Shown: one piece after another, positions 1-52,360 of the stretch
Layout of the letters: each line of letters starts with the position of its first letter
Numbering within the stretch: the stretch's first letter is position 1
Assembly: GCA_964506005.1 (NCBI GenBank)
Contig: CAZDLX010000003.1
Coordinates: 1-52,360 of the forward strand
Reading direction: 5' to 3'
DNA length: 52,360 nt
Source: an uncultured Anaerolineae bacterium
GTDB lineage: Bacteria > Chloroflexota > Anaerolineae > Aggregatilineales > UBA3940
Notes under the pieces: generated by a model
Database searches by the model: none
What the model was told of the DNA's origin: nothing
What the model saw: only the letters and a program-made list of their open reading frames with translations
Program-made: the position numbers and the translations under genes

Positions 1-621
1 GATCATCACGATCTGCTCGGTCGCGGGGTCGAGCTCGAACAGCTTGAGCACGTCGATGAAGCTCGTCCCGTTGATCGGGTCGCCGCCGATACCAACGCAG
101 GTCGTCTGGCCCATGTTGCGGCGGGTGAGGGCGTCCACGACCTCATAGGTCAGCGTGCCCGAACGCGAGACGACGCCGACGTTGCCAGGTGTCGCGATGT
201 GGCCCGGCATGATGCCCACCTTCGCCTCGTCGGGGGTGAGCAGGCCGGGGCAGTTCGGCCCGACGAGCCGCACGCCCTTCTGGTCGAGGAAGGCGCGGAC
301 CTTGATCATGTCGAGGATGGGCAGGCCCTCGGTGATGCACACGATGAGCTCGACGCCTGCGTCTGCAGCCTCGTAGATGGCGTCGGCGGCGAAGCGCGCC
401 GGCACGTAGATCACCGACGTATTGGCGTCCGTCGCCTCGACGGCTGCCTTGACGGTGTCGAATACCGGGATCTGGTCTACCCACTCGCCGCCCTTACCCG
501 GCGTCACGCCGCCGACGACGTTGGTGCCGTAGGCGACCATCTGCTCGGTGTGGAACTGGCCCTCGCGGCCCGTAATGCCCTGCACGATCAGGCGCGTGTT
601 CTTGTCAACTAGGATGCTCAC
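1..621 (-). CDS. sucD: succinyl-CoA synthetase alpha subunit (N-terminal 207 codons; 3' end runs off the window)
   Basis: Reverse translation from GTG at 619-621 reads [45 protein letters not shown]...SRSGTLTYE...GIGGDP. It stays in frame to position 1. A purine-rich RBS (GAGAGGAAGAG) lies upstream and the gene starts 21 nt downstream of sucC. It is absent from the ORF track because there is no stop codon in the window. Confidence 0.9.
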
Positions 622-642
622 AGGTTCTCTTCCTCTCGTTCG

Positions 643-1782
643 CTAGGAAGCGCTCTGGGCAGCTTCGACGGCCAGCTTCGCGGCTTCCGCCAGCGACTCG
701 GCCGTAGTCATGTTGGCCTCGGCAAGAATGGCGCGGCCCTCTTCTTCGTTCGTGCCGACGAGCCGGGCGACGAATGGCACCTGCGGCTTCACCTCTTCGA
801 GCGCCGCCACGACCCCGCGTGCCACCTCGTCGGCGCGGGTGATGCCGCCGAAGATATTAATCAGCACGGCCTTCACGTTCGGGTCGTCCAGGATGATCTC
901 CATCGCCGTGGCGACTTTCTCCGCCTGGGCGCCGCCGCCGATGTCGAGGAAGTTGGCCGGCTCGCCGCCGAACAGCTTAACCATGTCCATCGTCGCCATG
1001 GCGAGCCCGGCGCCGTTCACCATGCAGCCGATCTCGCCGTCCAGCTTGACGTAGCTGAGTCCGGCGCGGCGGGCGCGGGTCTCGGCGGGGGCTTCCTCGT
1101 CGGTGTCGCGCATCTCGGCGAGGTCGGGATGGCGGTACAGAGCATTGTCGTCGAGCACGATCTTGCCATCCACGGCCAGCAGGCTGCCGTCGGCGCCGAC
1201 GATGAGCGGGTTGATCTCCGCGAGTGAAGCGTCACTGTCGACGTACGCCTCGTAGAGCCCTTTGGCGATCTCGATGAACTTCCGCCAGTGCTCACGCGGG
1301 AGCCCGATGCCGCTGGCGAGGTCCCGGGCCTGGTAGTCCCGCAGCCCCAGGAAAGGGTCCACCCACACCCTGATAATCTTGGCGGGCGTCTCGGCGGCCA
1401 CCTGTTCAATGTCCACGCCGCCCGCGGCAGAGGCCATCACGACGGTCTTCCGTGCGGCACGGTCGGTCGTCACGCCGAGGTAGATTTCGTTGCGGATGCT
1501 GGCCGCAGGGTCGATGAGCACCTTCTTGACCGTCAGGCCCTTGATGTCCATGCCAAGGATGCTGCTGGCGTGCTGCTCGGCTGCTTCAGGCGTCTGGGCG
1601 AGCTTGACGCCGCCCGCCTTGCCGCGCCCACCCACGAGCACCTGTGCCTTGACAACAACGGGCCCTCCGATCTCCTTGGCGATCTGGAAGGCCTCTTCCG
1701 GTGTCGATGCCACCTTTCCACGTGGAATAGGTATGCCGAACTCGGCAAACCGGAACTTCGATTGATATTCGTGGAGTTTCAC
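643..1782 (-). CDS. sucC: succinyl-CoA synthetase beta subunit (ADP-forming)
   Basis: 379-aa ORF beginning [22 protein letters not shown], with an ATP-grasp region ([18 protein letters not shown]) and a C-terminal ligase-CoA region ([23 protein letters not shown]). Confidence 0.95.
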
Positions 1783-1880
1783 GTTGACTCCTAGCTGGCT
1801 GAACGAAGAGCAGTAAAAAGGAGCTTAGCGCGCCCTGATTATACAGGAACGCACCGGTCGTGACTATGCCGGGCAGGGCG

Positions 1881-2792
1881 TCACTCCGGCAGATTGTAGG
1901 CGACAAGTTCGAGCACCATGCCGGGCTCCAGCGGGGCGGCTCCCTCCGCTGTGCTGACGATGCCGCCCAGGTACTCGACGCGCACCAGCCCGACGCCCTC
2001 GGCGAAGTGCAGCCGGGAGGAGGCGCTCACAATGGCGCTCTGCTCCGAGCCGTCTGCGCCTTGCAGGCGCGCGTCGAGCAGCACGTCGCGCATGACGGGC
2101 AGCGCCAGGAACTCGCCGGCGGGAACCGCGACGTGCTGGAGCTCGCCTGTCTCGTGGATGAGCACCATCTGCCCGCCGGTGACCGGCAGCACGGTCGCGC
2201 CTGCCTCGCCGGGGATGGCCAGCTCGCCGCCTGCGTCAACCTCCAGATCCCAGCCGGTCGGCTGCCCGAGCGGCAGCAGCACGGATGGGGCGGGCAGCAG
2301 TGCCCCGGTGGGGTTGGCACCGGCCAGCCTCCTGCCGAGATCGGGGTGGGCGGCGGGCAGGGGCGGCAGCCCGGCGAGTACGCCCTCACCGCAGATCAGC
2401 GCCGCCGTCCGGCCCTCCGAAGACAGCGTGGCCCCGGTTTCACCAACCCTGGCGACGAGATCGATGGAAGTCTCGCCGCCGTCCGGAGACAGCAGCCGGT
2501 ACGTCCACGTTGCGCCATCGCGCAGCGGCCACAGCAGGTGTTCGCACGGGCCGGGCGCGCGGAGGGTTGCTCGCGGGTCGGCGGTTGGCCCGGTGGTACC
2601 GGTAATGGCAGGGATGTTTGTCTCGCCGGTGTCTGGCGCGGCCTCGCCCGTAGGTCCCTCAGCAGGCAGGGTGGGAGGGCTCGGCGGAAGCGTGGAGGTG
2701 GGCGGGATATCCGCTGGTGGTGCGAGGCACCCCGCCAGGAGCAGGGCGAGCACGGCGGCGGTGCAGCGGATCGGCAGGCGGGCAGGCAGCAT
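1881..2792 (-). CDS. hypothetical lipoprotein with Pro/Thr-rich linker
   Basis: The internal Met gives MLPARLPIRCTAAVLALLLAGC, a lipobox LAGC. A GGAGAG RBS lies 4-9 nt upstream of ATG 2792. The ORF-track start at 2846 adds 18 non-signal residues and was not used. No recognisable catalytic motif. Confidence 0.6.
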   Translation of the reverse strand: MLPARLPIRCTAAVLALLLAGCLAPPADIPPTSTLPPSPPTLPAEGPTGEAAPDTGETNIPAITGTTGPTADPRATLRAPGPCEHLLWPLRDGATWTYRLLSPDGGETSIDLVARVGETGATLSSEGRTAALICGEGVLAGLPPLPAAHPDLGRRLAGANPTGALLPAPSVLLPLGQPTGWDLEVDAGGELAIPGEAGATVLPVTGGQMVLIHETGELQHVAVPAGEFLALPVMRDVLLDARLQGADGSEQSAIVSASSRLHFAEGVGLVRVEYLGGIVSTAEGAAPLEPGMVLELVAYNLPE

Positions 2793-2828
2793 TGTCTCTC
2801 CAGTCGGTGCAGGGTGTGTCCCCTGTAG

Positions 2829-2834
2829 TATAAT
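2829..2834 (+). promoter_or_regulatory. candidate -10 box (TATAAT) upstream of the AAA+ gene
   Basis: Perfect TATAAT 42 nt upstream of ATG 2876, in the divergent intergenic region. I found no convincing -35 element, so this is weak. Confidence 0.3.
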
Positions 2835-2875
2835 CCACCTACGCACGCGACTGGAACTCGGATCGGATTGGCGTC

Positions 2876-4402
2876 ATGGGCTTTGAACAGGAGCTGGACC
2901 TGCTCGCCCGCTCAAGCTACCCCATCATCTACATCCCCACCGCGGAAGAGGGCCGGGCTGAGCAGCTCATCTTTGAGGTGGCGACGGCTACCGCGCCGCA
3001 GCGCGAGGTCCATGTGTGGGACTTCGTGCTCGGCTACGAAGGCGGCGTTGCCCGGAACAACCCCGTACAGGCGCTCGACGAGGTCGAGAGGGCGCGAGAA
3101 GACGTGCCCGCGTTCTTCGTGCTGCGGGATTTCCACCGCTTCCTCGACGACGTGCAGGTGTCGCGCACGCTGCGCAACCTGGCCCGCCACCTGAGCAATA
3201 CCCGCAAGACGCTGATCATCCTCGCGCCGGGTTTCAAAGTCCCCGCCGACCTCGCCGAAGAAGTGACCGTGCTCGACCTCAACCCGCCGAGCTACGAGGA
3301 GATCGACGCGGAACTGGACGCAGTGCTCGGCCAGGTCCCGGTGCGGCTGTCGCACGGCGGGCGCGACGCGCTCGTCAAGGCCTGCCAGGGCCTGATGATG
3401 AACCGCATCCGGCTGGGGCTGGCGCGGGCCGTGGCGAGCTACGGGCGGCTCGACGAACGGGCCATCCCGCTGATGCTGGAGGAGAAGAAGCAGCGCATCC
3501 GGCGCACCGAAGTGCTCGAGTTCTGGCCCAGCGCCGAGACTGTGGACGACATCGGCGGGCTGGACATCCTCAAGCAGTGGCTGGAGCAGCGTGCGGCGGC
3601 CTTCACCGCCGAGGCGCGAGACTACGGGCTGCCGTACCCGAAGGGCATTCTGCTCGTCGGTATTCAGGGCACGGGCAAGTCGCTCTCGGCCAAAGCAACG
3701 GCCAGCCTGTGGCAGCTCCCGCTGCTGCGGCTCGATGTCGGGCGACTGATGGGCGGGCTTGTGGGCGAGAGTGAGGCCAAGACGCGCGAGATGATCCGCA
3801 TCGCCGAGGCGATGGCGCCCTGCGTGCTGTTCATCGACGAGCTGGACAAGGGATTCGCTGGGCTGGGTTCCGGTTTCGTCGGGGACTCGGGCACGAGCGC
3901 CCGCGTCTTTGGCACGATCCTGACGTGGATGGAGGAGAAGGAAACGCCGGTGTTCATCGCCGCGACGGCCAACTCCATCGAGGCGCTGCCTTCGGAGGTG
4001 CTGCGCAAGGGCCGCTTCGACGAGGTCTTCTTCATCGACCTGCCGAGCGAGCGCGAGCGGCGCGAGATATTCGAGGTGCACCTGTCCCGCGTGCGGCCTA
4101 ACCGCCTGCGCGAATTCGACCTGACTGCGCTGGCTTTCCAGAGCGAGGGCTTCAACGGCGCGGAGATCGAGCAGGCCATCTACGAGGCGATGCATGCCGC
4201 CTTCAACCAGCGGCGGGAGTTCACCACCGAGGACATCCTGCGGGCGATGGCCGCCATTGTGCCGCTGAGCAAGACTTCGCAGGAGCGCATCGAGCGGCTG
4301 CAGGAGTGGGCGCAGAGCGGGCGGTGCCGCCCGGCGAGCTCGGATGCGGCCCAGGCGGGCCTGCTGGGCCAGCTCTTCGGCGACGCCGGCCTGCCGCGCT
4401 GA
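2876..4402 (+). CDS. Ycf46-like AAA+ ATPase
   Basis: 508 aa. The N-terminus MGFEQELDLLARSSYPIIYIPTAEEGRAE resembles cyanobacterial/plastid Ycf46-type proteins as I remember them. There is a single C-terminal AAA+ module with Walker A GIQGTGKS, Walker B CVLFIDELD and a downstream ...ATANSIEALPSEVLRKGRFDE region. Confidence 0.85.
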   Translation: MGFEQELDLLARSSYPIIYIPTAEEGRAEQLIFEVATATAPQREVHVWDFVLGYEGGVARNNPVQALDEVERAREDVPAFFVLRDFHRFLDDVQVSRTLRNLARHLSNTRKTLIILAPGFKVPADLAEEVTVLDLNPPSYEEIDAELDAVLGQVPVRLSHGGRDALVKACQGLMMNRIRLGLARAVASYGRLDERAIPLMLEEKKQRIRRTEVLEFWPSAETVDDIGGLDILKQWLEQRAAAFTAEARDYGLPYPKGILLVGIQGTGKSLSAKATASLWQLPLLRLDVGRLMGGLVGESEAKTREMIRIAEAMAPCVLFIDELDKGFAGLGSGFVGDSGTSARVFGTILTWMEEKETPVFIAATANSIEALPSEVLRKGRFDEVFFIDLPSERERREIFEVHLSRVRPNRLREFDLTALAFQSEGFNGAEIEQAIYEAMHAAFNQRREFTTEDILRAMAAIVPLSKTSQERIERLQEWAQSGRCRPASSDAAQAGLLGQLFGDAGLPR

Positions 4403-4404
4403 GT

Positions 4405-4857
4405 ATGCCAGATTCCCCACGCGACCTGTTCCCGGACGACCCGGATTTCGAGCCGACCGGGCGCGAGCCGGAGCTGCCGGGCTATGAGAGCAGCCGTGCG
4501 CCGATGCTTGGCGGCAACCGGCGTCAGTGGCCGTCGATCTCGGCCTACCTGCTCGCCGAGCAGCACCGCGCGCACCGGCGCGGCGACATGGCCCGCGTGT
4601 GGAGCCTGCGCCGGCTGCGCTCCCGCATCCAGCTCCGGCACGTCGAGGCGCGCGAGGAAAGCCTGCTGACCGGCGAGCCCGTGCCGCCGATGACTGACGC
4701 GGAGGCGCTCGCCGAGATCGTGGCGGAGCGCGAAGAAGTCGTCGAGGCACTGGAGCAGTGCCACCGCTGGCTGCGCCTGCGCCGCGCGGCGGAGCTTGAG
4801 CAGAGCCTTGCCGTGATAGACGAGGTGCTCGATTACTGGCAGGGGCGGGTGGGGTGA
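4405..4857 (+). CDS. hypothetical protein (150 aa), probably translationally coupled to the AAA+ gene
   Basis: ATG 4405 lies 2 nt after the AAA+ stop and is in frame with the 4306..4857 track ORF. It has an acidic/Pro-rich N-terminus and a helical Arg/Glu-rich C-half (EALAEIVAEREEVVEALEQCHRWLRLRRAAELEQ). No known motif recognised. Confidence 0.55.
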   Translation: MPDSPRDLFPDDPDFEPTGREPELPGYESSRAPMLGGNRRQWPSISAYLLAEQHRAHRRGDMARVWSLRRLRSRIQLRHVEAREESLLTGEPVPPMTDAEALAEIVAEREEVVEALEQCHRWLRLRRAAELEQSLAVIDEVLDYWQGRVG

Positions 4858-5019
4858 AACCTCACCCCTTCCGGCGCTTCCCTCAGAAGCATCTCCCTCC
4901 CCTCTCCGCGGCGCGGAGAGGGGCAGTGGGCCATGTGTCGTCCTTGCACCGGCTGCGCCATCTTCCCCTCTTCCGCCGGGAGAGGGGCCAGGGGTGAGGG
5001 AAAAGGGTCGGGGGGTGAG
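4851..5019. repeat. block of GC-rich palindromic (REP-like) elements
   Basis: Hairpins are GGGGTGA-aacc-TCACCCC (4851-4868), CCCCTCTCCGC-ggc-GCGGAGAGGGG (4899-4923) and an imperfect CCCCTCTTCCG..GGGAGAGGGG (4965-4987). GGGGTGAG copies at 4991-4998 and 5012-5019 are inverted relative to CTCACCCC at 4861-4868. The core matches elements at 15501, 40704, 40861 and 51078. Confidence 0.6.
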
Positions 5020-5050
5020 GCCTGGCTCTCTGTCGAAATGCCGCCTGGCC

Positions 5051-5059
5051 TGCTATACT
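5051..5059 (+). promoter_or_regulatory. candidate extended -10 promoter (TGcTATACT) for the DUF1257/DUF2997 pair
   Basis: TGCTATACT lies about 100 nt upstream of ATG 5160, directly after the palindromic block. The -35 is weak (TGTCGA). Consensus match only. Confidence 0.35.
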
Positions 5060-5159
5060 CTAGAATGTGTGTGCGCATTCCCGCACGCGAACATCTCAAA
5101 GCGAACGCCAAGAACAACGCCGGGGCTGGCCGCAGCCCGGGCCGCTGAAGGGGTGGGCG

Positions 5160-5534
5160 ATGTCTCACTTTACACGGGTAAGAACACAACTGCGCGATCT
5201 CCAGACGGTCCGCCGGGCGCTCGAAGACCTGGGCTACGAGGTCGAAGAGGGTCGCACGGTGCGCGGCTACGGCGGCCAGGAGACGGACGCCGACCTCATC
5301 GTGCGGACCGGCTCGCAGTACGACCTGGGCTTTCGCCAGGAGGGTGGGGCGATCCTCATGGTGGCGGACTTCTGGGGCTTGCGCGTCGACCGCGAGGTGT
5401 TCCTGAACCGCCTCACGCAGCGCTACGCCTACCTGACGGTGCTGGAGCAGGCGCAGACGCAGGGCTGGCAGTCTGTCACGGAGGAGACCCAGCCCGACGG
5501 CAGCATCCGGCTTGTGATGCAGCGCTGGGAGTAG
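5160..5534 (+). CDS. DUF1257 (Ycf35-like) protein
   Basis: 124 aa: MSHFTRVRTQLRDL...DADLIVRTGSQYDLGFRQ...ADFWG...LTQRYAYLTVLEQAQTQGWQSVTEETQPDGSIRLVMQRWE. This follows the Ycf35/DUF1257 pattern as I recall it (MSHF...DGSIRLV.QRW). The RBS GAAGGGG precedes ATG 5160. The track start at 5067 was rejected. Confidence 0.8.
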   Translation: MSHFTRVRTQLRDLQTVRRALEDLGYEVEEGRTVRGYGGQETDADLIVRTGSQYDLGFRQEGGAILMVADFWGLRVDREVFLNRLTQRYAYLTVLEQAQTQGWQSVTEETQPDGSIRLVMQRWE

Positions 5535-5540
5535 GGCGAT

Positions 5541-5744
5541 ATGGCGCAGCGACAGGAGATCGAGTTCGTCATCCGGCCTGATGGCACCGTCGAGGAGAGG
5601 GTGACGGGCGTCGGCGGGCCAGCCTGTGAAGACGTGACGCGCGGCATCGAGCAGGCGCTCGGCGAGATCCAGCACCGTGAGCGAACCGCCGAGTACTACC
5701 GCACCACGGAGAGCGCGAGCGACGAAGTCACGACGAGCGGCTGA
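5541..5744 (+). CDS. DUF2997-like small protein
   Basis: 67 aa. IEFVIRPDGTVEERVTGVGGPACEDVTRGIEQALG fits the small single-Cys DUF2997 pattern that usually accompanies DUF1257. The gap from the preceding gene is 6 nt. Confidence 0.7.
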   Translation: MAQRQEIEFVIRPDGTVEERVTGVGGPACEDVTRGIEQALGEIQHRERTAEYYRTTESASDEVTTSG

Positions 5745-5769
5745 TCAGCTCTCAGGAGTGAGTGACACG

Positions 5770-5798
5770 ATGCCCCGCAGGCCGCTGTGGGGCATTTT
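5770..5798 (+). terminator. hairpin plus short T-run between the DUF2997 gene and the Hsp70 module
   Basis: ATGCCCCGCAG-gccg-CTGTGGGGCAT forms an 11-bp stem with one G.U pair, followed by TTT(C). It is possibly a weak terminator or attenuator separating two transcription units. Confidence 0.35.
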
Positions 5799-5831
5799 CA
5801 CAACCGGGGGTATCAGCGGAGGTTGGGCAAC

Positions 5832-6035
5832 ATGAGCGCGCCGGATGAAAAGCCACCCGAAGACAGGCCAGGCCGCCTGCTGCCGGTGGAGGTCGAGGTC
5901 TACATCGAGGCAGACGGCTCGGTGACGTTCGCCGATCTCGAGGCCGGCATGCTGCCGGTTGCCTTTGAGCTCAATCCTGACGAGCCGCTGGCCTGCGATG
6001 TGCCGCCGGTGGACGAGGATTCCGGCGAGGACTGA
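5832..6035 (+). CDS. small acidic hypothetical protein (67 aa)
   Basis: ATG 5832 is preceded by GCGGAGG. The sequence is MSAPDEKPPEDRPGRLLPVEVEVYIEADGSVTFADLEAGMLPVAFELNPDEPLACDVPPVDEDSGED. The stop lies 1 nt before the next start. The I.ADGSV core loosely recalls the preceding DUF2997-like protein. Confidence 0.45.
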   Translation: MSAPDEKPPEDRPGRLLPVEVEVYIEADGSVTFADLEAGMLPVAFELNPDEPLACDVPPVDEDSGED

Positions 6036-6036
6036 T

Positions 6037-6630
6037 ATGTGCCAGCTACTCAGCGATTGGCTTGCCACCCGCCGGCTGCGCGGTGAAGTCGCAAGGTGGC
6101 GAGCGCGCAGCTACGGCGAGTGTATAGAGACGATCCGCGGGCTCCGCCGCGTGCTGGCCACCCAGGAGCGCGTCGGCGGCGACCTGCGCCGCCAGCTTGC
6201 CGCGCGCGACGTGCAGATCGCCGGGCTGCGTGCCGAGTACGCCGCCCTGCAGGCGCGGCTGGCGGGTGCCGAGAGCGCGACGGCGAAATCCGAGCGGCTG
6301 GCCCTGTTCCGGCAGCTTCAGCCCGTGCTCGTGCAGCTCCCGACAGTGCGCGCCGCGGTCGAGAGCGGCGCGGACCTCACCGCGCGGGACGTGCTGGAAC
6401 TGCTCGCGCCGCTGGATCAACTGGTGGCCGACCTCGGGCTGGCCTGCATCGGCGAGGCGGGCGATGAGACCGCCTACGACGCCCGGCTGCACCGCGCGGT
6501 GGGGCGTGGCGCGGGCTCGGCGCAGCCCGGCGACCGGGTCCGCGTGCGCTACGTCGGCTATGAGCTGGACGGCGAGGTCATCGCCAGGGCGGAGGTCACG
6601 CTCTCCGCGCCGGACACTGAAGACACATAG
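6037..6630 (+). CDS. GrpE-like nucleotide exchange factor (divergent)
   Basis: 197 aa from ATG 6037. The N-half is coiled-coil-like (LRRQLAARDVQIAGLRAEYAALQARLAGAE). The C-terminal part, IGEAGDETAYDARLHRAV...GDRVRVRYVGYELDGEVIARAEVTLS, follows the GrpE pattern (G..FDP..H.A...V...GY...G.V.R.A.V.V). It lies immediately upstream of an Hsp70 gene. Confidence 0.65.
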   Translation: MCQLLSDWLATRRLRGEVARWRARSYGECIETIRGLRRVLATQERVGGDLRRQLAARDVQIAGLRAEYAALQARLAGAESATAKSERLALFRQLQPVLVQLPTVRAAVESGADLTARDVLELLAPLDQLVADLGLACIGEAGDETAYDARLHRAVGRGAGSAQPGDRVRVRYVGYELDGEVIARAEVTLSAPDTEDT

Positions 6631-6642
6631 ACCTGCGGACTG

Positions 6643-8277
6643 ATGAAGAAAGTAGCCATCGATTTCGGAACAACAAATACCGTCGTGGCCGTGTGGCGCG
6701 AGGCTACCGGCGTGCCCGAAACGGTGCGCCTGGCCGGGCTTGGCGCGAACGGGGCCTCGGGGCAGGCCTGGCTCGTACCGTCGCGTCTCTACGTGCAGGA
6801 CGGTGCGGCGAGCAACGGCGCAGGCATCATTGCCGGGCAGGCAGTTGCCGGGGGTGGTTACGACGTGCAGGGCGACGAGCGCTACTTCGCCTCGTTCAAG
6901 CGTGGGATTGCCGCACGCAGCCGCCCGCTTGCCCGCGTGATCGACGGGGCGGAATGGGACGAGGCGCGCGCGGGTGAGGCATTTCTGCGGGCGGTGCTCG
7001 CCGCCGTGCGCGAGCAGGAAGGCGGCATCGACGAGCTGATCTTCACCGTACCGGTGCAGAGCTTCGAGCGCTACCTGCAGTGGCTGCGCGACGAAACCGC
7101 GCTCGTCGGAGGTGAACGGGTGCAGCGCGTGCGCGTCGTGGACGAGAGCACCGCGGCGGCGCTTGGCTACGACGTGCGCACACCGGGCGAGCTGATTCTT
7201 GTCGTGGACTTCGGCGGCGGCACGCTCGACGTGTCGCTGGTGCGGATGCCGGTCGCCGAGGAGGGCAGCGGTGTTGTGCTGCAGGACGACAACCGCCAAC
7301 CCCGCCGGGCGGCGCGGGGCGGCGACGTCGAGGCACGGGTGATTGCCAAGGCGGGGCGCGTGCTCGGCGGTGACGACGTGGACCACTGGCTGCTGGAGGA
7401 GCTTCTGGAGCGTACCGGCGCCAGCCGTGCAGAGGTCGGGGACGCGTACAGCCAGCTCAAGCTGGCCTGCGAGGCGGCCAAGATCCGGCTTTCCGAGCAC
7501 GAGTCCGCGGAGGTCAGCGTGTTCGACCCCGACACGTTCCGCACGTACCGCGCCACGTTCACGCGCACCCAGCTTGAAGACCTGCTCGACCGCCGGGGGT
7601 TTTTCGGCGCGTTCCAGCAGACGGTGAACAAGGTGCTGCGGGCAGCGCGGGCGCGGGGCATCTTCCCCGAGGACATCGGCGCGGTACTGCTCATCGGCGG
7701 CACGTCGCAGCTTCCGTCGGTGCGGCGGCTGGTCCGCACACAGTTCGGTGCGGAGCGCGTCAGCGAGGACCGGCCCTTCGAGGCGGTGGCGCATGGCGCG
7801 CTGAAGCTGGCCGCCGGCATGGGGCTCGATGACTTCCTGTATCACGCTTACGGCGTGCGCCACCTGAGCCCGGTGACGGGGCGGCACGAGTGGGAGGAGA
7901 TCATCCCGGCGGGGACGCGCTACCCGCTGGCGGAGCCGCCGGTGCTGATCCTCACCGCGTCTCGCGACGGGCAGGAGGCGCTGGAGCTCGTCATCGGCGA
8001 GGTGGAGGAGAGCGCGGGCGGCGTCGCCGAGGTCATGTTTGGCGGGCGGGCGATCCTGATGGTCGACGGCGCGATCGAGCTGCGGCAGGTCATCCCGCTC
8101 AACGACGAAGACGGCTCGCGGACCGTTGCGCAGCTCGACCCGCCGGGTAAGGCGGGTGAAGACCGCGTCGAAGTCATCTTCAGCGTCGACGCCAACCGCA
8201 CGCTGCGCGTCACCGTGACCGACCTGCTGACCCACCGGGTGCTGCTCGAGAACGCGCCGGTGGTCGAACTGCGCTGA
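6643..8277 (+). CDS. non-canonical Hsp70 family protein (short, no helical lid)
   Basis: 544 aa. Actin-fold ATPase motifs are present: VAIDFGTTNTVVAVW, VVDFGGGTLDVSLV, VLLIGGTSQLPSVRRLV. The protein ends after a beta-rich segment (VEVIFSVDANRTLRVTVTDLLTHRVL), about 90-100 aa shorter than DnaK. Confidence 0.85.
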   Translation: MKKVAIDFGTTNTVVAVWREATGVPETVRLAGLGANGASGQAWLVPSRLYVQDGAASNGAGIIAGQAVAGGGYDVQGDERYFASFKRGIAARSRPLARVIDGAEWDEARAGEAFLRAVLAAVREQEGGIDELIFTVPVQSFERYLQWLRDETALVGGERVQRVRVVDESTAAALGYDVRTPGELILVVDFGGGTLDVSLVRMPVAEEGSGVVLQDDNRQPRRAARGGDVEARVIAKAGRVLGGDDVDHWLLEELLERTGASRAEVGDAYSQLKLACEAAKIRLSEHESAEVSVFDPDTFRTYRATFTRTQLEDLLDRRGFFGAFQQTVNKVLRAARARGIFPEDIGAVLLIGGTSQLPSVRRLVRTQFGAERVSEDRPFEAVAHGALKLAAGMGLDDFLYHAYGVRHLSPVTGRHEWEEIIPAGTRYPLAEPPVLILTASRDGQEALELVIGEVEESAGGVAEVMFGGRAILMVDGAIELRQVIPLNDEDGSRTVAQLDPPGKAGEDRVEVIFSVDANRTLRVTVTDLLTHRVLLENAPVVELR

Positions 8278-8289
8278 GAGGCGGGACTC

Positions 8290-9252
8290 ATGGCTGAAGA
8301 CCCGAAGACAATCCGCGATGCACCCGCGCTCGGCGGGCCGCGCCGCCAGCGGGACCCGCGCCTGTGGGGCGCGCTGCTGGGCCGCGATGACCGCCGGCGC
8401 CGTGAGGCCGCCCGTACCATTCGCGCGCTAGAGGCGGATCGGGACTACGCTCGGCAGCTTATCGACACGATCCCCACGCTGCCGCCTGCCCAGCGCGCCG
8501 TCGCGGGGGATGCACTGTCGATGCTGGGCGACGTGCGCTTCTCGCCACCTTACTATCTCTCCGAAATGATCTACGTGACCGCCGGCGAGGCCATCCTCGG
8601 CAGCAGCCGCTTCCCCGAGGAATACCCCGTTCACACGGTCGAGGTGGGGGGCTTTGCGCTGGCACAGCACCCGGTGACGCTCTCCGCTTTTGCCGCGTTC
8701 GAGCAGGCGACCGGCTACCGGCGCGTGCGCGGACGGGAGCGCGAATATGGGGCGATGCTCAACGCACCGGTCGTGCACGTCTCCGCGAGAGATGCCGAAG
8801 CGTACTGCCGCTGGCTGAGCGGCGAGACGGGCCACCACTACCGGCTGCCGACCGAGGCGGAGTGGGTGCTCGCGGCGCGCGGCCCGGCGGACCGCCGCGC
8901 CTACCCGTGGGGCGACCAGTACGACGACCTGTGCGCGAACGGCTGGACGGGCGGCTCGGCGCAGCGGCTGTGCGCCGTTGGGCTGTACCCCGAGGGGCGC
9001 GGACCGTACGGGCATGACGATCTCGCCGGGAACGTCTGGGAGTGGTGCTCGTCGCTGTACTGGCCGTACCCGTACCACGCGAACGACGGGCGCGAGGACC
9101 CCGGCGCGGAGGGCGAGCCCCGCGTGATGCACGGGGGCTCGTGGCGCAGCAGGCCGCTCTCGCTGCGCTGCGCGGCCCGCCAGGGCGAGCCGCCCGCCGA
9201 CAGCTTCGACGTGGTCGGCTTCCGGCTGGCGAGGGATGGCTCGGGTGGTTGA
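8290..9252 (+). CDS. FGE-sulfatase (SUMF1-like) fold protein lacking the catalytic Cys pair
   Basis: 320 aa with RLPTEAEWVLAARG, GNVWEWCSS, HGGSWRS and VGFRLARD motifs. The loop that carries C-x4-C in true formylglycine-generating enzymes reads GGSWRSRPLSLRCAAR, with neither Cys. The N-terminal ~80 aa are helical. Confidence 0.85.
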   Translation: MAEDPKTIRDAPALGGPRRQRDPRLWGALLGRDDRRRREAARTIRALEADRDYARQLIDTIPTLPPAQRAVAGDALSMLGDVRFSPPYYLSEMIYVTAGEAILGSSRFPEEYPVHTVEVGGFALAQHPVTLSAFAAFEQATGYRRVRGREREYGAMLNAPVVHVSARDAEAYCRWLSGETGHHYRLPTEAEWVLAARGPADRRAYPWGDQYDDLCANGWTGGSAQRLCAVGLYPEGRGPYGHDDLAGNVWEWCSSLYWPYPYHANDGREDPGAEGEPRVMHGGSWRSRPLSLRCAARQGEPPADSFDVVGFRLARDGSGG

Positions 9253-10183
9253 TCACGGCTTCGAGCCCGCTTACCTTGCGCTGCACCGCAGCGGCGAGCT
9301 TGCCCGCCGCGCCGGGCGCGCCCGTGCCGCGCTGCACGGCTGCCGGCTGTGCGGCTGGGACTGCGGCATCGACCGGGCGCGGGAGCTGGGGCCGTGCCGC
9401 ACAGGGACGCAGGCGCTCGTCGCGACGGCGTATCTGCACTTCGGTGAGGAGCGTCCGATCAGCGCGGGGCGCGGCTCGGGCGCGATCTTCTTCGCCAACT
9501 GCGATCTGCGCTGCCAGTTCTGCCAGACCGCACGCTGGAACATTAAGGGGCAGGGCAGGCCGCTCACCGAGCGCCAGCTTGCCGACGTCATGCTCGACCT
9601 CGCGGGGCAGGGTGCGGCGAACATCAACCTCGTCACGCCGACGCACGTCGTGCCGCAGATTCTCGGCGCACTGGCGCTGGCTGCGGACGATGGGCTGAGA
9701 ATCCCGCTGGTGTGGAACTCCGGCGGCTACGACTCGCCGCAGACGCTGGCCCTGCTCGACGGTGCGGTGGACGTCTACCTGCCTGACATGAAATACAGCG
9801 ATGCCTCACTTGCCCGGCGGCTGAGTGGTGTGCGCGATTACCCGCGCACCAACCGGGCGGCGGTGCTGGAGATGCACCGGCAGGTCGGCCACCTGCGGCT
9901 CGACGCGGCTGGCGCGGCTTGCCGCGGGGTGCTGGTGCGGCATCTCGTCATGCCGGGGCATGACGAGAACACCGCCGGGGTGCTAGAATGGATTGCGGAG
10001 CACCTCGGGCCCGGCACCTACCTCAGCCTCATGGACCAGTACCGCCCGGCTTACCGCGCCTTCGCGCGGGAGGGCATCGACCGGCCGCTCCGGCCCGAGG
10101 AGTACGCCCGCGCCCGCTTGCATGCCGACCGCCTCGGCCTGCGCCGGCTGGACGGCAGCCTATTACTTGAACCGGCATCATAG
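9236..10183 (+). CDS. radical SAM protein, PflX-like (COG1313-type activase homologue)
   Basis: 315 aa. The CDLRCQFCQ motif (C-x3-C-x2-C) lies in FFANCDLRCQFCQTARWNIKG. An N-terminal Cys cluster CRLCGWDCGIDRARELGPC is present. There is no C-terminal SPASM-type Cys cluster. The start overlaps the FGE-fold gene by 17 nt. Confidence 0.8.
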   Translation: MARVVDHGFEPAYLALHRSGELARRAGRARAALHGCRLCGWDCGIDRARELGPCRTGTQALVATAYLHFGEERPISAGRGSGAIFFANCDLRCQFCQTARWNIKGQGRPLTERQLADVMLDLAGQGAANINLVTPTHVVPQILGALALAADDGLRIPLVWNSGGYDSPQTLALLDGAVDVYLPDMKYSDASLARRLSGVRDYPRTNRAAVLEMHRQVGHLRLDAAGAACRGVLVRHLVMPGHDENTAGVLEWIAEHLGPGTYLSLMDQYRPAYRAFAREGIDRPLRPEEYARARLHADRLGLRRLDGSLLLEPAS

Positions 10184-10199
10184 CAGCGGCAGAGTGACC

Positions 10200-11228
10200 A
10201 TGACTGAACAGAGAACAGACACCCGCCTCGTTGAGCAGTTCACCGCGTCGAACGGCGCGCGCATCTTCCGCGTGCCGATGGATGTGTTTCCTAATTACGT
10301 CGGCTACGCACACCTCGTCGAGCACGGTGGCGAGCTCACGCTGGTCGACGTCGGCTCGGGCTTCGGCAGCTCGCACGACGACCTGCTGGCGGGGCTTGAG
10401 CAGGTCCGCGAGGCGCACGGGCTCGACGCCAGGCTCAGCCGCATCGACCGCATCCTCATCACGCACGGGCATATCGACCACTTCGGCGGCCTGATGCGCG
10501 TGAAAGAAGCCGCGCCTCAGGCGGAGGTCGGGCTGCACCGGCTCGCCCGGCCCGTGCTGGTGAGCTACGACGAGCGCGTGCTGCTCAGCCGTACGGCGGT
10601 CGAGGACTTCATGCGGCGCGCGGGTGTGCCCGAGGAGCGCCTGGCAGACCTGCTGGAGATGTACATGCTCGGCAAGCGGGAGTTCAAGCAGGTGCCGGTC
10701 GATTTCACGTTCGGCGATGGCGACCGCATCGGCAACACGTTCGAGGCGATCCACGTGCCGGGCCACGCGCCGGGGCTCGTCATGCTGAAGGCCGGCGATA
10801 TTCTGCTCACTTCGGATCACGTGCTGCCCCATACCAGCGTGGCGCTGGCCCCCGAGAGCATCATGCCTTACACCGGCATCGGCCACTACATCGAGTCGCT
10901 GGAGAAGGCGCTGCGCGTCGAGGGTGTGCGGCTGGCGCTCGGCGGGCATGAGGAACCGGTCGAGGACTACTACGGTATGGTGAGAAACACGCTGGACGGC
11001 GCGCGGGGCAAGGTCGAGCGCGTGTACGCCGAGTGCGCCGAGCCTAGCACGATCTACGAGATCGCGCGGCGGATCTACTCCACGCTCGACGGCTACGGCG
11101 AGCTGCTCAAGCTGGAGCAGACCGGCGCGCGTGTCGAGTATCTGAACCAGCGCGGGCGCGTCATGATCGAAAACCTCGACGCGCTGGAGGCCGAGCACAG
11201 CCCGCCGCTGCGCTACCGGCAGGTCTGA
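10200..11228 (+). CDS. MBL-fold metallo-hydrolase
   Basis: ATG 10200 gives MTEQRTD.... The H-x-H-x-D-H motif is ILITHGHIDHFGG, with a later HVPGHAPG. It starts 16 nt after the radical SAM stop. The track ORF start at 9993 overlaps the previous gene and was rejected. Confidence 0.8.
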   Translation: MTEQRTDTRLVEQFTASNGARIFRVPMDVFPNYVGYAHLVEHGGELTLVDVGSGFGSSHDDLLAGLEQVREAHGLDARLSRIDRILITHGHIDHFGGLMRVKEAAPQAEVGLHRLARPVLVSYDERVLLSRTAVEDFMRRAGVPEERLADLLEMYMLGKREFKQVPVDFTFGDGDRIGNTFEAIHVPGHAPGLVMLKAGDILLTSDHVLPHTSVALAPESIMPYTGIGHYIESLEKALRVEGVRLALGGHEEPVEDYYGMVRNTLDGARGKVERVYAECAEPSTIYEIARRIYSTLDGYGELLKLEQTGARVEYLNQRGRVMIENLDALEAEHSPPLRYRQV

Positions 11229-11279
11229 GCCCGGGCGGCATGCCCGGCTGCTGTATCCCCATCAGCGAGAGGACTGGCA

Positions 11280-11690
11280 ATGGTCGACCCCGACGTCAAA
11301 GGCAAAGTCTTTGAGCCGTTCACGATGGCCGTCGAGCGCGGCAAGGTGCGCGAGTTCCTGCTGGCCACCGGCGAGGACGTAGAGGCATACCAGGGCGAGG
11401 ATGCGTCCGTCCCGCCGACGTTCGCCACGGTGCTGCGCTTCTGGGCCGGCGGCGGGCTCGAACGGGCGCTCAACGAGCTTGGCGTCGACATTACCCGGGT
11501 GCTCCACGCCGAGCAGTCGTACGAGTACCTGCTGCCCGTGCGCGTGGGCGACACGATCACCGGCACGACGCGCGTCAGCGACGTTTACAACCGCGCTGGT
11601 ATGGACTTCGTCGAGTTCACCACGCAGTATATGAACCAGGACGGCGACCCCGTGCTCAACGACCGGGCGCTGATCGTGGTGAGAGGGTAG
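11280..11690 (+). CDS. MaoC-family dehydratase, N-terminal-type (non-catalytic hot-dog) subunit
   Basis: 136 aa: MVDPDVKGKVFEPFTMAVERGKVREF...PPTFATV...LHAEQSYEY. This is typical of the HadA-like partner that precedes a MaoC dehydratase. RBS is GAGAGGA. Confidence 0.75.
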   Translation: MVDPDVKGKVFEPFTMAVERGKVREFLLATGEDVEAYQGEDASVPPTFATVLRFWAGGGLERALNELGVDITRVLHAEQSYEYLLPVRVGDTITGTTRVSDVYNRAGMDFVEFTTQYMNQDGDPVLNDRALIVVRG

Positions 11691-11699
11691 GGGGCTGCC

Positions 11700-12134
11700 A
11701 TGTCGCTGTTCTACGAGGACGTCAACGCGGGCGACGAGCTGCCGCCGCTGGTCAGAGGCCCGATCGAGCCCATCGACCTGGTGCGCTACGCCGGGGCGTG
11801 CGGTGACTTCAACCCGATCCACACCGTGCCGAGTGTCGCGCAGGAGGTCGGGCTGGATGGCATCATCGCGCACGGGATGCTGGTCATGGCCTATGCCGGG
11901 CAGGTGGTGACCAACTGGGCGGGCCCCGGCACGATGCGCCATTTCAAGGTGCGGTTCAGCGGCATGACGGTGCCGGGCGAGACGCTGGTCTGTGAGGCGC
12001 GCGTCACGGGCAAGGAGTCGGCGGACGGGCAGCACCTGGTGCGGGGCCGGCTGACCGTGAAGGGTCAGGCCGACGACTCACTCAAGCTGAAAGGCGAGTT
12101 CACCGTCGCGCTGCCGTCGAAGGCAGAGGACTGA
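11700..12134 (+). CDS. MaoC-like (R)-specific enoyl-CoA hydratase/dehydratase
   Basis: 144 aa with the hydratase motif YAGACGDFNPIHTVPSVAQEVGLDGIIAHGML. It starts 9 nt after the partner gene. Confidence 0.85.
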   Translation: MSLFYEDVNAGDELPPLVRGPIEPIDLVRYAGACGDFNPIHTVPSVAQEVGLDGIIAHGMLVMAYAGQVVTNWAGPGTMRHFKVRFSGMTVPGETLVCEARVTGKESADGQHLVRGRLTVKGQADDSLKLKGEFTVALPSKAED

Positions 12135-12135
12135 A

Positions 12136-12275
12136 CGAATCGTAGGGGCGTAGTATGCTACGCCCCTGACAATGTGGCACTGAGCGCAGGGTAGGGGCGG
12201 GTCTCAGACCCGCCCCTACGATTCGATTGGTAGGGGCCTGTGTTGTTGTCACAGCACAGCCTGCGCCCCTACCAA
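12136..12275. repeat. cluster of three GTAGGGGC...GCCCCTAC hairpin repeats between convergent genes
   Basis: Hairpin A: AGGGGCGTAG-tatg-CTACGCCCCT (12144-12167). Hairpin B: perfect 13-bp stem GTAGGGGCGGGTC-tca-GACCCGCCCCTAC (12191-12219). Hairpin C: TTGGTAGGGGC-27 nt-GCCCCTACCAA (12227-12275). GAATCGTAGGGGCG (12136-) is also inverted to CGCCCCTACGATTC (-12235). The cluster probably acts as a bidirectional transcription stop. Confidence 0.7.
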
Positions 12276-12301
12276 TGTGACACCGCCACAGGGGTGGAGC
12301 C

Positions 12302-13588
12302 CTACGCCGGCAGCTCGCTGGAACTGTAGTTGAGCACCTGCCGCGCCACGATCAGCAGGTTGATCTCCTGCGTGCCTTCGTACAGGTCGGCGATTTTCGC
12401 GTCACGGGCCAGCTTCTCGATCAGCCACTCGCGGCTGTAGCCCATCGGCCCGAGCAGTTCCACACAGCGGTGCGCGATGCGTGTCCCCGCGTCGCCCGCT
12501 TTAGCCTTGCACATGCTCGACTCCAGTGCGTTGGGCTCGCCGTGGTCCATCATCGAGCCCGCGCGCAGCGTCAGCAGCCACGTCGCTTTGAGCTCCGCCT
12601 CCATGTCGATGATGTCGCGCTCGATGGCGGTCAGCTCGTGGGGCGGCGCGTCGTAGCGGATGGCGATGCCGGCCTCGGCGAGCTTCTCCTTTGTCAGCTC
12701 CAGTGCGGCGCGCGCCACGCCGACCGCCGTCGCGGCGACGATGGGGCGCGAGGCATCGAAGGTCTTCATCGCGCCCTTGAAGCCCTTCTTGCTGGCCGAA
12801 TCGCGCTCGCGGACCTCTGCACTGCCGAGGATGTTGTCGTAGGGGATGCGGGCGTTCTCGAACGAGATGGCGACCGTGTCGCTGGCCCGGATGCCGTGCT
12901 TGATCTCGGCCTTCGTCACCGTGACGCCGGGCGTCCCCGCCTCGACGACGAACGACTTCATCCCGGCGCGGCCCGCACTCTTGTCGACGGTGGCCCACAC
13001 GACAACGAGGCCATTGGACTCGTCGAGCGCAAGCCCGCCGTTAGTGCAGAAGATCTTCTCGCCGTTGAGCACCCACTCGTTCGTTTCCTCGTCGAGCCGC
13101 GCCGTGGTGCTGATGGCCGACGTATCCGAGCCCGCGCCGGGCTCCGTCATCGCCATTGCGCCCCAGGCGGGCGGCGCCTTGGGGTCGGCGAAGCGCGACA
13201 GGAAACGCTCCTTCTGCTCCAGCGTGCCCACCGCCTCGATAGCAGTGCCGCCGAGCAGGGCGGAAGGCGTGCACAGGTACTGGCCGACGTCGCCCCAGGC
13301 CAGCAGCTCGGCCAGGTGCATCATGCCGACGAAGAACGTGCCCGGCCCCCGGCGCTCCTTCGGTGCGGCGTCGCCCGCGGCGGCTTCCTCCGCTTTGCGG
13401 CGCTCGCGCTTCAGCGAGGCGGCCTGCATGTCGGCCATGACGGGCCACATGAACTGGACGTACTGGTCGGGGCGGGTGTGCTCGTTCTCGTCGAGGTAGC
13501 GGGCCTGCGGGCGCATCACGTCCCGCGCGACCATCTCCGTCATCTGCCGCTGCATTTCCAGCTTCTCGGGCAGGCTGAATTCAATCAT
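12302..13588 (-). CDS. acyl-CoA dehydrogenase family protein
   Basis: 428 aa with ACAD signatures (WGAMAMTEPGAGSD, ...YEGTQEINLLIVARQ). An AAGGAG RBS lies 6 nt upstream of ATG 13588. Confidence 0.9.
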   Translation of the reverse strand: MIEFSLPEKLEMQRQMTEMVARDVMRPQARYLDENEHTRPDQYVQFMWPVMADMQAASLKRERRKAEEAAAGDAAPKERRGPGTFFVGMMHLAELLAWGDVGQYLCTPSALLGGTAIEAVGTLEQKERFLSRFADPKAPPAWGAMAMTEPGAGSDTSAISTTARLDEETNEWVLNGEKIFCTNGGLALDESNGLVVVWATVDKSAGRAGMKSFVVEAGTPGVTVTKAEIKHGIRASDTVAISFENARIPYDNILGSAEVRERDSASKKGFKGAMKTFDASRPIVAATAVGVARAALELTKEKLAEAGIAIRYDAPPHELTAIERDIIDMEAELKATWLLTLRAGSMMDHGEPNALESSMCKAKAGDAGTRIAHRCVELLGPMGYSREWLIEKLARDAKIADLYEGTQEINLLIVARQVLNYSSSELPA

Positions 13589-13621
13589 GTCTGTCTCCTT
13601 TTCCGCTGCTCACCGCACCCG

Positions 13622-14725
13622 CTAAACGATTGCCAGCCCCTCGAACGCCGCGAAGCCGCGCGCGTTGCGCAGCCAGCGTTCGGCGGGGTACTCGCGGATG
13701 TAGCCGTAGCCGCCCAGCGTCTGCACGCCGCTGTCCGCTACGAACAGCGCCGCACGGCCGGTGTAGGCCTTGACGAGCGCCGCGTCCCGCGTGAGCTCGC
13801 AGCCCTGGTCGGCCTGCCAGGCGGCCTCCCACACCAGTACGCGCATCGCATCGACCTCTATAGCCATCTTCGCGATGCGAAAGGCGACCGCCTGCTTGCT
13901 GGCGATGGGCACTCCGAACTGCACCCGCTCTTTGGCGTAGTCGCCGGCGTATTCTGTGGCGGCGCGGGCCACGCCGACCGCCAGCGCCCCGAGCGCGATG
14001 CGGCTGCGGTTGAGAAGCACGGTGTAGTCGGTGCCCGCCTCCCCGCCCAGTCGACTCTCAGCCGGGATCCGCACGTCCGACAGGTTTAGCCGGTAGGCAG
14101 GCAGCGCGTGGACGCCCATCAGCGCCTCGCGTTCCTGGACCACCATCCCCTCGGTACCGCCCGGCACGATGTAGCCATCCACCTTGCCGGTCTCGCTGTC
14201 CCGTGCGTAGACGAGGATCGCCTCGGCACCGGCGGCGAGCGGCACGTAGGCCTTCGCGCCGGCCAGTGTGACGGTGCCATCTCCGTTGCGGGTCGCGGTT
14301 GTGGTGGGCCGCCACGGGTCGAATGTGACGCTCGGCTCCATCAGTGCGGCGGTCATGCGGGGGCGGTCGGCATCGCAGAACAGCGGCAGGTAGGCCTGCT
14401 TCTGCGCCTCACTACCCGCGTACAGGATGGGCAGCGCGAACAGCGCGGGAGCCCACAGCTCCAGCGCGGCGGCGAGGTCGCCCCAGGCCAGCTCTTCGAG
14501 CGCCAGCACCCCGGTGACGGCGTCCTGCCCCTCGCTGTAGCCGCCATATTCCTCCGGTATCAGACCGGGCAGCAGGCCGAGGTCCCAGCCCTTTTTGATC
14601 GCCGCACCGGGCATCTCGGCGGCCTCGTCGGCATCGTGCGCCACACGCCGGAGGTCCGTCTCGGCGTAGCGGTGCACGGCTTCGACGAGCATGTTCTGCT
14701 CGTCAGTGGGTGTGAAGTCGATCAT
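13622..14725 (-). CDS. acyl-CoA dehydrogenase family protein
   Basis: The start was chosen at MIDFTPTDEQ (ATG 14725), preceded by GTGGAGGGGA. The body includes ...TAALMEP..., ...GGYGYIREYPAERWLRNA.... The track start at 14758 adds 11 aa without an RBS. Confidence 0.9.
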   Translation of the reverse strand: MIDFTPTDEQNMLVEAVHRYAETDLRRVAHDADEAAEMPGAAIKKGWDLGLLPGLIPEEYGGYSEGQDAVTGVLALEELAWGDLAAALELWAPALFALPILYAGSEAQKQAYLPLFCDADRPRMTAALMEPSVTFDPWRPTTTATRNGDGTVTLAGAKAYVPLAAGAEAILVYARDSETGKVDGYIVPGGTEGMVVQEREALMGVHALPAYRLNLSDVRIPAESRLGGEAGTDYTVLLNRSRIALGALAVGVARAATEYAGDYAKERVQFGVPIASKQAVAFRIAKMAIEVDAMRVLVWEAAWQADQGCELTRDAALVKAYTGRAALFVADSGVQTLGGYGYIREYPAERWLRNARGFAAFEGLAIV

Positions 14726-14759
14726 CGTCCCCTCCACTTGTAACGGATAAAACCGCACA

Positions 14760-14781
14760 GTGCTCCGCTCAAGCGGAGCAC
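14760..14781 (-). other. perfect 9-bp stem-loop between tetR and the first ACAD gene
   Basis: GTGCTCCGC-tcaa-GCGGAGCAC. On the transcript it is followed by UGUGCGGUUUUA, so the U-run is displaced. It may be an attenuator or an RNA-stability element. Confidence 0.3.
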
Positions 14782-14784
14782 ACG

Positions 14785-15369
14785 TTAAGCGTCGCGTGCA
14801 GGCTGCTCGATGCCGTAGAGGAAGAGGTCGAAGAAGATGTCGGCGATCTGGCCCGCGTCCAGGCGTCCTTCGGGGCGATACCAGCGTGTCATCCAGTTGA
14901 CCATGCCGAGCAGCGCGTGTGTCACGATGGTCACATCGGCTGCGCGGAACACGCCTTCCTGGATGCCCTGCTGGACGATGGCGCGGAAGAACTGCTCGAC
15001 CCGGTCCCTCTGAGCAACATAGTGCTGCAGGTAGGCGTCGCCCAGGCCGCGGTCCTCGCGCAGGAACACGGCTGCGCCGTCGGGGTTGTCGGCGATGAGC
15101 CGGGCGTGGGCGTGGATGGCAGCGCGGAGCTTGGTGGTGCAGCCGTCGTCAGAGGCAGCGATAGCCTCCATGTCGCGGGTGAACTGCTCCATGCCCGCGT
15201 CGAGGATGGCGAGCAGGATGTCTTCCTTGCCGTCGAAGTGGTGGTAGAGGCTCGGCTTCTGGATGGCGACCTCCCGCGCGATGTCACGCATCGAGGTGGC
15301 GTGATAGCCGTTCCGGTTGAAAAGCTGGATGGCGGCGCTGATGATGGCGTCGCGGCTGACTTTCGGCAT
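14785..15369 (-). CDS. TetR/AcrR family transcriptional regulator (likely fatty-acid degradation regulator)
   Basis: 194 aa with an N-terminal HTH: AAIQLFNRNGYHATSMRDIAREVAIQKPSLYHHF. It is first in a co-directional tetR-ACAD-ACAD arrangement. Confidence 0.9.
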   Translation of the reverse strand: MPKVSRDAIISAAIQLFNRNGYHATSMRDIAREVAIQKPSLYHHFDGKEDILLAILDAGMEQFTRDMEAIAASDDGCTTKLRAAIHAHARLIADNPDGAAVFLREDRGLGDAYLQHYVAQRDRVEQFFRAIVQQGIQEGVFRAADVTIVTHALLGMVNWMTRWYRPEGRLDAGQIADIFFDLFLYGIEQPARDA

Positions 15370-15379
15370 GCTGGCCTCC

Positions 15380-15397
15380 CTACCGACCGGTCGGTAG
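15380..15397. promoter_or_regulatory. perfect 18-bp palindrome, candidate TetR operator
   Basis: CTACCGACCGGTCGGTAG equals its own reverse complement. It lies 11-28 nt upstream of the tetR ATG, between the predicted -10 box and the RBS. Confidence 0.55.
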
Positions 15398-15401
15398 TCT
15401 G

Positions 15402-15430
15402 AGTATACGGGCGAGAAGCATGGAGGTCAA
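15402..15430 (-). promoter_or_regulatory. sigma-70-type promoter of the tetR-ACAD operon
   Basis: The minus strand reads TTGACC (15430-15425), a 17-nt spacer, then TATACT (15407-15402). The palindromic operator starts 4 nt downstream of the -10 box. Confidence 0.5.
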
Positions 15431-15467
15431 GCGCCCGCACCCCCGGCAGACGTGCTGTGCCGACACA

Positions 15468-15528
15468 AGACCTCACCCCCGCCGCGACTTCGTCGCGCCA
15501 CCCCCTCTCCGTGCCACAGAGAGGGGGC
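15468..15528. repeat. composite REP-like element (AGACCTCACCCC + two hairpins)
   Basis: AGACCTCACCCCCGCCGCGACTTCGTCGCGCCACCCCCTCTCCGTGCCACAGAGAGGGGGC. The architecture matches 40678-40734. The 3' hairpin (28 nt, 15501-15528) is identical to 51078-51105. Confidence 0.65.
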
Positions 15529-15721
15529 AACCAGTCCGTTACGGCACCGCACCAGCGCTCCGCCAGCTCAGGCATCAGCAGAGCCGGGCCAGGCTGACGG
15601 AGGCTGGCATTTCCCCTGGTGCGGCACTAAAATCAATGAGGACTATCTCCACCTCTGAGTAACTTCTTTCAACCGCACCGCGATGCGAGCACGCATCCAA
15701 GCAGACTGGTAGAGAGGCACC

Positions 15722-17755
15722 ATGACGATATCACAACGCACCGAAACCCGAGCAGACCTCGACGCCAACAGCATCAACGCCATTCGCTTCCTGGCTGTCG
15801 ATGCCGTGCAGAAGGCGAATTCCGGCCATCCCGGCCTGCCAATGGGCGCAGCCGTGATGGCCTACGTTTTGTGGATGCGCCACATGCGCTACAACCCGCG
15901 CAACCCCGAGTGGTTCAACCGGGACCGCTTCGTGCTTTCAGCCGGGCACGGCTCGATGCTGCTGTATGCCATGCTCCACCTGACGGGCTATGACGTGTCC
16001 ATGGACGACCTCAAGGCATTCCGGCAGTGGGGCAGTATCACGCCGGGGCACCCTGAGAACTTCCTGACGCCGGGCGTCGAGGTGACGACTGGCCCGCTGG
16101 GGCAGGGCTTCGCCAATGGCGTCGGCATGGCCATGGCTGAGCGTTTCCTGGCGGAGCGCTTCAACACCGACGAGCACGCGATTGTCGACCACTACACGTA
16201 TGCCATCGTGAGCGACGGCGACCTGATGGAGGGCGTTTCCGCGGAGGCGGCATCCTATGCCGGCACTCAGCACCTCGGCAAGCTGATCTACCTGTACGAC
16301 TCGAACCAGATCAGCATCGAGGGCGACACCGACGTGACGTTCCGTGAAAACGTCGCCGACCGTTTCCGCGCCTATGGCTGGCAGGTGATCGGCCCGATTG
16401 ACGGGATGGACATCGACGCAGTCGATGCGGCGGTGACCGAGGCCAAGCGCAACCCCGACCAGCCTTCGCTCATCGTGTGCCGCACGATCATCGGCTACGG
16501 CAGCCCGAACAAGGCCAGCACCGGTGATGTGCACGGCGCGCCGCTCGGCGCGGACGAGGTTGAGCTGACTAAGGAGAACCTCGGCTGGCCGCTGGAGCCG
16601 GAGTTCCACGTTCCCGACGACGTGCGCGAGCACTTCGGCAGCGCCGTCAAGCGCGGGGAGCAGTTGGAGGCTGAGTGGAACGAGCTGTTTGGCCAGTACC
16701 GTGACGCCAACGCGGACATGGCCGCCGAGTTCGAGCGGGCGATGAACGGGGCGCTGCCCGAGAACTGGGACGCCGGCGTTCCGGTGTTTAAGCCGGACGA
16801 TGGCCCGATGGCCACGCGCTCGGCGAGCGGCAAGGTGCTGAATGGGCTGTTCCAGAACCTGCCGGACCTCATCGGCGGCTCGGCTGACCTGGCCCCCAGC
16901 AACAACACCTGGCTGAAGGACGGCGGCCTGTTCGGCTGGGAGAAGGGCGGGCATAACCTCCAGTTTGGAGTGCGCGAGCACGCAATGGGCTCGCTGTGCG
17001 TCGGCATGGCGCACCACGGCGGTGTGATCCCTTACTGCGCGACGTTCCTGGTCTTCTCCGATTACATGCGCCCGCCGGTGCGGCTGGCAAGCCTGTCCCG
17101 CCAGCGCGTCGTGTTCGTCTACACACACGACAGCATCGGGCTGGGCGAGGATGGCCCCACGCACCAGCCTATCGAACATCTCATGGCGCTCCGCGTCGTG
17201 CCGCGGCTGCACGTCATCCGCCCGGCGGACGCCAACGAGGTTGCCGAGGCGTGGCGGCAGGCGCTGCTCTACGAGGACGGCCCCACGGCGCTCGCGCTGA
17301 CACGCCAGAACCTGCCCATCATCGACCGTGAGAAGTACGCCGATGCATCTGGCCTGGCAAAGGGTGCGTACATTATTCGCGAAGCAGGTGGACAGCCAGA
17401 CCTGGTGATCTTGGCGACAGGGTCGGAAGTCTCGCTGGCCATAGACGCCGCCGAGCAGCTCGACGCGGATGGCCTCAAGGTTCAGGTCGTCTCCATGCCG
17501 TGCTGGGAGCTGTTCGACGAGCAGCCCGACTCCTATCGCGAAGAGGTTATCCCGCGCGGGGTGCCGCGCCTCGCCGTCGAAGCCGGGGCGACGCTCGGCT
17601 GGTACAAGTACGTCGGCGAGGACGGCGCAGTGATCGGCATCGACCGTTTCGGTGCGTCGGCGCCGGGCAAGACGGTCATGAAGGAGTACGGATTCAGCGT
17701 TGAGAACGTGGTGGAGCAGGCGCGGGCGCTGCTCGGCCAGCAGGAGGCAGGCTGA
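15722..17755 (+). CDS. tkt: transketolase
   Basis: 677 aa: ...[17 protein letters not shown]..., GDGDLMEG-type region ([11 protein letters not shown]), [19 protein letters not shown]. Confidence 0.95.
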
Positions 17756-18216
17756 TGCAGGTCGTCGTCGGAGCGGACCACGCGGGGTACGAGCTCAAGG
17801 AAGTGATCCGCGAGTACCTCGAAGAGCGGGGCTATGACGTCATCGACGTCGGCACGGACAGCCTCGAGGCGGTGGACTACCCCGACTTCGCCCGCAAGGT
17901 CGGCGAGGAGGTTCTGCGCGGCGAGGGACGGCGCGGAGTGCTGATCTGCGGCAGCGGAGTCGGCGCGAGCATCGCGGCGAACAAGGTCAACGGCGTGCTC
18001 GCCGGGCTGTGCCACGATACGTACTCCGCGCGGCAGGGTGTCGAGCACGACAACATGAACGTGCTGACGCTCGGCGGGCGTATCATCGGCGTCGAGCTGG
18101 CCAAGGAGCTGGTCAACGCATTCCTCAATGCCGAGTTCAGCAGCGACGAAGAGCGCCACGTCCGCCGCGTCAACAAGATCCACGCCATCGAACGCGACTA
18201 TTCCGGCGGCGCGTAA
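17755..18216 (+). CDS. rpiB: ribose-5-phosphate isomerase B
   Basis: 153 aa: [16 protein letters not shown]...[19 protein letters not shown]. The start overlaps the tkt stop by 1 nt. Confidence 0.9.
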
Positions 18217-18336
18217 GCGCCAGCCAGGGCAGTGATGCAAGCTGCCGGGCGCCCGCGCCGCGCAGCGCGCCGGGTGCCCGGCTTGCTGAGTCGAAGGCGT
18301 ACCGGCTGAGTGTACGACGACGAGCGAGAGGCCGTG

Positions 18337-19890
18337 ATGCCAGACAGCACGCCAGCTGATAACCCACTGCGTGACGGGCCGCGAGTTGGGCGGCCCATCG
18401 AACCCGTGTCGATCGTGATCTTCGGCGCGACAGGCGACCTGACCGCGCGCAAGCTCGTGCCCGCCCTGTTCAGCCTGGCGATGGAGGGCCAGCTTCCGCC
18501 GGCCTACAACATCGTGGGCTATACCCGCCGCGACTGGACCGACGACTACTTCCGCGAGCGGATGTACGAGGCGGTCAAGCAATACAGCCGTTACGATCCC
18601 GACGAGGGTGATGGGGCGGTCTGGGAGGAGTTCGCCGGGAACCTGGCTTACGTACAGGGCAGGTTCGACGAGCCCGAGGGCTACCGCCGCCTCGACGAGA
18701 GGCTGACCGGGCTCGCCGCCGAGCGCCGTATGCCCGACAACCGCCTGTACTATCTCGCCGCGCCGCCCTCCTGGTTCGAGAGCATCATCTGGTGCATGCA
18801 CAGCGCCGACATGGCGCATGGAGGCGATGGCTGGCGGCGCATCGTGGTGGAAAAGCCGTTCGGACATGACCTGGAGACGGCGGGGGCACTGAACGCTACG
18901 CTCAACGCCGTGTTTGACGAGGAGCAGGTGTATCGCATCGACCACTACCTCGGCAAAGAGACGGTGCAGAACATCCTCGTCGTGCGCTTCGCCAACGCGA
19001 TCTTCGAGCCGATCTGGAACCGGCACTACGTCGATCACGTGCAGATCAGCGTGGTGGAGCCCGGCGGCGTCGAGGACCGGGAGGAGTTCTACGACGAGGC
19101 GGGCGTGCTGCGCGACATCTTCCAGAACCACCTGCTGCAGCTGATGACGCTGGTTGCGATGGAGCCGCCCGTCGCCTACGAGGCGGACGCCATTCGCGAC
19201 GAGAAGGTAAAGGTGCTGCGAGCCGCCCGACGAATCACGGGGAAGGAGGTCGCAGCACGGACGGTCCGTGCCCAGTACACGGCAGGGGCGGTCAACGGCG
19301 AGGCGGTCCCCGGCTATGCAGGGCTTGAGCACATCCCGAAGACCTCGGAGACGGCTACTTACGCGGCAGTGAAGTGGTCTATCGACAACTGGCGCTGGCA
19401 GGGCGTGCCGTTCTACCTGCGCTCCGGCAAGCGGCTGCCGACGCGAGTCACCGAGATTTCGGTGCACTTCAAGGAGCCGCCGCACCTGCTGTTCAGCCAG
19501 CGGCCCGGCGTGCGGATGCGGGCGAACGTGCTCGTGCTGCGCATCCAGCCGGATGAGGGTATCTCTCTGCGCTTCGAGTCGAAGCTGCCGGGGCAGGGGC
19601 TGGAGCGCCGCGCCGTGACGATGGACTTTCGCTACGGCACCTCCTTCGGCGTGGTGAACCCGCCCGACGCCTACGAGCGCCTGCTACTCGACGCAGTGGT
19701 GGGCGACGCGACGCTGTTCGCGCGCCGCGACGAGATCGAGTGGGCCTGGCGGCTCATCGACCCGATCATCGAGGCGTGGCGCTCGCCAGACGAGATGCCG
19801 GCGCTCGAGTACTACGAAGCGGGTACCTGGGGGCCGCCCGGCGCGGACGCTATGCTGGCGCGCGATGGGCGCCGGTGGCGGCGTCTGTAA
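18337..19890 (+). CDS. zwf: glucose-6-phosphate dehydrogenase
   Basis: Motifs IFGATGDLTARKL (NADP site) and RIDHYLGKE (active site). Start ATG 18337 is preferred because GAGAGG lies 5 nt upstream. The alternative ATG 18310 would add 9 aa. Confidence 0.9.
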   Translation: MPDSTPADNPLRDGPRVGRPIEPVSIVIFGATGDLTARKLVPALFSLAMEGQLPPAYNIVGYTRRDWTDDYFRERMYEAVKQYSRYDPDEGDGAVWEEFAGNLAYVQGRFDEPEGYRRLDERLTGLAAERRMPDNRLYYLAAPPSWFESIIWCMHSADMAHGGDGWRRIVVEKPFGHDLETAGALNATLNAVFDEEQVYRIDHYLGKETVQNILVVRFANAIFEPIWNRHYVDHVQISVVEPGGVEDREEFYDEAGVLRDIFQNHLLQLMTLVAMEPPVAYEADAIRDEKVKVLRAARRITGKEVAARTVRAQYTAGAVNGEAVPGYAGLEHIPKTSETATYAAVKWSIDNWRWQGVPFYLRSGKRLPTRVTEISVHFKEPPHLLFSQRPGVRMRANVLVLRIQPDEGISLRFESKLPGQGLERRAVTMDFRYGTSFGVVNPPDAYERLLLDAVVGDATLFARRDEIEWAWRLIDPIIEAWRSPDEMPALEYYEAGTWGPPGADAMLARDGRRWRRL

Positions 19891-19902
19891 GAGGGGGAAG
19901 GC

Positions 19903-21012
19903 TTGGCTGAGACGTTACGCACAGAGGTCCGGCAGGTCAGCCTGAACACGCTGCGTGACGAGCTGCGGGCGCTGTGGACGTCGGAGACGCTCGACTCCGA
20001 CGCGATCATACGGGCGCGCTCGCACAACCTCGTCGTGTACACGGACATGACGCGTCACAACGTCGCCGACCTGATCGATCACATTATCCAGGTCAATGCC
20101 CGGCGGCCAGGGCGAGTCATCCTGCTCCAGTACAACCCCGGCCAGGCGGCAAAGCTCGAGGCGTGGGTGACGGTGTACTGCCACCCGCAGCGCGACGTCC
20201 AGGTGTGCAGCGAGATGATCGTTATCGAGGTCGGGCGCGACGCGCGCGACGACCTGCACAGCACCGTCGTGGCGCTGCTGGCCCCCGACCTGCCGGTGTT
20301 CCTGTGGTGGATGCAGCTTCCCAGCCCGGACGATCACCTCTACCTGAAACTGGCAGAAGAGGCCGACCGCCTGATCGTCGACTCGGACTTCCTGCCCGAT
20401 CTCGCGAGCGGACTGCCTGCGCTTGCGGCGCTCGGCGGGCTCCCGGCGAGCGATCTGGCGTGGGCGCGTCTGACTCCCTGGCGGCGGCGCGTGGCGGTGT
20501 TCTGGGATGCGCCGCACCTGCGGGAGCCGCTGTCCCACCTTAGACGGGTCGAGATCCGGTTCGTCGGCGGAGACTCCGGCGCGAGCGCTAACCGGGCGCT
20601 GCTGCTGGCAGGCTGGCTCGCCGCACGCCTTGACTGGGAATGTACGGGAGGCACGCGTCATAATGCGGGTTACGTTCTGCGCTGCGAGCAGCAGAGCGGC
20701 GTGCCGTTCGAGCTGGCGCTGTCGGCTGTCGAACCTGACGGCATTCCGCCGCACGAGATTGCCAGCGTTACGCTTGAAGCCGGGCCAGAGGCCGAGCCTA
20801 CCCACCTTCGTCTGCGCTACGAGCCCGCGCATGGTAGTATCGACGTCCACGCAGGCGGACGCACGTGGCACGACTGGGGCTTTGAGCCAATGGATGCCGC
20901 GGCTGCATTAGCCGAAGAACTCGACTATGATTATGACAGCGCGTACACGGCTGCTCTGGAATGGGCGGCCAGTATCCTGCGCGCCGTAACCAACCAGCAC
21001 ACAGAGGAATAA
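19903..21012 (+). CDS. opcA: glucose-6-phosphate dehydrogenase assembly protein OpcA
   Basis: 369 aa with a TTG start after the GAGGGGGAAGG RBS. LRDELRALWTSE...IRARSHNLVVY...PVFLWW is typical of OpcA. Its position directly after zwf supports the call. Confidence 0.8.
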   Translation: MAETLRTEVRQVSLNTLRDELRALWTSETLDSDAIIRARSHNLVVYTDMTRHNVADLIDHIIQVNARRPGRVILLQYNPGQAAKLEAWVTVYCHPQRDVQVCSEMIVIEVGRDARDDLHSTVVALLAPDLPVFLWWMQLPSPDDHLYLKLAEEADRLIVDSDFLPDLASGLPALAALGGLPASDLAWARLTPWRRRVAVFWDAPHLREPLSHLRRVEIRFVGGDSGASANRALLLAGWLAARLDWECTGGTRHNAGYVLRCEQQSGVPFELALSAVEPDGIPPHEIASVTLEAGPEAEPTHLRLRYEPAHGSIDVHAGGRTWHDWGFEPMDAAAALAEELDYDYDSAYTAALEWAASILRAVTNQHTEE

Positions 21013-21017
21013 CCATC

Positions 21018-21755
21018 GTGTCAGAAGTCATCACCCTGCCTCACATCGAAGCGATTATCGAGGAGGCGGCTTCCCGCTGGGTGCAGATTGCCCGGTCTGC
21101 CGTCGAGGAGCGCGGCGCATTTCGCATCGCCCTCTCCGGCGGCAGCACGCCTCGCCCTCTCTACCTCTTAATGGCCTCGGACCCCTACCGCGAGCAGGTT
21201 CCGTGGGAGAAGACTTACGTCTTCTGGACCGACGAACGCCGGGTCCCGCCCAGCCATCCCGACAGTAACTACCGGTTGGCCGCCGAGACCCTGCTGCGCC
21301 ACGTGCCCATTCCGCGCGAGCAGATCTTCCGTATGGACGGCGAGGAGCTCGCCGGAAGCGCGGCGCGCGAGTATACCGAGGCCATTCGCCGGCACTTTGG
21401 TCTCGGCTTCCGCGACTGGCCGCGTTTCGACCTGATGCTGCTGGGCATGGGGCGTGACGGTCACACTGCCTCGATCTTTCCCGGCACCCGCGCCGCCAGC
21501 GATCTCAGCAACATGGTAGTGGTCTACGAGGTGCCGCAGCTCCGTGCGGAGCGCATGACGCTGACGCTCCCGGTCATCAACAATGCGCGGCACATCCTGT
21601 TTCTCGTAACGGGAGAGGATAAGGCAGAGGCGCTTCAGGCTGTGCTGTACGGCGAGCGCCGCCCGAGCACGTATCCGGCGCAGGCTGTGAAACCCGTCGA
21701 TGGCACGCTGACCTGGCTGGTGGACACTGCCGCTGCGAAGCTCCTGCCGCGTTAG
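21018..21755 (+). CDS. pgl: 6-phosphogluconolactonase
   Basis: GTG 21018 is in frame with the track ORF. Motifs are FRIALSGGSTP and LLGMGRDGHTASIFPG. Confidence 0.85.
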   Translation: MSEVITLPHIEAIIEEAASRWVQIARSAVEERGAFRIALSGGSTPRPLYLLMASDPYREQVPWEKTYVFWTDERRVPPSHPDSNYRLAAETLLRHVPIPREQIFRMDGEELAGSAAREYTEAIRRHFGLGFRDWPRFDLMLLGMGRDGHTASIFPGTRAASDLSNMVVVYEVPQLRAERMTLTLPVINNARHILFLVTGEDKAEALQAVLYGERRPSTYPAQAVKPVDGTLTWLVDTAAAKLLPR

Positions 21756-21895
21756 AAAGCGCCGGCCCAACCATCGGCCTAAAGACCTAGCCTGCTCAGC
21801 CCATTGCCGGGCGATTCTCCCGCCCGGGTGGCCTACGATCTCTTTATGTGCGAGTAAGACCACTCAGTCTTGTTGGTAAGAATAGAGGACGGGCC

Positions 21896-23167
21896 ATGTT
21901 GCAGAGAATGGGCATTGTGTTCGCGCTGCTCGCGAGCGCGGCGGTGTTGGCGGGCTGTAACGGTGTACCAGGGCAGGAAGTGACGGAAGCGCCGCCAGGG
22001 GATGTCACTGCGCCTCCGGCAACGGAGACGGTCGAAGAGCTGGCAACCCCAGAGCCGGTTGAAGACACCCCTACTGTGGCGGCGGAAACCGAAGAGCCGA
22101 CTGTCGAGCCGGCTGAGGAGCCCACCGAGGCCGCGGCGCAGCCCGGCACGCTGATCGCGATGTATACCCCCGAAGGCTCAGTGCAGGTTGTGGACACGGG
22201 CACCGGTGAAGTGACGCCGCTGGCCGATCTCACCGTGGATATCACCGTCGCACCACACCTGCCGGTGGGCGTTGCGGGGGGTCAGATCTTTGTTATTGGC
22301 GATGACTTCTCGGACGACGCTCCCGCTCAGGTATACAGCATTGGCCGGGACGGTGTGGTCGTGCCGCGCGATGAGTTCGGCCCGGCCGTGCACAGCCTCG
22401 CGGCGTATGACGGTGGCGAGGCGGCAGATTACCTCGCCTGGGGTACGTTCGACATTGGCGAGGAACAGGTGACCTCAGGGCTGTACCTCACCTCGCTCGG
22501 TGACATGAATACGCAGACCATCATCGAGCAGACGACGCCGGAAGGCTGGAATTTCGTACCGGTACGGTGGTCGGAGGACGGCCAGCGTCTCTTCTTCGCG
22601 GAAGAGCCGAGCGGGCTGGGTGGCTACATCCCGTTCGACGGGTACTCGTCGCTCTACGTGTACGACATGGCGGCGGGCGGTGACCCCGCGCTGCTGGTGC
22701 CCAACAGCCGTGCCGGGATGATCTGCATCGACGACCTCTCGCCAGACGAGCAGCTCATCGTCCACCACTGTGACCCCGACCGGCTGACGCTGTTCGACAT
22801 GGCGTCGGGCGAGTCCACCGCTGTCGAGTCGCCGGTAACGGCAGGCGAGAATCAGCTCGCGGGGAGCGCCCGCTTCAGCCCGGACGGCTCGCGGGTGGCG
22901 TACGGCATCGCCCGGGGGAACCCCGAAGACGAGCTCGGCTACCTCATTCTCGCCGACGTAGCGAGCGGGCAGGCGGAGTTGATCGGCGAGAGCGAGCCAG
23001 GCTCGATCTTCCGCGTGCTGAGCTGGCTGGACGACTCCACCCTGCTCGTCGAGATGTCGGGCATGGAGAATACGCTGTGGCGGCTGCCGCTGGACGGCGG
23101 CGAGCCGGTGCTGCTGGGGCAGGGCTTCTACCTCGCCACGCTCCCGCCAGACTGGTTCGCCGAGTAG
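21896..23167 (+). CDS. lipoprotein with acidic Pro/Thr/Glu linker and beta-propeller-like C-terminal region
   Basis: ATG 21896 follows AGAGGACGGG. The signal MLQRMGIVFALLASAAVLAGC carries a lipobox. A low-complexity TEAPPGD...EEPTEAAAQ linker follows. The remainder resembles TolB/PD40-type repeats (ARFSPDGSRVAYG), a weak call. Confidence 0.6.
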   Translation: MLQRMGIVFALLASAAVLAGCNGVPGQEVTEAPPGDVTAPPATETVEELATPEPVEDTPTVAAETEEPTVEPAEEPTEAAAQPGTLIAMYTPEGSVQVVDTGTGEVTPLADLTVDITVAPHLPVGVAGGQIFVIGDDFSDDAPAQVYSIGRDGVVVPRDEFGPAVHSLAAYDGGEAADYLAWGTFDIGEEQVTSGLYLTSLGDMNTQTIIEQTTPEGWNFVPVRWSEDGQRLFFAEEPSGLGGYIPFDGYSSLYVYDMAAGGDPALLVPNSRAGMICIDDLSPDEQLIVHHCDPDRLTLFDMASGESTAVESPVTAGENQLAGSARFSPDGSRVAYGIARGNPEDELGYLILADVASGQAELIGESEPGSIFRVLSWLDDSTLLVEMSGMENTLWRLPLDGGEPVLLGQGFYLATLPPDWFAE

Positions 23168-23187
23168 CTTGCCATAGTGTGGGCTAA

Positions 23188-23220
23188 GGGCGGTGCGTCG
23201 TGAGACGTACTGCCCTTTTT
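23188..23220 (+). terminator. rho-independent terminator after the lipoprotein gene
   Basis: GGGCGGTGCGTC-gtga-GACGTACTGCCC forms a 12-bp stem with two G.U pairs, followed by TTTTT. Confidence 0.6.
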
Positions 23221-23357
23221 ACTGCTGCTATGCCGCGACACAAGAAAATCTGCCTATCGCTTCGCTATACTCTGGGAGCGCGCCCGTCGTAGAGGCTACG
23301 ACCTCGGCTCGCATGACTGCCTCGTGAGTACACCAATGGATGAGTGAGAGGACCTAC

Positions 23358-25439
<2,082 letters not shown>

Positions 25440-25513
25440 AATCGCTATCCGCCGGGCCGGGGATTGGGGTACAATGGGCTCAGGGCCTGTTACCTGCTAG
25501 AGTGGAATACGTG

Positions 25514-25831
25514 ATGGCCGAACAAACCGAGAGTACCGCGCTGCGCATCGTCCGCGCGCCGTTCTTCCTGCTGAGCGTGGCGCTCAGCCTGCTGCCGCTG
25601 CTTGCGCTGTTTGCCTCGGTCAGCATCGGGGCGTGGTTCGACGACGTGCTTACGTGGCTGGGTTACGAGCAGCGTCCGCGCTGGCTGCCTGCCGTGCTCG
25701 GCGTGCTGAGCTACGCGGGCCTGGGTATCGCGGCCCCGGCCTTTCTCGGCAACCTGCTGATCGGCTGGCCGGGGGCGGTCGCCGGCCCCGTGCTGGCGCT
25801 GGCGCTCATCGCCGTGCTCGGCCGCTGGTAG
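25514..25831 (+). CDS. small hypothetical membrane protein
   Basis: About 105 aa with three hydrophobic segments (FFLLSVALSLLPLLALFASV, LPAVLGVLSYAGLGIAAPAFL, VAGPVLALALIAVLG). No homology recognised. The start is uncertain: GTG 25502 or ATG 25514. Confidence 0.45.
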   Translation: MAEQTESTALRIVRAPFFLLSVALSLLPLLALFASVSIGAWFDDVLTWLGYEQRPRWLPAVLGVLSYAGLGIAAPAFLGNLLIGWPGAVAGPVLALALIAVLGRW

Positions 25832-25855
25832 TCCCTACTGATACCCACGAATCGC

Positions 25856-25881
25856 AACGGCGGCTCGTACGAGCCGCCGTT
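25856..25881. terminator. perfect GC-rich hairpin between convergent genes
   Basis: AACGGCGGCTCG-ta-CGAGCCGCCGTT is a 12-bp perfect inverted repeat. It lies between the membrane-protein gene and the pckA stop. There is no clear U-tract on either strand. Confidence 0.4.
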
Positions 25882-25907
25882 AGTGTTCTCCCATGCAGTG
25901 CGTAGGG

Positions 25908-27503
25908 TTATCTGGCCAGGGGTCCGGCTTCGCGCACGGCAGCGCTGAGCACATCGGCGTACTGCCTGGCATTCTCCGCAAAGAGGTTGGCCAGCTCCTG
26001 CGCCTTTGTGTCGTAGGCTTCCTTATCCTCCCACATCGCACGCGGGTTGAGCACGTCGTCCGGCACGCCGGGTACCTGCAGCGGCACGTGGAGGCCGAAG
26101 ATAGGATCTTCACGCGTTTCGACTTCCGCCAGCGCGCCTTCGAGGACCGCCCGGATCATCGCCCGCGTGTAGCGCAGCTCGATGCGGTTCCCCACGCCGT
26201 AGGGCCCGCCGACCCAGCCCGTGTTGACCAGCCACACACTTGCCCCATGCTCGGCGATCTTCTCGCCGAGCAGGTCTGCATACCTGCGCGGGTGCAGCGG
26301 CAGGAAAGGCGCACCGAAGCCGGCGCTGAATGTTGCCTTCGGCTCTGAGACGCCGCGCTCGGTGCCGGCCACCTTCGCCGTGTAGCCGCTCATGAAGTGG
26401 TACATGGCCTGATCACGCGTGAGGCGGCTGATGGGCGGCAGCACGCCGAACGCATCCGCGGTCAGGAAGAGTATGTTGTTGGGGTGGCCTGCCACGCCTG
26501 TGCGTGTGGCGTTCGGAATGTGGCTTATCGGGTACGATGCGCGGGTGTTCTCCGTCAGCGTGTCGTCGTCCAGATCGATCCGGCGGCTGTTCATGTGCAT
26601 TCCGACGTTCTCCAGGATGGTCCCGAAGCGCCGGGTCGTCTGGAAGATCTCCGGCTCGCCGGTGGGTGAGAGCCGGATGACCTTCGCATAGCAGCCGCCC
26701 TCGAAGTTGAAGATGCCGTCGTCGCTCCAGCCATGCTCGTCGTCGCCGATGAGCGTCCGCGTCGAGTCAGAGGACAGCGTCGTCTTGCCCGTGCCGGACA
26801 GCCCGAAGAACAGGGCGACGTCACCCTTGTCACCCTCGTTCGCCGAGCAGTGCATCGGCAGCACGCCTCGCTTCGGCAGATAGTAGTTCATGACACTGAA
26901 GATCGACTTCTTGATCTCGCCTGCATAGGCGGTGCCACCGATGATCACCACCTTCTCGGCGAAGTTGATAAGCACGAACGCCGGGGAGTTCGTGCCGTCC
27001 CGATCCGGGTTCGCGTGGAAGCTTGGCGCCTGGATGACCGTGAAATCGGGCTCAAAGCCGACCAGTTCCTCGTCGGGCACGCGGATGAACATGTTGCGGG
27101 CGAACAGGTTGTGCCAGGCCGTTTCGGTGATAATCCGCACCGAGAGCCGGTGCGCCGGGTCGGCGCCGGCGTAGGCGTTCTGCACGAAGGCGTTCTTGCC
27201 CTGGAAATACGCGAGCAGGTTGCGGTACAGGTCGTCGAACTGCTCGATGCTGAAAGGCCGGTTGATGTCCCCCCACCAGATGTCGTCACGCGTGGTTGGC
27301 TCGTGGACGATGAAGCGGTCCTGCGGCGACCGCCCGGTATGGTCACCCGTGCCGACGACCAGCGGCCCGAGATGTGCCACGTAGCCCTCCTGCCGCCGGA
27401 TTGCCTGCTCGTAAAGCTGCGGCGTGTGAAGCTGCCAGTAAATTGTGTTCAGGTTCCGGAACCCTAGAGCTTCCATTTCAGGGTGCGTTTGCAGGATTTC
27501 CAT
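25908..27503 (-). CDS. pckA: phosphoenolpyruvate carboxykinase (ATP)
   Basis: Motifs [13 protein letters not shown] (P-loop), LIGDDEHGW and ...[16 protein letters not shown]. The start was chosen at MEILQTHPE (ATG 27503), preceded by GGAGGAAAG. The track start is at 27527. Confidence 0.95.
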
Positions 27504-27710
27504 CTTTCCTCCGTACTGGCACGACAAAATGCGGGGTAACGGACCACCGCGCCGGGTCGCTCTTGATTCTAGCGCGCGACGCGGGCTCTATACAGTGAAA
27601 TACGCAGCCGTGTGATGGGGCGTCACGACGACTGCGCATTTCATGGGGTGAGGATAGGGATGAGAACTCTTCTTGGAGAGTCAACTGTATCCTAGCACAT
27701 TCTTCGATAT

Positions 27711-27745
27711 AGTTTCGTGAAGTTTCATGAAAAGTTTGTGAATTC
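27711..27745. promoter_or_regulatory. array of alternating TTC/GAA half-sites with 10-bp periodicity
   Basis: AGTTTCGTGA AGTTTCATGA AAAGTTTGTGAATTC reads as TTC-gt-GAA-gt-TTC-at-GAA-aagt-TTg-t-GAA-TTC. It lies in the only AT-rich stretch of the pckA / CHAT-island divergent intergenic region, about 65-100 nt upstream of the predicted + strand -10 box. Confidence 0.35.
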
Positions 27746-27784
27746 AGCCTGCCGGGGGGCGCGTTCCGCCCGTTGTCGATCCAC

Positions 27785-27814
27785 TTCACCCGGCGGAAGG
27801 GCCTGTGCTACACT
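27785..27814 (+). promoter_or_regulatory. candidate promoter of the CHAT-island operon
   Basis: TTCACC, an 18-nt spacer, then TGcTACACT (extended -10), about 36 nt upstream of ATG 27850. RBS is GGAAGGGTAGG. Confidence 0.35.
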
Positions 27815-27849
27815 ACATACAGCGGCCAACTGGTTGGAAGGGTAGGCAG

Positions 27850-29130
27850 ATGGAGCGTGACACACGGCGCGACCCGGGCGGTTACTTCATCATCGCGCAG
27901 TGGTACGACACCGTCCGGAGTGCGCTGCTCATGCTGGAGGAGCAGGGCGGCCAGGGGTGGTGGTATCTGATCGTGCGCGTGTGGCGCGAGGAAGCACTGG
28001 TCTGCCGGTTCATCGATCTGGTCCGCCGGCTTGAGATCGAGGGCCCGCTCCTGCTCGACGAAAAGCTGGACTCGCTCGGCCCGCCGCTTGAGCCGGCGAT
28101 CTACCTGGACGCCAAAATCGGCGACGACACGGCAGTCCGGCTCGCCAGGGAGAGCGAAGGCGGGCGTGCGGTGGTGGTGAACTTGCACCCGCCGAACACA
28201 ACACAGGCGGGCACGCTGCCGGGCATCGACGTGGTACGCATCGTCGATACGCGACGTTCGCGCGGGCTCGCCTCAACCGAGATTCCCGAAGCCGTCTTCG
28301 ATCTGGCGCGGGGGCTTCCAACCGGCACGGAGCCGCCCGAACAGCGCCCGCTCACGCCCGGCAGCATCCCTCCGATGGGTGCGCCGCAACCTGGGCCAGT
28401 TGCACCCTCAGCGCCGGTACCCGGTCCATCCCGCACTACGGATGTGCCCCGCATGGAGCCGCGCGAAGAGGAGCTTGAGGAAACCGCGCACCCCGACGCG
28501 GGCGAGATCGTCTACGGTGATGAGGTTCACGGGGACAAAGTCACGGCGGGCAACATCACGAACAGCATGGGCGTCGCCATCGGGCCGGGCGCGCAGACGC
28601 ACGTCTACCTCAACTCGCCCGAGCCGGAGACGCGCGAGCAGCCCCGCCGCTTCGAGGCGGCCTTCCCGAAGGAGTGCCACCTCGGCGCAGAGCAGAAGCT
28701 GTGGGTCGCCGTTATGCTGCCCGACGCGGAGTCGCCGTTTGGCGAGCGCGCGGACGACCACGACATCGCCTCGACGGATGAGGTCGGCGTGCCGATGCCG
28801 GTCGATGGGCGGACAGGCCAGCTCAAAGCCGTCGACGTGGAGGTGACGGTCACGGCGACGGGCTTCCGGGTAGAGGGAGCCAGCACGAAGAAGCTGACCG
28901 TGTGGCCCGACGGCAGACTCGCCAAGCGCTGGTTCCAGCTCGAGCCGGACGCGCCCGGCGAGCAGGAGATCCACCTCGAAGTGTGCATCGACGGGCGCCT
29001 GCTGCAGGAGATCGACCTTATCACCACCGTCTACGAGCCGCGGAAGAAGGCGCGCAGCCTGCTGAACCTGTCGCTGACGATCGCGTCGTTCGGGCTGACG
29101 TTCACATTTGCAGCCGGAGCGGGCACGTGA
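27850..29130 (+). CDS. hypothetical multidomain protein, partner of the downstream CHAT protease
   Basis: 426 aa from ATG 27850. The parts are an unknown ~165-aa N-domain, a Pro-rich linker, the repeat motif EIVYGDEVHGDKVTAGNITNSMGVAIGPGAQTHV (28504-28605), a beta-rich C-domain (FEAAFPKECHLGAEQKLWVAV...EIHLEVCIDGRLLQEIDLITTVYE) and the hydrophobic tail SLLNLSLTIASFGLTFTFAAGAGT. No family recognised. Confidence 0.7.
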   Translation: MERDTRRDPGGYFIIAQWYDTVRSALLMLEEQGGQGWWYLIVRVWREEALVCRFIDLVRRLEIEGPLLLDEKLDSLGPPLEPAIYLDAKIGDDTAVRLARESEGGRAVVVNLHPPNTTQAGTLPGIDVVRIVDTRRSRGLASTEIPEAVFDLARGLPTGTEPPEQRPLTPGSIPPMGAPQPGPVAPSAPVPGPSRTTDVPRMEPREEELEETAHPDAGEIVYGDEVHGDKVTAGNITNSMGVAIGPGAQTHVYLNSPEPETREQPRRFEAAFPKECHLGAEQKLWVAVMLPDAESPFGERADDHDIASTDEVGVPMPVDGRTGQLKAVDVEVTVTATGFRVEGASTKKLTVWPDGRLAKRWFQLEPDAPGEQEIHLEVCIDGRLLQEIDLITTVYEPRKKARSLLNLSLTIASFGLTFTFAAGAGT

Positions 29131-29172
29131 GCCCGGTCTTATCCGCTGATTGCCAAGCAAAGGGGGAGCGAC

Positions 29173-30819
29173 GTGATCGATTACCTGGATTTTGAAGTGC
29201 TCATCAGCGAGACGGCTGACGGCTACCGGGCGCGCGTCCTCGACTCGCCGGGCGGGCAGGTCAGCACAACCTTTGCTGTACCATTCACAAAGGCTGAGAT
29301 CACGGCGTTCTACCAGCGGCTTGACAGGCCGCGCTACGATGACGGCAACCTCGCGGCGGCGCGGGACTACGGCGGCAGGCTGTTCGACGCCGTCTTTACC
29401 GGCGAGATGCTCGGTACGCTGCGAGCCAGCCTGCTGCGCGCAACAACGGAGAACAAGGGTCTGCGCTTCCGGCTGCGCTTTGACGACGAAGCAGCGCCCG
29501 TCGCGCAGCTTCCCTGGGAAGCATTGTACTACGCGCCTCTGGACCGCTTCTTTGCGCTCTCGGCCTACACACCGCTGACACGTTTCCTGGAGATGCCGGA
29601 GCAGGTCGAGCCGCTGCCGCTGGAGCCGCCTCTCCGGATGCTGGTCATGGTCTCCAGCCCCGGCGACCTGGACCAGCTGGACGTCGACATGGAGTGGTCG
29701 GTCATCAACGACGCGCTGGACCATCTGGAGGACGCAGGCTACGTCAGCGTCGAGCGCATGGACACGGCGACGCTCTCCGCGCTGCAGGAGAAGCTCAGCG
29801 AGGGGACGTACCACATCTTCCACTACATCGGGCATGGCGGCTTCGACGAGAACACCCAGACAGGCGAGGTGATCTTCGAGACGGAGGACGAGCATGCCCG
29901 CCCGGTCTCGGGCAGCGAGCTCGGCACTATGCTGCACGACCACCGCAGCCTGCGCCTTGTCATGCTCAACGCCTGTGTCTCGGGTAAGGGATCGCACGTG
30001 AGCCAGTTCCGCGGGGTGGCGCAGCGGCTGGTGCAGCAGGGCCTGCCGGCAGTCGTCGCGATGCAGTCGAGCGTATCAGATCTGGCGGCAATTGCGCTGT
30101 CCAGCCGGCTGTACGCGGCGCTGGCCTCCGGCTTTCCGGTTGACGCGGCGCTGGCGGAGGGCCGCAAGGCGGTCTTCGCGCTCGGCGACAACATCGAGTG
30201 GGCGAACCCGGTGCTGTACCTGCGCGCCCCCGATGCCCGCGTGTTCGACGTGGCGCTCGACGAAGCCGGGCTTGCCCAGCCGGACGAGCGTGTCGTCGGC
30301 GTGCCGCTCAGCGCCGAGGAGAGCGTCGCCAGCCCGACGACCCGGGAACCGGTGGAACAGGCCCAGCCCGACGACCCGCGCCGCCCCCGGGTGGACAGCG
30401 TGTACGGCGACCTCGTCGAGGGCGACAAGATCATCCACGGAGACGAGGTCGGCGGGGACAAGATCACCGTTGGCAACATCACGGGGAGCAGCGGCATCGC
30501 CATCGGGCGGGGCGCACGCGCCAGCGTATCGGGTTCCGGCGGAGACTCGCCCTTCCAGCTGGTGCGCGAGAAGCTGCCTGAGCTGGGCATCGACGAGAGC
30601 GCGCAGGAGGAAGCCGAGTTCGCCGTCCGCCAGATCGAGAAGCAGGACGCCTCCGCCGAACCGGACATCGACCGGATCGACCGCTGGCTCGGCGTGCTGG
30701 AGGAAGTCGCGCCCGCGGCGCTGGAACTGCTTGTCGACGCCGTGGCCAACCCCGGCGCGGCCGTCAGCGCCGGAATGAGGCTGGCGATCAAGACGTGGCG
30801 GCGGGCGCGCAAGCCGTAG
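29173..30819 (+). CDS. CHAT-domain (caspase-like) protease with C-terminal repeat motif and helical tail
   Basis: 548 aa, GTG start after AAAGGGGGAG. A His/Cys dyad sits in the expected context: YHIFHYIGHGGF (His codon 29833-29835) and LRLVMLNACVSG (Cys codon 29974-29976). Further along are ...LPAVVAMQ...AALAEGRKA, the motif DSVYGDLVEGDKIIHGDEVGGDKITVGNITGSSGIAIGRGARASV (30391-30528), and a ~95-aa helical tail. Confidence 0.85.
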   Translation: MIDYLDFEVLISETADGYRARVLDSPGGQVSTTFAVPFTKAEITAFYQRLDRPRYDDGNLAAARDYGGRLFDAVFTGEMLGTLRASLLRATTENKGLRFRLRFDDEAAPVAQLPWEALYYAPLDRFFALSAYTPLTRFLEMPEQVEPLPLEPPLRMLVMVSSPGDLDQLDVDMEWSVINDALDHLEDAGYVSVERMDTATLSALQEKLSEGTYHIFHYIGHGGFDENTQTGEVIFETEDEHARPVSGSELGTMLHDHRSLRLVMLNACVSGKGSHVSQFRGVAQRLVQQGLPAVVAMQSSVSDLAAIALSSRLYAALASGFPVDAALAEGRKAVFALGDNIEWANPVLYLRAPDARVFDVALDEAGLAQPDERVVGVPLSAEESVASPTTREPVEQAQPDDPRRPRVDSVYGDLVEGDKIIHGDEVGGDKITVGNITGSSGIAIGRGARASVSGSGGDSPFQLVREKLPELGIDESAQEEAEFAVRQIEKQDASAEPDIDRIDRWLGVLEEVAPAALELLVDAVANPGAAVSAGMRLAIKTWRRARKP

Positions 30820-30828
30820 CTGCGTCTC

Positions 30829-30858
30829 TTGTATGTGGAAAAAAGCGCATGTTATAAT
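30829..30858 (+). promoter_or_regulatory. sigma-70-type promoter of yebC
   Basis: TTGTAT (30829-30834), an 18-nt spacer, then TATAAT (30853-30858), about 85 nt upstream of ATG 30944. Confidence 0.5.
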
Positions 30859-30943
30859 GCAACGTCCGTAAAACGAAAAGGCAGTCGTGGGGTGCGGTAC
30901 TCACGCCGCGCACAGGGCATGGCACCATAGAAGGGTTGGGAAT

Positions 30944-31696
30944 ATGAGCGGTCACAGCAAATGGTCTACCATTAAGCGCAAGAAGGCGGCCAACGACGCG
31001 AAGCGCGGCAAGGTCTTTACGCGGCTCTCGCGCGAGATTACTATTGCGGCACGCGCTGGAGGCGACCCCGAATCAAATGCGGCGTTGGGCCTGGCTATCG
31101 ACAAGGCCAAGGCCGAGAACATGCCGAAGGACAACATCGACCGGGCGATCAAGCGCGGCACCGGCGAGCTGAAAGACGCCGAGGACATTGCGGAAATCCT
31201 TTACGAGGCATACGGGCCGCAGGGTGTGGCGCTGATTATTGAGGTTGCGACGGACAACCGCAACCGCACGCTGGCGGACATCAAGCACCGCCTGAACAAA
31301 GTAGGCGGCAGCATGGCGGAGCCCGGCTCGGTCGCCTGGCAGTTCGAGCAGAAGGGCTACATCGCCGTGGCTGCGGACGGGCAGGACTACGACGAGATCT
31401 TCATGCTGGCTGCCGAGGCAGGCGCAGAGGATGTCTCCGAGGACGATGGCCTGTTTGAGATATTCACCCCGCGAGACGCGCTGCACACCGTGTTCTCGGC
31501 GCTCAAGGAGGCGGGGATACAGGTTGAAGAGGCGCGCCTCGACTGGGTGCCGAAGACCGAGATCGAGCTGGAAGCCGGCCCGGCGATGAAGGTGATGAAC
31601 CTCATCGAGGAGCTGGAGGACGGCGACGACACGCAGATGGTGTACTCAAATCTGCGCGTGACAGACGAGTTGATGGCAGCCTTTGAAGAAGGCTAG
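30944..31696 (+). CDS. yebC: YebC/PmpR family DNA-binding transcriptional regulator
   Basis: MSGHSKWSTIKRKKAANDAKRGKVFTRLSREI... is the family's hallmark N-terminus. ATG 30944 is in frame with the track ORF 30887..31696. Confidence 0.9.
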   Translation: MSGHSKWSTIKRKKAANDAKRGKVFTRLSREITIAARAGGDPESNAALGLAIDKAKAENMPKDNIDRAIKRGTGELKDAEDIAEILYEAYGPQGVALIIEVATDNRNRTLADIKHRLNKVGGSMAEPGSVAWQFEQKGYIAVAADGQDYDEIFMLAAEAGAEDVSEDDGLFEIFTPRDALHTVFSALKEAGIQVEEARLDWVPKTEIELEAGPAMKVMNLIEELEDGDDTQMVYSNLRVTDELMAAFEEG

Positions 31697-31726
31697 CCGC
31701 GGCGCAGGTGATAGCCTATAGTCATG

Positions 31727-31762
31727 AGGGCGGACGGAAGCACAACCCGTTCGCCCTTTCGT
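31727..31762 (+). terminator. possible terminator after yebC
   Basis: AGGGCGGACGG-9 nt-CCGTTCGCCCT forms an 11-bp stem with one G.U pair, followed by TTCGTT. The U-tract is poor. Confidence 0.3.
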
Positions 31763-31790
31763 TAAGCAGACCGGGAAGTCAGGAGTAAAC

Positions 31791-32291
31791 GTGATCGCTC
31801 TCGGAATCGATCCGGGTATCGGCATTACGGGCTACGGTGTGGTCCGCGAGCTGCCGTCGGGAGAGATTGAGCTCGTCGCCTACGGCGTTATCGAGACGCC
31901 GCCGAACTCGCCGCTGCCCCAGCGCCTGCAGCAGATCTACAAGGGCGTGCGTGAGGTCATCGCGCTGCATAGGCCGGAGACCTCGGCGGTCGAGAAGCTG
32001 CTGTTCGGCAAGAACGTCACGACGGCGATGGCCGTGGGCCAGGCGCGCGGCGTGACGGTCCTGGCGCTGGCGGACTGCGGCCTGCAGATCTCCGAGTATA
32101 CGCCCGCGTCGATCAAGCAGGCGGTCGCGGGCTACGGCAATGCCTCGAAGGGCCAGGTGCAGGACATGGTCCGCATGCTGCTGGAGCTGGACGACATCCC
32201 GCGCCCCGACGACGCAGCGGATGCGCTGGCGGTGGCGATCACGCACCTGCACAGCACCCGCTACCAGCAGCTCTACGACGAGCAGAACTAG
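31791..32291 (+). CDS. ruvC: crossover junction endodeoxyribonuclease RuvC
   Basis: 166 aa, GTG start after AGGAG. Motif (V)IALGIDPGIGITGYGVV. Acidic catalytic residues are in context (...AVEKLLF..., ...PDDAADALAVAITH). Confidence 0.9.
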   Translation: MIALGIDPGIGITGYGVVRELPSGEIELVAYGVIETPPNSPLPQRLQQIYKGVREVIALHRPETSAVEKLLFGKNVTTAMAVGQARGVTVLALADCGLQISEYTPASIKQAVAGYGNASKGQVQDMVRMLLELDDIPRPDDAADALAVAITHLHSTRYQQLYDEQN

Positions 32292-32306
32292 CCAGCGCTG
32301 GCCCGG

Positions 32307-32336
32307 TTGCACTTCCGCGGGGCAGGGGGCTACAAT
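32307..32336 (+). promoter_or_regulatory. candidate promoter of the DUF1385-GNAT pair
   Basis: TTGCAC, an 18-nt spacer, then TACAAT, about 40 nt upstream of ATG 32376. Confidence 0.4.
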
Positions 32337-32375
32337 TCCGGGGAGCACGCCAGCAGCCCGTAGTTTGGAGATCGC

Positions 32376-33299
32376 ATGGCAAAACAGAAGTTCAATTATG
32401 GTGGGCAGGCCGTCATCGAGGGCGTGATGATGCGCGGCAGCCGGCAAGTGGCGGTCGCGGTCCGCAACCCCGAGGGCGAGATCGTCGTCCACGAGCAGGA
32501 TATCAACTCGTCGCTCTACAACGGCTTCTGGAGCAAGGTGCCGTTCGTGCGGGGGCTGGGGCTGCTGTGGGACTCGCTTGGATTAGGGATGCGCGCGCTG
32601 ACGTTCTCGGCGGACGTCGCCGTCGGCGACGAGGCTGAGTTCAGCGGGCCAATGGCCTGGGGCACCATCGCGCTGTCGCTCGCGATCTCGGTTGCGCTGT
32701 TTTTCCTCACACCGGCGGCTGCGGCGGACGGGCTGCACCGGCTCACCGGGTTGGACTCGCCCTTTGTGGGCAACCTCGTCGAGGGCGTCATCCGGCTGCT
32801 GCTGGTGATCGGCTACATCTGGGCGATCGGCCGCATGGAGGACATCAAGCGGCTGTTCGCCTACCATGGCGCAGAACACAAGACGATCAACGCCTACGAG
32901 GACAATGCCCCGCTGACCCCCGAGTCTGTGGCCCGCTACCCGCTGGAGCATCCCCGCTGCGGGACGGGCTTCCTGCTGGTCGTCGTGGTGATCTCCGTGC
33001 TGATTTTCTCGATGCTGGGCCGGCCCCACATCCTGCTGCGGCTGGCATCACGCATCGTGCTCATCCCGATCGTCGCCGGGATAGCCTACGAGTACATCCG
33101 CCTGCTAGCACGCAACCTCGACAAGCCGCTGGCGCGGATTCTGGTTGCACCGCAGCTCTGGCTGCAGAAGCTCACCACCCGCGAGCCATCGCTCGACATG
33201 CTGGAGGTGAGCATCACCGCGCTCCAGAACGTGCTCGCAACCGAGCACCTTCCCGTACCGGCGCAGGAGCCGGAAACCGCCGCGGTGAAGCTGTCATGA
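32376..33299 (+). CDS. DUF1385 (YqhQ-like) membrane protein
   Basis: 307 aa with MAKQKFNYGGQAVIEGVMMRG... and AYHGAEHKTINAYE motifs plus several TM segments. Confidence 0.8.
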   Translation: MAKQKFNYGGQAVIEGVMMRGSRQVAVAVRNPEGEIVVHEQDINSSLYNGFWSKVPFVRGLGLLWDSLGLGMRALTFSADVAVGDEAEFSGPMAWGTIALSLAISVALFFLTPAAAADGLHRLTGLDSPFVGNLVEGVIRLLLVIGYIWAIGRMEDIKRLFAYHGAEHKTINAYEDNAPLTPESVARYPLEHPRCGTGFLLVVVVISVLIFSMLGRPHILLRLASRIVLIPIVAGIAYEYIRLLARNLDKPLARILVAPQLWLQKLTTREPSLDMLEVSITALQNVLATEHLPVPAQEPETAAVKLS

Positions 33300-33841
33300 G
33301 CCTGTTTGAAGGTAAGCTCGTTCGCCTGACGCAGATCTCCCGCGAGAACCTGCCGGTCTATAAGCGCTGGTTCCGCGACTACGAGACCCAGCGACTTCTG
33401 GGCCAGCTGCCCGTGCCCGTTACCGACGAGTTTGAGGAAGACTGGTACGACGCCATGTCCCGGCGCACGGGCCGCGGCGAGGTCTACTCGTTCAGCATCC
33501 GCACGCTTGCCGATGACGAGTTGATCGGCAACTGCTCGCTGTTCGACGTGAATCACAAGAACCGCCGCGCGGAGCTGGGTATCGTGATCGGCGAGAAGGA
33601 GTACTGGGGGCGCGGCTACGGCACCGACGCGATGTCGGTGCTGCTGCGCTTCGGCTTCGACGAGCTCAACCTGCACCGCGTCGAGCTGCAGGTGTACGAC
33701 TTCAACCCGCGCGGCATCCGCGCCTACGAGAAGCTCGGCTTCGTCCACGAGGGCCGCCGCCGCGAGGTTGTCTGGCGGGAAGGCGCCTACCACGACATGC
33801 TGCTGATGTCGATCCTCGAAGACGAGTGGCGCAAGCGGTAA
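33296..33841 (+). CDS. GNAT family N-acetyltransferase (RimJ/RimL-like)
   Basis: 181 aa: ...IGNCSLFDVNHKNRRAELGIVIGEKEYWGRGYGTDAMSVLLRFGFDELNLHRVELQVYDFNPRGIRAYEKLGF. The start forms an ATGA overlap with the upstream stop. Confidence 0.8.
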   Translation: MSLFEGKLVRLTQISRENLPVYKRWFRDYETQRLLGQLPVPVTDEFEEDWYDAMSRRTGRGEVYSFSIRTLADDELIGNCSLFDVNHKNRRAELGIVIGEKEYWGRGYGTDAMSVLLRFGFDELNLHRVELQVYDFNPRGIRAYEKLGFVHEGRRREVVWREGAYHDMLLMSILEDEWRKR

Positions 33842-33866
33842 GGCCGCCGTATGCCAGGCACAGCAG

Positions 33867-33896
33867 ACCCCGCTTTGGCACAAAGGCGGGGTTTTT
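33867..33896 (+). terminator. rho-independent terminator after the GNAT gene
   Basis: ACCCCGCTTTG-g-CACAAAGGCGGGGT stem with one bulge, followed by TTTTT. Confidence 0.55.
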
Positions 33897-33993
33897 GAAT
33901 CCGGCCGGCGCGGCGTCGGGAAGTGTGCAGACGGCAGCAGAAACTGCCGTATAATGGCGGCAGATGACTCTTCGCGGTGCTGGGAGGCGCACG

Positions 33994-34758
33994 ATGGGAG
34001 CCATGGACTATGGCTCCGTAGCGCAGTGGTACGATTTCTACGCCACGGTGGACGTCGACATTCCCTTCTACCGGCAGGAGATCGACGCCGGCGGGGATCG
34101 TGTCCTCGAACTGGCGTGTGGGACAGGGCGTGTATCGGTTCCGCTGCTCGAAGCGGGGATCAACCTGACCTGCGTTGACATGTCGGTTGAGATGCTTGAC
34201 GTGCTGCGGCGAAAGCTTGCAGCTGCCGACCTCCACGCAGAGATCGCGTGCCAGGATGTCCGCGAGCTGGATCTGGGCCAGCAGTTCGACGTGGTCATCA
34301 TGCCGTTCACGTCCTTCATGGAGCTCGCCGACCGCGCCGACCAGCTCAAGGCGCTGCGGGCCATTCGGCGGCACCTCAGCCCGCGAGGGCGCTTCCTGTG
34401 TGCGCTGCACAACCCGGCCCGGCGACTCGCCGCCGTCGACGGGCTGCTGCACCTGGCGGGCAGGGCGCAGATGGACGGAGGGCAGACGATGCTGCTGTGG
34501 TCGCTTGAGAACCACGATGCCGCCAGCCACACGGTGAGCGGTCTGCAGACGTGGGAAATCTTCGACGAGACCGGGCGTATGGTCACCAAGTACATGCTGG
34601 ACATCCGCTTCTCGATCCCTGGGCGGCAGAATTTCGAGTCGATCATTGCGGAAGCCGGTGGTTTCCAGGCTGCCGCGCTATACGGGGACTTCGACCATTC
34701 GCCCTACGATGAGGCGAGCAGCGCCTTCATGATCTGGGACCTGCGGCGCAGCCGGTGA
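33994..34758 (+). CDS. class I SAM-dependent methyltransferase
   Basis: VLELACGTGRVSVPLL is the SAM-binding motif I. ATG 33994 was chosen because GGGAGG lies 6 nt upstream. The alternatives are 33964 and 34003. Confidence 0.8.
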   Translation: MGAMDYGSVAQWYDFYATVDVDIPFYRQEIDAGGDRVLELACGTGRVSVPLLEAGINLTCVDMSVEMLDVLRRKLAAADLHAEIACQDVRELDLGQQFDVVIMPFTSFMELADRADQLKALRAIRRHLSPRGRFLCALHNPARRLAAVDGLLHLAGRAQMDGGQTMLLWSLENHDAASHTVSGLQTWEIFDETGRMVTKYMLDIRFSIPGRQNFESIIAEAGGFQAAALYGDFDHSPYDEASSAFMIWDLRRSR

Positions 34759-34884
34759 GGGTGTGACTGCTCCCGCCCACCTGCTTTGAAATGCCAACTG
34801 CCCGTGCTACAATCCGATTGCACCAATTTGCGCGATCTTCTGCCTCAACTAACTGCCTCAGAATCCGCTGCGTGGGGAGGGATC

Positions 34885-35613
34885 ATGAGAGATGTCTTGC
34901 GCGCCTTCGGCGTCGTCTTCTACCTCGGCTTCTTTGCACTCGTCTTCGCGCTGGGCCACAGCCTCGTAACGACGGGTTTGCTGTGGGCCGCCGAGCCGCT
35001 GCTGGCCGCGCTGCGCGCCGTGGGGCTGGCGCTCATGGCTGCCGGGCTCACGATGTGGATCATGCTGCGCCGCGCGGAAGCCGGGCGAGGGACGCTGAAC
35101 CCGCTTCTGGCGTTTCTGATCGTCGCCGGTGCCGTCATGGCGGTCGTCGCCGTGCTGATGCCGGCATCGGCGCTGAGCCCATCGCTGCAGCTTGCCGGCG
35201 TAGGCGCGGCGCTCGCGGGTCTGCTGATCGGCGTGGTGCAGATGATTTTCGACCCCGCATACCCGCAGCCGGTCGCGAAATCCTGGCCCGAGGGCGGCAC
35301 CGCGGTGCTGACACGCTTCGCGCGGGCGGAGGGGACATCCCACCACTCGTATGCCGTGCCAGAGGATGATTTAACCGTCATCGACGGCATCGACGAGCCG
35401 CTTGCCGGGGTGCTCCGGGCGGCGGGCATCACCACGTTTGAGAAGCTGGCAGAGTACAGCCCCGACGAGCTGCTTGAGGTGCTGCGAGCAGGCGAAGTCA
35501 CCGCGCCGGTTGATCCTCAAACCTGGCCGGAGCAGGCCCGGCGGGCTGCGGCGGGCGAATCCGTGGCACTCGAAGCCGCCGGATCCGGAGTCGCATCCAA
35601 CCACATACCATAG
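34885..35613 (+). CDS. membrane protein with C-terminal helix-hairpin-helix-like domain
   Basis: ATG 34885 follows GGGGAGGG. There are about four TM segments, then DDLTVIDGIDEPLAGVLRAAGITTFEKLAEYSPDELLEVL, which looks HhH/DUF4332-like. Function unknown. Confidence 0.55.
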   Translation: MRDVLRAFGVVFYLGFFALVFALGHSLVTTGLLWAAEPLLAALRAVGLALMAAGLTMWIMLRRAEAGRGTLNPLLAFLIVAGAVMAVVAVLMPASALSPSLQLAGVGAALAGLLIGVVQMIFDPAYPQPVAKSWPEGGTAVLTRFARAEGTSHHSYAVPEDDLTVIDGIDEPLAGVLRAAGITTFEKLAEYSPDELLEVLRAGEVTAPVDPQTWPEQARRAAAGESVALEAAGSGVASNHIP

Positions 35614-35803
35614 AGCGGCGCGGTAATCCGCCGGGCGGGCGCTACAATCAAATGGTGCCGGCTGCCCGGGTCTTGCCAGAAGTCTTGCCACGGGATGCGC
35701 CCGGACTGCGCCAGCCGCATCTAATAGATCAGGCGGCTGAAGCCAGGTGTACGATACCCGGTAGATGGCGAGCCGGACTAAACAGTTCCTTACTTGCACG
35801 TAG

Positions 35804-36775
<972 letters not shown>

Positions 36776-36883
36776 CGGGGCCTGACCTCGCACGGTTGTC
36801 TGCGCCGGGCTGATTGCTGACACCAAGACGCAGCCGCCACCTGCTGGGGTAGCGGGATGGCGGCTGCACGCCTCGGGAGCCCT

Positions 36884-37864
36884 ATGAACCGCGCTGTCGA
36901 TATTGCACAGGGATACGTCTACGTCGTCTCCGACCTGCATGGCGAGTGGGACCCTTATGCCCACTACCGCGACCACTTCCTTTCTCTGTATGCCGATGGC
37001 CGCGCACATCACCTCGTGTTCCTCGGCGACATGATTCACGGCTACGGCCTGCCCGAAGAAGACGACTCGGTTGAGATTTTGCTGGACCTGATCAACCTCC
37101 AGCACCAGTTCGAACCCGGTACCATCATGATGCTGCTGGGCAACCACGAGCTGGCGCACATCTACTTCACCCCCATCAGCAAGGGTGAAATCAACTTCGT
37201 GCCGCGCTTTGAACACGCGATGGGCGAGCACCGCGAGGCTATCATGTCGTTCCTGCGCTCGCTGCCCTTCGTCGTGCGGACGGGGGCAGGGGTGATGCTG
37301 ACGCACGCCGGCGCGGGCATGCACACGGCGACACCCGAGGCGGCGCAGTGGCTTCTGAACCTCTCACACGAAGACCTGCTGGCGGAGGCGGATCACCTGC
37401 TGGCTCGCAGCGACGTACGCGATCTGCTCGCGGCGTTTGGGCAGGTCACGGCGGCAGAGTACGAGGCGATGGCACGCGATCAGCTCGCCATCACGGGGTA
37501 CGACGACCCCCGCTATAACGACCTGCTCCGCGGGTTCATTGTGAACAACCTTGAGCCGGAGTGGGACGTGCTGTGGGACTTCTTCTTCACGCAGGCCGAA
37601 CGGGAGTACAGCCCCGCGACGTATCGCTGGCTGCTGGAAACGTTCCTGGAGGTGTTCTCGCCGCCGGGGATGCCCCAGCGCGTGCTGGTGGCGGGCCATC
37701 TGCCCGTCGATGGCGGCTATGAAATCGTCGGTGACCGGCAGATCCGACTGGCAAGCTGGGCGCACGCCCGTCCGCGCTCGAAGGCGAGCTACCTGCTGTT
37801 CGACGCGGCACAGCCTGCCTTCGCTGCGCTGGACCTGGAGCCTGATATCTACCGGCTGCCGTAG
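36884..37864 (+). CDS. metallophosphoesterase (PPP/ApaH-like phosphatase fold)
   Basis: Motifs VVSDLHGE, FLGDMIHG and LLGNHE, in order. ATG 36884 follows GGGAG. The track start is at 36857. Confidence 0.7.
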   Translation: MNRAVDIAQGYVYVVSDLHGEWDPYAHYRDHFLSLYADGRAHHLVFLGDMIHGYGLPEEDDSVEILLDLINLQHQFEPGTIMMLLGNHELAHIYFTPISKGEINFVPRFEHAMGEHREAIMSFLRSLPFVVRTGAGVMLTHAGAGMHTATPEAAQWLLNLSHEDLLAEADHLLARSDVRDLLAAFGQVTAAEYEAMARDQLAITGYDDPRYNDLLRGFIVNNLEPEWDVLWDFFFTQAEREYSPATYRWLLETFLEVFSPPGMPQRVLVAGHLPVDGGYEIVGDRQIRLASWAHARPRSKASYLLFDAAQPAFAALDLEPDIYRLP

Positions 37865-37882
37865 CGCTGCTGCTGCGCCGTT

Positions 37883-39520
37883 CTAGCGCAGCTCGGACTC
37901 CTGCTGCTCGGTGGTGGCTGCGGGCGCGTTGAAGGTGTTCACCGGCTCGCGGCACACGCACGCCTCACGGTATTCCTCGCCGCGCACCATCGAACCGTCA
38001 TACTCTTTGCCGAACGTGTAGACCAGCCACCCCTCGATATTCCACTGCGGCGCAGGCGCGTCGAGCATGCAGCCGGTGCAGTCAGCGGCGATCCACTCGC
38101 CGTTATAGCGCCGAGCGATGTGCAGGTGCGTGGCGAAGCTCACGCCGCCCTCGCACGACGGGTGGCCTATCGGGTCGCCCTTCCTGACGTGCTGGCCTTC
38201 CTCGACGGCGCGTCCCTCGCTCGACAGGTGCAGGTACAAGATCGTCCAGCCGGTGCCTTCGAAGCCATCGCCGTCGAGGTCGAGGACGACGAGCCCATGC
38301 TCGGAGCGCGCGATCACACCGTCCGCGACGGCGCGCGCCCAGTCCGGCGACACCTCGCAGCCAAGCCCGACCTCGTCTGCGGAGACGAAGTCGAGCGCAG
38401 CCCAGGCGCTGCCGGAGCCCCAGCCGCCGTGCGGCCCGCCCGTGAAGTACCACACTTCGTCGTCGTTGAACGGGAAGCCGAGCTCCGGCTGCTGCAGATC
38501 CGGCGGGATCAGCGGCTCGACGGCGAAGCGCCACGGGTCGCCAAACAGGTCAACGTACGTCTGGAAGACGCCCGTGTATTCTGAGGCGGCGAGCCAGGTA
38601 TCGTACGTGCGTGTCTGCGCCAGCAGCGTCTGCACGGCGGCAGTGCCCGCGTTGATCGTCGGGTCGAGCCCGGCGCGCAGCCCGTCGGCGAGCAGGGCAG
38701 CGGTGAGGCCGCGCTGGCGCCAGCCGTAATAGCCGACCTGCAGCTGCTTCCCCGCCCAGTCGAGCTGGCGGTACAGGCCGAAGATCTGCTGCGGGCGCTC
38801 GCGGTAGTTCATCGGGTACAGCGCCTGCTCGTCCGTCACCATCGGCTGGCTCAACCAGCCGCTCTCGTACTCCAGCAGAGCCAGCAGCAGCCGTGGGCTG
38901 ATGCTCTGCTCGATGGCGACCCGGTCGACGATCTCCGCGGCGCTCCACTGCCGCCCGTCGAGCTCCTCGGTATAGCGGGCGAAGAAGCTGTCTGGGATGA
39001 CGGTGGCCGCTGCCTGAACGTCAAAACCGCGCAGAGACGGGCCGTATACCAGCTCGGAGTCCGGGATGATTTTGAAGGCCGGGCCCATCGTCTGCACGCC
39101 GAGTGGGATGACGAGATTCTGGCCGGTCGAGAGCAGGTTGGCGTCGGCGAGGCCGTTTGCGGCGAGGATCGACTCGGGAGCTACCCCGTAGCGATCGGCG
39201 ATGGCGTTGAGCGTATCGCCGAACTGCACGACGTGCACCTGATCCTGCGTGGGATCGATCACGGCGGCGCGCGTCGGGTTAGGCGTCGGGATGAACGAGG
39301 GGGTAGGAGGTACGGCGGGCGCGTCGTCTGGCGCGGCCCCCCCCGCCGGCACCGGCGGCTGGATCATCTCCTCGGGCAGCACGGTGACATCCGGCGCGCT
39401 GGCCAGCCCCGGCTGGGGGGTCGCGGTTACCAGCACGAACGGGTCCCGACCGCCGCCGCAGGCCGTCAGAATGGCAAGTGCGAACAGCAGGGGGAAGGTC
39501 AGGCGGATGGCAGTTCTCAC
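37883..39520 (-). CDS. LysM-domain M23 family metallopeptidase (lipoprotein)
   Basis: The GTG start gives (M)RTAIRLTFPLLFALAILTACGG, with a lipobox. The LysM domain is HVVQFGDTLNAIADRYGV...NLVIP. The C-terminal M23 signature is ILYLHLS...GDPIGHPSCEGG...THLHI. Confidence 0.85.
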   Translation of the reverse strand: MRTAIRLTFPLLFALAILTACGGGRDPFVLVTATPQPGLASAPDVTVLPEEMIQPPVPAGGAAPDDAPAVPPTPSFIPTPNPTRAAVIDPTQDQVHVVQFGDTLNAIADRYGVAPESILAANGLADANLLSTGQNLVIPLGVQTMGPAFKIIPDSELVYGPSLRGFDVQAAATVIPDSFFARYTEELDGRQWSAAEIVDRVAIEQSISPRLLLALLEYESGWLSQPMVTDEQALYPMNYRERPQQIFGLYRQLDWAGKQLQVGYYGWRQRGLTAALLADGLRAGLDPTINAGTAAVQTLLAQTRTYDTWLAASEYTGVFQTYVDLFGDPWRFAVEPLIPPDLQQPELGFPFNDDEVWYFTGGPHGGWGSGSAWAALDFVSADEVGLGCEVSPDWARAVADGVIARSEHGLVVLDLDGDGFEGTGWTILYLHLSSEGRAVEEGQHVRKGDPIGHPSCEGGVSFATHLHIARRYNGEWIAADCTGCMLDAPAPQWNIEGWLVYTFGKEYDGSMVRGEEYREACVCREPVNTFNAPAATTEQQESELR

Positions 39521-39573
39521 GATGTTTCGTCCTGCGATGTGCCGGGTGGCGCGATCAGTGCCAGCATTGCATC

Positions 39574-40593
39574 CTACTCAGTCTCGGTCGGGGCGATGGC
39601 GCGGGTCAGCAGCGGCAGCGAGACATCGTAACGCCAATTAACGTTGCGGTGCCCGCCCGCGAATTCCTCGAAGACGTGCTCGACGCCGTGCTCCTCCAGC
39701 AGGCGGTGGAAGCGCCGCGCGCCGAGAAACAGGTTGAATTCGTCGTACAGGCCACAGTCGACATATACGAGAGCCAGCGACCGGAGTGCGTCGAGATGGT
39801 CCGGCGCGGTGCGCAGCGGGTCGTGGGCCTGCCAGCGGGCCCACACGTCGGGCCTGATTTGCCCGGTATACGGGTCGAAGGGCAGGTCGAAGCCGGTTGG
39901 TGCATCTGGGTTGGGCGAGTAGCAGGCGCTCATTGCGACCAGGCTGAGCCCGCTGAACCAGTCCCGGCTTTTGTCGCCGGGGCGCTCGATCTCGCGCAGC
40001 CCGGCGACGAACGCCTCCACGCCGCCCGCCTTCTCGTATTCGCGCAGTGCGCCGGGGATGTCGGGCCAGTAACACGCCTCGAACAGCATATCGCCGCTGT
40101 GGCTGGCGGCGGCATGGAACAGGCCCGGGTGCCGCATCGCCAGGCGCAGCGCGCCGAAGCCGCCGCTGCTGTAGCCCATCACAGCGCGGTGCTCGCGTGC
40201 TGCAAGTGTCCGGAAGTGAGCGTCGAGGAAGGGTACGAGTTCCTCGACAACGTAGTCCTCGTAGCGCCCAACGGCGGTTGAGTTGACGTACTGGCTGCCG
40301 CCGTAGGCTGTAAACGCATCGGGGAAGGCGAGAATGGCGGGCGCCGCTTGCCCCGCGGCGATCAGCCGGTCCATACGCTGGACGATGTTTTCATCCCAGG
40401 CCTGGAGGTTGAACAGCCGCTCGCCCCAGCTTGTGAACGGCGCGAGCACCCACACGACAGGGTAGCGCTGTTCGGGTGAGTCGTCGTAGCCGGGGGGCAG
40501 GTAGACCGGGAGCCGCCGGACGTACGGGTCGCCGAGCGGGTTATCCCTGAGCGCGCCGGAGGTGTGTTCGATAAACGTGATAGTGGGTGGCAT
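39574..40593 (-). CDS. alpha/beta-hydrolase, putative esterase family
   Basis: The nucleophile elbow is VMGYSSGGFGAL. The N-terminus ...PYVRRLPVYLPPGYD is typical of esterase D/enterochelin-esterase-like proteins. ATG 40593 is preceded by GGACGAGG. The track start is at 40617. Confidence 0.75.
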   Translation of the reverse strand: MPPTITFIEHTSGALRDNPLGDPYVRRLPVYLPPGYDDSPEQRYPVVWVLAPFTSWGERLFNLQAWDENIVQRMDRLIAAGQAAPAILAFPDAFTAYGGSQYVNSTAVGRYEDYVVEELVPFLDAHFRTLAAREHRAVMGYSSGGFGALRLAMRHPGLFHAAASHSGDMLFEACYWPDIPGALREYEKAGGVEAFVAGLREIERPGDKSRDWFSGLSLVAMSACYSPNPDAPTGFDLPFDPYTGQIRPDVWARWQAHDPLRTAPDHLDALRSLALVYVDCGLYDEFNLFLGARRFHRLLEEHGVEHVFEEFAGGHRNVNWRYDVSLPLLTRAIAPTETE

Positions 40594-40677
40594 ATGCCTC
40601 GTCCCTGGGCGGTCCAACTGCGAGGCATTTTAGCCTGGCAGGGCTCCCGGCACAAACGGGGTTGGCGAGGAGGCAGA

Positions 40678-40734
40678 AGACCTCACCCCGGCACAGCTTC
40701 GCTGTGCCACCCCTCTCCGTATCGCGGAGAAGGG
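40678..40734. repeat. composite REP-like element, same architecture as 15468-15528
   Basis: AGACCTCACCCCGGCACAGCTTCGCTGTGCCACCCCTCTCCGTATCGCGGAGAAGGG. It has the shared AGACCTCACCCC head, a GGCACAGC-ttc-GCTGTGCC hairpin, and a CCCCTCTCCG...CGGAGAAGGG hairpin. Confidence 0.6.
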
Positions 40735-40858
40735 AATATCGCTACTCGGAGACGGGACATTACCGCAAGCGTATCGTCATCTCCATGACGGTCACCTGTG
40801 AGCCAGTTGGGGCGCGGCTTCTCCAGCGATGCCGCTGGGGGTCCTACGATGCAGCAAG

Positions 40859-40887
40859 GTCCCCTCTCTGTGACACGGAGAGGGGAC
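40859..40887. repeat. REP-like hairpin (CCCCTCTC...GAGAGGGG family)
   Basis: GTCCCCTCTC-tgtgacacg-GAGAGGGGAC, a perfect 10-bp stem. Confidence 0.6.
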
Positions 40888-40947
40888 GGAGACGCCCGGT
40901 AGGGCGTCGGGAGGGATGAGGTTGTGTGGCTGTCGCTAGAACCAGAC

Positions 40948-42093
40948 TCAGCCGTCGATGATCACATCTGGCTCGGCGAACAGGAAGTGGTCGTGGTAGT
41001 AGTGAACCAGCAGGAAGCTGAGGATCGCCATGTAGTAGGCGCGGTCGAACGCGAAGTCAAAGCCCGTCTGGAAGACGAAGTACATGATCGCGAACAGCAC
41101 GACTGCCAGCACGACGTCGGCAATCGTCAGGCCGATATTGAACAGGTAGAACTTGCGGGCTGCGCCGTCGCTGGCCATACGCTTGACAAACGGCGAGCGC
41201 TCGAGCTCGCCGCGCCGCTGGCGCAGGTTGAGCAGCATCCACGTCAGCGCGAGGTACTGGAGCGAGTGCCACAGGTTCATACCCTGGAACGCGGTGTCGA
41301 GGTTACCAAGTGCCGGCACGAAGAACGAAGCCACTACAGTGACCGCGATGAACAGCGTTTTGGCGGGGTGCAGCATCCCCTGGCGCCACTCCAGGTAGGT
41401 CTTGACCAGCCAGATCACCAGCGCCACGCCGAACATGGAGCCCGCCAGCCAAACCATCCACGGACCGAGCCCCAGCCCGGCGTAGCCGAGGATCTGCCCG
41501 ACCACCGCGCTGATGTCGTTCACGCCAATCACGAAGTTCCCGCTCGCGATCTTGACGGCAGCCAGCGGGTACAGCGAGGTCAGCACTACGCCGTAGTCGG
41601 CGAAACGGAAGAACTTCGGCAGCTCCGCCTGGCGCTTGTGGTTGTACAGCTCGGTGATGTAGATGATCTGGTGCAGGACGTGGATCGACGCCCAGAAGAA
41701 GAACACCGTCAGCAGGAGCTGGAGCGACAGCACCGCCATCGTGATAACGCCGATGGGGATCAGCACCGAGGACCAGATCACCCGCTTGTGCTTCGCCACG
41801 TAGTCGCGGTCCAGCGCAGTCCGCTGGAAGGTGGCATACATGTGCGGCCCGCCGACGATCAGGGCGACCACGCCGTTGATGATGTTGCGGCTCAGGTCGT
41901 CCACCGTCGTGCCGACCGCCGCAGCAATTGGGCCGAGCACGGACTGCAGCTCCAGCAGGCCCAGGTAGCTCAGGTAGGGGAGGGTGACGAGCACAACACT
42001 CAGCGAGATAAAGGTCAGGTCCCAGTCACGGCTGTGGAGCCACTCGCGCTCCCCGGTTACTTCGCGATGCAGTGCGGTTGTGCTCACGGCCAT
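40948..42093 (-). CDS. polytopic membrane protein with conserved His motifs, function unknown
   Basis: 381 aa from ATG 42093, which is preceded by GGGAGGA. There are about 8-9 hydrophobic segments. His-containing motifs are GGPHMYATFQRT, WASIHVLHQIIY, NLWHSLQYLALTW and LLVHYYHDHFLF. The track start at 42285 has no RBS and a non-membrane leader. Confidence 0.6.
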   Translation of the reverse strand: MAVSTTALHREVTGEREWLHSRDWDLTFISLSVVLVTLPYLSYLGLLELQSVLGPIAAAVGTTVDDLSRNIINGVVALIVGGPHMYATFQRTALDRDYVAKHKRVIWSSVLIPIGVITMAVLSLQLLLTVFFFWASIHVLHQIIYITELYNHKRQAELPKFFRFADYGVVLTSLYPLAAVKIASGNFVIGVNDISAVVGQILGYAGLGLGPWMVWLAGSMFGVALVIWLVKTYLEWRQGMLHPAKTLFIAVTVVASFFVPALGNLDTAFQGMNLWHSLQYLALTWMLLNLRQRRGELERSPFVKRMASDGAARKFYLFNIGLTIADVVLAVVLFAIMYFVFQTGFDFAFDRAYYMAILSFLLVHYYHDHFLFAEPDVIIDG

Positions 42094-42287
42094 GGCATGT
42101 TCCTCCCGTAAACAGCAATTCCCGAACAATACAAAGATTACCCAATACGTCTTATAATAGCCCCGACATTTCGGGGCTGTCAATGGGCCTGCGCGGCAGA
42201 ACAGGCTATCATTGGCGTGGTGGCGCACCGGCGCTGGCCGCCCTGCCGCCGCTTGCGAAATCAGCCTATCAGCGAGTGAGAACACAC

Positions 42288-42869
42288 ATGATCGCCTCAG
42301 TCTCAGGGCAGCTCATCCATATCGGCGACGGCTCCGTCGTGGTGAACGTCGGCGGTGTCGGGCTCGAGATCGCCGTGCCTGCCAGCGTCCTCAGCGACCG
42401 CAGCCGGCTGGGCGAGGTCGTCGACATCGTGACGTACCTTGTCGTGCGCGAGGACGCGCTCACGCTGTACGGGTTCGCCAACCTTGAGGAGAAGGCGACG
42501 TTCCAGCTCCTGCTCGGCGTGCCCGGCGTCGGGCCGCGGCTGGCGCTCTCTGTAATCAACACCCTGGCCCCCCACGTGCTGGCCAATGCCGTACAGCAGG
42601 AGGACGCCGACATCATCGCACGCGTGCCGGGTGTCGGGAAGAAGACTGCCCAGAAGATCGTGCTGGAGCTGCGCGGCAAGCTCGTTGCCGCCGATATGCC
42701 CGCCGGGCTGGCTGCGGTTTCCAGCCTGGATACCGAGGTGATCGAGGTGCTCACCGCTATGGGTTTCAGCATCGTCGAGGCGCAGTCGGCGCTGCAGGCC
42801 ATCCCGCGCGATGCGCCCGAGGACATCGAGGAGCGCGTGCGTCTGGCGCTGGCCTACTTCGCGGACTAG
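42288..42869 (+). CDS. ruvA: Holliday junction branch migration protein RuvA
   Basis: MIASVSGQLIHIGDGSVVVNVGGVGLEIAVP..., HhH motifs (LLGVPGVGPRLA, ARVPGVGKKTAQKIVLEL) and a C-terminal domain III. ATG 42288 is in frame with the track ORF 42072. Confidence 0.9.
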   Translation: MIASVSGQLIHIGDGSVVVNVGGVGLEIAVPASVLSDRSRLGEVVDIVTYLVVREDALTLYGFANLEEKATFQLLLGVPGVGPRLALSVINTLAPHVLANAVQQEDADIIARVPGVGKKTAQKIVLELRGKLVAADMPAGLAAVSSLDTEVIEVLTAMGFSIVEAQSALQAIPRDAPEDIEERVRLALAYFAD

Positions 42870-42879
42870 GAGTCTGGTT

Positions 42880-43446
42880 GTGATTGACCTGAACGCATTC
42901 CCGCATGACGAGATCGACGGGCACATCGTCCGGCTTGACGACGATGCGGCAGCGCTGATTGCCGGTGCAGGGGAGGCGCGCCTGCCCTACGACGTGGCCT
43001 ACACGGGCCGGGTGACCATCGGTTACGGACTCTCACTACTTTACAAGAAAGACACTCTGCTCGTAGAGTGGGTCTATGACGACTTCCGGCGCGAGCACCG
43101 GGGCGAGGCGGCGCTCGACTTCATCCTGCGGCGTGGCGACCTGTTCCCGCGGGCGGACGTCGGCGGCTGGCGAGCTGGCACGGGTAGCCGCGAGGAGCTT
43201 TTCCTGAAACAGCTTGACCTCGCGCCGGGCCTGCAGGCAGTCGCGTTTTTTGCGCAGGGAGCGGCGCCCGCGCTGTTGAGCGTCGCCGTCTGGGTCGATG
43301 CGGCGGTCGATGGCTGGCAGGAGCCACCCGCTGACGACTCGCGCATCCCGCCGCTGCTACGGCAAGCCGTGCCGTGCTGGCTGTCACACCCGGCGGCGCT
43401 CGCGGAAGTGAGCCGGCTGATCGTCTCGGAGGCACCGGATGCCTAG
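42880..43446 (+). CDS. hypothetical protein (188 aa)
   Basis: GTG 42880 lies 7 nt after AGGAG and 10 nt after the ruvA stop. No recognisable motif. The coding-like frame is consistent with local codon usage. Confidence 0.5.
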   Translation: MIDLNAFPHDEIDGHIVRLDDDAAALIAGAGEARLPYDVAYTGRVTIGYGLSLLYKKDTLLVEWVYDDFRREHRGEAALDFILRRGDLFPRADVGGWRAGTGSREELFLKQLDLAPGLQAVAFFAQGAAPALLSVAVWVDAAVDGWQEPPADDSRIPPLLRQAVPCWLSHPAALAEVSRLIVSEAPDA

Positions 43447-43545
43447 CGTCCCACTGCTTTCGAACCGGCTTATAACCGTTTTTCAACGGTGCAGGCTGTG
43501 CATTCTGGCTCAGATGCCATATACTATAGACCGGATGTTCTAATA

Positions 43546-43989
43546 ATGACTGACGCTTTGCAGCACGACCGCCCGGCCCTGGAAGAACTGGCAGCAGCCG
43601 TCCGGCGCTGGCGCGACAAGCACGTTAACAACTACTGGCTGAACGTGAGCTACATGGGCCCGGCGGTCAATCGCTTCGGCGATCACGACCTCACCGTGGT
43701 GGATGGCCGGCTCTGGCACCTGTGGGATGGGCGCTGGCGGCGCGTCGAGCGCGGGTCAGATTACTGGCTGTTCTCCGTGCCCGGAACGCTGGCCTGGGCG
43801 CGAGACGTGCTCACCCGGGCCCCGGCCGGGCCCGAGGGCAGCATCGAAGTGGAGTTCGACGAGAAGTACGGGTTCATCTGGCACCTGCGCGTGCAGGCCG
43901 CCGGGCGCGACGCCAACAACTTCACCTTCGACGTGCGCCGGTTTGCGGTCGGCAGGCACCCGGCCTTCGAGGAGCCGCCCGTTGGCTGA
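43546..43989 (+). CDS. hypothetical Trp-rich protein (147 aa)
   Basis: The internal ATG 43546 gives MTDALQHDRPALEEL...NNYWLNVSYMGPAV...VVDGRLWHLWDGRWRRVERGSDYWLF. The 3' end overlaps the predicted yhhQ-like start. No family recognised. Confidence 0.5.
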   Translation: MTDALQHDRPALEELAAAVRRWRDKHVNNYWLNVSYMGPAVNRFGDHDLTVVDGRLWHLWDGRWRRVERGSDYWLFSVPGTLAWARDVLTRAPAGPEGSIEVEFDEKYGFIWHLRVQAAGRDANNFTFDVRRFAVGRHPAFEEPPVG

Positions 43990-44728
43990 TCAGCCCGGCT
44001 CGCACACCCGGGAAGCGCCGCGCGCATACCGTTACTACGACCTGGTGATGGTGTTGTTCGTGACGGTACTGGTGCTCAGTAACATCGCATCGTCGGCCAA
44101 GATCATCGACTGGGGACGAAGTATCCTCGGCCTGCGGCTGGCGTTCGATGGCGGCACACTGCTGTTCCCGCTGAGCTACATCTTCGGGGACGTGCTGACA
44201 GAAGTGTATGGCTACAGGCGCTCGCGGCGGGTGATCTGGGCGGGGTTCGGGGCGGCGGCGCTGACCGCCCTCACATTGTGGTTGGTTGGCGTGATGCCGG
44301 GTGAGGCAGCCTGGCAGGAGTATGCGGGGCAGGAAGCTTACGACGCCATCCTGGGCGGCATCGCCAGCGGCGGGATCGTGATCGCCAGCCTCATCGCCTA
44401 CTTTGCCGGCGAGTTCACCAACAGCGTTGTGCTGGCGAAGATGAAGGTGTGGACGGAAGGCCGCTTCCTGTGGGCGCGCACCATCGGCTCGACGCTGGTG
44501 GGGCAGGGGGTTGACACGGTGGCGTTTATCCTCCTCGCGACAGCTTTTCAGGTATTTCCCTGGGAGATCGCGCTCTCGCTCATCGTGACGAATTATGTGT
44601 TCAAAGTTGGGATTGAGGCCCTGTTCACGCCCGTTACCTACGCCGTCGTGAGCGCGCTGAAACGCCAGGAAAATGAGGATTATTACGACAGAACAACTGA
44701 TTTTAATCCGTTTCGTATAGACGTGTAG
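43982..44728 (+). CDS. yhhQ: queuosine-precursor transporter family protein (YhhQ/DUF165, VUT family)
   Basis: YRYYDLVMVLFVTVLVLSNIASSAKII...FDGGTLLFPLSYIFGDVLTEVYGYRRSRRVIWAGF is the conserved core of the YhhQ family. There is no in-frame ATG before the first TM. TTG 43982 is the best upstream start, and GTG 44045 or ATG 44048 would truncate the conserved N-terminus. The start is uncertain. Confidence 0.75.
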   Translation: MADQPGSHTREAPRAYRYYDLVMVLFVTVLVLSNIASSAKIIDWGRSILGLRLAFDGGTLLFPLSYIFGDVLTEVYGYRRSRRVIWAGFGAAALTALTLWLVGVMPGEAAWQEYAGQEAYDAILGGIASGGIVIASLIAYFAGEFTNSVVLAKMKVWTEGRFLWARTIGSTLVGQGVDTVAFILLATAFQVFPWEIALSLIVTNYVFKVGIEALFTPVTYAVVSALKRQENEDYYDRTTDFNPFRIDV

Positions 44729-44753
44729 CGGGTTATATGTTAGAAACTGCACC

Positions 44754-45791
44754 ATGACAGACTCTGAGCGCGACCAGAACGAGGCTGAAGAGCAGAGCCT
44801 CGACGAGATTATTGCCGAGAACGAGCGGCTGCTGCAGGAGTACCTGGCGCAGGGCGACGTGGAGGCCCCGGTAATCGAAGACACCCTGCCGGACGGCCAC
44901 CGCTCGGGCTTTGTGGCGGTGGTTGGCAAGCCGAACGTCGGCAAGTCGACGCTGATGAACGCGCTGCTCGGCGAAAAGGTCGCCATTGTGAGCCCGAAGC
45001 CGCAGACGACGCGAGAGCGCCAGCTCGGCATTTACACGGACGACGACGCGCAGATTGTCTTCGTCGATACGCCGGGTATTCACGAGGCACGGACCAAGCT
45101 CGGCGAGTACATGGTGGATGTCGCGAAGTCCAGCATACCTGACGCCGACGTCATCGTGTTCTTAGGCGATGTTTCGGGGCCGCCCACACGCGCAGACGAG
45201 GCCATTGCCGAGGTTATCGGCAAGGCCGGGGGTGTCCCGGTGATTCTAGCGCTGAACAAGCGCGACCTGCTCGCCGATGAGACGCAGGAGCAGGAGAACG
45301 TCGCGGCATACCGGGCGCTGCTGCCCAATGCGCAGCCGCTATTGCTCAGCGCGACAGAAGGCTATAATGTAGACGCGCTGCTGGAGCTGATACTTGAGAA
45401 CCTGTCGGAGGGGCCGCGGTTTTACCCCGCGGACCGGCTCACCGAGACGCAGGTGCGCGACACCGTCGCCGAGATCATCCGGGAGAAGGTACTGCTCCAG
45501 TACGAGGACGAGGTACCGCATTCCGTCGCCGTGCAGGTGACGCAGTTCAAAGAACGAAGCGAGGATCTGACCTACATTGCGGCGACGATCTTCGTAGAGC
45601 GAGATAGCCAGAAACGCATCCTGATCGGCAAGGGGGGCAGCGCGCTCAAGGAGCTGGGGCGCCGGGCGCGCGCGGAGATCGAGCCGATGCTCGGCACGCA
45701 GGTGTTCCTCGAGCTGTGGGTCAAGGTGCTGAAGAACTGGCGACGAGACGTGAGCGCCCTGCGCCGGCTCGGATATGAAGAGCGGCGCTAG
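44754..45791 (+). CDS. era: GTPase Era
   Basis: G1 VVGKPNVGKST, G3 DTPGIH, G4 NKRD and a C-terminal KH domain (...IFVERDSQKRILIGKGGSALKELG). ATG 44754 gives an unusual ~50-aa acidic N-terminal extension. An in-frame GTG near 44857 would give a conventional length. Confidence 0.9.
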   Translation: MTDSERDQNEAEEQSLDEIIAENERLLQEYLAQGDVEAPVIEDTLPDGHRSGFVAVVGKPNVGKSTLMNALLGEKVAIVSPKPQTTRERQLGIYTDDDAQIVFVDTPGIHEARTKLGEYMVDVAKSSIPDADVIVFLGDVSGPPTRADEAIAEVIGKAGGVPVILALNKRDLLADETQEQENVAAYRALLPNAQPLLLSATEGYNVDALLELILENLSEGPRFYPADRLTETQVRDTVAEIIREKVLLQYEDEVPHSVAVQVTQFKERSEDLTYIAATIFVERDSQKRILIGKGGSALKELGRRARAEIEPMLGTQVFLELWVKVLKNWRRDVSALRRLGYEERR

Positions 45792-45829
45792 GCTTGGATG
45801 GCCTTACCGGGCAGAAATACGGGAAAAGA

Positions 45830-46987
45830 ATGATGTTTGATTACGACGAGCAGCAGGACAACCAGATCATCGACGGGGAGATCGTCGCCGAGGAGTATGA
45901 CGACGACGTGCTCTATCTCGCTTCGACGCCGCTTGACGACGAGCCGCTGGAGGACGATGCTGCTGAAGACTACGAAGAGATCACCGATCCGGCGCGGCGC
46001 GGCTTTCTGACCCGCCTGGTGCTGGGCGGCATGGCCGCCGCGGCCCTGGGGGGCAGTGCAGCCGTCGTGTATAACGAGCGCGGCAGCATCAATATCGCTG
46101 CGACGGCCACGCCGGAGGGTGCAGCGACGCCGCTGGGCGCCGCTCCCCAGGCCGGTGCAGGCGCAGCCGTGGCGGATACCACCCAGATCCAGAATGCGCT
46201 GGCAGCAGTGACCGCCGACCGCGACCGGCTGCTTGGCGAGCTCGGGGCGCGGGACGCCGAGCTCAACGAGGTGCGCGAGGCGCTCCAGGCGGCGCTCGCG
46301 GAGCTCGAAGAGCACCGCAATCTGAACAGCCTGTGGCAGCAGCTTGACAACGTCGGGCTGGACGCCCTGCTCGGCGGTGCGCTGATCGCCGTGGGCGGCA
46401 ACCTGGGCAACCTGGCAAGAGTCGCCGCGCTGCTCCGGCAGGGGCTTGAGGTGGGGCAGAGCGTCGTGGACTGGTTCCTCGCGGCCATGCTCCGCCCGCA
46501 GAACAGCATGCGCTGGCTGCAGCGGCAGACCAACGCACTCTCGACGAGCCTCGACTGGCTGGTGTCGCAGGTGCAGGACACCATGCAGCCGGCGGCGAGG
46601 CTCGCCGATGCGCTCACCGACTTCGTGCTGTGGGTTCTGAGCCGGCTGCCGTTTGGCGTCGGTGCGCGCGCGGAGAAGGGCCTCAACGCCATGAAGACGG
46701 TCGTGAACCAGCTTCCCGACCTCGTGACGGGTGTGAGCGTGGACGTGCTCGACCCTCTGGCCGACTGGTTCGGCAGCGACGACGGGCGCAACCTGAAGGG
46801 CATGTTCGTGACGCCGGTGGTCGACAACGTCTTCCAGCCCGCGCGTGACGTGCTGGCCAGGTTCGAGGAGCTCCAGTCGGCCTACGAGGCGCAGATGGCC
46901 CAGCCGGCGGCGGGCAAGCTGGCCGAGCGCGACGCGCTGCGGCAGCAGATCCGCGAGGCGCAGTCCCGGCTGCAGCAGTCAGCCTGA
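45830..46987 (+). CDS. hypothetical single-pass membrane protein with acidic N-terminus and coiled-coil ectodomain
   Basis: The sequence starts MMFDYDEQQDNQ.... It continues with an RRGFLTRLVLGGMAAAALGG segment, which is either a twin-arginine-like signal or a TM segment. Next are an Ala/Pro-rich spacer and long helical regions (LLGELGARDAELNEVREALQAALAELEEH). The start is ATG 45830 or TTG 45794. Confidence 0.55.
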   Translation: MMFDYDEQQDNQIIDGEIVAEEYDDDVLYLASTPLDDEPLEDDAAEDYEEITDPARRGFLTRLVLGGMAAAALGGSAAVVYNERGSINIAATATPEGAATPLGAAPQAGAGAAVADTTQIQNALAAVTADRDRLLGELGARDAELNEVREALQAALAELEEHRNLNSLWQQLDNVGLDALLGGALIAVGGNLGNLARVAALLRQGLEVGQSVVDWFLAAMLRPQNSMRWLQRQTNALSTSLDWLVSQVQDTMQPAARLADALTDFVLWVLSRLPFGVGARAEKGLNAMKTVVNQLPDLVTGVSVDVLDPLADWFGSDDGRNLKGMFVTPVVDNVFQPARDVLARFEELQSAYEAQMAQPAAGKLAERDALRQQIREAQSRLQQSA

Positions 46988-46992
46988 CTTCT

Positions 46993-47934
46993 ATGAACCA
47001 ACAGAATCAACCAGCCGGCGGGCAGGAGGCTTCGGTGCCCCTGCCCACCGAGCGGTTCCAACGGGTGCTGGCATTCGCGTCCGACGAGGCTGACGGCCTC
47101 GGCCACGGGTTCGTGACCTGCCAGCATCTTTTGTATGCCCTCTCGCGGGAGAGCAAAGGGCTGGCGAGCGCCGTGCTGGAGCAGCTTGGCATCACGCCCG
47201 AGGCGCTGCACGACCAGCTTGCCGAGGCCGCCGCCTACCACGACCGGACCTCGCAGGGCCGCATCGACCTGGCCGACGAGGCCCGCGACGCCATCGAGCG
47301 GGCGGTGCAGGCCGCCCAGGCGTGGCAGCACCGCCGCCTCGACACGGAGCACCTGCTGTACGGCATGATCATCGCGCCGACCTCCGCCGACGAGCTGCTG
47401 GCAACCATTCGTGTCGAGCCCAACCACGTACTCAACACGCTTTACGCGCTGCAGCAGGCCGCGCCGCCCGCGGCGATCCGCGAGGAGGCCACCCACGCCT
47501 ACCGCTTCACGCTGGAGACGGCGTGGCTGCTCAGCCTGGCCACCGACACCGCCCGCCGCAGCGGCAGCGCCCGCGTGACGAGCCTCCACCTGCTCGCGGC
47601 GCTCGTTTCGCTGCCGGGGCAGGTGCAGGATGTCTTTGCGGGGGAGTTTGGCGTGAGCGTGGACGACCTGTGGCGGCGGATGCAGGCGGCCGCTTTTCCG
47701 CGCATGGCGGAGACGCGCGTGCCCCTGGCCGAGGACGTGCAGCGCATCCTCGGCTACGCCATCGGCGAGGCCTGGAACCGGGGGCATCTCGCCGTTGCCC
47801 CGCTGCACGTGGCGATGGGCCTGGCGCGCGCCGAGCGCAGCTCCGCGCTGGACGTGCTCGCCGAGCTCGGCGTGCCGCAGGCGACGCTCGTGGACGCGCT
47901 CGATGCGATAATGCCGCCGACCACCACCGGCTAG
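46993..47934 (+). CDS. Clp N-terminal (Clp_N repeat) domain-only protein
   Basis: 313 aa with two Clp_N-like double repeats (FQRVLAFASDEADGLGHGFVTCQHLLYALSRE...; ...VTSLHLLAALVS...; VQRILGYAIGEAWNRGHLAVAPLHVAMGLAR). There is no AAA+ module. Confidence 0.7.
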   Translation: MNQQNQPAGGQEASVPLPTERFQRVLAFASDEADGLGHGFVTCQHLLYALSRESKGLASAVLEQLGITPEALHDQLAEAAAYHDRTSQGRIDLADEARDAIERAVQAAQAWQHRRLDTEHLLYGMIIAPTSADELLATIRVEPNHVLNTLYALQQAAPPAAIREEATHAYRFTLETAWLLSLATDTARRSGSARVTSLHLLAALVSLPGQVQDVFAGEFGVSVDDLWRRMQAAAFPRMAETRVPLAEDVQRILGYAIGEAWNRGHLAVAPLHVAMGLARAERSSALDVLAELGVPQATLVDALDAIMPPTTTG

Positions 47935-50225
47935 CCGAACGTCACAACGACCTCGCTCGACTCTCGCACCCGCACCGGGAGCCGCACCAACCCCTGATCG
48001 CCCTCCACAACTGGCGCGATGCACTGGCCGTCACACGTCGCCTCGACAACCGGACGCTCTGTGTACAGCCATACGTTGCCCTTCGCCTCACGCCCCAGGT
48101 CTATTGTGAAGCGCAGCTCCGCGCCCTGTATCGCCCAACAACTGATCTCCGCGCCCATGCTGGCGTGCAGATCCGTCCCGGCAAGCTGCGGACCCTTTCC
48201 GAGCACACGCAGGCCGAGCAGGAGCGCGCCGTGTGCGGGGATCAGCCTTGTCTCCCACGTATCCGCGTGTGCCAGCCGCGCGCGGGCGCGCCAAAAGTCG
48301 AACACCAGCAGCGGAACGCCAGGCGGCAGGCCGAGCGCGGCCCGGCTCACCTCCAGACGGGCGGGCTTATCGGCCCAGTTGAATAGCGCCGCGACGGTGT
48401 GCTGCCCCGCCGCGCCGTCACAGCGCTGGAGGACGAGCCGGGGGTGCCGCCCAGCGAACAGGTCGGGCGTCAGGGTATCCCCGTCGAGCCGCGGCAGCAG
48501 GCTGGCCGCCCAGCGCAGCCGCTCGTCAGGGACGTGCGTCAGGTCATCGCCGAGCACGAGGTGGCTGCCCGTCACCGCCAGGCTGGCGACCAGCGACTGC
48601 ACTTCCGCGGCGTCGAGGGCCTGATCCTCGCGCACCAGCAGGTTGTCGGCGTCCAGCCACCAGAAACGGCGGTGTGTCCAGGCGCGGTTGAGCGAGCCGG
48701 CGATGCTGTTACGCGCCGCAGGGATGTGGTAGTCGTCGCGCAGGAAGGCCCGCACGCCGTAGACCTCAGGGTACCACTGCGGCGCGACGTCGGCGCTGAC
48801 CCGCATCACGTCCACCAGGCCGACAGCCGGGCCGAGCGGGCAGCCGCAGCCGAGCAGCAGCGTGTCGTCGCCCGCCGCCTCGCGGATCAAGGCCAGCCCG
48901 TCGCGCAGCGCCTGTGCCCGCGTGCGTGCCGGGTCGTGGCGCTGGCCGGGCAGCGCGCCGGCGTACAGGAAGTCGAGCTTCAGGTATGGGATACCCAATT
49001 CGTGCACGACAGTCGTGACGACCTCGCGCACCAGGTCCTGTGTGGCAGGGTGTGTGGGGTCAAGCCCGAGCAGGCGGCGGCCCGGCGTCAGCCCGGCGCT
49101 GGTCGGGCGGCCACGTGCATCACGCAGGACCGCGCCGGGATGCTCCCCCACGATGCGGGCCGGCGGCTCGACGGCGAACGGGCTCAGCCACAGCCCCGGC
49201 GTGAAGCCGCCCTGCCGCACGTCTTCAGCCCAGGCCGCCACGCCGCGCGGAAACTTCGCGTTGTGCTCCAGCCAGTCGCCCCAGGCAGGCTGGTAGCCGT
49301 CGTCGAGCTGGACGAGCTCCAGCGGCAGGCGGTCGCGCATCGCCGCCAGCGCTTGCTGGTTGCGGCGCATGTCCTCTGCCGTCACACCGGCGAAGAACTG
49401 GTACCAGCCTGACCAGCCCGCGGGCGGCGGGGCACCGGGTACGCGGCCCGGCGTCTGCCGGGTTACGGCGCCGGCGTACCCGCCCAGCGGATCGGGGTGG
49501 GGCAGCGTCACGACATACAGCACCGCCCACTCGCCCCACAGCGTTTCGCCGGGCTCGATGGGAACGCCGTCGGCAGTGTTGTGGAGCGTGAGGCGCTGGT
49601 GGCCCGGCCGCCCGTCCATCACCACCTGCCCGAACTGCCGCTCCACGCCGCTGAACCCGGCGACGAGCGCGCGCCGTCCCGGTTCGACGAGCGCGCCGAC
49701 CCACTCTCCGGTGTACTGCCCGGCGTGGCGGGGGTAGGGGGTCGTGGGGTTGATGGCCAGGGGCCGGGTAATGAGGCGGGTCGCGGAGCGCGGCTGGTGT
49801 TCGTCGTGGCGCACGTAGCCGCTGAAGCTCCACGAGTGAAAGCCGTTCACCCAGCCGTCGAGCGCACCTGCGCCGAGGCCCTCCACTGCTGCGTCGAGCA
49901 CGGCGAGGCGCTGTGCGCAGGCGACATCACGACGGCGGTTCTCGACGCCGAGTCGCAGCGCAATATAGGGCGGCCCCCGGTGAAGTGCGGCTTCGAGGCG
50001 CAGGTTGATGGCGGGGTCGGCGGTGGCCAGCCGCGCGGACAATCCGACATCGCGCTCGGTGCGTTCAGCGCGCAGCCCGGCCCAGACAAGCGGCCTCCGG
50101 CCCGCCGCACCGAGCTCCGCCCAGCACGTTCCGGTGAGACTCACGCCGCCGAGGCGCAGAGTGAGCCGCCCGCTGGCTGGGTCCAGACGCACGCTCAGAT
50201 CGTCGCTGTCGATGCGCTCGTCCAT
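47931..50225 (-). CDS. glycoside hydrolase, GH36-like alpha-galactosidase family
   Basis: 764 aa: ...GWSGWYQFF..., LVQLDDGYQPAWGDW, GFTPGLWLSPF, IPYLKLDFLY, LLLGCGCPLG. The family call comes from remembered motif order and is not verified. Confidence 0.7.
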   Translation of the reverse strand: MDERIDSDDLSVRLDPASGRLTLRLGGVSLTGTCWAELGAAGRRPLVWAGLRAERTERDVGLSARLATADPAINLRLEAALHRGPPYIALRLGVENRRRDVACAQRLAVLDAAVEGLGAGALDGWVNGFHSWSFSGYVRHDEHQPRSATRLITRPLAINPTTPYPRHAGQYTGEWVGALVEPGRRALVAGFSGVERQFGQVVMDGRPGHQRLTLHNTADGVPIEPGETLWGEWAVLYVVTLPHPDPLGGYAGAVTRQTPGRVPGAPPPAGWSGWYQFFAGVTAEDMRRNQQALAAMRDRLPLELVQLDDGYQPAWGDWLEHNAKFPRGVAAWAEDVRQGGFTPGLWLSPFAVEPPARIVGEHPGAVLRDARGRPTSAGLTPGRRLLGLDPTHPATQDLVREVVTTVVHELGIPYLKLDFLYAGALPGQRHDPARTRAQALRDGLALIREAAGDDTLLLGCGCPLGPAVGLVDVMRVSADVAPQWYPEVYGVRAFLRDDYHIPAARNSIAGSLNRAWTHRRFWWLDADNLLVREDQALDAAEVQSLVASLAVTGSHLVLGDDLTHVPDERLRWAASLLPRLDGDTLTPDLFAGRHPRLVLQRCDGAAGQHTVAALFNWADKPARLEVSRAALGLPPGVPLLVFDFWRARARLAHADTWETRLIPAHGALLLGLRVLGKGPQLAGTDLHASMGAEISCWAIQGAELRFTIDLGREAKGNVWLYTERPVVEATCDGQCIAPVVEGDQGLVRLPVRVRESSEVVVTFG

Positions 50226-50231
50226 CGACGG

Positions 50232-50990
50232 TCAGGCGGGCTTGACGTACTGGTCGAAGGCCTCAGCGGTCCACGGCATGACCTCGCAGAAGATATCGTG
50301 AACGGCGTGCGCGTACTGGCGGATCTCCCACTGGGCATCCTCCGCCATGCGCAGCCGCAGGAAGTGCATCAGGTTCCAGGCGTCTACTTTGCACACGGCG
50401 ATGTAGTAGGCCGACCAGCCCGGCAGGAACAGCCGAGCCTGTTCGCGGGCGACGCCCTGGGCGAGCGCGTCCTCGTAAAGCCGGTAGCCTTCCGCGGTGA
50501 AGGCTGCCAGCCGGTCGGTCAGCGTGCCGCCTTCGCCGGGCTCAAGCGCGCCCTCGCTGCCCTGCTTGTTCGACGCGCTCTGCCTGCGCCAGCGCTCGGC
50601 GGTGGGGATGTAGAAGTCCGCATCCTCGAAGGGGGTGTAGCGGCCCGACTGGAAGTTGTAGTGCCAGGTGCGGTGCCGCACCCACTGCCACCATACGACG
50701 ACCGGCGCGCGCACCCGCAGCTTGAACTCCACCTGCTCAAACGGCGACGTGTGCAGGTGCCGCAGCAGGTAAAACAGCAGCTTCTTATCCTGCTCACCGC
50801 CTTTGCTGTGCCCCAGGAAGGACACACGCGCGGCGTTCACAATGCTCAGGTCGGGCGTGACGCTGGATGATGGGTGGGGAAGCATGTCCTGCAGCTCCAC
50901 CCAGGACTTGTCGTCGCCGAGGACGCCCGTCCGTACGGCGAGCGCCTCGGGGTCGGGCTGGCGGGGATCGGGCTCCGGCATGTCAACCAT
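50232..50990 (-). CDS. thyX: FAD-dependent thymidylate synthase
   Basis: 252 aa with a ThyX motif RHRTWHYNFQSGRY and ...HTSPFEQVEFKLRVRAP.... RBS GGGAGAG. Confidence 0.9.
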   Translation of the reverse strand: MVDMPEPDPRQPDPEALAVRTGVLGDDKSWVELQDMLPHPSSSVTPDLSIVNAARVSFLGHSKGGEQDKKLLFYLLRHLHTSPFEQVEFKLRVRAPVVVWWQWVRHRTWHYNFQSGRYTPFEDADFYIPTAERWRRQSASNKQGSEGALEPGEGGTLTDRLAAFTAEGYRLYEDALAQGVAREQARLFLPGWSAYYIAVCKVDAWNLMHFLRLRMAEDAQWEIRQYAHAVHDIFCEVMPWTAEAFDQYVKPA

Positions 50991-51076
50991 CGAGTCTCTC
51001 CCTATCTCGTGATCGGATGCAGTGGTTGGGCTGAGACAAGTATAGCCGAAGCGGGTATCGCTGCCAGCGCCACGTC

Positions 51077-51105
51077 GCCCCCTCTCCGTGCCACAGAGAG
51101 GGGGC
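51077..51105. repeat. REP-like hairpin identical to the one at 15501-15528
   Basis: GCCCCCTCTCCGTGCCACAGAGAGGGGGC. The 28-nt core is identical to the copy upstream of tkt. Confidence 0.65.
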
Positions 51106-51157
51106 GCATTCGAGCGCGTTTGGCGAAGATGGTGTGAATAGCGGGTGACGGCTCAGG

Positions 51158-51586
51158 CTACGCTTCTTCCAGCCGCTCCAGAAGCTGGGAGTAGCTGCGC
51201 AGGATGTCGCTCACGCTGACGATGCCAGCGAGGTCGCCGCCGCGCATCACGGGCAGCGCGCCAAACTTGTACTCGCGCAGCATGTCCGCGGCGAGCGCCG
51301 CAGGCGCGTCGGCGTCGATGGTCAGCGGGTCGGGCGTCATGCACGCCTCGACCGGGATGTTCTCCAGCAGGGCCGCGTCGTCGCTGCGCTCGTGGAGCAC
51401 GAACGGCGAGTTGACGGCAAGGCGCACGTCGCGGTCGCTCAGCACGCCGAGGAGCCGCCCTTCGTCGTCGCAGACCGGAAGCTGCCGGCAGTGGCGCTCC
51501 TTCATCAGGCGCACCGCCTCGCCGAGCGGTGTGTCGGGCCCGACACAGCACGGGTCCGGCGTCATGATATCCTCAACCGTCAGCAT
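51158..51586 (-). CDS. CBS domain-containing protein
   Basis: A tandem CBS pair (VEDIMTPDP...TPLGEAVRLMKERHCRQLPVCDDEGRLLGVLSDRDV; ACMTPDPLTI...AADMLREYKFGALPVMRGGDLAGIVSVSDIL). ATG 51586 is preferred because GGAGG lies 5 nt upstream. The track start is GTG 51592. Confidence 0.8.
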   Translation of the reverse strand: MLTVEDIMTPDPCCVGPDTPLGEAVRLMKERHCRQLPVCDDEGRLLGVLSDRDVRLAVNSPFVLHERSDDAALLENIPVEACMTPDPLTIDADAPAALAADMLREYKFGALPVMRGGDLAGIVSVSDILRSYSQLLERLEEA

Positions 51587-51616
51587 TTCCACCTCCGGGC
51601 GACCCGGTATGCCAGG

Positions 51617-52171
51617 CTATGCCAGCGCGAGCTGCTCCCGCGCGCAGGCTGCGCCGCGGTCTACAGCCTCGTAGTTCATCGGCAGCATGTCCTTGCGGTG
51701 CGCCGGGATGTGCGCCTCCAGCGCCTGCTTGAGCGTATCGATGGTCAGGACGGGCCGCGCGGCAAGCGCCGCGCCCAGAAGGATCAGGTTTGCGACGCGC
51801 AGGCTGCCGAGCTCGTCCGCAATGCCGGTGGCGGACACGTTCAGCACCGTGATATCGGTGCGCTCGCACACATCCGGCACCAGGCTGGAGTTCACGACGA
51901 GCAGCCCACCCGGCGCGACGAGCGGTGCGTACTTGTCAAACGAGGGCCGGTTGAAGACCAGAGCGCTCGCCGGATGCCGGACAACCGGCGAGCCGATGGG
52001 CTTGTCGCTGATGACGACGAAGCAGTGTGCAGTACCGCCGCGCATCTCGGGCCCGTACGAGGGGATCCAGGTGACCTCTTTACCCGCGTCGAGCGCGGCG
52101 TAGGCCAGAAGCTGGCCGCCGAACATCACGCCCTGGCCTCCAAACCCTGCAAACAGAAACTCTTCTTGCAT
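51617..52171 (-). CDS. 2-oxoacid:ferredoxin oxidoreductase, gamma subunit
   Basis: 184 aa: FAGFGGQGVMFGGQLLAYAALDAGKEVTWIPSYGPEMRGGTAHCFVVIS is typical of POR/KOR gamma subunits. Confidence 0.85.
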   Translation of the reverse strand: MQEEFLFAGFGGQGVMFGGQLLAYAALDAGKEVTWIPSYGPEMRGGTAHCFVVISDKPIGSPVVRHPASALVFNRPSFDKYAPLVAPGGLLVVNSSLVPDVCERTDITVLNVSATGIADELGSLRVANLILLGAALAARPVLTIDTLKQALEAHIPAHRKDMLPMNYEAVDRGAACAREQLALA

Positions 52172-52182
52172 GTCGGTATGCC

Positions 52183-52360
52183 TTACCCCTTCATCTCGTT
52201 TACGGCGTCGCTGATCTTATAATCGCCCAGCGGATAGTAGGGAACCATGTTCTCCTCGATCCACTTGAGCGCGCGATCAGGCGTCACGCTCCAGTTTGTC
52301 GGGCAGCTAGAGAGCAGTTCGACCATGCTGAAGCCGAGACCATTAAGCTGGACTTTCAGC
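52183..52360 (-). CDS. 2-oxoacid:ferredoxin oxidoreductase, beta (TPP-binding) subunit, C-terminal fragment
   Basis: Reverse translation from 52359 reads [58 protein letters not shown], with the stop at 52183-52185. The ...SxCPTNW... end is typical of beta subunits. The 5' part lies outside the window. Confidence 0.75.

Follow-up and report, generated by a model that had tools for sequence, protein, structure and literature searches.

The window, a stretch of 52,360 nucleotides from an uncultured Anaerolineae bacterium, contains a co-directional, tightly packed gene string at 2876-12134, far longer than the four genes that the initial annotation had treated as a unit. All of its genes described here lie on the + strand. 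The string opens with a Ycf46-type AAA+ ATPase of 508 aa (2876..4402), followed by a 150-aa protein (4405..4857), a 124-aa DUF1257/Ycf35 homologue (5160..5534) and a 67-aa DUF2997 protein (5541..5744). These are succeeded by p67, an acidic protein of 67 aa (5832..6035), a divergent GrpE-type nucleotide-exchange factor of 197 aa (6037..6630), a lidless Hsp70 of 544 aa (6643..8277) and an accessory FGE-sulfatase-fold protein of 320 aa (8290..9252). A radical-SAM protein of 315 aa (9236..10183) and an MBL-fold hydrolase of 342 aa (10200..11228) come next, the module membership of both being uncertain. The p67, GrpE-like, Hsp70 and FGE reading frames all start with ATG, and their coordinates and intergenic gaps of 1, 12 and 12 nt were reproduced, so that the tight packing first reported for these four genes is real. 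The entire 2876-12134 region is packed in this manner, and close spacing by itself therefore cannot define a unit. The grouping of the four genes was in fact wrong, the core being DUF1257-DUF2997-p67-GrpE-like-Hsp70, which begins upstream of p67. The neighbourhood is of a housekeeping nature (sucCD, acyl-CoA dehydrogenases, tkt, zwf, PEPCK, ruvA and ruvC), and three related loci (L001, L087 and L088) have retained these flanking genes. As had been claimed, the window ORFs lack a J-domain in phmmer searches with three J-domain queries; neither dnaJ nor hrcA lies near the Hsp70 and GrpE-like genes.

The Hsp70 matches PF00012 at 107 bits and scores 97.8-101.8 bits against the NCBIfam DnaK equivalog models, for which the cut-offs are 648-822. 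The alignment of its family profile to DnaK spans residues 3 to about 485, and the AlphaFold2 model (pLDDT 80.8) consists of a nucleotide-binding domain (1-390) and an all-beta domain (394-542), the beta-sandwich substrate-binding domain, with no helix beyond residue 390. A Foldseek search with this model gave a TM of about 0.72 to ATP-state DnaK and BiP. The end of the DnaK alignment, the lack of helix after residue 390 and the Foldseek result demonstrate that the Hsp70 is lidless, in agreement with the initial proposal that both the helical lid and the C-terminal tail are missing. The ATPase motifs, correctly described as intact, are invariant across the subfamily (D7, G9, T10, K86, E168, D189-G193 and G352-G353), and the arginine aligned with the J-domain contact R167 of DnaK is at least 90% conserved. 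The subfamily spans cyanobacterial orders (Gloeobacterales-like, Richelia and Prochloron members included) as well as Anaerolineae.

The acidic character of p67 was confirmed (pI 4.05, with 19 D+E against 3 K+R). It has no match in any of the libraries scanned (including Pfam, PADLOC and NCBIfam), and carries a conserved hairpin motif, LPVEVE(I/V)YI-DG-V-FADL. A homologue occurs in every window-clade locus, and two lineages (P0139 and L088) have it as a fusion with the GrpE-like protein. By itself, the 197-aa protein has no Pfam GrpE match and reaches only 19.9 bits in NCBIfam. A 21-member family profile, on the other hand, matches four solved GrpE structures (1dkg, 3a6m, 8gb3 and 4ani), the best being E. 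coli GrpE (1dkg_A, E=5e-6), with residues 53-195 aligned from the coiled coil through the beta domain. The GrpE-like identity first suggested for this protein thus stands, as that of a remote homologue, and several of its relatives carry a precomputed PF01025 match. The family is broad, with 453 clusters at E<=1e-10 in a sensitive search, and its N-termini are variable (p67, HTH or vWA, the last as fusions in some members). In cyanobacteria the family additionally includes an unlinked HTH+GrpE-like protein.

In the 5' part of the string, the AAA+ ATPase (PF00004 and AAA_lid_3, classical AAA clade) has p97/CDC48 D2 domains as its best PDB relatives (1e-50), is 46% identical over 475 aa to a Dolichospermum AAA protein whose gene adjoins DUF1257 (L070), and has a full-length match to phrog_8638 at 1e-155. 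The 150-aa protein has no significant Pfam match and is a lineage-specific insert, with a homologue in the same position in L007 only (42% identity). The DUF1257 homologue (PF06868 at 6e-29) starts with MSH, an N-terminus described for Ycf35 (PMC13060386); its AlphaFold2 model (pLDDT 89.9) gave no PDB fold match and, with no recognisable fold relative, its role is a guess. DUF1257 is present in every window-clade locus, always with DUF2997 (PF11211 at 5e-21 in the window) directly 3' of it. The cyanobacterial ycf46 operon is strongly induced by stress in a ppGpp- and RpaB-dependent manner (bioRxiv 10.1101/2025.07.21.665879). Plasmids and phages also carry the AAA/DUF1257/DUF2997 triad in the absence of any Hsp70, which implies that the two halves of the string are able to work independently.

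A comparison of about a dozen related Anaerolineae loci (L001, L007, L008, L087-L090 and L096-L099, with Hsp70 identity down to 51%) reveals the DUF1257-DUF2997-p67-GrpE-like-Hsp70 core to be invariant in all window-clade loci of sufficient length for a judgement. The Ycf46-type AAA+ gene usually lies upstream (L001, L007, L008, L087, L088 and L096-L099). The gene after the Hsp70 is variable, encoding HEAT, receiver+HEAT, FGE, WD40 or unrelated proteins, or is missing altogether. Further afield, the Pseudanabaena plasmid pPg_01 carries GrpE-like, Hsp70, DUF1257, DUF2997 and Ycf46-like AAA genes in a different order, a Spirulina genome has a DUF2997-GrpE-like-Hsp70 trio, and Hsp70-GrpE-like pairs are present in another clade too. 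The Aggregatilineales clade has Hsp70+HEAT only. Most cyanobacteria encode the lidless Hsp70 away from the ycf46 cassette, proximity being seen in only 4 of about 65 loci.

The FGE-fold protein (PF03781 at 1.6e-48) was aligned with S. coelicolor FGE (6muj), placing GGSYLCHDSYCNRYRVAAR opposite GGSWRSRP---LSLRCAAR. The Cys-x4-Cys loop is deleted in this alignment and both catalytic cysteines are therefore absent, as had been noted earlier; no sulfatase was detected among the window ORFs scanned with Pfam. Judged by its sequence, the protein cannot be a formylglycine-generating enzyme. The broader description of the fold as non-catalytic does not follow, given that the best structural relatives (ToxD, CalU17 and PvdO, with ToxD 7spq the best PDB match at 3e-32) all belong to biosynthetic pathways and that the gene is translationally coupled to the radical-SAM gene by a 17-nt overlap at its stop. 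FGE is present in only 7/10 informative relatives (orthologues in L001, L008, L087, L088, L096 and L097), and is usually set apart from the Hsp70 by a receiver/HEAT gene; elsewhere, HEAT-only, WD40 or unrelated genes replace it. It is therefore accessory, rather than the module member alongside Hsp70 and GrpE that it was taken for, and only a lineage-specific add-on. The radical-SAM protein carries a CxxxCxxC motif and matches PF04055 at 27.1 bits, just under the 29.5-bit cut-off, with no PDB or NCBIfam relative. The MBL-fold hydrolase gene (PF00753 at 2.6e-15) follows it in L001, L008, L088 and L096, and is absent in L087.

We propose that the operon-like gene string may be a dedicated, non-housekeeping, ATP-driven protein-remodelling module of two halves, whose linkage is read from gene order; we give this explanation an even chance of being correct. 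On the 5' side is the AAA+/DUF1257/DUF2997 cassette, which is widespread and also makes up the cyanobacterial ycf46/ycf35 stress operon, while the 3' half combines the lidless Hsp70, a GrpE-type nucleotide-exchange factor of its own and the small acidic partner p67. In such a module, client segments would be bound and released by the Hsp70 through its ATP cycle, with the private GrpE-like factor speeding ADP release. Without a lid, binding is expected to be fast-on and fast-off, which would fit recognition or hand-over as opposed to prolonged holding. Tethering or regulation of the Hsp70/GrpE-like pair may fall to the exchange factor's N-terminal appendage, which here is p67, separate or fused. 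By analogy with DnaK-ClpB, clients could be handed to or taken from the CDC48-like AAA+ unfoldase, and the variable protein after the Hsp70 (HEAT, receiver+HEAT, WD40 or, here, the FGE-fold protein) might be a lineage-specific client, adaptor or regulator. J-domain stimulation, if needed, could be provided in trans or by one of the small proteins.

It is also plausible, albeit with rather less than even confidence, that the FGE-fold, radical-SAM and MBL-fold proteins form a separate small-molecule/peptide-modification unit that merely lies downstream of the Hsp70 operon in one Anaerolineae sub-lineage. The FGE gene is adjacent to the radical-SAM gene wherever it occurs (L001, L008, L087, L088, L096 and L097), in addition to the overlap in the window, and ToxD, CalU17 and PvdO derive from the toxoflavin, calicheamicin and pyoverdine pathways. 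Another gene separates FGE from Hsp70 in L001, L008, L087 and L097, and FGE is missing from L007, L089, L090 and all other Hsp70 clades. However, L007 retains the radical-SAM gene, directly after a HEAT gene, so the two are not an obligate pair; FGE lies within 0-12 nt of Hsp70 in the window and L096; and FGE-less loci usually have another putative protein-binding module (HEAT or WD40) after Hsp70, which suggests that the position is functional. For the Hsp70/GrpE-like pair itself, adjacency recalls canonical grpE-dnaK operons, but it is scarcely credible, in line with the initial annotation, that these genes are the housekeeping DnaK-GrpE pair of the organism, placed in an unusual context: the Hsp70 reaches 101.8 bits against a 648-bit equivalog cut-off and lacks lid and tail, the GrpE-like protein falls under Pfam and NCBIfam thresholds, and dnaJ and hrcA are not nearby. 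Cyanobacteria, moreover, are known to have lidless Hsp70 orthologues alongside the canonical DnaK1-3. We consider it improbable that the lidless Hsp70 is an RNA-/ribosome-binding or scaffolding ATPase and no protein chaperone, as proposed for CoCoNuT CnuD; in that case HEAT or FGE partners would be co-scaffolds, and HTH-bearing GrpE-like partners would target nucleic acid. In its favour, the Hsp70+HEAT pairing mirrors CnuD, cyanobacterial GrpE-like partners bear a Cro/C1-type HTH, and the activity of the ycf46 operon shows an anti-correlation with the expression of ribosomal genes. Against it, the beta-sandwich and the residues of ATPase catalysis are well conserved, the operon is devoid of RNA-binding domains and RNases, and the existence of a dedicated exchange factor implies genuine nucleotide cycling.

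A conflict or anti-phage system that would parallel CoCoNuT CnuD or the chaperone-based systems described by Kaur et al. 2020 is unlikely. In it, the NTPase core (Hsp70, exchange factor and AAA+) would control or sense by means of a variable sensor with repeats or a lectin fold (FGE, HEAT or WD40). HEAT, WD40, FGE/FGS and receiver domains, as found after the Hsp70, are common in conflict systems (PMC7159879), and in CoCoNuT type III systems HEAT repeats accompany a lidless Hsp70-like domain (PMC11090510). The Pseudanabaena plasmid copy keeps this reading alive, since it sits between RelE/ParE and PIN toxin-antitoxin genes and is split by an AAA_15/AAA_21 ATPase gene pair of a type known from defence systems; vWA fusions in the GrpE-like family and the mobility of the triad on plasmids and phages point the same way. 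Against this, PADLOC returned only generic AAA (IetA-like, AAA domain only) and Hsp70 NBD similarity, NCBIfam IteA gave 72 bits versus a 510-bit cut-off, the operon has no nuclease, protease, TIR, pore-forming or other effector gene, and McrBC and GAP1 GTPase were not found among the ORFs scanned; neither a DGR repeat nor a reverse transcriptase is present. The chromosomal position is fixed amid syntenic housekeeping genes (relatives' Hsp70 identity 64% in L087 and 61% in L088), the Hsp70 subfamily is kept across cyanobacterial orders, including the reduced-genome symbiont Richelia, its ATPase motifs are intact, unlike those of CnuD, and lytic phages themselves carry the triad. With no positive evidence for the anti-phage idea raised earlier, the defence reading is poorly supported, and the published Hsp70/GrpE and FGS conflict systems, to which the initial annotation had pointed, are different systems.

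Compared with DnaK-DnaJ-GrpE of E. coli (PDB 1dkg), the window pair shares all catalytic motifs, the beta-sandwich, an adjacent GrpE homologue and the R167 equivalent, but lacks the alpha-helical lid, the C-terminal tail and a J-protein in the operon or window. Similarity is far under orthologue thresholds, p67 accompanies a remote exchange factor, and the genes lie within an AAA+/DUF1257/DUF2997 operon as opposed to hrcA-grpE-dnaK-dnaJ. CoCoNuT type III CnuD/CnuCD (Bell et al., eLife 2024, PMC11090510) likewise has a lidless Hsp70-like NBD/SBD with a HEAT partner, fused or adjacent; in contrast, the window has no McrB GTPase, McrC or HEPN component, possesses a dedicated GrpE-like factor, and retains intact ATPase motifs where the Walker A-like motif of CnuD is degenerate. 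The GAP1-N2 GTPase-centric conflict systems (Kaur et al., eLife 2020, PMC7159879) also link non-housekeeping Hsp70+GrpE to other NTPases, but occur in other phyla (actinobacteria and firmicutes) and include a GAP1 GTPase, tubulin, FNIII and an FNIII-DnaJ protein, all absent from the window. FGS/FGE domains were flagged there as non-enzymatic binding modules, in vWA-MoxR rather than Hsp70 systems (PMC7159879). ToxD (7spq), CalU17 (7ml6) and PvdO (5hha) share the FGE-sulfatase fold without the two catalytic (copper-binding) cysteines, ToxD also sharing the N-terminal A-x-A-L-x-x-L-G-D-x-R helix motif; they belong to secondary-metabolite or siderophore clusters, whereas the window protein lies after an Hsp70 and before a radical-SAM gene, and no biochemical function can be transferred from them. 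The DnaK-ClpB (Hsp70-Hsp100) disaggregase is a functional analogy only, in that an Hsp70 and exchange factor are encoded with a hexameric AAA+ unfoldase; instead of an M-domain ClpB, the window has a single-ring CDC48-D2-like Ycf46 protein as its AAA+, and Hsp70/AAA+ cooperation is suggested by gene linkage only. The cyanobacterial/plastid ycf46-ycf35(DUF1257)-DUF2997 set (e.g. the Synpcc7942_0416-0418 stress operon) shares an AAA+ about 46% identical over its full length, the DUF1257 MSH start and DUF2997, all co-directional and adjacent. This cassette normally has no adjacent Hsp70/GrpE-like genes, yet the two are joined on the Pseudanabaena plasmid and in the window, whose host, an Anaerolineae bacterium, is not phototrophic. 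In the window a chaperone pair is attached to the stress operon cassette of cyanobacteria, and this linkage may offer a first functional lead for the enigmatic ycf46/ycf35-type genes.

The Hsp70 and GrpE-like genes lie in an unbroken string of co-directional genes on the + strand (2876-12134), separated by short gaps or overlaps. The string opens with an AAA+ ATPase (2876-4402, 508 aa; Pfam AAA and AAA_lid_3) and p150, an unknown protein (4405-4857, 150 aa), followed by DUF1257 (5160-5534, 124 aa; Pfam 6e-29) and DUF2997 (5541-5744, 67 aa; Pfam 5e-21). The four genes singled out by the initial annotation come next: p67 (5832-6035, 67 aa), the GrpE-like factor (6037-6630, 197 aa), Hsp70 (6643-8277, 544 aa; PF00012, 107 bits, 7.4e-31) and an FGE-fold protein (8290-9252, 320 aa). 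Their sizes and the gaps of 1, 12 and 12 nt given there are all correct in the window's ORFs, and p67, to which Pfam assigned nothing, is indeed acidic (pI 4.05). A radical-SAM protein (9236-10183, 315 aa), an MBL-fold hydrolase (10200-11228, 342 aa) and two MaoC-type dehydratases (11280-11690, 136 aa; 11700-12134, 144 aa) complete the string. The promoter and terminator scan for operon boundaries performed at chance level, and neither Rfam nor a tRNA scan matched anything in the window.

Several other genes of the window deserve mention. p150, between the AAA+ and DUF1257 genes, has a homologue in only one of the related loci (L007; L-numbers denote loci compared with the window), and is followed by a non-coding gap of 302 nt, the largest in the string. 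On the - strand, divergent from the AAA+ gene, lies the gene (1881-2846) for a 321-aa protein that has a lipoprotein-type signal sequence and lacks a Pfam match; a gene of like size and position, also without Pfam match, is found in L001, L087 and L088. Further downstream, a 441-aa protein without Pfam match (27805-29130) precedes a CHAT-domain protein (29173-30819; PF12770, 1.7e-26), and the two genes have in common a 99-nt stretch of 76% identity (28494-28592 versus 30417-30515), which suggests a C-terminal repeat domain in both. At 44754-47934, an Era-type GTPase (44754-45791), the sole GTPase found in the window by Pfam scans, is followed by a 397-aa protein without significant family and a 313-aa protein consisting of Clp N-terminal repeats alone, with no ATPase domain.

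Gene neighbourhoods were compared using Hsp70 homologues in assemblies, a species-genome scan and a metagenome scan with the GrpE-like profile (A2). In the window's clade (Anaerolineae, Hsp70 identity 51-93%), the order DUF1257-DUF2997-p67-GrpE-like-Hsp70 is retained at every locus that could be judged (L001, L007, L008, L087, L088, L089, L090 and L096-L099), with p67 fused to the GrpE-like protein in one homologue (P0139) and in L088. A Ycf46-like AAA+ gene lies directly upstream in most of these loci; L089 has an AAA-AAA-Lon protein further upstream in its place, and L090 has none in range. The conserved element is a core of DUF1257, DUF2997, p67, GrpE-like factor and lidless Hsp70, joined to an AAA+ of Ycf46 type. 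The four-gene observation stands, as does part of the interpretation placed on it, but the real unit is larger and different: its core begins upstream at DUF1257, and the gene after Hsp70 varies. That position is occupied by a receiver+HEAT gene and then FGE in L001, L008 and L087, by a weak receiver/HEAT-like gene, a HEAT gene and then FGE in L097, by receiver+HEAT up to the contig end in L098, by a weakly HEAT-like 229-aa protein and then FGE in L088, by HEAT only in L007 and L089, and by an unrelated kinase in L090, while FGE follows directly in the window and L096. The flanks of L001, L087 and L088 consist of the same housekeeping genes, with sucCD upstream and MaoC dehydratases together with acyl-CoA dehydrogenases or pentose-phosphate genes downstream. 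With p67 considered as a paralogue of DUF2997, hhalign gave a 13-residue hairpin match alone (probability 43%). The AF2 model of DUF1257 is confident (pLDDT 89.9), and a Foldseek search of the PDB with it found no fold relative (best E=0.14, TM<0.4).

The Hsp70 has the actin-like NBD of its superfamily, with phosphate-1/2 and adenosine motifs and the catalytic K/E/D; all 25 subfamily members share residues D7, G9, T10, K86, E168, D189-G193 and G352-G353. A beta-sandwich SBD follows the linker, both in the HMM alignment to the DnaK SBD-beta and in the AF2 model. The proposal of an Hsp70 with intact ATPase motifs but no lid holds on two counts. The subfamily profile aligns with DnaK over NBD, linker and beta-sandwich and ends at approximately DnaK residue 485-500; the AF2 model (pLDDT 80.8; TM ~0.72 to two-domain DnaK and BiP) comprises an NBD (1-390) and an all-beta domain (394-542), with no helix past residue 390. 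The alpha-helical lid (SBD-alpha) and tail of housekeeping DnaK are thus missing. Scores against the NCBIfam DnaK equivalogs PRK00290 and TIGR02350 were 101.8 and 97.8 bits, compared with cut-offs of 648 and 822, and the protein is therefore not a DnaK orthologue. Searching the window's ORFs with phmmer, using the J-domains of DnaJ, CbpA and HscB as queries, found no J-domain, in agreement with the initial annotation, and linkage of J-proteins to Hsp70 over 95 related loci is at about chance level. A Prochloron MAG (L069) is the sole locus of the 95 with a J-protein adjoining Hsp70: there, the gene immediately preceding the lidless Hsp70 (L069:207-1139) encodes a protein that matches the J-domain of DnaJ at 1e-22. 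At the position of DnaK R167, the J-domain contact, an arginine is at least 90% conserved in the subfamily, and because of this conservation a J-protein may act on the Hsp70 in trans.

The 197-aa GrpE-like protein falls below the Pfam threshold as a single sequence, and reached 19.9 bits in NCBIfam, where the cut-off is 167 bits. The top matches of a profile built from 21 homologues are four solved GrpE proteins, and E. coli GrpE (1dkg_A) aligned with it at E=5e-6 over residues 53-195, spanning the coiled-coil, four-helix-bundle and C-terminal beta domain. Several homologues also carry a PF01025 match. These profile comparisons bear out the initial assignment and show the protein to be a true, though distant, homologue of GrpE. 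In a sensitive search, the profile matched 453 clusters at E<=1e-10, HTH and vWA fusions among them. The vWA fusions include proteins P0298 and P0312, in which the von Willebrand A domain is N-terminal, and hint that exchange factors of the family act as targeting adaptors for a number of distinct systems. Mainstream cyanobacteria possess an unlinked protein of the same family that combines a Cro/C1 HTH, a coiled coil and a GrpE-like domain; standalone proteins of ~225 aa with HTH_26, coiled coil and GrpE-like domain, and no adjoining Hsp70, occur in L102-L116 (e.g. L109:9719-10387). If this protein is a DNA-binding nucleotide-exchange factor, it would be an unusual one.

The same five families as in the window recur in another phylum, and in another order, on plasmid pPg_01 of Pseudanabaena galeata (L091, NZ_CP112875.1 129817-137974). 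Here GrpE, Hsp70 and DUF1257 are followed by an AAA_15/21 ATPase with a 167-aa protein, then by DUF2997, a Ycf46-like AAA and a WD40 protein, with RelE/ParE and PIN toxin-antitoxin genes upstream of the cluster. The plasmid Hsp70 is 36% identical to that of the window, and its GrpE matches the GrpE-like profile at 1e-22. A Spirulina genome contains DUF2997-GrpE-like-Hsp70, and in two further genomes Hsp70 is followed by a GrpE-like protein (1e-37). In L121 and L122, from another Hsp70 clade, the genes preceding the Hsp70-GrpE-like pair encode an ABC-transporter set that includes ABC_transp_aux and DUF4340, as well as two secreted proteins, of which one bears an HExxH-like motif. In an Aggregatilineales clade (43-47% identity), the gene after Hsp70 encodes a HEAT protein of 380-404 aa. 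Orthologous lidless Hsp70s are present in mainstream cyanobacteria of all orders, where they have no conserved neighbours (upstream genes being UvsE-like, transporters, YchF and others).

The upstream part of the string corresponds to a ycf46/ycf35-type cassette, with a full-length Ycf46-like AAA+, a DUF1257 with MSH start and a DUF2997 adjoining; the window's AAA+ is 46% identical to a Dolichospermum AAA next to DUF1257. This triad also occurs without Hsp70 on Planktothrix and Manganitrophus plasmids and in Rhizobium phage RHph_I4, and DUF1257 alone is found in cyanomyoviruses. The Planktothrix triad (L093) adjoins replication and partition genes and that of Ca. Manganitrophus (L095) JAB-domain and DUF3150 genes, neither with an Hsp70 nearby. 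Full-length Ycf46-like AAA+ proteins (phrog_8638) occur in lytic phages, followed in RHph_I4 (L119, 60899-64221) by DUF1257 and DUF2997. Cluster-O-type mycobacteriophages (L120, Catdawg gp97) likewise contain the AAA+; no annotated DUF1257 or DUF2997 adjoins it there, the neighbours being annotated 'hypothetical protein'. Both associations, that of the lidless Hsp70 with the GrpE-like factor (four independent arrangements) and that of the AAA+ with DUF1257 and DUF2997 (very widespread), are robust. Their joining, in the Anaerolineae clade and the Pseudanabaena plasmid and partially in Spirulina and three other cyanobacterial loci, is robust too.

The FGE-sulfatase fold of the downstream protein is certain (PF03781, 1.6e-48; PDB FGEs match at 1e-16 to 4e-20). 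In the alignment to S. coelicolor FGE (6muj), 'GGSWRSRP---LSLRCAAR' of the window lies opposite 'GGSYLCHDSYCNRYRVAAR'. The LCHDSYC segment faces RSRP and a 3-residue gap, and the loop for the two copper-binding cysteines is shortened and Cys-less. The catalytic Cys pair is missing, as first read, and on this alignment the protein is certainly not a formylglycine-generating enzyme. The FGE superfamily thereby gains one more Cys-less member, whose context argues against sulfatase maturation; Pfam scans of 37 ORFs in the window found no sulfatase domain. The label 'non-catalytic' is not established, because the Cys-less FGE-fold proteins PvdO, ToxD and CalU17 sit in biosynthetic pathways. ToxD is also the best solved relative (7spq, 3e-32), followed by CalU17, and the N-terminal motif resembles the ToxD N-terminus. 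The N-terminal 90 residues were considered as a HEAT repeat akin to the HEAT partners and rejected (Pfam nothing; hhalign probability 2%). No template/variable repeat of a DGR involves 8290-9252, nor is there a reverse transcriptase among the scanned ORFs.

The initial annotation cast this protein as a ligand- or target-binding domain, and it may be a binding module for the Hsp70. It could instead belong to a separate FGE-rSAM-MBL unit, which we consider a serious contender, if somewhat short of an even chance. The radical-SAM gene overlaps the FGE gene end by 17 nt and directly follows FGE wherever FGE exists, and FGE, present in 7 of 10 informative relatives, directly adjoins Hsp70 in two; in L007 the radical-SAM gene follows the HEAT gene. 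The radical-SAM protein has a CxxxCxxC motif; neither solved structures nor NCBIfam models include a relative.

The locus encodes a specialised system of an Hsp70 and a putative exchange factor. Given the robust gene associations, we therefore read it as a dedicated protein-remodelling module, a reading for which we consider the case evenly balanced. In such a module, a CDC48-like unfoldase and two small proteins would be coupled to the cycle of a specialised Hsp70 that has no lid and an exchange factor of its own; whichever HEAT, WD40 or FGE protein is encoded downstream would act as a client, adaptor or regulator particular to the lineage. We infer the Hsp70-unfoldase coupling and the direction of hand-over by analogy with DnaK-ClpB. 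More ambitiously, and in our view improbably, the lidless Hsp70 and GrpE-like factor could be the missing partners of Ycf46 AAA+, Ycf35 and DUF2997 in a hitherto unrecognised remodelling machine of several components, conserved in trans across cyanobacteria and partly in plastids, plasmids and phages, in which the variable N-terminal module of the exchange factor (p67, HTH or vWA) would target the Hsp70 and p67 or DUF2997 would replace the J-domain.

Conserved in cyanobacteria and algal plastids, ycf46 and ycf35 have for decades carried the label 'hypothetical chloroplast frames'. Among the stress and growth-arrest signals of S. elongatus, that of the ycf46 operon is one of the strongest, and the cyanobacterial literature describes this operon as a unit under stress and ppGpp/RpaB control, with no known mechanism of action (bioRxiv 10.1101/2025.07.21.665879); Ycf35 is described as uncharacterised (PMC13060386). 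A full-text search of the library returned no description of the gene combination found here, and mentions of DUF1257 or DUF2997 in only five papers. Physical linkage of these genes to an Hsp70/exchange-factor pair, which arises in Anaerolineae and, independently, on a plasmid of a cyanobacterium, yields a testable hypothesis, namely that the ycf46/ycf35 cassette is a protein-remodelling device working with a specialised Hsp70. This mechanistic lead for two long-unexplained genes is the chief value of the finding. Two protein groups are defined as well: a lidless subfamily of Hsp70 that is widespread, and a GrpE-like family whose clusters number at least 450 and whose targeting modules vary. 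Both bear on how Hsp70 cycles run without a cis J-protein or lid.

That the locus is instead a conflict or anti-phage system, as the initial annotation had ventured, appears quite improbable. The variable repeat-type gene after Hsp70, the toxin-antitoxin genes and inserted ABC-type ATPase pair of the pPg_01 copy, and the vWA-GrpE-like fusions would fit it, as would the published Hsp70+HEAT unit of CoCoNuT systems (PMC11090510) and lidless DnaK-like domains fused to protease-effector modules. However, PADLOC found no system, the operon lacks an effector-type enzyme as well as McrBC and GAP1 components, the housekeeping neighbourhood is stable, the Hsp70 subfamily is retained across cyanobacteria, and the triad is carried by lytic phages. 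PADLOC-DB v2 gave no significant full-length match to proteins of a catalogued system: the matches are confined to the AAA domain, with IetA (residues 247-480), and to part of the Hsp70 NBD, with PDC-M61B (9e-9), and neither IetS nor another partner is present. Similarity to the PADLOC and NCBIfam defence catalogues is that of generic domains only. Of the conflict systems mentioned in the initial annotation, those with Hsp70 and GrpE do exist, joined to GAP1-N2 GTPases, but not with FGE, FGS domains being joined to vWA-MoxR systems (Kaur et al. 2020; PMC7159879). The window's operon has neither the GAP1 GTPase nor the FNIII-repeat protein of GAP1-N2 GTPase-centric systems. It likewise differs from CoCoNuT type III (CnuD), which encodes in the same operon an McrB-like NxD GTPase and CnuC/McrC (DUF2357), both absent from the ten operon proteins and from the window's other scanned ORFs.

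Follow-up and report, generated by a model that had tools for sequence, protein, structure and literature searches.

The window, a 52,360-nt stretch of DNA from an uncultured Anaerolineae bacterium, contains two co-directional genes, ORF1 and ORF2, flanked by pckA and yebC (Table 1). The host of the pair is a filamentous Chloroflexi genome. ORF1 starts with an ATG codon, a start shared by the database proteins P0001 and P0002, and ORF2 with GTG. An initial annotation of this DNA had described two genes 42 nt apart with housekeeping genes on either side, and all of this is borne out. The gap contains a good Shine-Dalgarno sequence and measures 3-41 nt at orthologous loci; ORF1 and ORF2 probably form one operon.

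The divergent intergenic region upstream of ORF1 has a G+C content of 0.57-0.59 and gives no Rfam matches. The pair had also been credited with a candidate promoter of its own, which is not upheld: a consensus scan of positions 27400-31100 returned no sigma-70-like promoters (and no terminators), and the only promoter element found by eye upstream of ORF1 is an extended -10-like sequence (TGCTACACT). A GGAAGGG ribosome-binding site precedes ORF1, likewise spotted by eye.

Table 1. Coordinates of the genes, predicted domains and other features of the locus
Feature	Coordinates	Strand	Description
pckA	25908-27527	-	gene flanking the pair
pckA/ORF1 divergent intergenic region	27528..27849	+	reduced G+C; presumably holds the promoter of the pair
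ORF1, 426 aa	27850..29130	+	CBS pair, linker with repeat, Ig-like sandwich, beta-hairpin tail
ORF1 residues 11-155	27880..28314	+	divergent CBS pair (Bateman module), fast-evolving
ORF1 residues 156-256	28315..28617	+	Pro-rich disordered linker; pLDDT <50
ORF1 residues 219-252	28504..28605	+	Gly/Asp/Lys/Val repeat IVYGDEVHGDKVTAGNITNSMGVAIGPGAQTHV, common to ORF2
ORF1 residues 257-400	28618..29049	+	Ig-like beta-sandwich, DUF7363-like; pLDDT >90
ORF1 residues 401-426	29050..29127	+	conserved amphipathic beta-hairpin-like C-terminal tail LNLSLTIASFGLTFTFAAGAGT
Intergenic spacer, 42 nt	29131..29172	+	Shine-Dalgarno AAGGGGGAG
ORF2, 548 aa	29173..30819	+	CHAT protease, linker, repeat, TCAD2-like domain
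ORF2 residues 1-355	29173..30237	+	CHAT caspase-like protease module
His221 codon of ORF2	29833-29835	+	
Cys268 codon of ORF2	29974-29976	+	
ORF2 residues 356-405	30238..30387	+	variable acidic/Pro-rich linker; alignment A2
ORF2 residues 406-455	30388..30537	+	Gly/Asp/Lys/Val repeat (…GDLVEGDKIIHGDEVGGDKITVGNITGSSGIAIGRGARASV…)
ORF2 residues 456-548	30538..30816	+	alpha-helical TCAD2-like domain
yebC	30944-31696	+	gene flanking the pair

Domain architecture of ORF1 and ORF2

By profile and predicted fold, the N-terminal domain of ORF1 is a CBS pair. The AF2 model of this region (pLDDT 85, pTM 0.77) displays the beta-alpha-beta-beta-alpha fold twice, and all of the top 50 Foldseek matches in the PDB are CBS pairs, aligned over 116-146 columns to a query model of 140 residues. 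A family profile of the domain (A3) matches CBS proteins among the PDB sequences, down to E 1e-7, and cross-matches a canonical CBS protein encoded at 51161-51616 of the window; P0201, a relative with an ORF1-type N-domain, yields a Pfam CBS match at 7e-6. The module is very divergent and contains a WWxLVV motif. The window copy alone has no Pfam matches, and an alignment inspected by eye shows no obvious canonical G-h-h-T/S-x-x-D ribose-phosphate motif. CBS pairs are classical ligand-sensing modules; given its divergence and the lack of an evident ribose-phosphate motif, this one may by now be a pure interaction module.

The linker following the CBS pair differs in length and sequence among homologues (alignment A1). 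The initial annotation had proposed a structure search, and Foldseek on the AF2 model, which recovers the CBS pair, gives only generic Ig-like, MG and CARDB matches for the sandwich; the Pfam DUF7363 match of the latter (E 2e-4) lies below the cut-off. ORF1 has no EACC1 or other match in Pfam, NCBIfam or PADLOC, and neither protein has an NTPase domain in Pfam or NCBIfam. The C-terminal tail is conserved in all family members, with no non-synonymous changes relative to L013. In most of the 25 members checked, the beta-type hydrophobic moment of the tail exceeds the alpha-type; hydrophobicity is mostly under the transmembrane-helix range, and alternate positions are occupied by Lys, Arg, Gln or Asn. 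AF2 left the repeat disordered and the tail unstructured. ORF1 is thus multidomain, as had been noted, but its assignment to an unknown family gives way to a recognizable CBS pair and a DUF7363-like sandwich, and the claim that a sensor is lacking fails, since the protein begins with a CBS pair.

Judged by its sequence, ORF2 is a CHAT protease that retains both residues of the His/Cys dyad, and it looks catalytically competent. Residues 87-334 match Pfam CHAT (PF12770) at E 1.7e-26 (93.8 bits, cut-off 24), His221 (FHYIGHGGF) and Cys268 (VMLNACVSG) are invariant in four orthologues (alignment A2), and the FHYIGHG and LNAC segments align to HFIGHG and LNAC of 8tl0, a solved CHAT protein. These results confirm the CHAT core and the His and Cys motifs recognized at the outset. 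The CHAT module is approximately 50% identical to that of over 500 proteins that end in other domains (FGS, WD40, TPR, Kelch, TIR and others). The linker that follows it contains a perfect 16-nt tandem-like repeat (D10). The C-terminus of ORF2 is TCAD2-like: of 13 homologues that align colinearly, seven have a match to Pfam TCAD2 (PF19971; best 3e-28), including, among orthologues, the syntenic L007 at 3e-12 and L001 at 6e-4, with the window copy itself sub-threshold (no match even at E up to 10). The CBS pair, the TCAD2-like C-terminus and the repeat common to ORF1 and ORF2 had all been missed by the initial annotation.

Inheritance, separable components and the common repeat

The pair occupies a conserved slot in distant Anaerolineae MAGs, in the order DsbH-like, pckA, pair, yebC, ruvC, DUF1385 and GNAT. 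An ORF1 homologue is followed by a CHAT orthologue in about ten lineages, with gaps of 3-42 nt (window/L018, L013, L001, L004/L019, L005, L007, L011, L002, L006 and L014). Loci L008-L010, of a common Aggregatilineales lineage, encode CHAT-repeat-TCAD2 without ORF1. At four further loci (L003, L015/L016, L020 and L021) the ORF1 homologue is accompanied by a CHAT-less repeat-TCAD2 protein, so the protease is not obligatory. Of all the parts, only the repeat-TCAD2 segment is found at each of the syntenic loci in which the region can be read. As the components are separable, the protease is not essential to whatever ORF1 and TCAD2 do. ORF1 homologues without a protease had been named beforehand as evidence against a partnership; the four CHAT-less loci count in that direction, and the CHAT pairing in about ten lineages counts for the partnership.

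Relative to L013, the closest distinct relative, dN/dS is 0.23 for ORF1 (CBS module 0.48, sandwich 0.08) and 0.11 for ORF2 (CHAT module 0.08), with 0.04-0.09 for the flanking PckA and YebC. This purifying selection marks both ORFs as genuine genes, not chance reading frames. The pair has evolved far more rapidly than its surroundings, at 36-52% identity versus 60-85% for the flanking proteins. GC3 is 0.84 for ORF1 and 0.87 for ORF2, within the 0.80-0.92 of the neighbors. No long direct or inverted repeats lie in the intergenic flanks, no ORF1 homologues were found on plasmids or phages, and the window has no tRNA near the pair, as stated previously, or elsewhere. The pair is chromosomally fixed and vertically inherited. 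It is not a mobile island, and the earlier description of an "island" that had been "inserted" is contradicted by a slot filled in distant relatives, host-like GC3 and the lack of plasmid or phage homologues. A mobile defense island was rejected on the synteny at 60-85% flank identity, the GC3 of the neighbors and the absence of tRNA and flanking repeats.

ORF1 residues 219-252 and ORF2 residues 419-452 are related over 34 residues (62% identity, BLASTP E 4e-10). The corresponding DNA (D1, 99 nt) is 76% identical between the genes, about what the amino-acid identity and codon bias would lead one to expect. Across 129 proteins checked, the repeat is carried by the ORF1 family and the CHAT-TCAD2 orthologues; among other CHAT relatives, two of 109 have a chance match, elsewhere in the protein. 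Cognate ORF1 and ORF2 repeats are more alike than non-cognate ones in a test confined to eight lineages, where 189 of 40320 permutations are at least as extreme as the real pairing (p = 0.0047). At L020, for example, SVVSVGDGTTINV in the partner gene is met by SVVSVGDGTTITV in the downstream gene. The Gly/Asp/Lys/Val repeat is also found next to EAD7, and repeats like it come after the CBS-like domain of unrelated TPR proteins (for example, P0157).

Fusions connect the same domains. Six of 20 multidomain proteins scanned (cluster representatives) with a CBS-like N-domain end in CHAT (P0181, P0201, P0207, P0243, P0255 and P0262). P0255 is colinear with ORF1 through the N-domain, linker and sandwich before its CHAT domain (hhalign probability 97.7%, E 1.9e-12), and is the only one of the six also to have the sandwich. 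In 79 multidomain proteins with an ORF1 domain, the partners include TIR (26), CHAT (11), EAD7 (4), FGE-sulfatase (4), TCAD9 (3) and SEFIR (3); an NB-ARC fusion was also observed. The CBS-like domain and the sandwich are both found again in proteins with TIR, CHAT, NB-ARC, EAD7 and TCAD9. The ORF1 sandwich recurs in TIR-TCAD9, TCAD9-NB-ARC and EAD7 proteins. TIR, SEFIR, NB-ARC, EAD7 and TCAD9 form a vocabulary typical of conflict systems. Adjacency, fusions and the co-varying repeat support a functional tie between ORF1 and ORF2.

Relation to known systems

The initial annotation had found no match to a described system. It remains correct that no catalogued system matches; to hold that nothing comparable exists is too strong, because both proteins use domains known from the conflict systems of multicellular bacteria (TCAD2-like and the DUF7363-like sandwich; PMC7159879). 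PADLOC gives no matches for ORF1 and matches ORF2 through the CHAT core only. In our best reading, the closest known system is the two-gene EACC1-caspase "System 4" of Kaur, Burroughs, Iyer and Aravind 2020 (PMC7159879), of which the pair is not a member. In the model for that system, a sensor triggers the protease and auto-proteolysis frees the C-terminal part. Both arrangements comprise two co-directional genes, the 5' gene encoding a constant non-enzymatic partner and the 3' gene an N-terminal caspase-superfamily peptidase with a variable C-terminal module. Unlike EACC1, ORF1 lacks the single TM helix and Gly patch and has a CBS pair, sandwich and hairpin tail instead; the peptidase is of CHAT type, both proteins carry a co-varying repeat, and the locus is fixed and vertical in Anaerolineae. 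Membership of the EACC1-caspase subfamily was rejected for ORF2, which scores 13.7 bits against NF047832 (caspase_w_EACC1; cut-off 140).

The pair also resembles the BASS/NLR amyloid-signaling pairs, in which adjacent genes, CHAT included, carry matched motifs (Dyrka et al. 2020, 10.1101/2020.01.06.895854). In each, a short G/N/V/I-rich, beta-prone motif is present in two adjacent genes with cognates matching, the hosts are filamentous bacteria including Chloroflexi, and one gene can carry a CHAT effector. The present repeat differs in its many Asp and Lys residues, avoided by BASS motifs, and in being internal (before the sandwich in ORF1 and before the TCAD2-like domain in ORF2), whereas BASS motifs are placed at the C-terminus of one protein and the N-terminus of the other. 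There is also no NLR/STAND partner (NB-ARC/NACHT plus repeats) here. With the vWA-MoxR ternary systems (PMC7159879, PMC8195603) the pair has in common the TCAD2-like end of ORF2, the TCAD9/EAD7 links and a homotypic-adaptor logic. MoxR, vWA, VMAP and iSTAND are absent from the called genes within approximately 8 kb at L001, L008 and L015 and from the window genes scanned, and neither paper mentions a CBS domain.

SAVED-CHAT, TPR-CHAT (Craspase) and gasdermin-associated CHAT proteins have the same dyad and use CHAT as the output of a sensor; the nearest solved sequence is 8tl0. SAVED-CHAT was rejected for ORF2, as the PADLOC SAVED_CHAT match covers model positions 102-286 of 498, the CHAT part only. 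In contrast to TPR-CHAT, there is no TPR and no CRISPR or Cas gene nearby. A gasdermin-protease pair was rejected on the predicted ORF1 folds, a CBS pair and an Ig-like sandwich with no gasdermin fold. HetF, the best NCBIfam match of ORF2 (7.5e-19), was likewise rejected: its 67.5 bits, versus an equivalog cut-off of 1200, reflect the CHAT core only. Tandem CBS domains beside or on a catalytic module are a feature of IMPDH, CBS, AMPK gamma, MgtE, CNNM and archaeal site-2 protease, where they form an allosteric ligand sensor and dimerization unit; these are the top fold and profile matches of ORF1. Its CBS module differs in being very divergent, and the regulation proposed below would act in trans on a caspase-like protease, for which no description was found in the literature searched.

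Possible functions of the pair

From their sequences, the two genes resemble the cell-death and immune modules of multicellular bacteria and would be a relative of these that is fixed in the chromosome and has not been described before. We put the probability at roughly one half that they form one unit, a Bateman-regulated caspase-like protease switch of the conflict/cell-death class. The repeat would serve for homotypic docking and hold the protease to ORF1, much as effector-associated domains or BASS motifs do. The fast-evolving CBS pair would sense an adenosine-type ligand or an invader-caused change and alter ORF1 oligomerization, clustering the CHAT domains for activation by proximity as in other caspase-like proteases. 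Once active, the protease might cut disordered linkers, freeing its own repeat-TCAD2 module and/or cleaving ORF1 or cell proteins, and the affected cell of the filament might as a result stop growing or die. These steps have precedents in the EAD principle, in the auto-proteolysis modeled for EACC1-caspase (PMC7159879; PMC8195603) and in the matched motifs of adjacent genes, CHAT genes among them (10.1101/2020.01.06.895854). Against such a switch stands the fixed synteny among housekeeping genes without mobile elements, which is atypical for defense genes.

That synteny bears equally on a more doubtful alternative, in which the pair serves this lineage as a housekeeping or developmental regulator and has no part in immunity or cell death: a HetF-like CHAT protease tuned through CBS by adenylate or metabolic state, with a role in filament growth, division or stress responses in Anaerolineae. 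Energy charge is the classical signal sensed by CBS pairs. Such a regulator would suit a pair that is passed on strictly vertically in a single slot amid core genes (pckA, yebC, ruvC), has one stable copy at every locus found and a host-like composition, and lacks mobile elements and plasmid or phage copies. HetF being the best NCBIfam model would suit it as well, although that match extends to the CHAT core only. No component is essential, since every one of them is missing from some lineage, and the pair evolves far faster than its neighbors, with a dN/dS of 0.48 in the sensor domain. The recurrence of its domains with TIR, SEFIR, NB-ARC, EAD7 and TCAD9 also speaks for a conflict switch over a housekeeping role.

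The initial annotation favored ORF1 as substrate, sensor or pro-toxin of the protease. The functional tie that it assumed is supported; the role of substrate or pro-toxin is possible, though we consider it unlikely and it is not the best-supported reading. CHAT would cut the linker and free the sandwich plus tail, which would then build a toxic structure in the membrane or of amyloid-like kind, by analogy with gasdermin-protease pairs. ORF1 does have two folded modules parted by a long disordered linker, the repeat in both proteins (…GDEVHGDK…) might just as well be a site at which both are cleaved, and the tail, perfectly conserved relative to L013, has the hydrophobic/Ser-Thr alternation typical of beta-strand assemblies. 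Reasoning from sequence, however, the tail strands of about seven residues are too short to span a bilayer, and the C-terminal domain has only generic Ig-like matches and no gasdermin-like fold. ORF1 is moreover kept at the four loci without a CHAT domain, the CBS module and the CHAT fusions suggest a regulatory role, not that of a passive substrate, and the "island" premise is wrong.

Least probable, in our estimation, is a core of ORF1 and repeat-TCAD2 to which CHAT, drawn from the large Chloroflexi CHAT paralogue family, is a later and dispensable addition, or a set of mere neighbors with a common low-complexity linker. The universal presence of repeat-TCAD2 beside yebC at readable syntenic loci and the similar repeats in the unrelated TPR proteins are compatible with this, and the syntenic CHAT modules are no closer to one another (distances 0.44-0.58) than to those of over 100 paralogues whose C-termini differ (0.45-0.52). 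Yet the CHAT-containing form is the majority state, across the deepest splits, and the dyad and CHAT module are under strong purifying selection (dN/dS 0.08). CBS-like and CHAT domains have also been fused independently, and the co-variation of cognate repeats speaks against a generic linker.

Domain architecture of the two proteins

Two modules of ORF1, the partner gene of the CHAT-protease gene ORF2, are confidently modelled by AlphaFold2 from the family alignment (residues 11–155, pLDDT 80–90; residues 260–396, pLDDT >90). They are separated by a disordered Pro-rich linker (157–256), and the tail (400–426) is of low confidence. Pfam, NCBIfam and PADLOC searches with ORF1 or its halves returned nothing beyond a sub-threshold DUF7363 match. 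Foldseek with the full model gave generic Ig-like matches only, and a CBS pair surfaced once the N-terminal domain was modelled alone (pLDDT 85, pTM 0.77). This module comprises two beta-alpha-beta-beta-alpha units, and CBS pairs or Bateman modules make up all of its top 50 Foldseek matches, including MgtE, CBS-CP12, CNNM, AcuB and IMPDH. A 33-sequence profile of the module matches CBS-domain proteins among PDB sequences (E down to 1e-7) and cross-matches the canonical CBS-pair protein of the window at 2e-4. Pfam finds no CBS match in the window copy of the module, which is too divergent, and directly matches P0201, a relative with a CBS-like N-domain. By profile and predicted fold, then, the N-terminal module is a divergent CBS pair and the C-terminal module a generic Ig-like sandwich, which replaces the initial annotation of ORF1 as a protein of unknown family. 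The canonical CBS gene is overlapped by a 156-aa ORF on the plus strand, which a GC3 heuristic had favoured.

The last ~22 residues of ORF1 (LNLSLTIASFGLTFTFAAGAGT) are conserved across the family, with zero non-synonymous change relative to L013, the closest distinct relative. In the tail, Ser, Thr, Lys, Gln or Asn occupy the positions between hydrophobic residues in an alternating pattern. Most members show a larger hydrophobic moment of the beta type than of the alpha type, and hydrophobicity mostly falls short of the range of transmembrane helices. The tail is read as an amphipathic β-hairpin and not as a membrane anchor. A transmembrane anchor was rejected given the charged or polar alternate positions and low hydrophobicity, and a membrane-spanning β-hairpin is unlikely with strands of only ~7 residues. 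The CBS module evolves fastest (dN/dS 0.48; sandwich 0.08, CHAT 0.08, PckA 0.04, YebC 0.09), as would be expected either for a sensing surface or under relaxed constraint. For the whole genes, dN/dS against L013 is 0.23 (ORF1) and 0.11 (ORF2), which marks both as genuinely coding.

ORF2 matches Pfam CHAT with an E-value of 1.7e-26. His221 (FHYIGHGGF) and Cys268 (VMLNACVSG) are invariant across four orthologues, and both motifs align with their GHG and LNAC counterparts in 8tl0, a CHAT protein of solved structure, in agreement with the core and dyad first proposed. The CHAT module (residues 1–355) is ~50% identical to >500 proteins with varied C-termini (FGE-sulfatase, WD40, TPR, Kelch, Big_2, SH3, PD40, TIR and others), in sequence a pattern of constant effector and variable C-terminus. 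Full-length likeness is limited to about a dozen proteins. The last 93 residues are colinear with 13 homologues, and seven of these match Pfam TCAD2, an adaptor-type domain of conflict systems (best 3e-28; syntenic orthologues at related loci L007 and L001, 3e-12 and 6e-4). Pfam finds no TCAD2 in the ORF2 of the window, whose C-terminus is assigned as TCAD2-like by transitive alignment. A repeat-plus-TCAD2 profile found nothing meaningful among PDB sequences, and no description of TCAD2 was met in the literature searched.

CHAT-module distances are 0.44–0.58 among syntenic orthologues and 0.45–0.52 to >100 paralogues with other C-termini (P0021–P0129); the syntenic modules are thus no nearer one another than they are to the paralogues. 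Orthology was not resolved in a neighbour-joining tree of CHAT modules, and the distances suggest that the modules radiated in star-like fashion or were exchanged. Two identical 16-nt copies of a direct repeat, CCAGCCCGACGACCCG, lie within the disordered linker of ORF2. Overall, the orthologue at L013 has 539 aa, 9 fewer than the 548 aa of ORF2, so the linker may gain or lose short segments.

Coordinates of features in the window and at related loci
Feature	Locus	Coordinates	Strand	Details
109-aa hydrophobic ORF	window	25502–25831	+	between DsbH-like gene and pckA; no Pfam family
pckA	window	25908–27527	-	flanks the pair
ORF1	window	27850–29130	+	426 aa
ORF2	window	29173–30819	+	548 aa, GTG start
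CHAT module of ORF2	window	29173–30237
16-nt direct repeat, copies	window	30329–30344; 30363–30378
yebC	window	30944–31696	+	flanks the pair; then ruvC, DUF1385 gene, GNAT gene
Canonical CBS-pair protein	window	51161–51616	-	Pfam CBS 4e-33
156-aa ORF	window	51204–51674	+	overlaps CBS gene
pckA–CHAT gap	L008–L010	7561–8000		440 bp
CHAT paralogue and NB-ARC protein	L012	8001–14661		Armatimonadota MAG
Separated ORF1-like and repeat-TCAD2 genes	L003	10640–19142		Anaerolineae MAG

Linkage of the genes and their shared repeat

Coordinates and the Pfam match agree with the two-gene CHAT arrangement originally described between pckA and yebC, and the 42-nt spacer carries a Shine-Dalgarno sequence. Homologues of the two genes are adjacent in about ten lineages, with gaps of 3–42 nt. 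In 20 scanned multidomain proteins with a CBS-like N-domain, the C-terminal end is CHAT in six cases, TPR in ten and TIR in one. One relative, P0255, is colinear with ORF1 through N-domain, linker and sandwich (hhalign probability 97.7%) and continues into CHAT.

The two proteins also share a 34-residue Gly/Asp/Lys/Val repeat (ORF1 219–252 and ORF2 419–452; 62% identity, E = 4e-10), a motif confined within the window to these two genes. Among 129 proteins checked, it is present in the ORF1 family and CHAT-TCAD2 orthologues; it is otherwise seen in just two of 109 further CHAT relatives, as a chance match at another place in the protein. The style of the repeat differs by lineage and shifts in both partners together. 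In a permutation test over eight independent lineages, just 189 of 40320 permutations reached the observed cognate similarity (p = 0.0047). The 99-nt DNA repeat was rejected as proof of recent gene conversion: its 76% identity is, by our estimate, about that given by amino-acid identity and GC3 bias. The repeat is disordered in the AlphaFold2 monomer model, which fits a segment that would fold only upon association.

Cognate repeats in ORF1 homologues and their downstream genes
Locus	ORF1 or homologue	ORF2 or downstream gene
Window	GDKVTAGNITNSMGVAIGPGA	GDKITVGNITGSSGIAIGRGA
L020	SVVSVGDGTTINV	SVVSVGDGTTITV
L015	VNVAGGDIVTN	LTVAGGDIVEG
L001	GDLVAGDKRVEGDEIHGDK	GDLVSGDKVIGGDEVHGDK

A similar Gly/Asp/Val repeat (e.g., KGDVVGGDKITVGDIMGTKGVAIG) follows the CBS-like N-domain in the TPR proteins P0157, P0170 and P0178, so the cassette of CBS-like domain and repeat is reused outside the pair.

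Genomic position and states of the slot

The pair was initially viewed as an inserted island, a reading abandoned here: GC3 is host-like (ORF1 0.84, ORF2 0.87, neighbours 0.80–0.92), the slot between pckA and yebC is conserved in relatives, and ORF1 has no relatives in plasmid and phage collections. The window is free of tRNA genes, as the annotation had it for the insertion site, and the intergenic flanks of the pair lack long repeats. A consensus scan for promoters and terminators around the pair was empty, which does not bear out the candidate promoter assigned to it, and an Rfam scan gave no match.

ORF1 is rare (nine matches in 5.8 billion proteins; ~22 full-length cluster representatives), and this small full-length family comes from uncultured Chloroflexi only. 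All recovered loci are of Anaerolineae or Chloroflexi origin, from MAGs or from metagenomes, and carry the pair in the same slot. Directly downstream, yebC and ruvC are found at L001, L004/L019, L005 and L007, followed by the DUF1385 and GNAT genes at L001, L004/L019 and L007. Upstream, the DsbH-like gene and small ORF are retained at L004/L019 and L007, with pckA at the former; L011 retains yebC, and L002 pckA. Since flanking proteins are 60–85% identical to those of the window, against 34–41% for full-length ORF1 and 41–52% for CHAT, the pair is old, vertically inherited and fast-evolving. The 109-aa ORF between the DsbH-like gene and pckA is kept in synteny, with 54–59% identity at L004, L007 and L008. 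More distant window genes encode OpcA, a 6-phosphogluconolactonase-type protein, a DsbH-like thioredoxin, a methyltransferase, an Ldh/Mdh-family dehydrogenase and a metallophosphoesterase.

Three states of the slot are seen. In the majority, ORF1 precedes CHAT-repeat-TCAD2. At L015/L016, L020, L021 and L003, ORF1 is accompanied by a CHAT-less repeat-TCAD2 protein of 157–233 aa, so a protease follows ORF1 homologues in the majority state and not at these loci. At L003 the two genes are separated by a polyphosphate-metabolism cluster (alpha/beta hydrolase, CYTH-CHAD, two PPK2 genes and, by reading, 735-aa candidate PPK1 and 452-aa candidate phosphoesterase ORFs). At L008–L010, from an Aggregatilineales lineage common in digesters, CHAT-repeat-TCAD2 occurs without ORF1; tblastn over the whole locus found no ORF1 remnant, and the gene was either cleanly lost or never there. 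Among syntenic loci with this region readable, repeat-TCAD2 adjoining yebC is the sole part that is never missing. At L012, a CHAT paralogue of 40% identity that lacks TCAD2 precedes a 1649-aa NB-ARC protein containing Ig-like repeats and, unlike the window, lies in a classical defence-island context of PIN, ParE and RES toxin-antitoxin genes.

Proposed function and domain company

Among described systems, the pair most resembles the EACC1-caspase two-gene system, whose gene order and logic it shares; the pair lacks the defining EACC1 domain of that system and does not match its caspase subfamily model. The matched motif resembles the amyloid-signalling motifs of BASS/NLR pairs, except that the pair has no NLR and its motif is internal. 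SAVED-CHAT, Craspase, a gasdermin pair and HetF were each rejected on a tested feature. New here are the coupling of CBS to CHAT (also TIR and TPR), a repeat that co-evolves in both partners, and a locus that is fixed and inherited vertically.

The best-known role of CBS pairs is the sensing of adenylates or metabolic state. We give a probability of roughly 0.5 to the pair being a Bateman-regulated caspase-like switch, a function inferred entirely from directly supported features (domain identities, dyad, linkage, fusions, co-varying repeat, selection pattern). The repeat would dock the protease to ORF1, and the CBS pair would sense a ligand or state and alter oligomerisation. CHAT domains, once clustered, would turn active; cleavage in the disordered linkers could free repeat-TCAD2, process ORF1 or host proteins, or both, and end in cell arrest or death.

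Neither ORF1 nor CHAT is obligatory, given the slot states lacking one or the other, which limits confidence in any single mechanism. The same dispensability counts against an essential housekeeping role. A HetF-like housekeeping regulator is a rather unlikely alternative. That ORF1 is a pro-toxin cleaved by the protease seems improbable. Least probable is that ORF1 and TCAD2 form the core, CHAT having been added to it or simply lying next to it.

A more far-reaching and improbable reading makes the pair an NLR-free signalling device. Here a Bateman nucleotide or metabolite sensor would gate the caspase-like protease via the matched, co-evolving β-repeat, acting by templated (amyloid- or solenoid-like) co-assembly, and the invariant ORF1 β-hairpin tail and released repeat-TCAD2 module would be the executing assemblies. 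Through such a chromosomally fixed, vertically inherited suicide circuit, metabolic state or infection might bring about the death of individual cells within a Chloroflexi filament. The CBS-like module might be a general, previously unrecognised sensor/adaptor for TIR, CHAT and TPR proteins. Filamentous bacteria of this kind dominate anaerobic digesters. 

Should the pair be the Bateman-regulated switch of the main reading, the CBS/Bateman module would rank with SAVED, TPR, STAND and EACC1 among the inputs to bacterial caspase-like proteases, and the pair would offer a compact two-protein system for NLR-free coupling of sensor and effector by short matched β-repeats. Its fixed position, its vertical inheritance and its variants without CHAT or partner set the pair apart from most candidate modules of immunity or cell death. 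These natural variants form a comparative series for the question whether such systems can be domesticated in filamentous bacteria.

Among 79 multidomain proteins with one of ORF1's domains, TIR is present in 26, CHAT and TPR in 11 each, protein kinase in five, FGE-sulfatase and the adaptor-type EAD7 in four each, and SEFIR and adaptor-type TCAD9 in three each; NB-ARC and a caspase domain were also encountered as fusion partners. The repeat-plus-helical module was found following EAD7, too, and on its own in small proteins. By sequence, this company is the vocabulary known from multicellular bacteria and their conflict systems (PMC7159879, PMC8195603), two accounts in which the CBS domain is unmentioned. 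The CBS-like domain is also found in many stand-alone proteins of 150–190 aa (within P0163–P0208), with a conserved TTRG motif and a basic C-terminal extension (…LAGxYxxIPxxGxLSRRR…).

What the first reader, a model, noticed from the sequence alone, without database searches (positions are those of the whole stretch)
28504..30528. The same ~30-aa Gly/Asp/Lys/Asn/Ile-rich repeat motif is present in both adjacent proteins (20/30 identical)
Seen in sequence:
- Protein 1 (nt 28504-28605) has ...GDEVHGDKVTAGNITNSMGVAIGPGAQTHV.
- The CHAT protein (nt 30391-30528) has ...GDLVEGDKIIHGDEVGGDKITVGNITGSSGIAIGRGARASV.
- The aligned 30-residue core has 20 identities, and the CHAT copy carries one extra GD-x-[IV] unit.
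- Some DNA stretches are identical (GGCAACATCACG, GCCATCGGGC).
- In both proteins the motif sits after a Pro-rich or acidic linker, between globular parts.
- The 5-6-residue periodicity (GDxhx / GxxhxG) suggests a short beta-solenoid or beta-arch.

Established knowledge: in fungal and bacterial NLR-type systems, short motifs shared between adjacent genes (amyloid signalling motifs) transmit activation by templated folding.

Inference: this shared motif may mediate hetero-association or prion-like signalling between protease and partner. The placement differs from the classical C-terminus-to-N-terminus arrangement.
Basis: partly seen in the sequence, partly recalled or inferred. Interest (0 to 1): 0.7.

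Follow-up and report, generated by a model that had tools for sequence, protein, structure and literature searches.

The report
Shared adaptor motif linking protease and partner
Two neighbouring genes, a caspase-like CHAT protease and an uncharacterised partner, share a real, conserved ~35-residue Gly/Asp/Lys/Val-rich motif that elsewhere repeatedly marks adjacent gene pairs of caspase-type proteases and NLR-like ATPases, so it most likely docks the two proteins together; whether it does so by prion-like templating is untested.

Summary
The two adjacent + strand genes share a 34-residue segment, 21/34 identical, BLASTP E=5e-10, and it occurs nowhere else in the window. It is not a generic low-complexity linker. 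A profile of the motif finds 586 protein clusters among 1.84 billion. These are dominated by caspase/CHAT proteases, EAD7/EAD1 adaptors, STAND (NACHT, nSTAND) NTPases and the Pfam domain TCAD2. In 62 metagenome loci fetched through one motif copy, 18 carry a second motif-bearing gene. It is usually the collinear neighbour, typically [caspase–motif–TCAD2] next to [N-terminal motif–STAND NTPase]. The window holds a variant: [CHAT–motif–divergent TCAD2] next to a partner with no NTPase (CBS-pair-like domain, Pro-rich linker, motif, β-sandwich, hydrophobic tail). This pair is syntenically conserved in Anaerolineae-type Chloroflexota. AlphaFold2 leaves the motif unstructured in both proteins (pLDDT <50 in the partner, 21–43 in CHAT). 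No Pfam or NCBIfam model matched the motif region in the proteins scanned, and it does not match sampled BASS1–10 amyloid-signalling motifs. My best reading is a homotypic docking motif that recruits the protease to its partner. That is inferred from genomic context. Amyloid or prion-like templating is possible but untested. It is a new variant of a known kind.

The parts
27850..29130 (+). Protein 1 gene (426 aa from ATG 27850; the mechanical ORF starts at GTG 27805), the partner of the CHAT protease
   Evidence: ORF list. The closest homolog, P0001, is 426 aa. There are 9 homologs, all from uncultured Chloroflexota and metagenomes.
27880..28314 (+). N-terminal α/β domain of protein 1 (aa 11-155), CBS-pair-like, a candidate ligand-sensing module
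   Evidence: AF2 pLDDT is about 80-90 with topology β-α-β-β-α twice. The best PDB sequence hit is a 'CBS domain-containing protein', but only at E=0.19. No Pfam hit. The assignment is tentative.
28318..28503 (+). Pro-rich and acidic disordered linker of protein 1 (aa 157-218)
   Evidence: AF2 pLDDT is about 27-37. Length and sequence vary among orthologs.
28504..28605 (+). Motif copy 1 (aa 219-252): EIVYGDEVHGDKVTAGNITNSMGVAIGPGAQTHV. It has one GDxVxGDK unit followed by the ITxGNIxxSxGVAIGxGA core.
   Evidence: BLASTP E=5e-10 against copy 2. Motif-profile hit E=5.3e-19. AF2 pLDDT <50.
28618..29049 (+). β-sandwich domain of protein 1 (aa 257-400), weakly DUF7363-like; the most conserved part of the family
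   Evidence: AF2 pLDDT >90. Pfam DUF7363 E=0.0011, below the cut-off. Foldseek gives generic Ig, CARDB and macroglobulin-like sandwiches. Conservation is shown.
29050..29127 (+). Conserved C-terminal hydrophobic tail ARSLLNLSLTIASFGLTFTFAAGAGT, with alternating hydrophobic and Ser/Thr residues; possibly a tail anchor or β-hairpin
   Evidence: Conserved as LNLSLxIAxFxLSLSFAAGA in all orthologs. AF2 confidence is low. Function is inferred only.
29173..30819 (+). CHAT protease gene (548 aa, GTG start), 42 bp downstream of protein 1 on the same strand
   Evidence: ORF list. Pfam CHAT E=1.7e-26, 93.8 bits against a cut-off of 24.
29173..30252 (+). CHAT (caspase-fold) domain, aa 1-360. Catalytic His221 is at 29833-29835 and Cys268 at 29974-29976.
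   Evidence: AF2 pLDDT about 90. Foldseek: SAVED-CHAT filament 8tl0 at E=1e-10, then separase and Craspase TPR-CHAT. The GHG and NAC motifs are present.
30391..30528 (+). Motif copy 2 (aa 407-452): VDSVYGDLVEGDKIIHGDEVGGDKITVGNITGSSGIAIGRGARASV. It has two GDxVxGDK units followed by the core.
   Evidence: Motif-profile hit E=4.7e-19. AF2 pLDDT 21-43. Conserved in all full-length orthologs P0010-P0020 but absent from 109 CHAT paralogs that have other C-terminal domains.
30550..30810 (+). C-terminal helical bundle (aa 460-546), a divergent TCAD2 (PF19971) domain
   Evidence: AF2 shows five helices, pLDDT about 62-90 by 10-residue block. Four of 12 orthologs hit Pfam TCAD2, best E=2.6e-5, although the window protein itself does not. 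The tail follows the same pattern as motif+TCAD2 tails of about 100 other proteins.

Best explanation
The shared segment is one member of a conserved, modular β-strand-prone adaptor motif. Its consensus is (GDxVxGDK)n-ITVG[DN]I[ST]GSxG[VI]AIGxGAxAxV. It is disordered in the free monomer.

I propose that it mediates motif-to-motif (homotypic) association between the products of adjacent genes. In the wider family, one partner is a caspase-fold protease (Peptidase_C14 or CHAT) followed by the motif and a helical TCAD2 domain. The other partner carries a shorter copy, most often at the extreme N-terminus of a STAND/NLR-like NTPase.

In this window the STAND partner is replaced by protein 1, which has a CBS-pair-like domain, a Pro-rich linker, the motif, a β-sandwich and a hydrophobic tail. 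The proposed sequence of events is as follows:
- A change in protein 1 (ligand binding to the N-domain, or clustering at a membrane) exposes or concentrates its motif.
- That motif co-folds with the motif of the CHAT protein.
- This recruits and concentrates the protease, which either becomes active by proximity or oligomerisation, or gains access to protein 1 as a substrate.

What is shown: the motif is real, conserved, specific to this class of proteins, and enriched in adjacent gene pairs. What is inferred: that the two copies bind each other, that binding activates or targets the protease, and the nature of the co-fold (stoichiometric β-augmentation or β-roll, versus open-ended amyloid-like templating).
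For: 1. Significant similarity confined to the motif: E=5e-10.
2. The motif is a conserved sequence, not composition. A 36-position profile finds 586 cluster representatives at E<=1e-3 and 34 at E<=1e-10 among 1.84 billion.
3. Of 91 carriers of at least 200 aa, 26 have TCAD2, 13 Peptidase_C14, 10 EAD7, 8 CHAT and 5 EAD1, and several have AAA_16, NACHT, nSTAND or TIR_2. These are the building blocks of NLR-like conflict systems (Kaur et al. 2020, PMC7159879).
4. Eighteen of 62 metagenome loci retrieved through one motif copy carry a second motif-bearing ORF, mostly the collinear neighbour. Thirty-six of the 44 single-copy loci have <1 kb of sequence on at least one side. L009 adds a weaker pair.
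5. Architectures of the pairs:
- caspase-motif-TCAD2 next to N-terminal motif-NACHT/nSTAND1 (L013, L016, L065; also L017, where the two genes lie about 5.7 kb apart);
- caspase-motif-TCAD2 next to N-terminal motif-vWA (L014);
- CHAT-motif-TCAD2 next to X-motif-TCAD2 (L010);
- caspase-motif next to EAD7-motif (L019);
- motif-nSTAND1 next to EAD7-motif (L056).
6. Cognate motif copies are slightly more alike than non-cognate ones: 0.363 against 0.327, permutation p=0.0085.
7. The motif is kept where protease chemistry is lost. Orthologs P0013 and P0015 lack the catalytic His and Cys, and L037 pairs a protein-1 ortholog with a motif-TCAD2 protein that has no CHAT domain. This argues for a binding role rather than a cleavage-site role.
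8. AF2 leaves the motif unstructured in both monomers and does not pack it on TCAD2, as expected for a segment that folds only on association.
9. The nearest solved CHAT relative, SAVED-CHAT, was solved as an activated filament.
10. The protein-1/CHAT pair and its flanks (PEPCK upstream; YebC-RuvC-DUF1385-GNAT downstream) are conserved across MAGs at 34-57% identity.
Against: - No interaction, structure or fibril data exist. Everything beyond co-occurrence is inference.
- In the orthologous protein-1/CHAT pairs the shared segment is significant only in the window lineage (E=5e-10) and L001 (1.5e-6). It is weak in L007 (0.026) and not detectable in L004. Protein-1 orthologs carry different subsets of the repeat modules.
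- L003 has protein 1 without an adjacent CHAT gene.
- The cognate-similarity signal is small and could reflect shared ancestry or local recombination.
- The GDK units are rich in charged residues, whereas the published BASS amyloid-signalling motifs are reported as depleted in Lys.
- The alignments behind the AF2 models are shallow (10 and 12 sequences), so low pLDDT is weak evidence.
Confidence: 0.55

Rival explanations
1. This is true amyloid or prion-like signalling. The motif is a new family of bacterial amyloid signalling sequence. A nucleated cross-β or β-solenoid fold on the sensor-side copy templates open-ended polymerisation of the protease-side copy, as in HET-s/NWD2 or BASS pairs. 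This is a more specific version of the best explanation.
For: - The genomic grammar is that of amyloid signalling motifs: a short copy at the N-terminus of STAND NTPases and a longer, multi-unit copy on the effector-side protein of the adjacent gene (Dyrka et al. 2020).
- The composition is rich in G, V, I, N, S and D, with 5-residue periodicity.
- Both monomers are predicted unstructured at the motif.
- There is a weak resemblance to BASS6 (SGERSVAVGG) and to the NSVAIG β-roll rung of trimeric autotransporter heads.
- Dyrka et al. report CHAT as a BASS-associated effector domain.
Against: - There is no significant match to sampled BASS1-10 sequences: best 9.4 bits, hhalign probability 1-3%.
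- On the effector side the motif is not C-terminal; it is followed by a folded TCAD2 or β-sandwich domain.
- The GDK units are Lys- and Asp-rich, whereas BASS motifs are reported as Lys-depleted.
- The window pair has no NLR.
- No amyloid predictor or experiment was available.
Confidence: 0.25
2. The motif is a protease recognition or processing site. The GDK, RDK and IGR units would be cut by the Lys/Arg-specific caspase-fold protease. Cutting would release the protease from TCAD2 and process the partner at the same sequence. On this view the motif is shared because both proteins are substrates.
For: - The motif lies in an exposed, disordered linker in both proteins.
- It contains repeated basic residues after small residues.
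- It always accompanies caspase or CHAT genes.
- Kaur et al. propose proteolytic release of effectors in related systems.
Against: - The motif is fully conserved in CHAT orthologs that have lost the catalytic His and Cys (P0013, P0015).
- It is also conserved in a partner with no protease domain at all (L037).
- Some pairs contain no protease: Zn-ribbon-motif-TCAD2 with motif-TPR in L039, and nSTAND1 with EAD7 in L056.
- About 35 conserved residues is far longer than a typical cleavage site.
Confidence: 0.1
3. There is no functional link. The segment is a recombinationally mobile spacer or stalk module common in these multidomain proteins, and protein 1 picked up a piece of it by chance or by local recombination with its neighbour.
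For: - Protein-1 orthologs carry different, labile subsets of the repeat modules, and some share nothing significant with their CHAT neighbour.
- The region is predicted disordered.
- The motif occurs in many architectures.
Against: - Sequence conservation is far stronger than in spacers.
- Paralogous CHAT proteins with other C-terminal domains lack it entirely: 109 of 120 listed.
- Second copies in neighbouring genes are strongly enriched, and in otherwise unrelated proteins.
- DNA identity of 72.5%, with diverged third positions, argues against recent copying.
Confidence: 0.1

Closest known systems
Bacterial amyloid signalling sequences (BASS1-10) in Bell/NLR gene pairs, and fungal HET-s/NWD2-type motifs (Dyrka et al. 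2020, bioRxiv 10.1101/2020.01.06.895854)
   Same: - A short G/N/V/I-rich, β-prone motif is shared by two collinear adjacent genes.
- In the wider family, one copy sits at the N-terminus of a STAND NTPase and a longer, multi-unit copy sits on the effector-side protein.
- The carriers identified to taxon here are Chloroflexota MAGs; BASS pairs are reported mainly from multicellular or filamentous bacteria.
- CHAT is reported there as a possible effector.
   Different: - The sequence does not match sampled BASS1-10.
- The effector-side copy is internal and is followed by TCAD2.
- Lys/Asp-rich GDK units are present.
- The window pair has no NLR and no Bell domain.
- Amyloid formation is untested.
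Effector-associated domains (EAD1-11) and death-like adaptors of NTP-dependent conflict systems (Kaur, Burroughs, Iyer, Aravind 2020, PMC7159879)
   Same: The logic is the same: one copy on a core or sensor component and a second copy on the protein of the adjacent gene, proposed to couple the two by homotypic interaction. The partner repertoire is also the same (caspase, CHAT, TIR, STAND, vWA). The motif co-occurs with EAD7, EAD1 and TCAD2.
   Different: EADs are treated as discrete domains, some α-helical and death-like, and each has a Pfam model. This element is a ~35-50-residue repeat motif predicted unstructured. No Pfam or NCBIfam hit covered it in the proteins scanned. It was not found in the text of that paper.
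SAVED-CHAT (CBASS/type III CRISPR-associated) and Craspase TPR-CHAT proteases
   Same: They share the CHAT caspase fold (Foldseek E=1e-10 to 1e-7). The protease is controlled by a partner or sensor module, and SAVED-CHAT was solved as an activated filament.
   Different: There is no SAVED, TPR or CRISPR component here. The coupling element is a short shared motif plus TCAD2, not a nucleotide-binding domain.
EACC1-caspase two-gene membrane-associated system (Kaur et al. 2020, system 4)
   Same: Both have a 5' gene encoding a small protein with a hydrophobic segment and a 3' gene encoding a caspase-fold protease with a variable C-terminus. Caspases that carry the motif score sub-threshold against NCBIfam 'caspase, EACC1-associated type'.
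   Different: Protein 1 has no EACC1 hit. The window protease is CHAT, with only E=0.032 to that model.
NSVAIG-S repeats of YadA-like trimeric autotransporter heads (left-handed parallel β-roll); the resemblance was recalled from memory and then checked
   Same: The core xSxGVAIGxGAxA resembles the NSVAIGxxA rung. The second-best PDB sequence hit is the adhesin head 3la9, GTNSVAIGPNAVANVD.
   Different: The match is not significant (E=7.3). There is a single rung rather than an array, the proteins are cytoplasmic, and there is no Pfam Hep_Hag hit.

Membership tests
BASS / NLR-associated amyloid signalling motifs | A short (~25 aa) motif shared by two adjacent, collinear genes | tested here: met
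   Window: 34 aa shared, E=5e-10, genes 42 bp apart on the same strand. Wider family: 18 of 62 loci have two motif genes.
BASS / NLR-associated amyloid signalling motifs | One partner is an NLR-like STAND NTPase carrying the motif at its N-terminus | tested here: not met
   Protein 1 has no NTPase domain. The feature is met in other loci of the motif family: L013, L016, L017, L056, L065.
BASS / NLR-associated amyloid signalling motifs | The effector-side motif is at the C-terminal end of the effector protein | tested here: not met
   In the CHAT protein the motif is followed by a ~90-aa helical TCAD2-like domain. In protein 1 it is followed by a β-sandwich.
BASS / NLR-associated amyloid signalling motifs | Sequence match to one of the BASS1-10 profiles | tested here: not met
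   The motif HMM was run against 100 published BASS sequences: best 9.4 bits (BASS6). hhalign probabilities were 0.1-3% for BASS1, 2, 3, 4 and 6. Only a sample of the published sets was used.
BASS / NLR-associated amyloid signalling motifs | Forms amyloid fibrils or propagates as a prion | not testable with these tools
   No experiment, multimer prediction or β-arch predictor was available.
Effector-associated domains (EADs) | Duplicate presence: one copy on a core component and one on the product of the adjacent gene | tested here: met
   and the window pair itself.
Effector-associated domains (EADs) | A discrete domain matching one of the Pfam EAD models | tested here: not met
   Neither window protein has an EAD hit. 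The motif is predicted unstructured. EAD7 and EAD1 occur beside the motif in other proteins, not in place of it.
CHAT (clan CD caspase-fold peptidases) | Pfam CHAT above the gathering score, and the caspase fold | tested here: met
   93.8 bits against a cut-off of 24. Foldseek matches SAVED-CHAT, separase and Craspase.
CHAT (clan CD caspase-fold peptidases) | Catalytic His-Cys dyad | tested here: met
   His221 (IGHGG) and Cys268 (LNACV) are present in the window protein. Both are lost in orthologs P0013 and P0015.
TCAD2 (PF19971) | Pfam TCAD2 match in the C-terminal region | tested here: inconclusive
   The window protein has no hit even at E<=10. Four of 12 orthologs hit, best 2.6e-5. The tail is a helical bundle and shares the pattern seen in TCAD2-positive tails.
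Pentapeptide-repeat β-helix proteins | Pfam Pentapeptide match, or the A(D/N)LXX consensus | tested here: not met
   No Pfam hit. The periodicity is 5 residues, but Asp would occupy the inward-facing i-2 position (read directly from the sequence).
Bacterial gasdermin-protease pairs | The partner has a gasdermin fold | tested here: not met
   The folded C-terminal part of protein 1 is an Ig/CARDB-like sandwich. There is no gasdermin among the Foldseek hits.

The most novel reading that the evidence does not exclude
The GDK-VAIG motif would be a previously undescribed family of prion-like (templating) signalling sequence. It would couple caspase-fold proteases to their sensors in filamentous bacteria. 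In this Anaerolineae lineage it would have been wired to a non-NLR, CBS-pair-type metabolite sensor, in a chromosomally fixed, syntenic two-gene module that controls regulated proteolysis (cell death or differentiation) rather than mobile phage defence.
Probability: 0.2. Interest if true: 0.8.

Novelty: new variant of a known kind. Interest (0 to 1): 0.6.

Why it matters
How bacterial caspase-like proteases are switched on by their sensors is largely unknown. Short motifs shared between adjacent genes are the hallmark of amyloid-based signalling in fungi and of the BASS systems in bacteria.

This motif defines a compact, easily synthesised element of about 35 residues. It links caspase and CHAT proteases to STAND NTPases in many uncultured bacteria, and the Pfam, NCBIfam and BASS-sample comparisons run here did not recognise it.

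It therefore offers a direct experimental handle (peptide assembly, motif swaps, two-hybrid) on whether prokaryotic caspase activation uses templated folding. The window's variant has a non-NTPase partner, an internal motif and a conserved housekeeping neighbourhood. That suggests the same coupling device has been reused outside classical NLR immunity.

Tried and rejected
1. Generic linker of the CHAT family. Rejected: 109 of 120 close CHAT relatives with other C-terminal domains lack the motif.

2. Word-indexed homolog search with the motif profile. It returned only 20 short fragments and missed the known carriers, so it was uninformative about architecture. The exhaustive profile search replaced it.

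3. Membership in BASS1-10. Tested with published sequences and not supported.

4. Pentapeptide, bactofilin or Hep_Hag repeats. No Pfam hits. The PDB sequence search gave nothing significant.

5. The motif as a structured part of TCAD2 or an autonomous β-solenoid. AF2 gives pLDDT 21-43 in CHAT and <50 in protein 1, so there is no support, though the alignments are shallow.

6. Recent gene conversion between the two copies. Rejected: 72.5% nt identity, third positions 22/34.

7. Protein 1 as a gasdermin-like or EACC1 protein. No support.

8. Literature. Exact motif strings, 'TCAD2' and 'ternary complex associated domain' were not found in the held library or in the two Kaur et al. papers. Absence from this library does not prove the motif is undescribed.

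9. Phage origin. No viral contig encodes the motif.

10. PADLOC. Only SAVED_CHAT-type similarity of the protease domain; no system assignment.

11. The first attempt to scan metagenome contigs with the broad alignment failed because it had no conserved 7-10 column stretch. A tighter alignment worked.

Full report
**The observation**

The region holds two collinear + strand genes. Protein 1 runs from 27850 to 29130 (426 aa from the ATG; the mechanical ORF begins at GTG 27805). A CHAT-domain protein runs from 29173 to 30819 (548 aa).

BLASTP of the two proteins gives a single significant segment: 21/34 identical, no gaps, E=5e-10. The CHAT copy has one extra GDxVxGDK unit. Pattern scans of all six frames of the 52-kb window find the motif nowhere else.

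At the DNA level the copies are 72.5% identical, with diverged third positions (22/34). The similarity is therefore maintained at the protein level and is not a recent conversion tract.

**The two proteins**

The CHAT protein:
- It scores 93.8 bits on Pfam CHAT and keeps the catalytic His221 and Cys268.
- Its AlphaFold2 model has a confident CHAT domain (residues 1-360), an unstructured stretch at 364-457 that contains the motif (pLDDT 21-43), and a helical bundle at 460-546.
- Foldseek places the protease next to the SAVED-CHAT filament, separase and Craspase.
- The helical tail is a divergent TCAD2 (PF19971). Four of 12 orthologs hit that model, although the window protein itself does not.

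Protein 1:
- It has only nine detectable homologs, all from uncultured Chloroflexota or metagenomes.
- Its model shows an α/β domain at residues 11-155 with a doubled β-α-β-β-α topology. This is CBS-pair-like, but the best PDB sequence hit is only E=0.19.
- Residues 157-256 are unstructured and comprise the Pro-rich linker plus the motif.
- Residues 257-400 form a very confident β-sandwich, weakly DUF7363-like.
- The C-terminus is a conserved hydrophobic tail.

**Conservation of the pair**

Protein 1 and the CHAT-motif-TCAD2 protein are adjacent in Anaerolineae-type MAGs and metagenome contigs L001, L002, L004, L005, L006, L007 and L036. The flanks are the same in several of these loci: PEPCK upstream and YebC-RuvC-DUF1385-GNAT downstream. 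This is a chromosomally stable two-gene module, not an obviously mobile island.

All full-length CHAT orthologs keep the motif. The 109 listed CHAT relatives with other C-terminal domains (WD40, TPR, FGE-sulfatase and others) do not.

The motif region is modular, with three kinds of unit:
- (a) VxVGGNVxGxxNVAGGDI
- (b) GDxVxGDKxIxGDEVxGDK
- (c) ITVGDISGSxGVAIGxGAxxxV

CHAT orthologs carry several of these. Protein-1 orthologs carry varying subsets. Pairwise, the shared segment is significant in the window (E=5e-10) and in L001 (1.5e-6). It is weak in L007 (0.026) and absent in L004.

**What the motif is**

A 36-position profile was searched against 1.84 billion cluster representatives. It finds 586 proteins at E<=1e-3 and 34 at E<=1e-10.

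The consensus is GGDFVGRDKxVHGDEVHGDKVGGDKITVGDISGSTGVAIGRGAQATVTQG. It is usually followed within about 10 residues by a TCAD2 helical domain.

Of 91 carriers of at least 200 aa, 26 have TCAD2, 13 Peptidase_C14, 10 EAD7, 8 CHAT and 5 EAD1. Several have AAA_16, NACHT, nSTAND or TIR_2. In the NTPases the motif sits at the extreme N-terminus.

No Pfam or NCBIfam hit fell on the motif in any protein scanned. No solved structure contains it. The only faint echo is the NSVAIG rung of a trimeric autotransporter head, at E=7.3. No viral contig encodes it.

**Does it mark gene pairs?**

A metagenome scan seeded with one motif copy returned 62 loci. Eighteen of them have a second motif-bearing ORF, mostly the collinear neighbour. 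Thirty-six of the 44 single-copy loci have under 1 kb of sequence on at least one side. L009 adds a weaker pair.

The pairs have these architectures:

| Loci | First protein | Second protein |
|---|---|---|
| L013, L016, L065 (adjacent); L017 (about 5.7 kb apart) | caspase-motif-TCAD2 | N-terminal motif-NACHT/nSTAND1 |
| L014 | caspase-motif-TCAD2 | N-terminal motif-vWA |
| L010 | CHAT-motif-TCAD2 | X-motif-TCAD2 |
| L019 | caspase-motif | EAD7-motif |
| L056 | motif-nSTAND1-Peptidase_C39 | EAD7-motif |
| L039 | Zn-ribbon-motif-TCAD2 | motif-TPR |

Cognate copies are slightly more similar than non-cognate ones (0.363 against 0.327, permutation p=0.0085). That is a modest signal and may partly reflect shared ancestry.

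This is the genomic grammar of NLR-associated amyloid signalling motifs (Dyrka et al. 2020). It is also the grammar of the homotypic effector-associated adaptors of Kaur et al. 2020.

**Mechanism**

The best-supported reading is a homotypic docking motif. It is disordered alone and co-folds with the copy on the neighbour's product, coupling a caspase-fold protease to its sensor or partner. In the window, the usual STAND partner is replaced by the CBS-like/β-sandwich protein 1.

A cleavage-site reading is disfavoured for three reasons:
- The motif is intact in CHAT orthologs that have lost the catalytic dyad (P0013, P0015).
- It is intact in a partner with no protease domain at all (L037).
- It occurs in pairs that contain no protease.

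A spacer reading is disfavoured by the conservation and the neighbour enrichment.

It remains open whether the co-fold is a finite complex or an open-ended amyloid-like polymer. The motif does not match sampled BASS1-10 sequences. It is Lys/Asp-rich in its GDK units. AF2 on shallow alignments gives no fold.

**Comparison and novelty**

The element works like a BASS/HET-s-type motif or an EAD adaptor, but it fails membership tests for both. It has no BASS profile match, it is internal rather than terminal on the effector side, and it is not a predicted globular domain. The window pair also lacks an NLR.

I found no description of it in the searchable literature. That library is incomplete, so this is not proof that it is undescribed.

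I rate it a new variant of a known kind. It is of moderate to high interest because it gives a small, testable handle on how bacterial caspase-like proteases are coupled to their sensors.

Noticed in passing
P0013 and P0015 (CHAT orthologs, 52-54% identical; P0015 is named 'Aggregatilineales bacterium'): These orthologs have lost both catalytic residues (IGSG instead of IGHG; CTSV instead of NACV). They keep the motif and the TCAD2 tail almost unchanged, so the non-catalytic part appears to be the selected function in those lineages.
   Followed up: partly
L037:2-1021 (metagenome contig JAANMT010017857.1): A protein-1 ortholog is followed not by a CHAT protease but by a small protein that is only motif plus a TCAD2-like tail (it corresponds to P0165). 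The pairing with protein 1 therefore survives loss of the protease domain.
   Followed up: partly
window 29050-29127: Protein 1 ends in a conserved tail, LLNLSLTIASFGLTFTFAAGAGT. It alternates hydrophobic and Ser/Thr residues and is conserved in all orthologs. It could be a tail anchor, a membrane-inserting β-hairpin or another aggregation-prone strand. AF2 confidence is low.
   Followed up: no
window 27880-28314: The N-terminal domain of protein 1 has a doubled β-α-β-β-α topology, and its best (non-significant, E=0.19) PDB sequence hit is a CBS-domain protein. It is possibly a Bateman-type nucleotide sensor with an unusual invariant WW motif (GQxWWYL).
   Followed up: partly
window 25908-33841 compared with L001, L002, L004, L005, L007: The two-gene module sits in a conserved housekeeping neighbourhood across MAGs only 34-57% identical in protein 1. 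ATP-dependent PEP carboxykinase is upstream on the - strand, and YebC/TACO1, RuvC, DUF1385 and GNAT acetyltransferase are downstream. This is unusual for conflict-system genes.
   Followed up: partly
L003:5413-6591 (Anaerolineae MAG CAZRXG010000006.1): A protein-1 ortholog has only an 'a'-type repeat segment (VDIGGSVESGGEVIIAGDDVNIY) and no adjacent CHAT gene. The next gene looks like an α/β-hydrolase-type protein from its sequence; no family search was run on it.
   Followed up: no
Supplement of PMC8086366 (BASS6 set) and PDB 3la9: The VAIG core of the motif recalls both BASS6 (for example SGERAVAIGGNASG) and the NSVAIG rung of YadA-like adhesin heads. Neither similarity is statistically significant, but together they hint at a common β-roll or β-arch rung geometry.
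   Followed up: partly
P0150 (2876 aa, top hit of the representative search): A very long protein matches the motif profile in 20 separate stretches (for example GSIEQSNGVAVGDGTASAS). It is probably a repetitive β-helical adhesin-like protein rather than a member of the caspase/STAND group. This shows that the VAIG core alone recurs in β-helix repeats.
   Followed up: no
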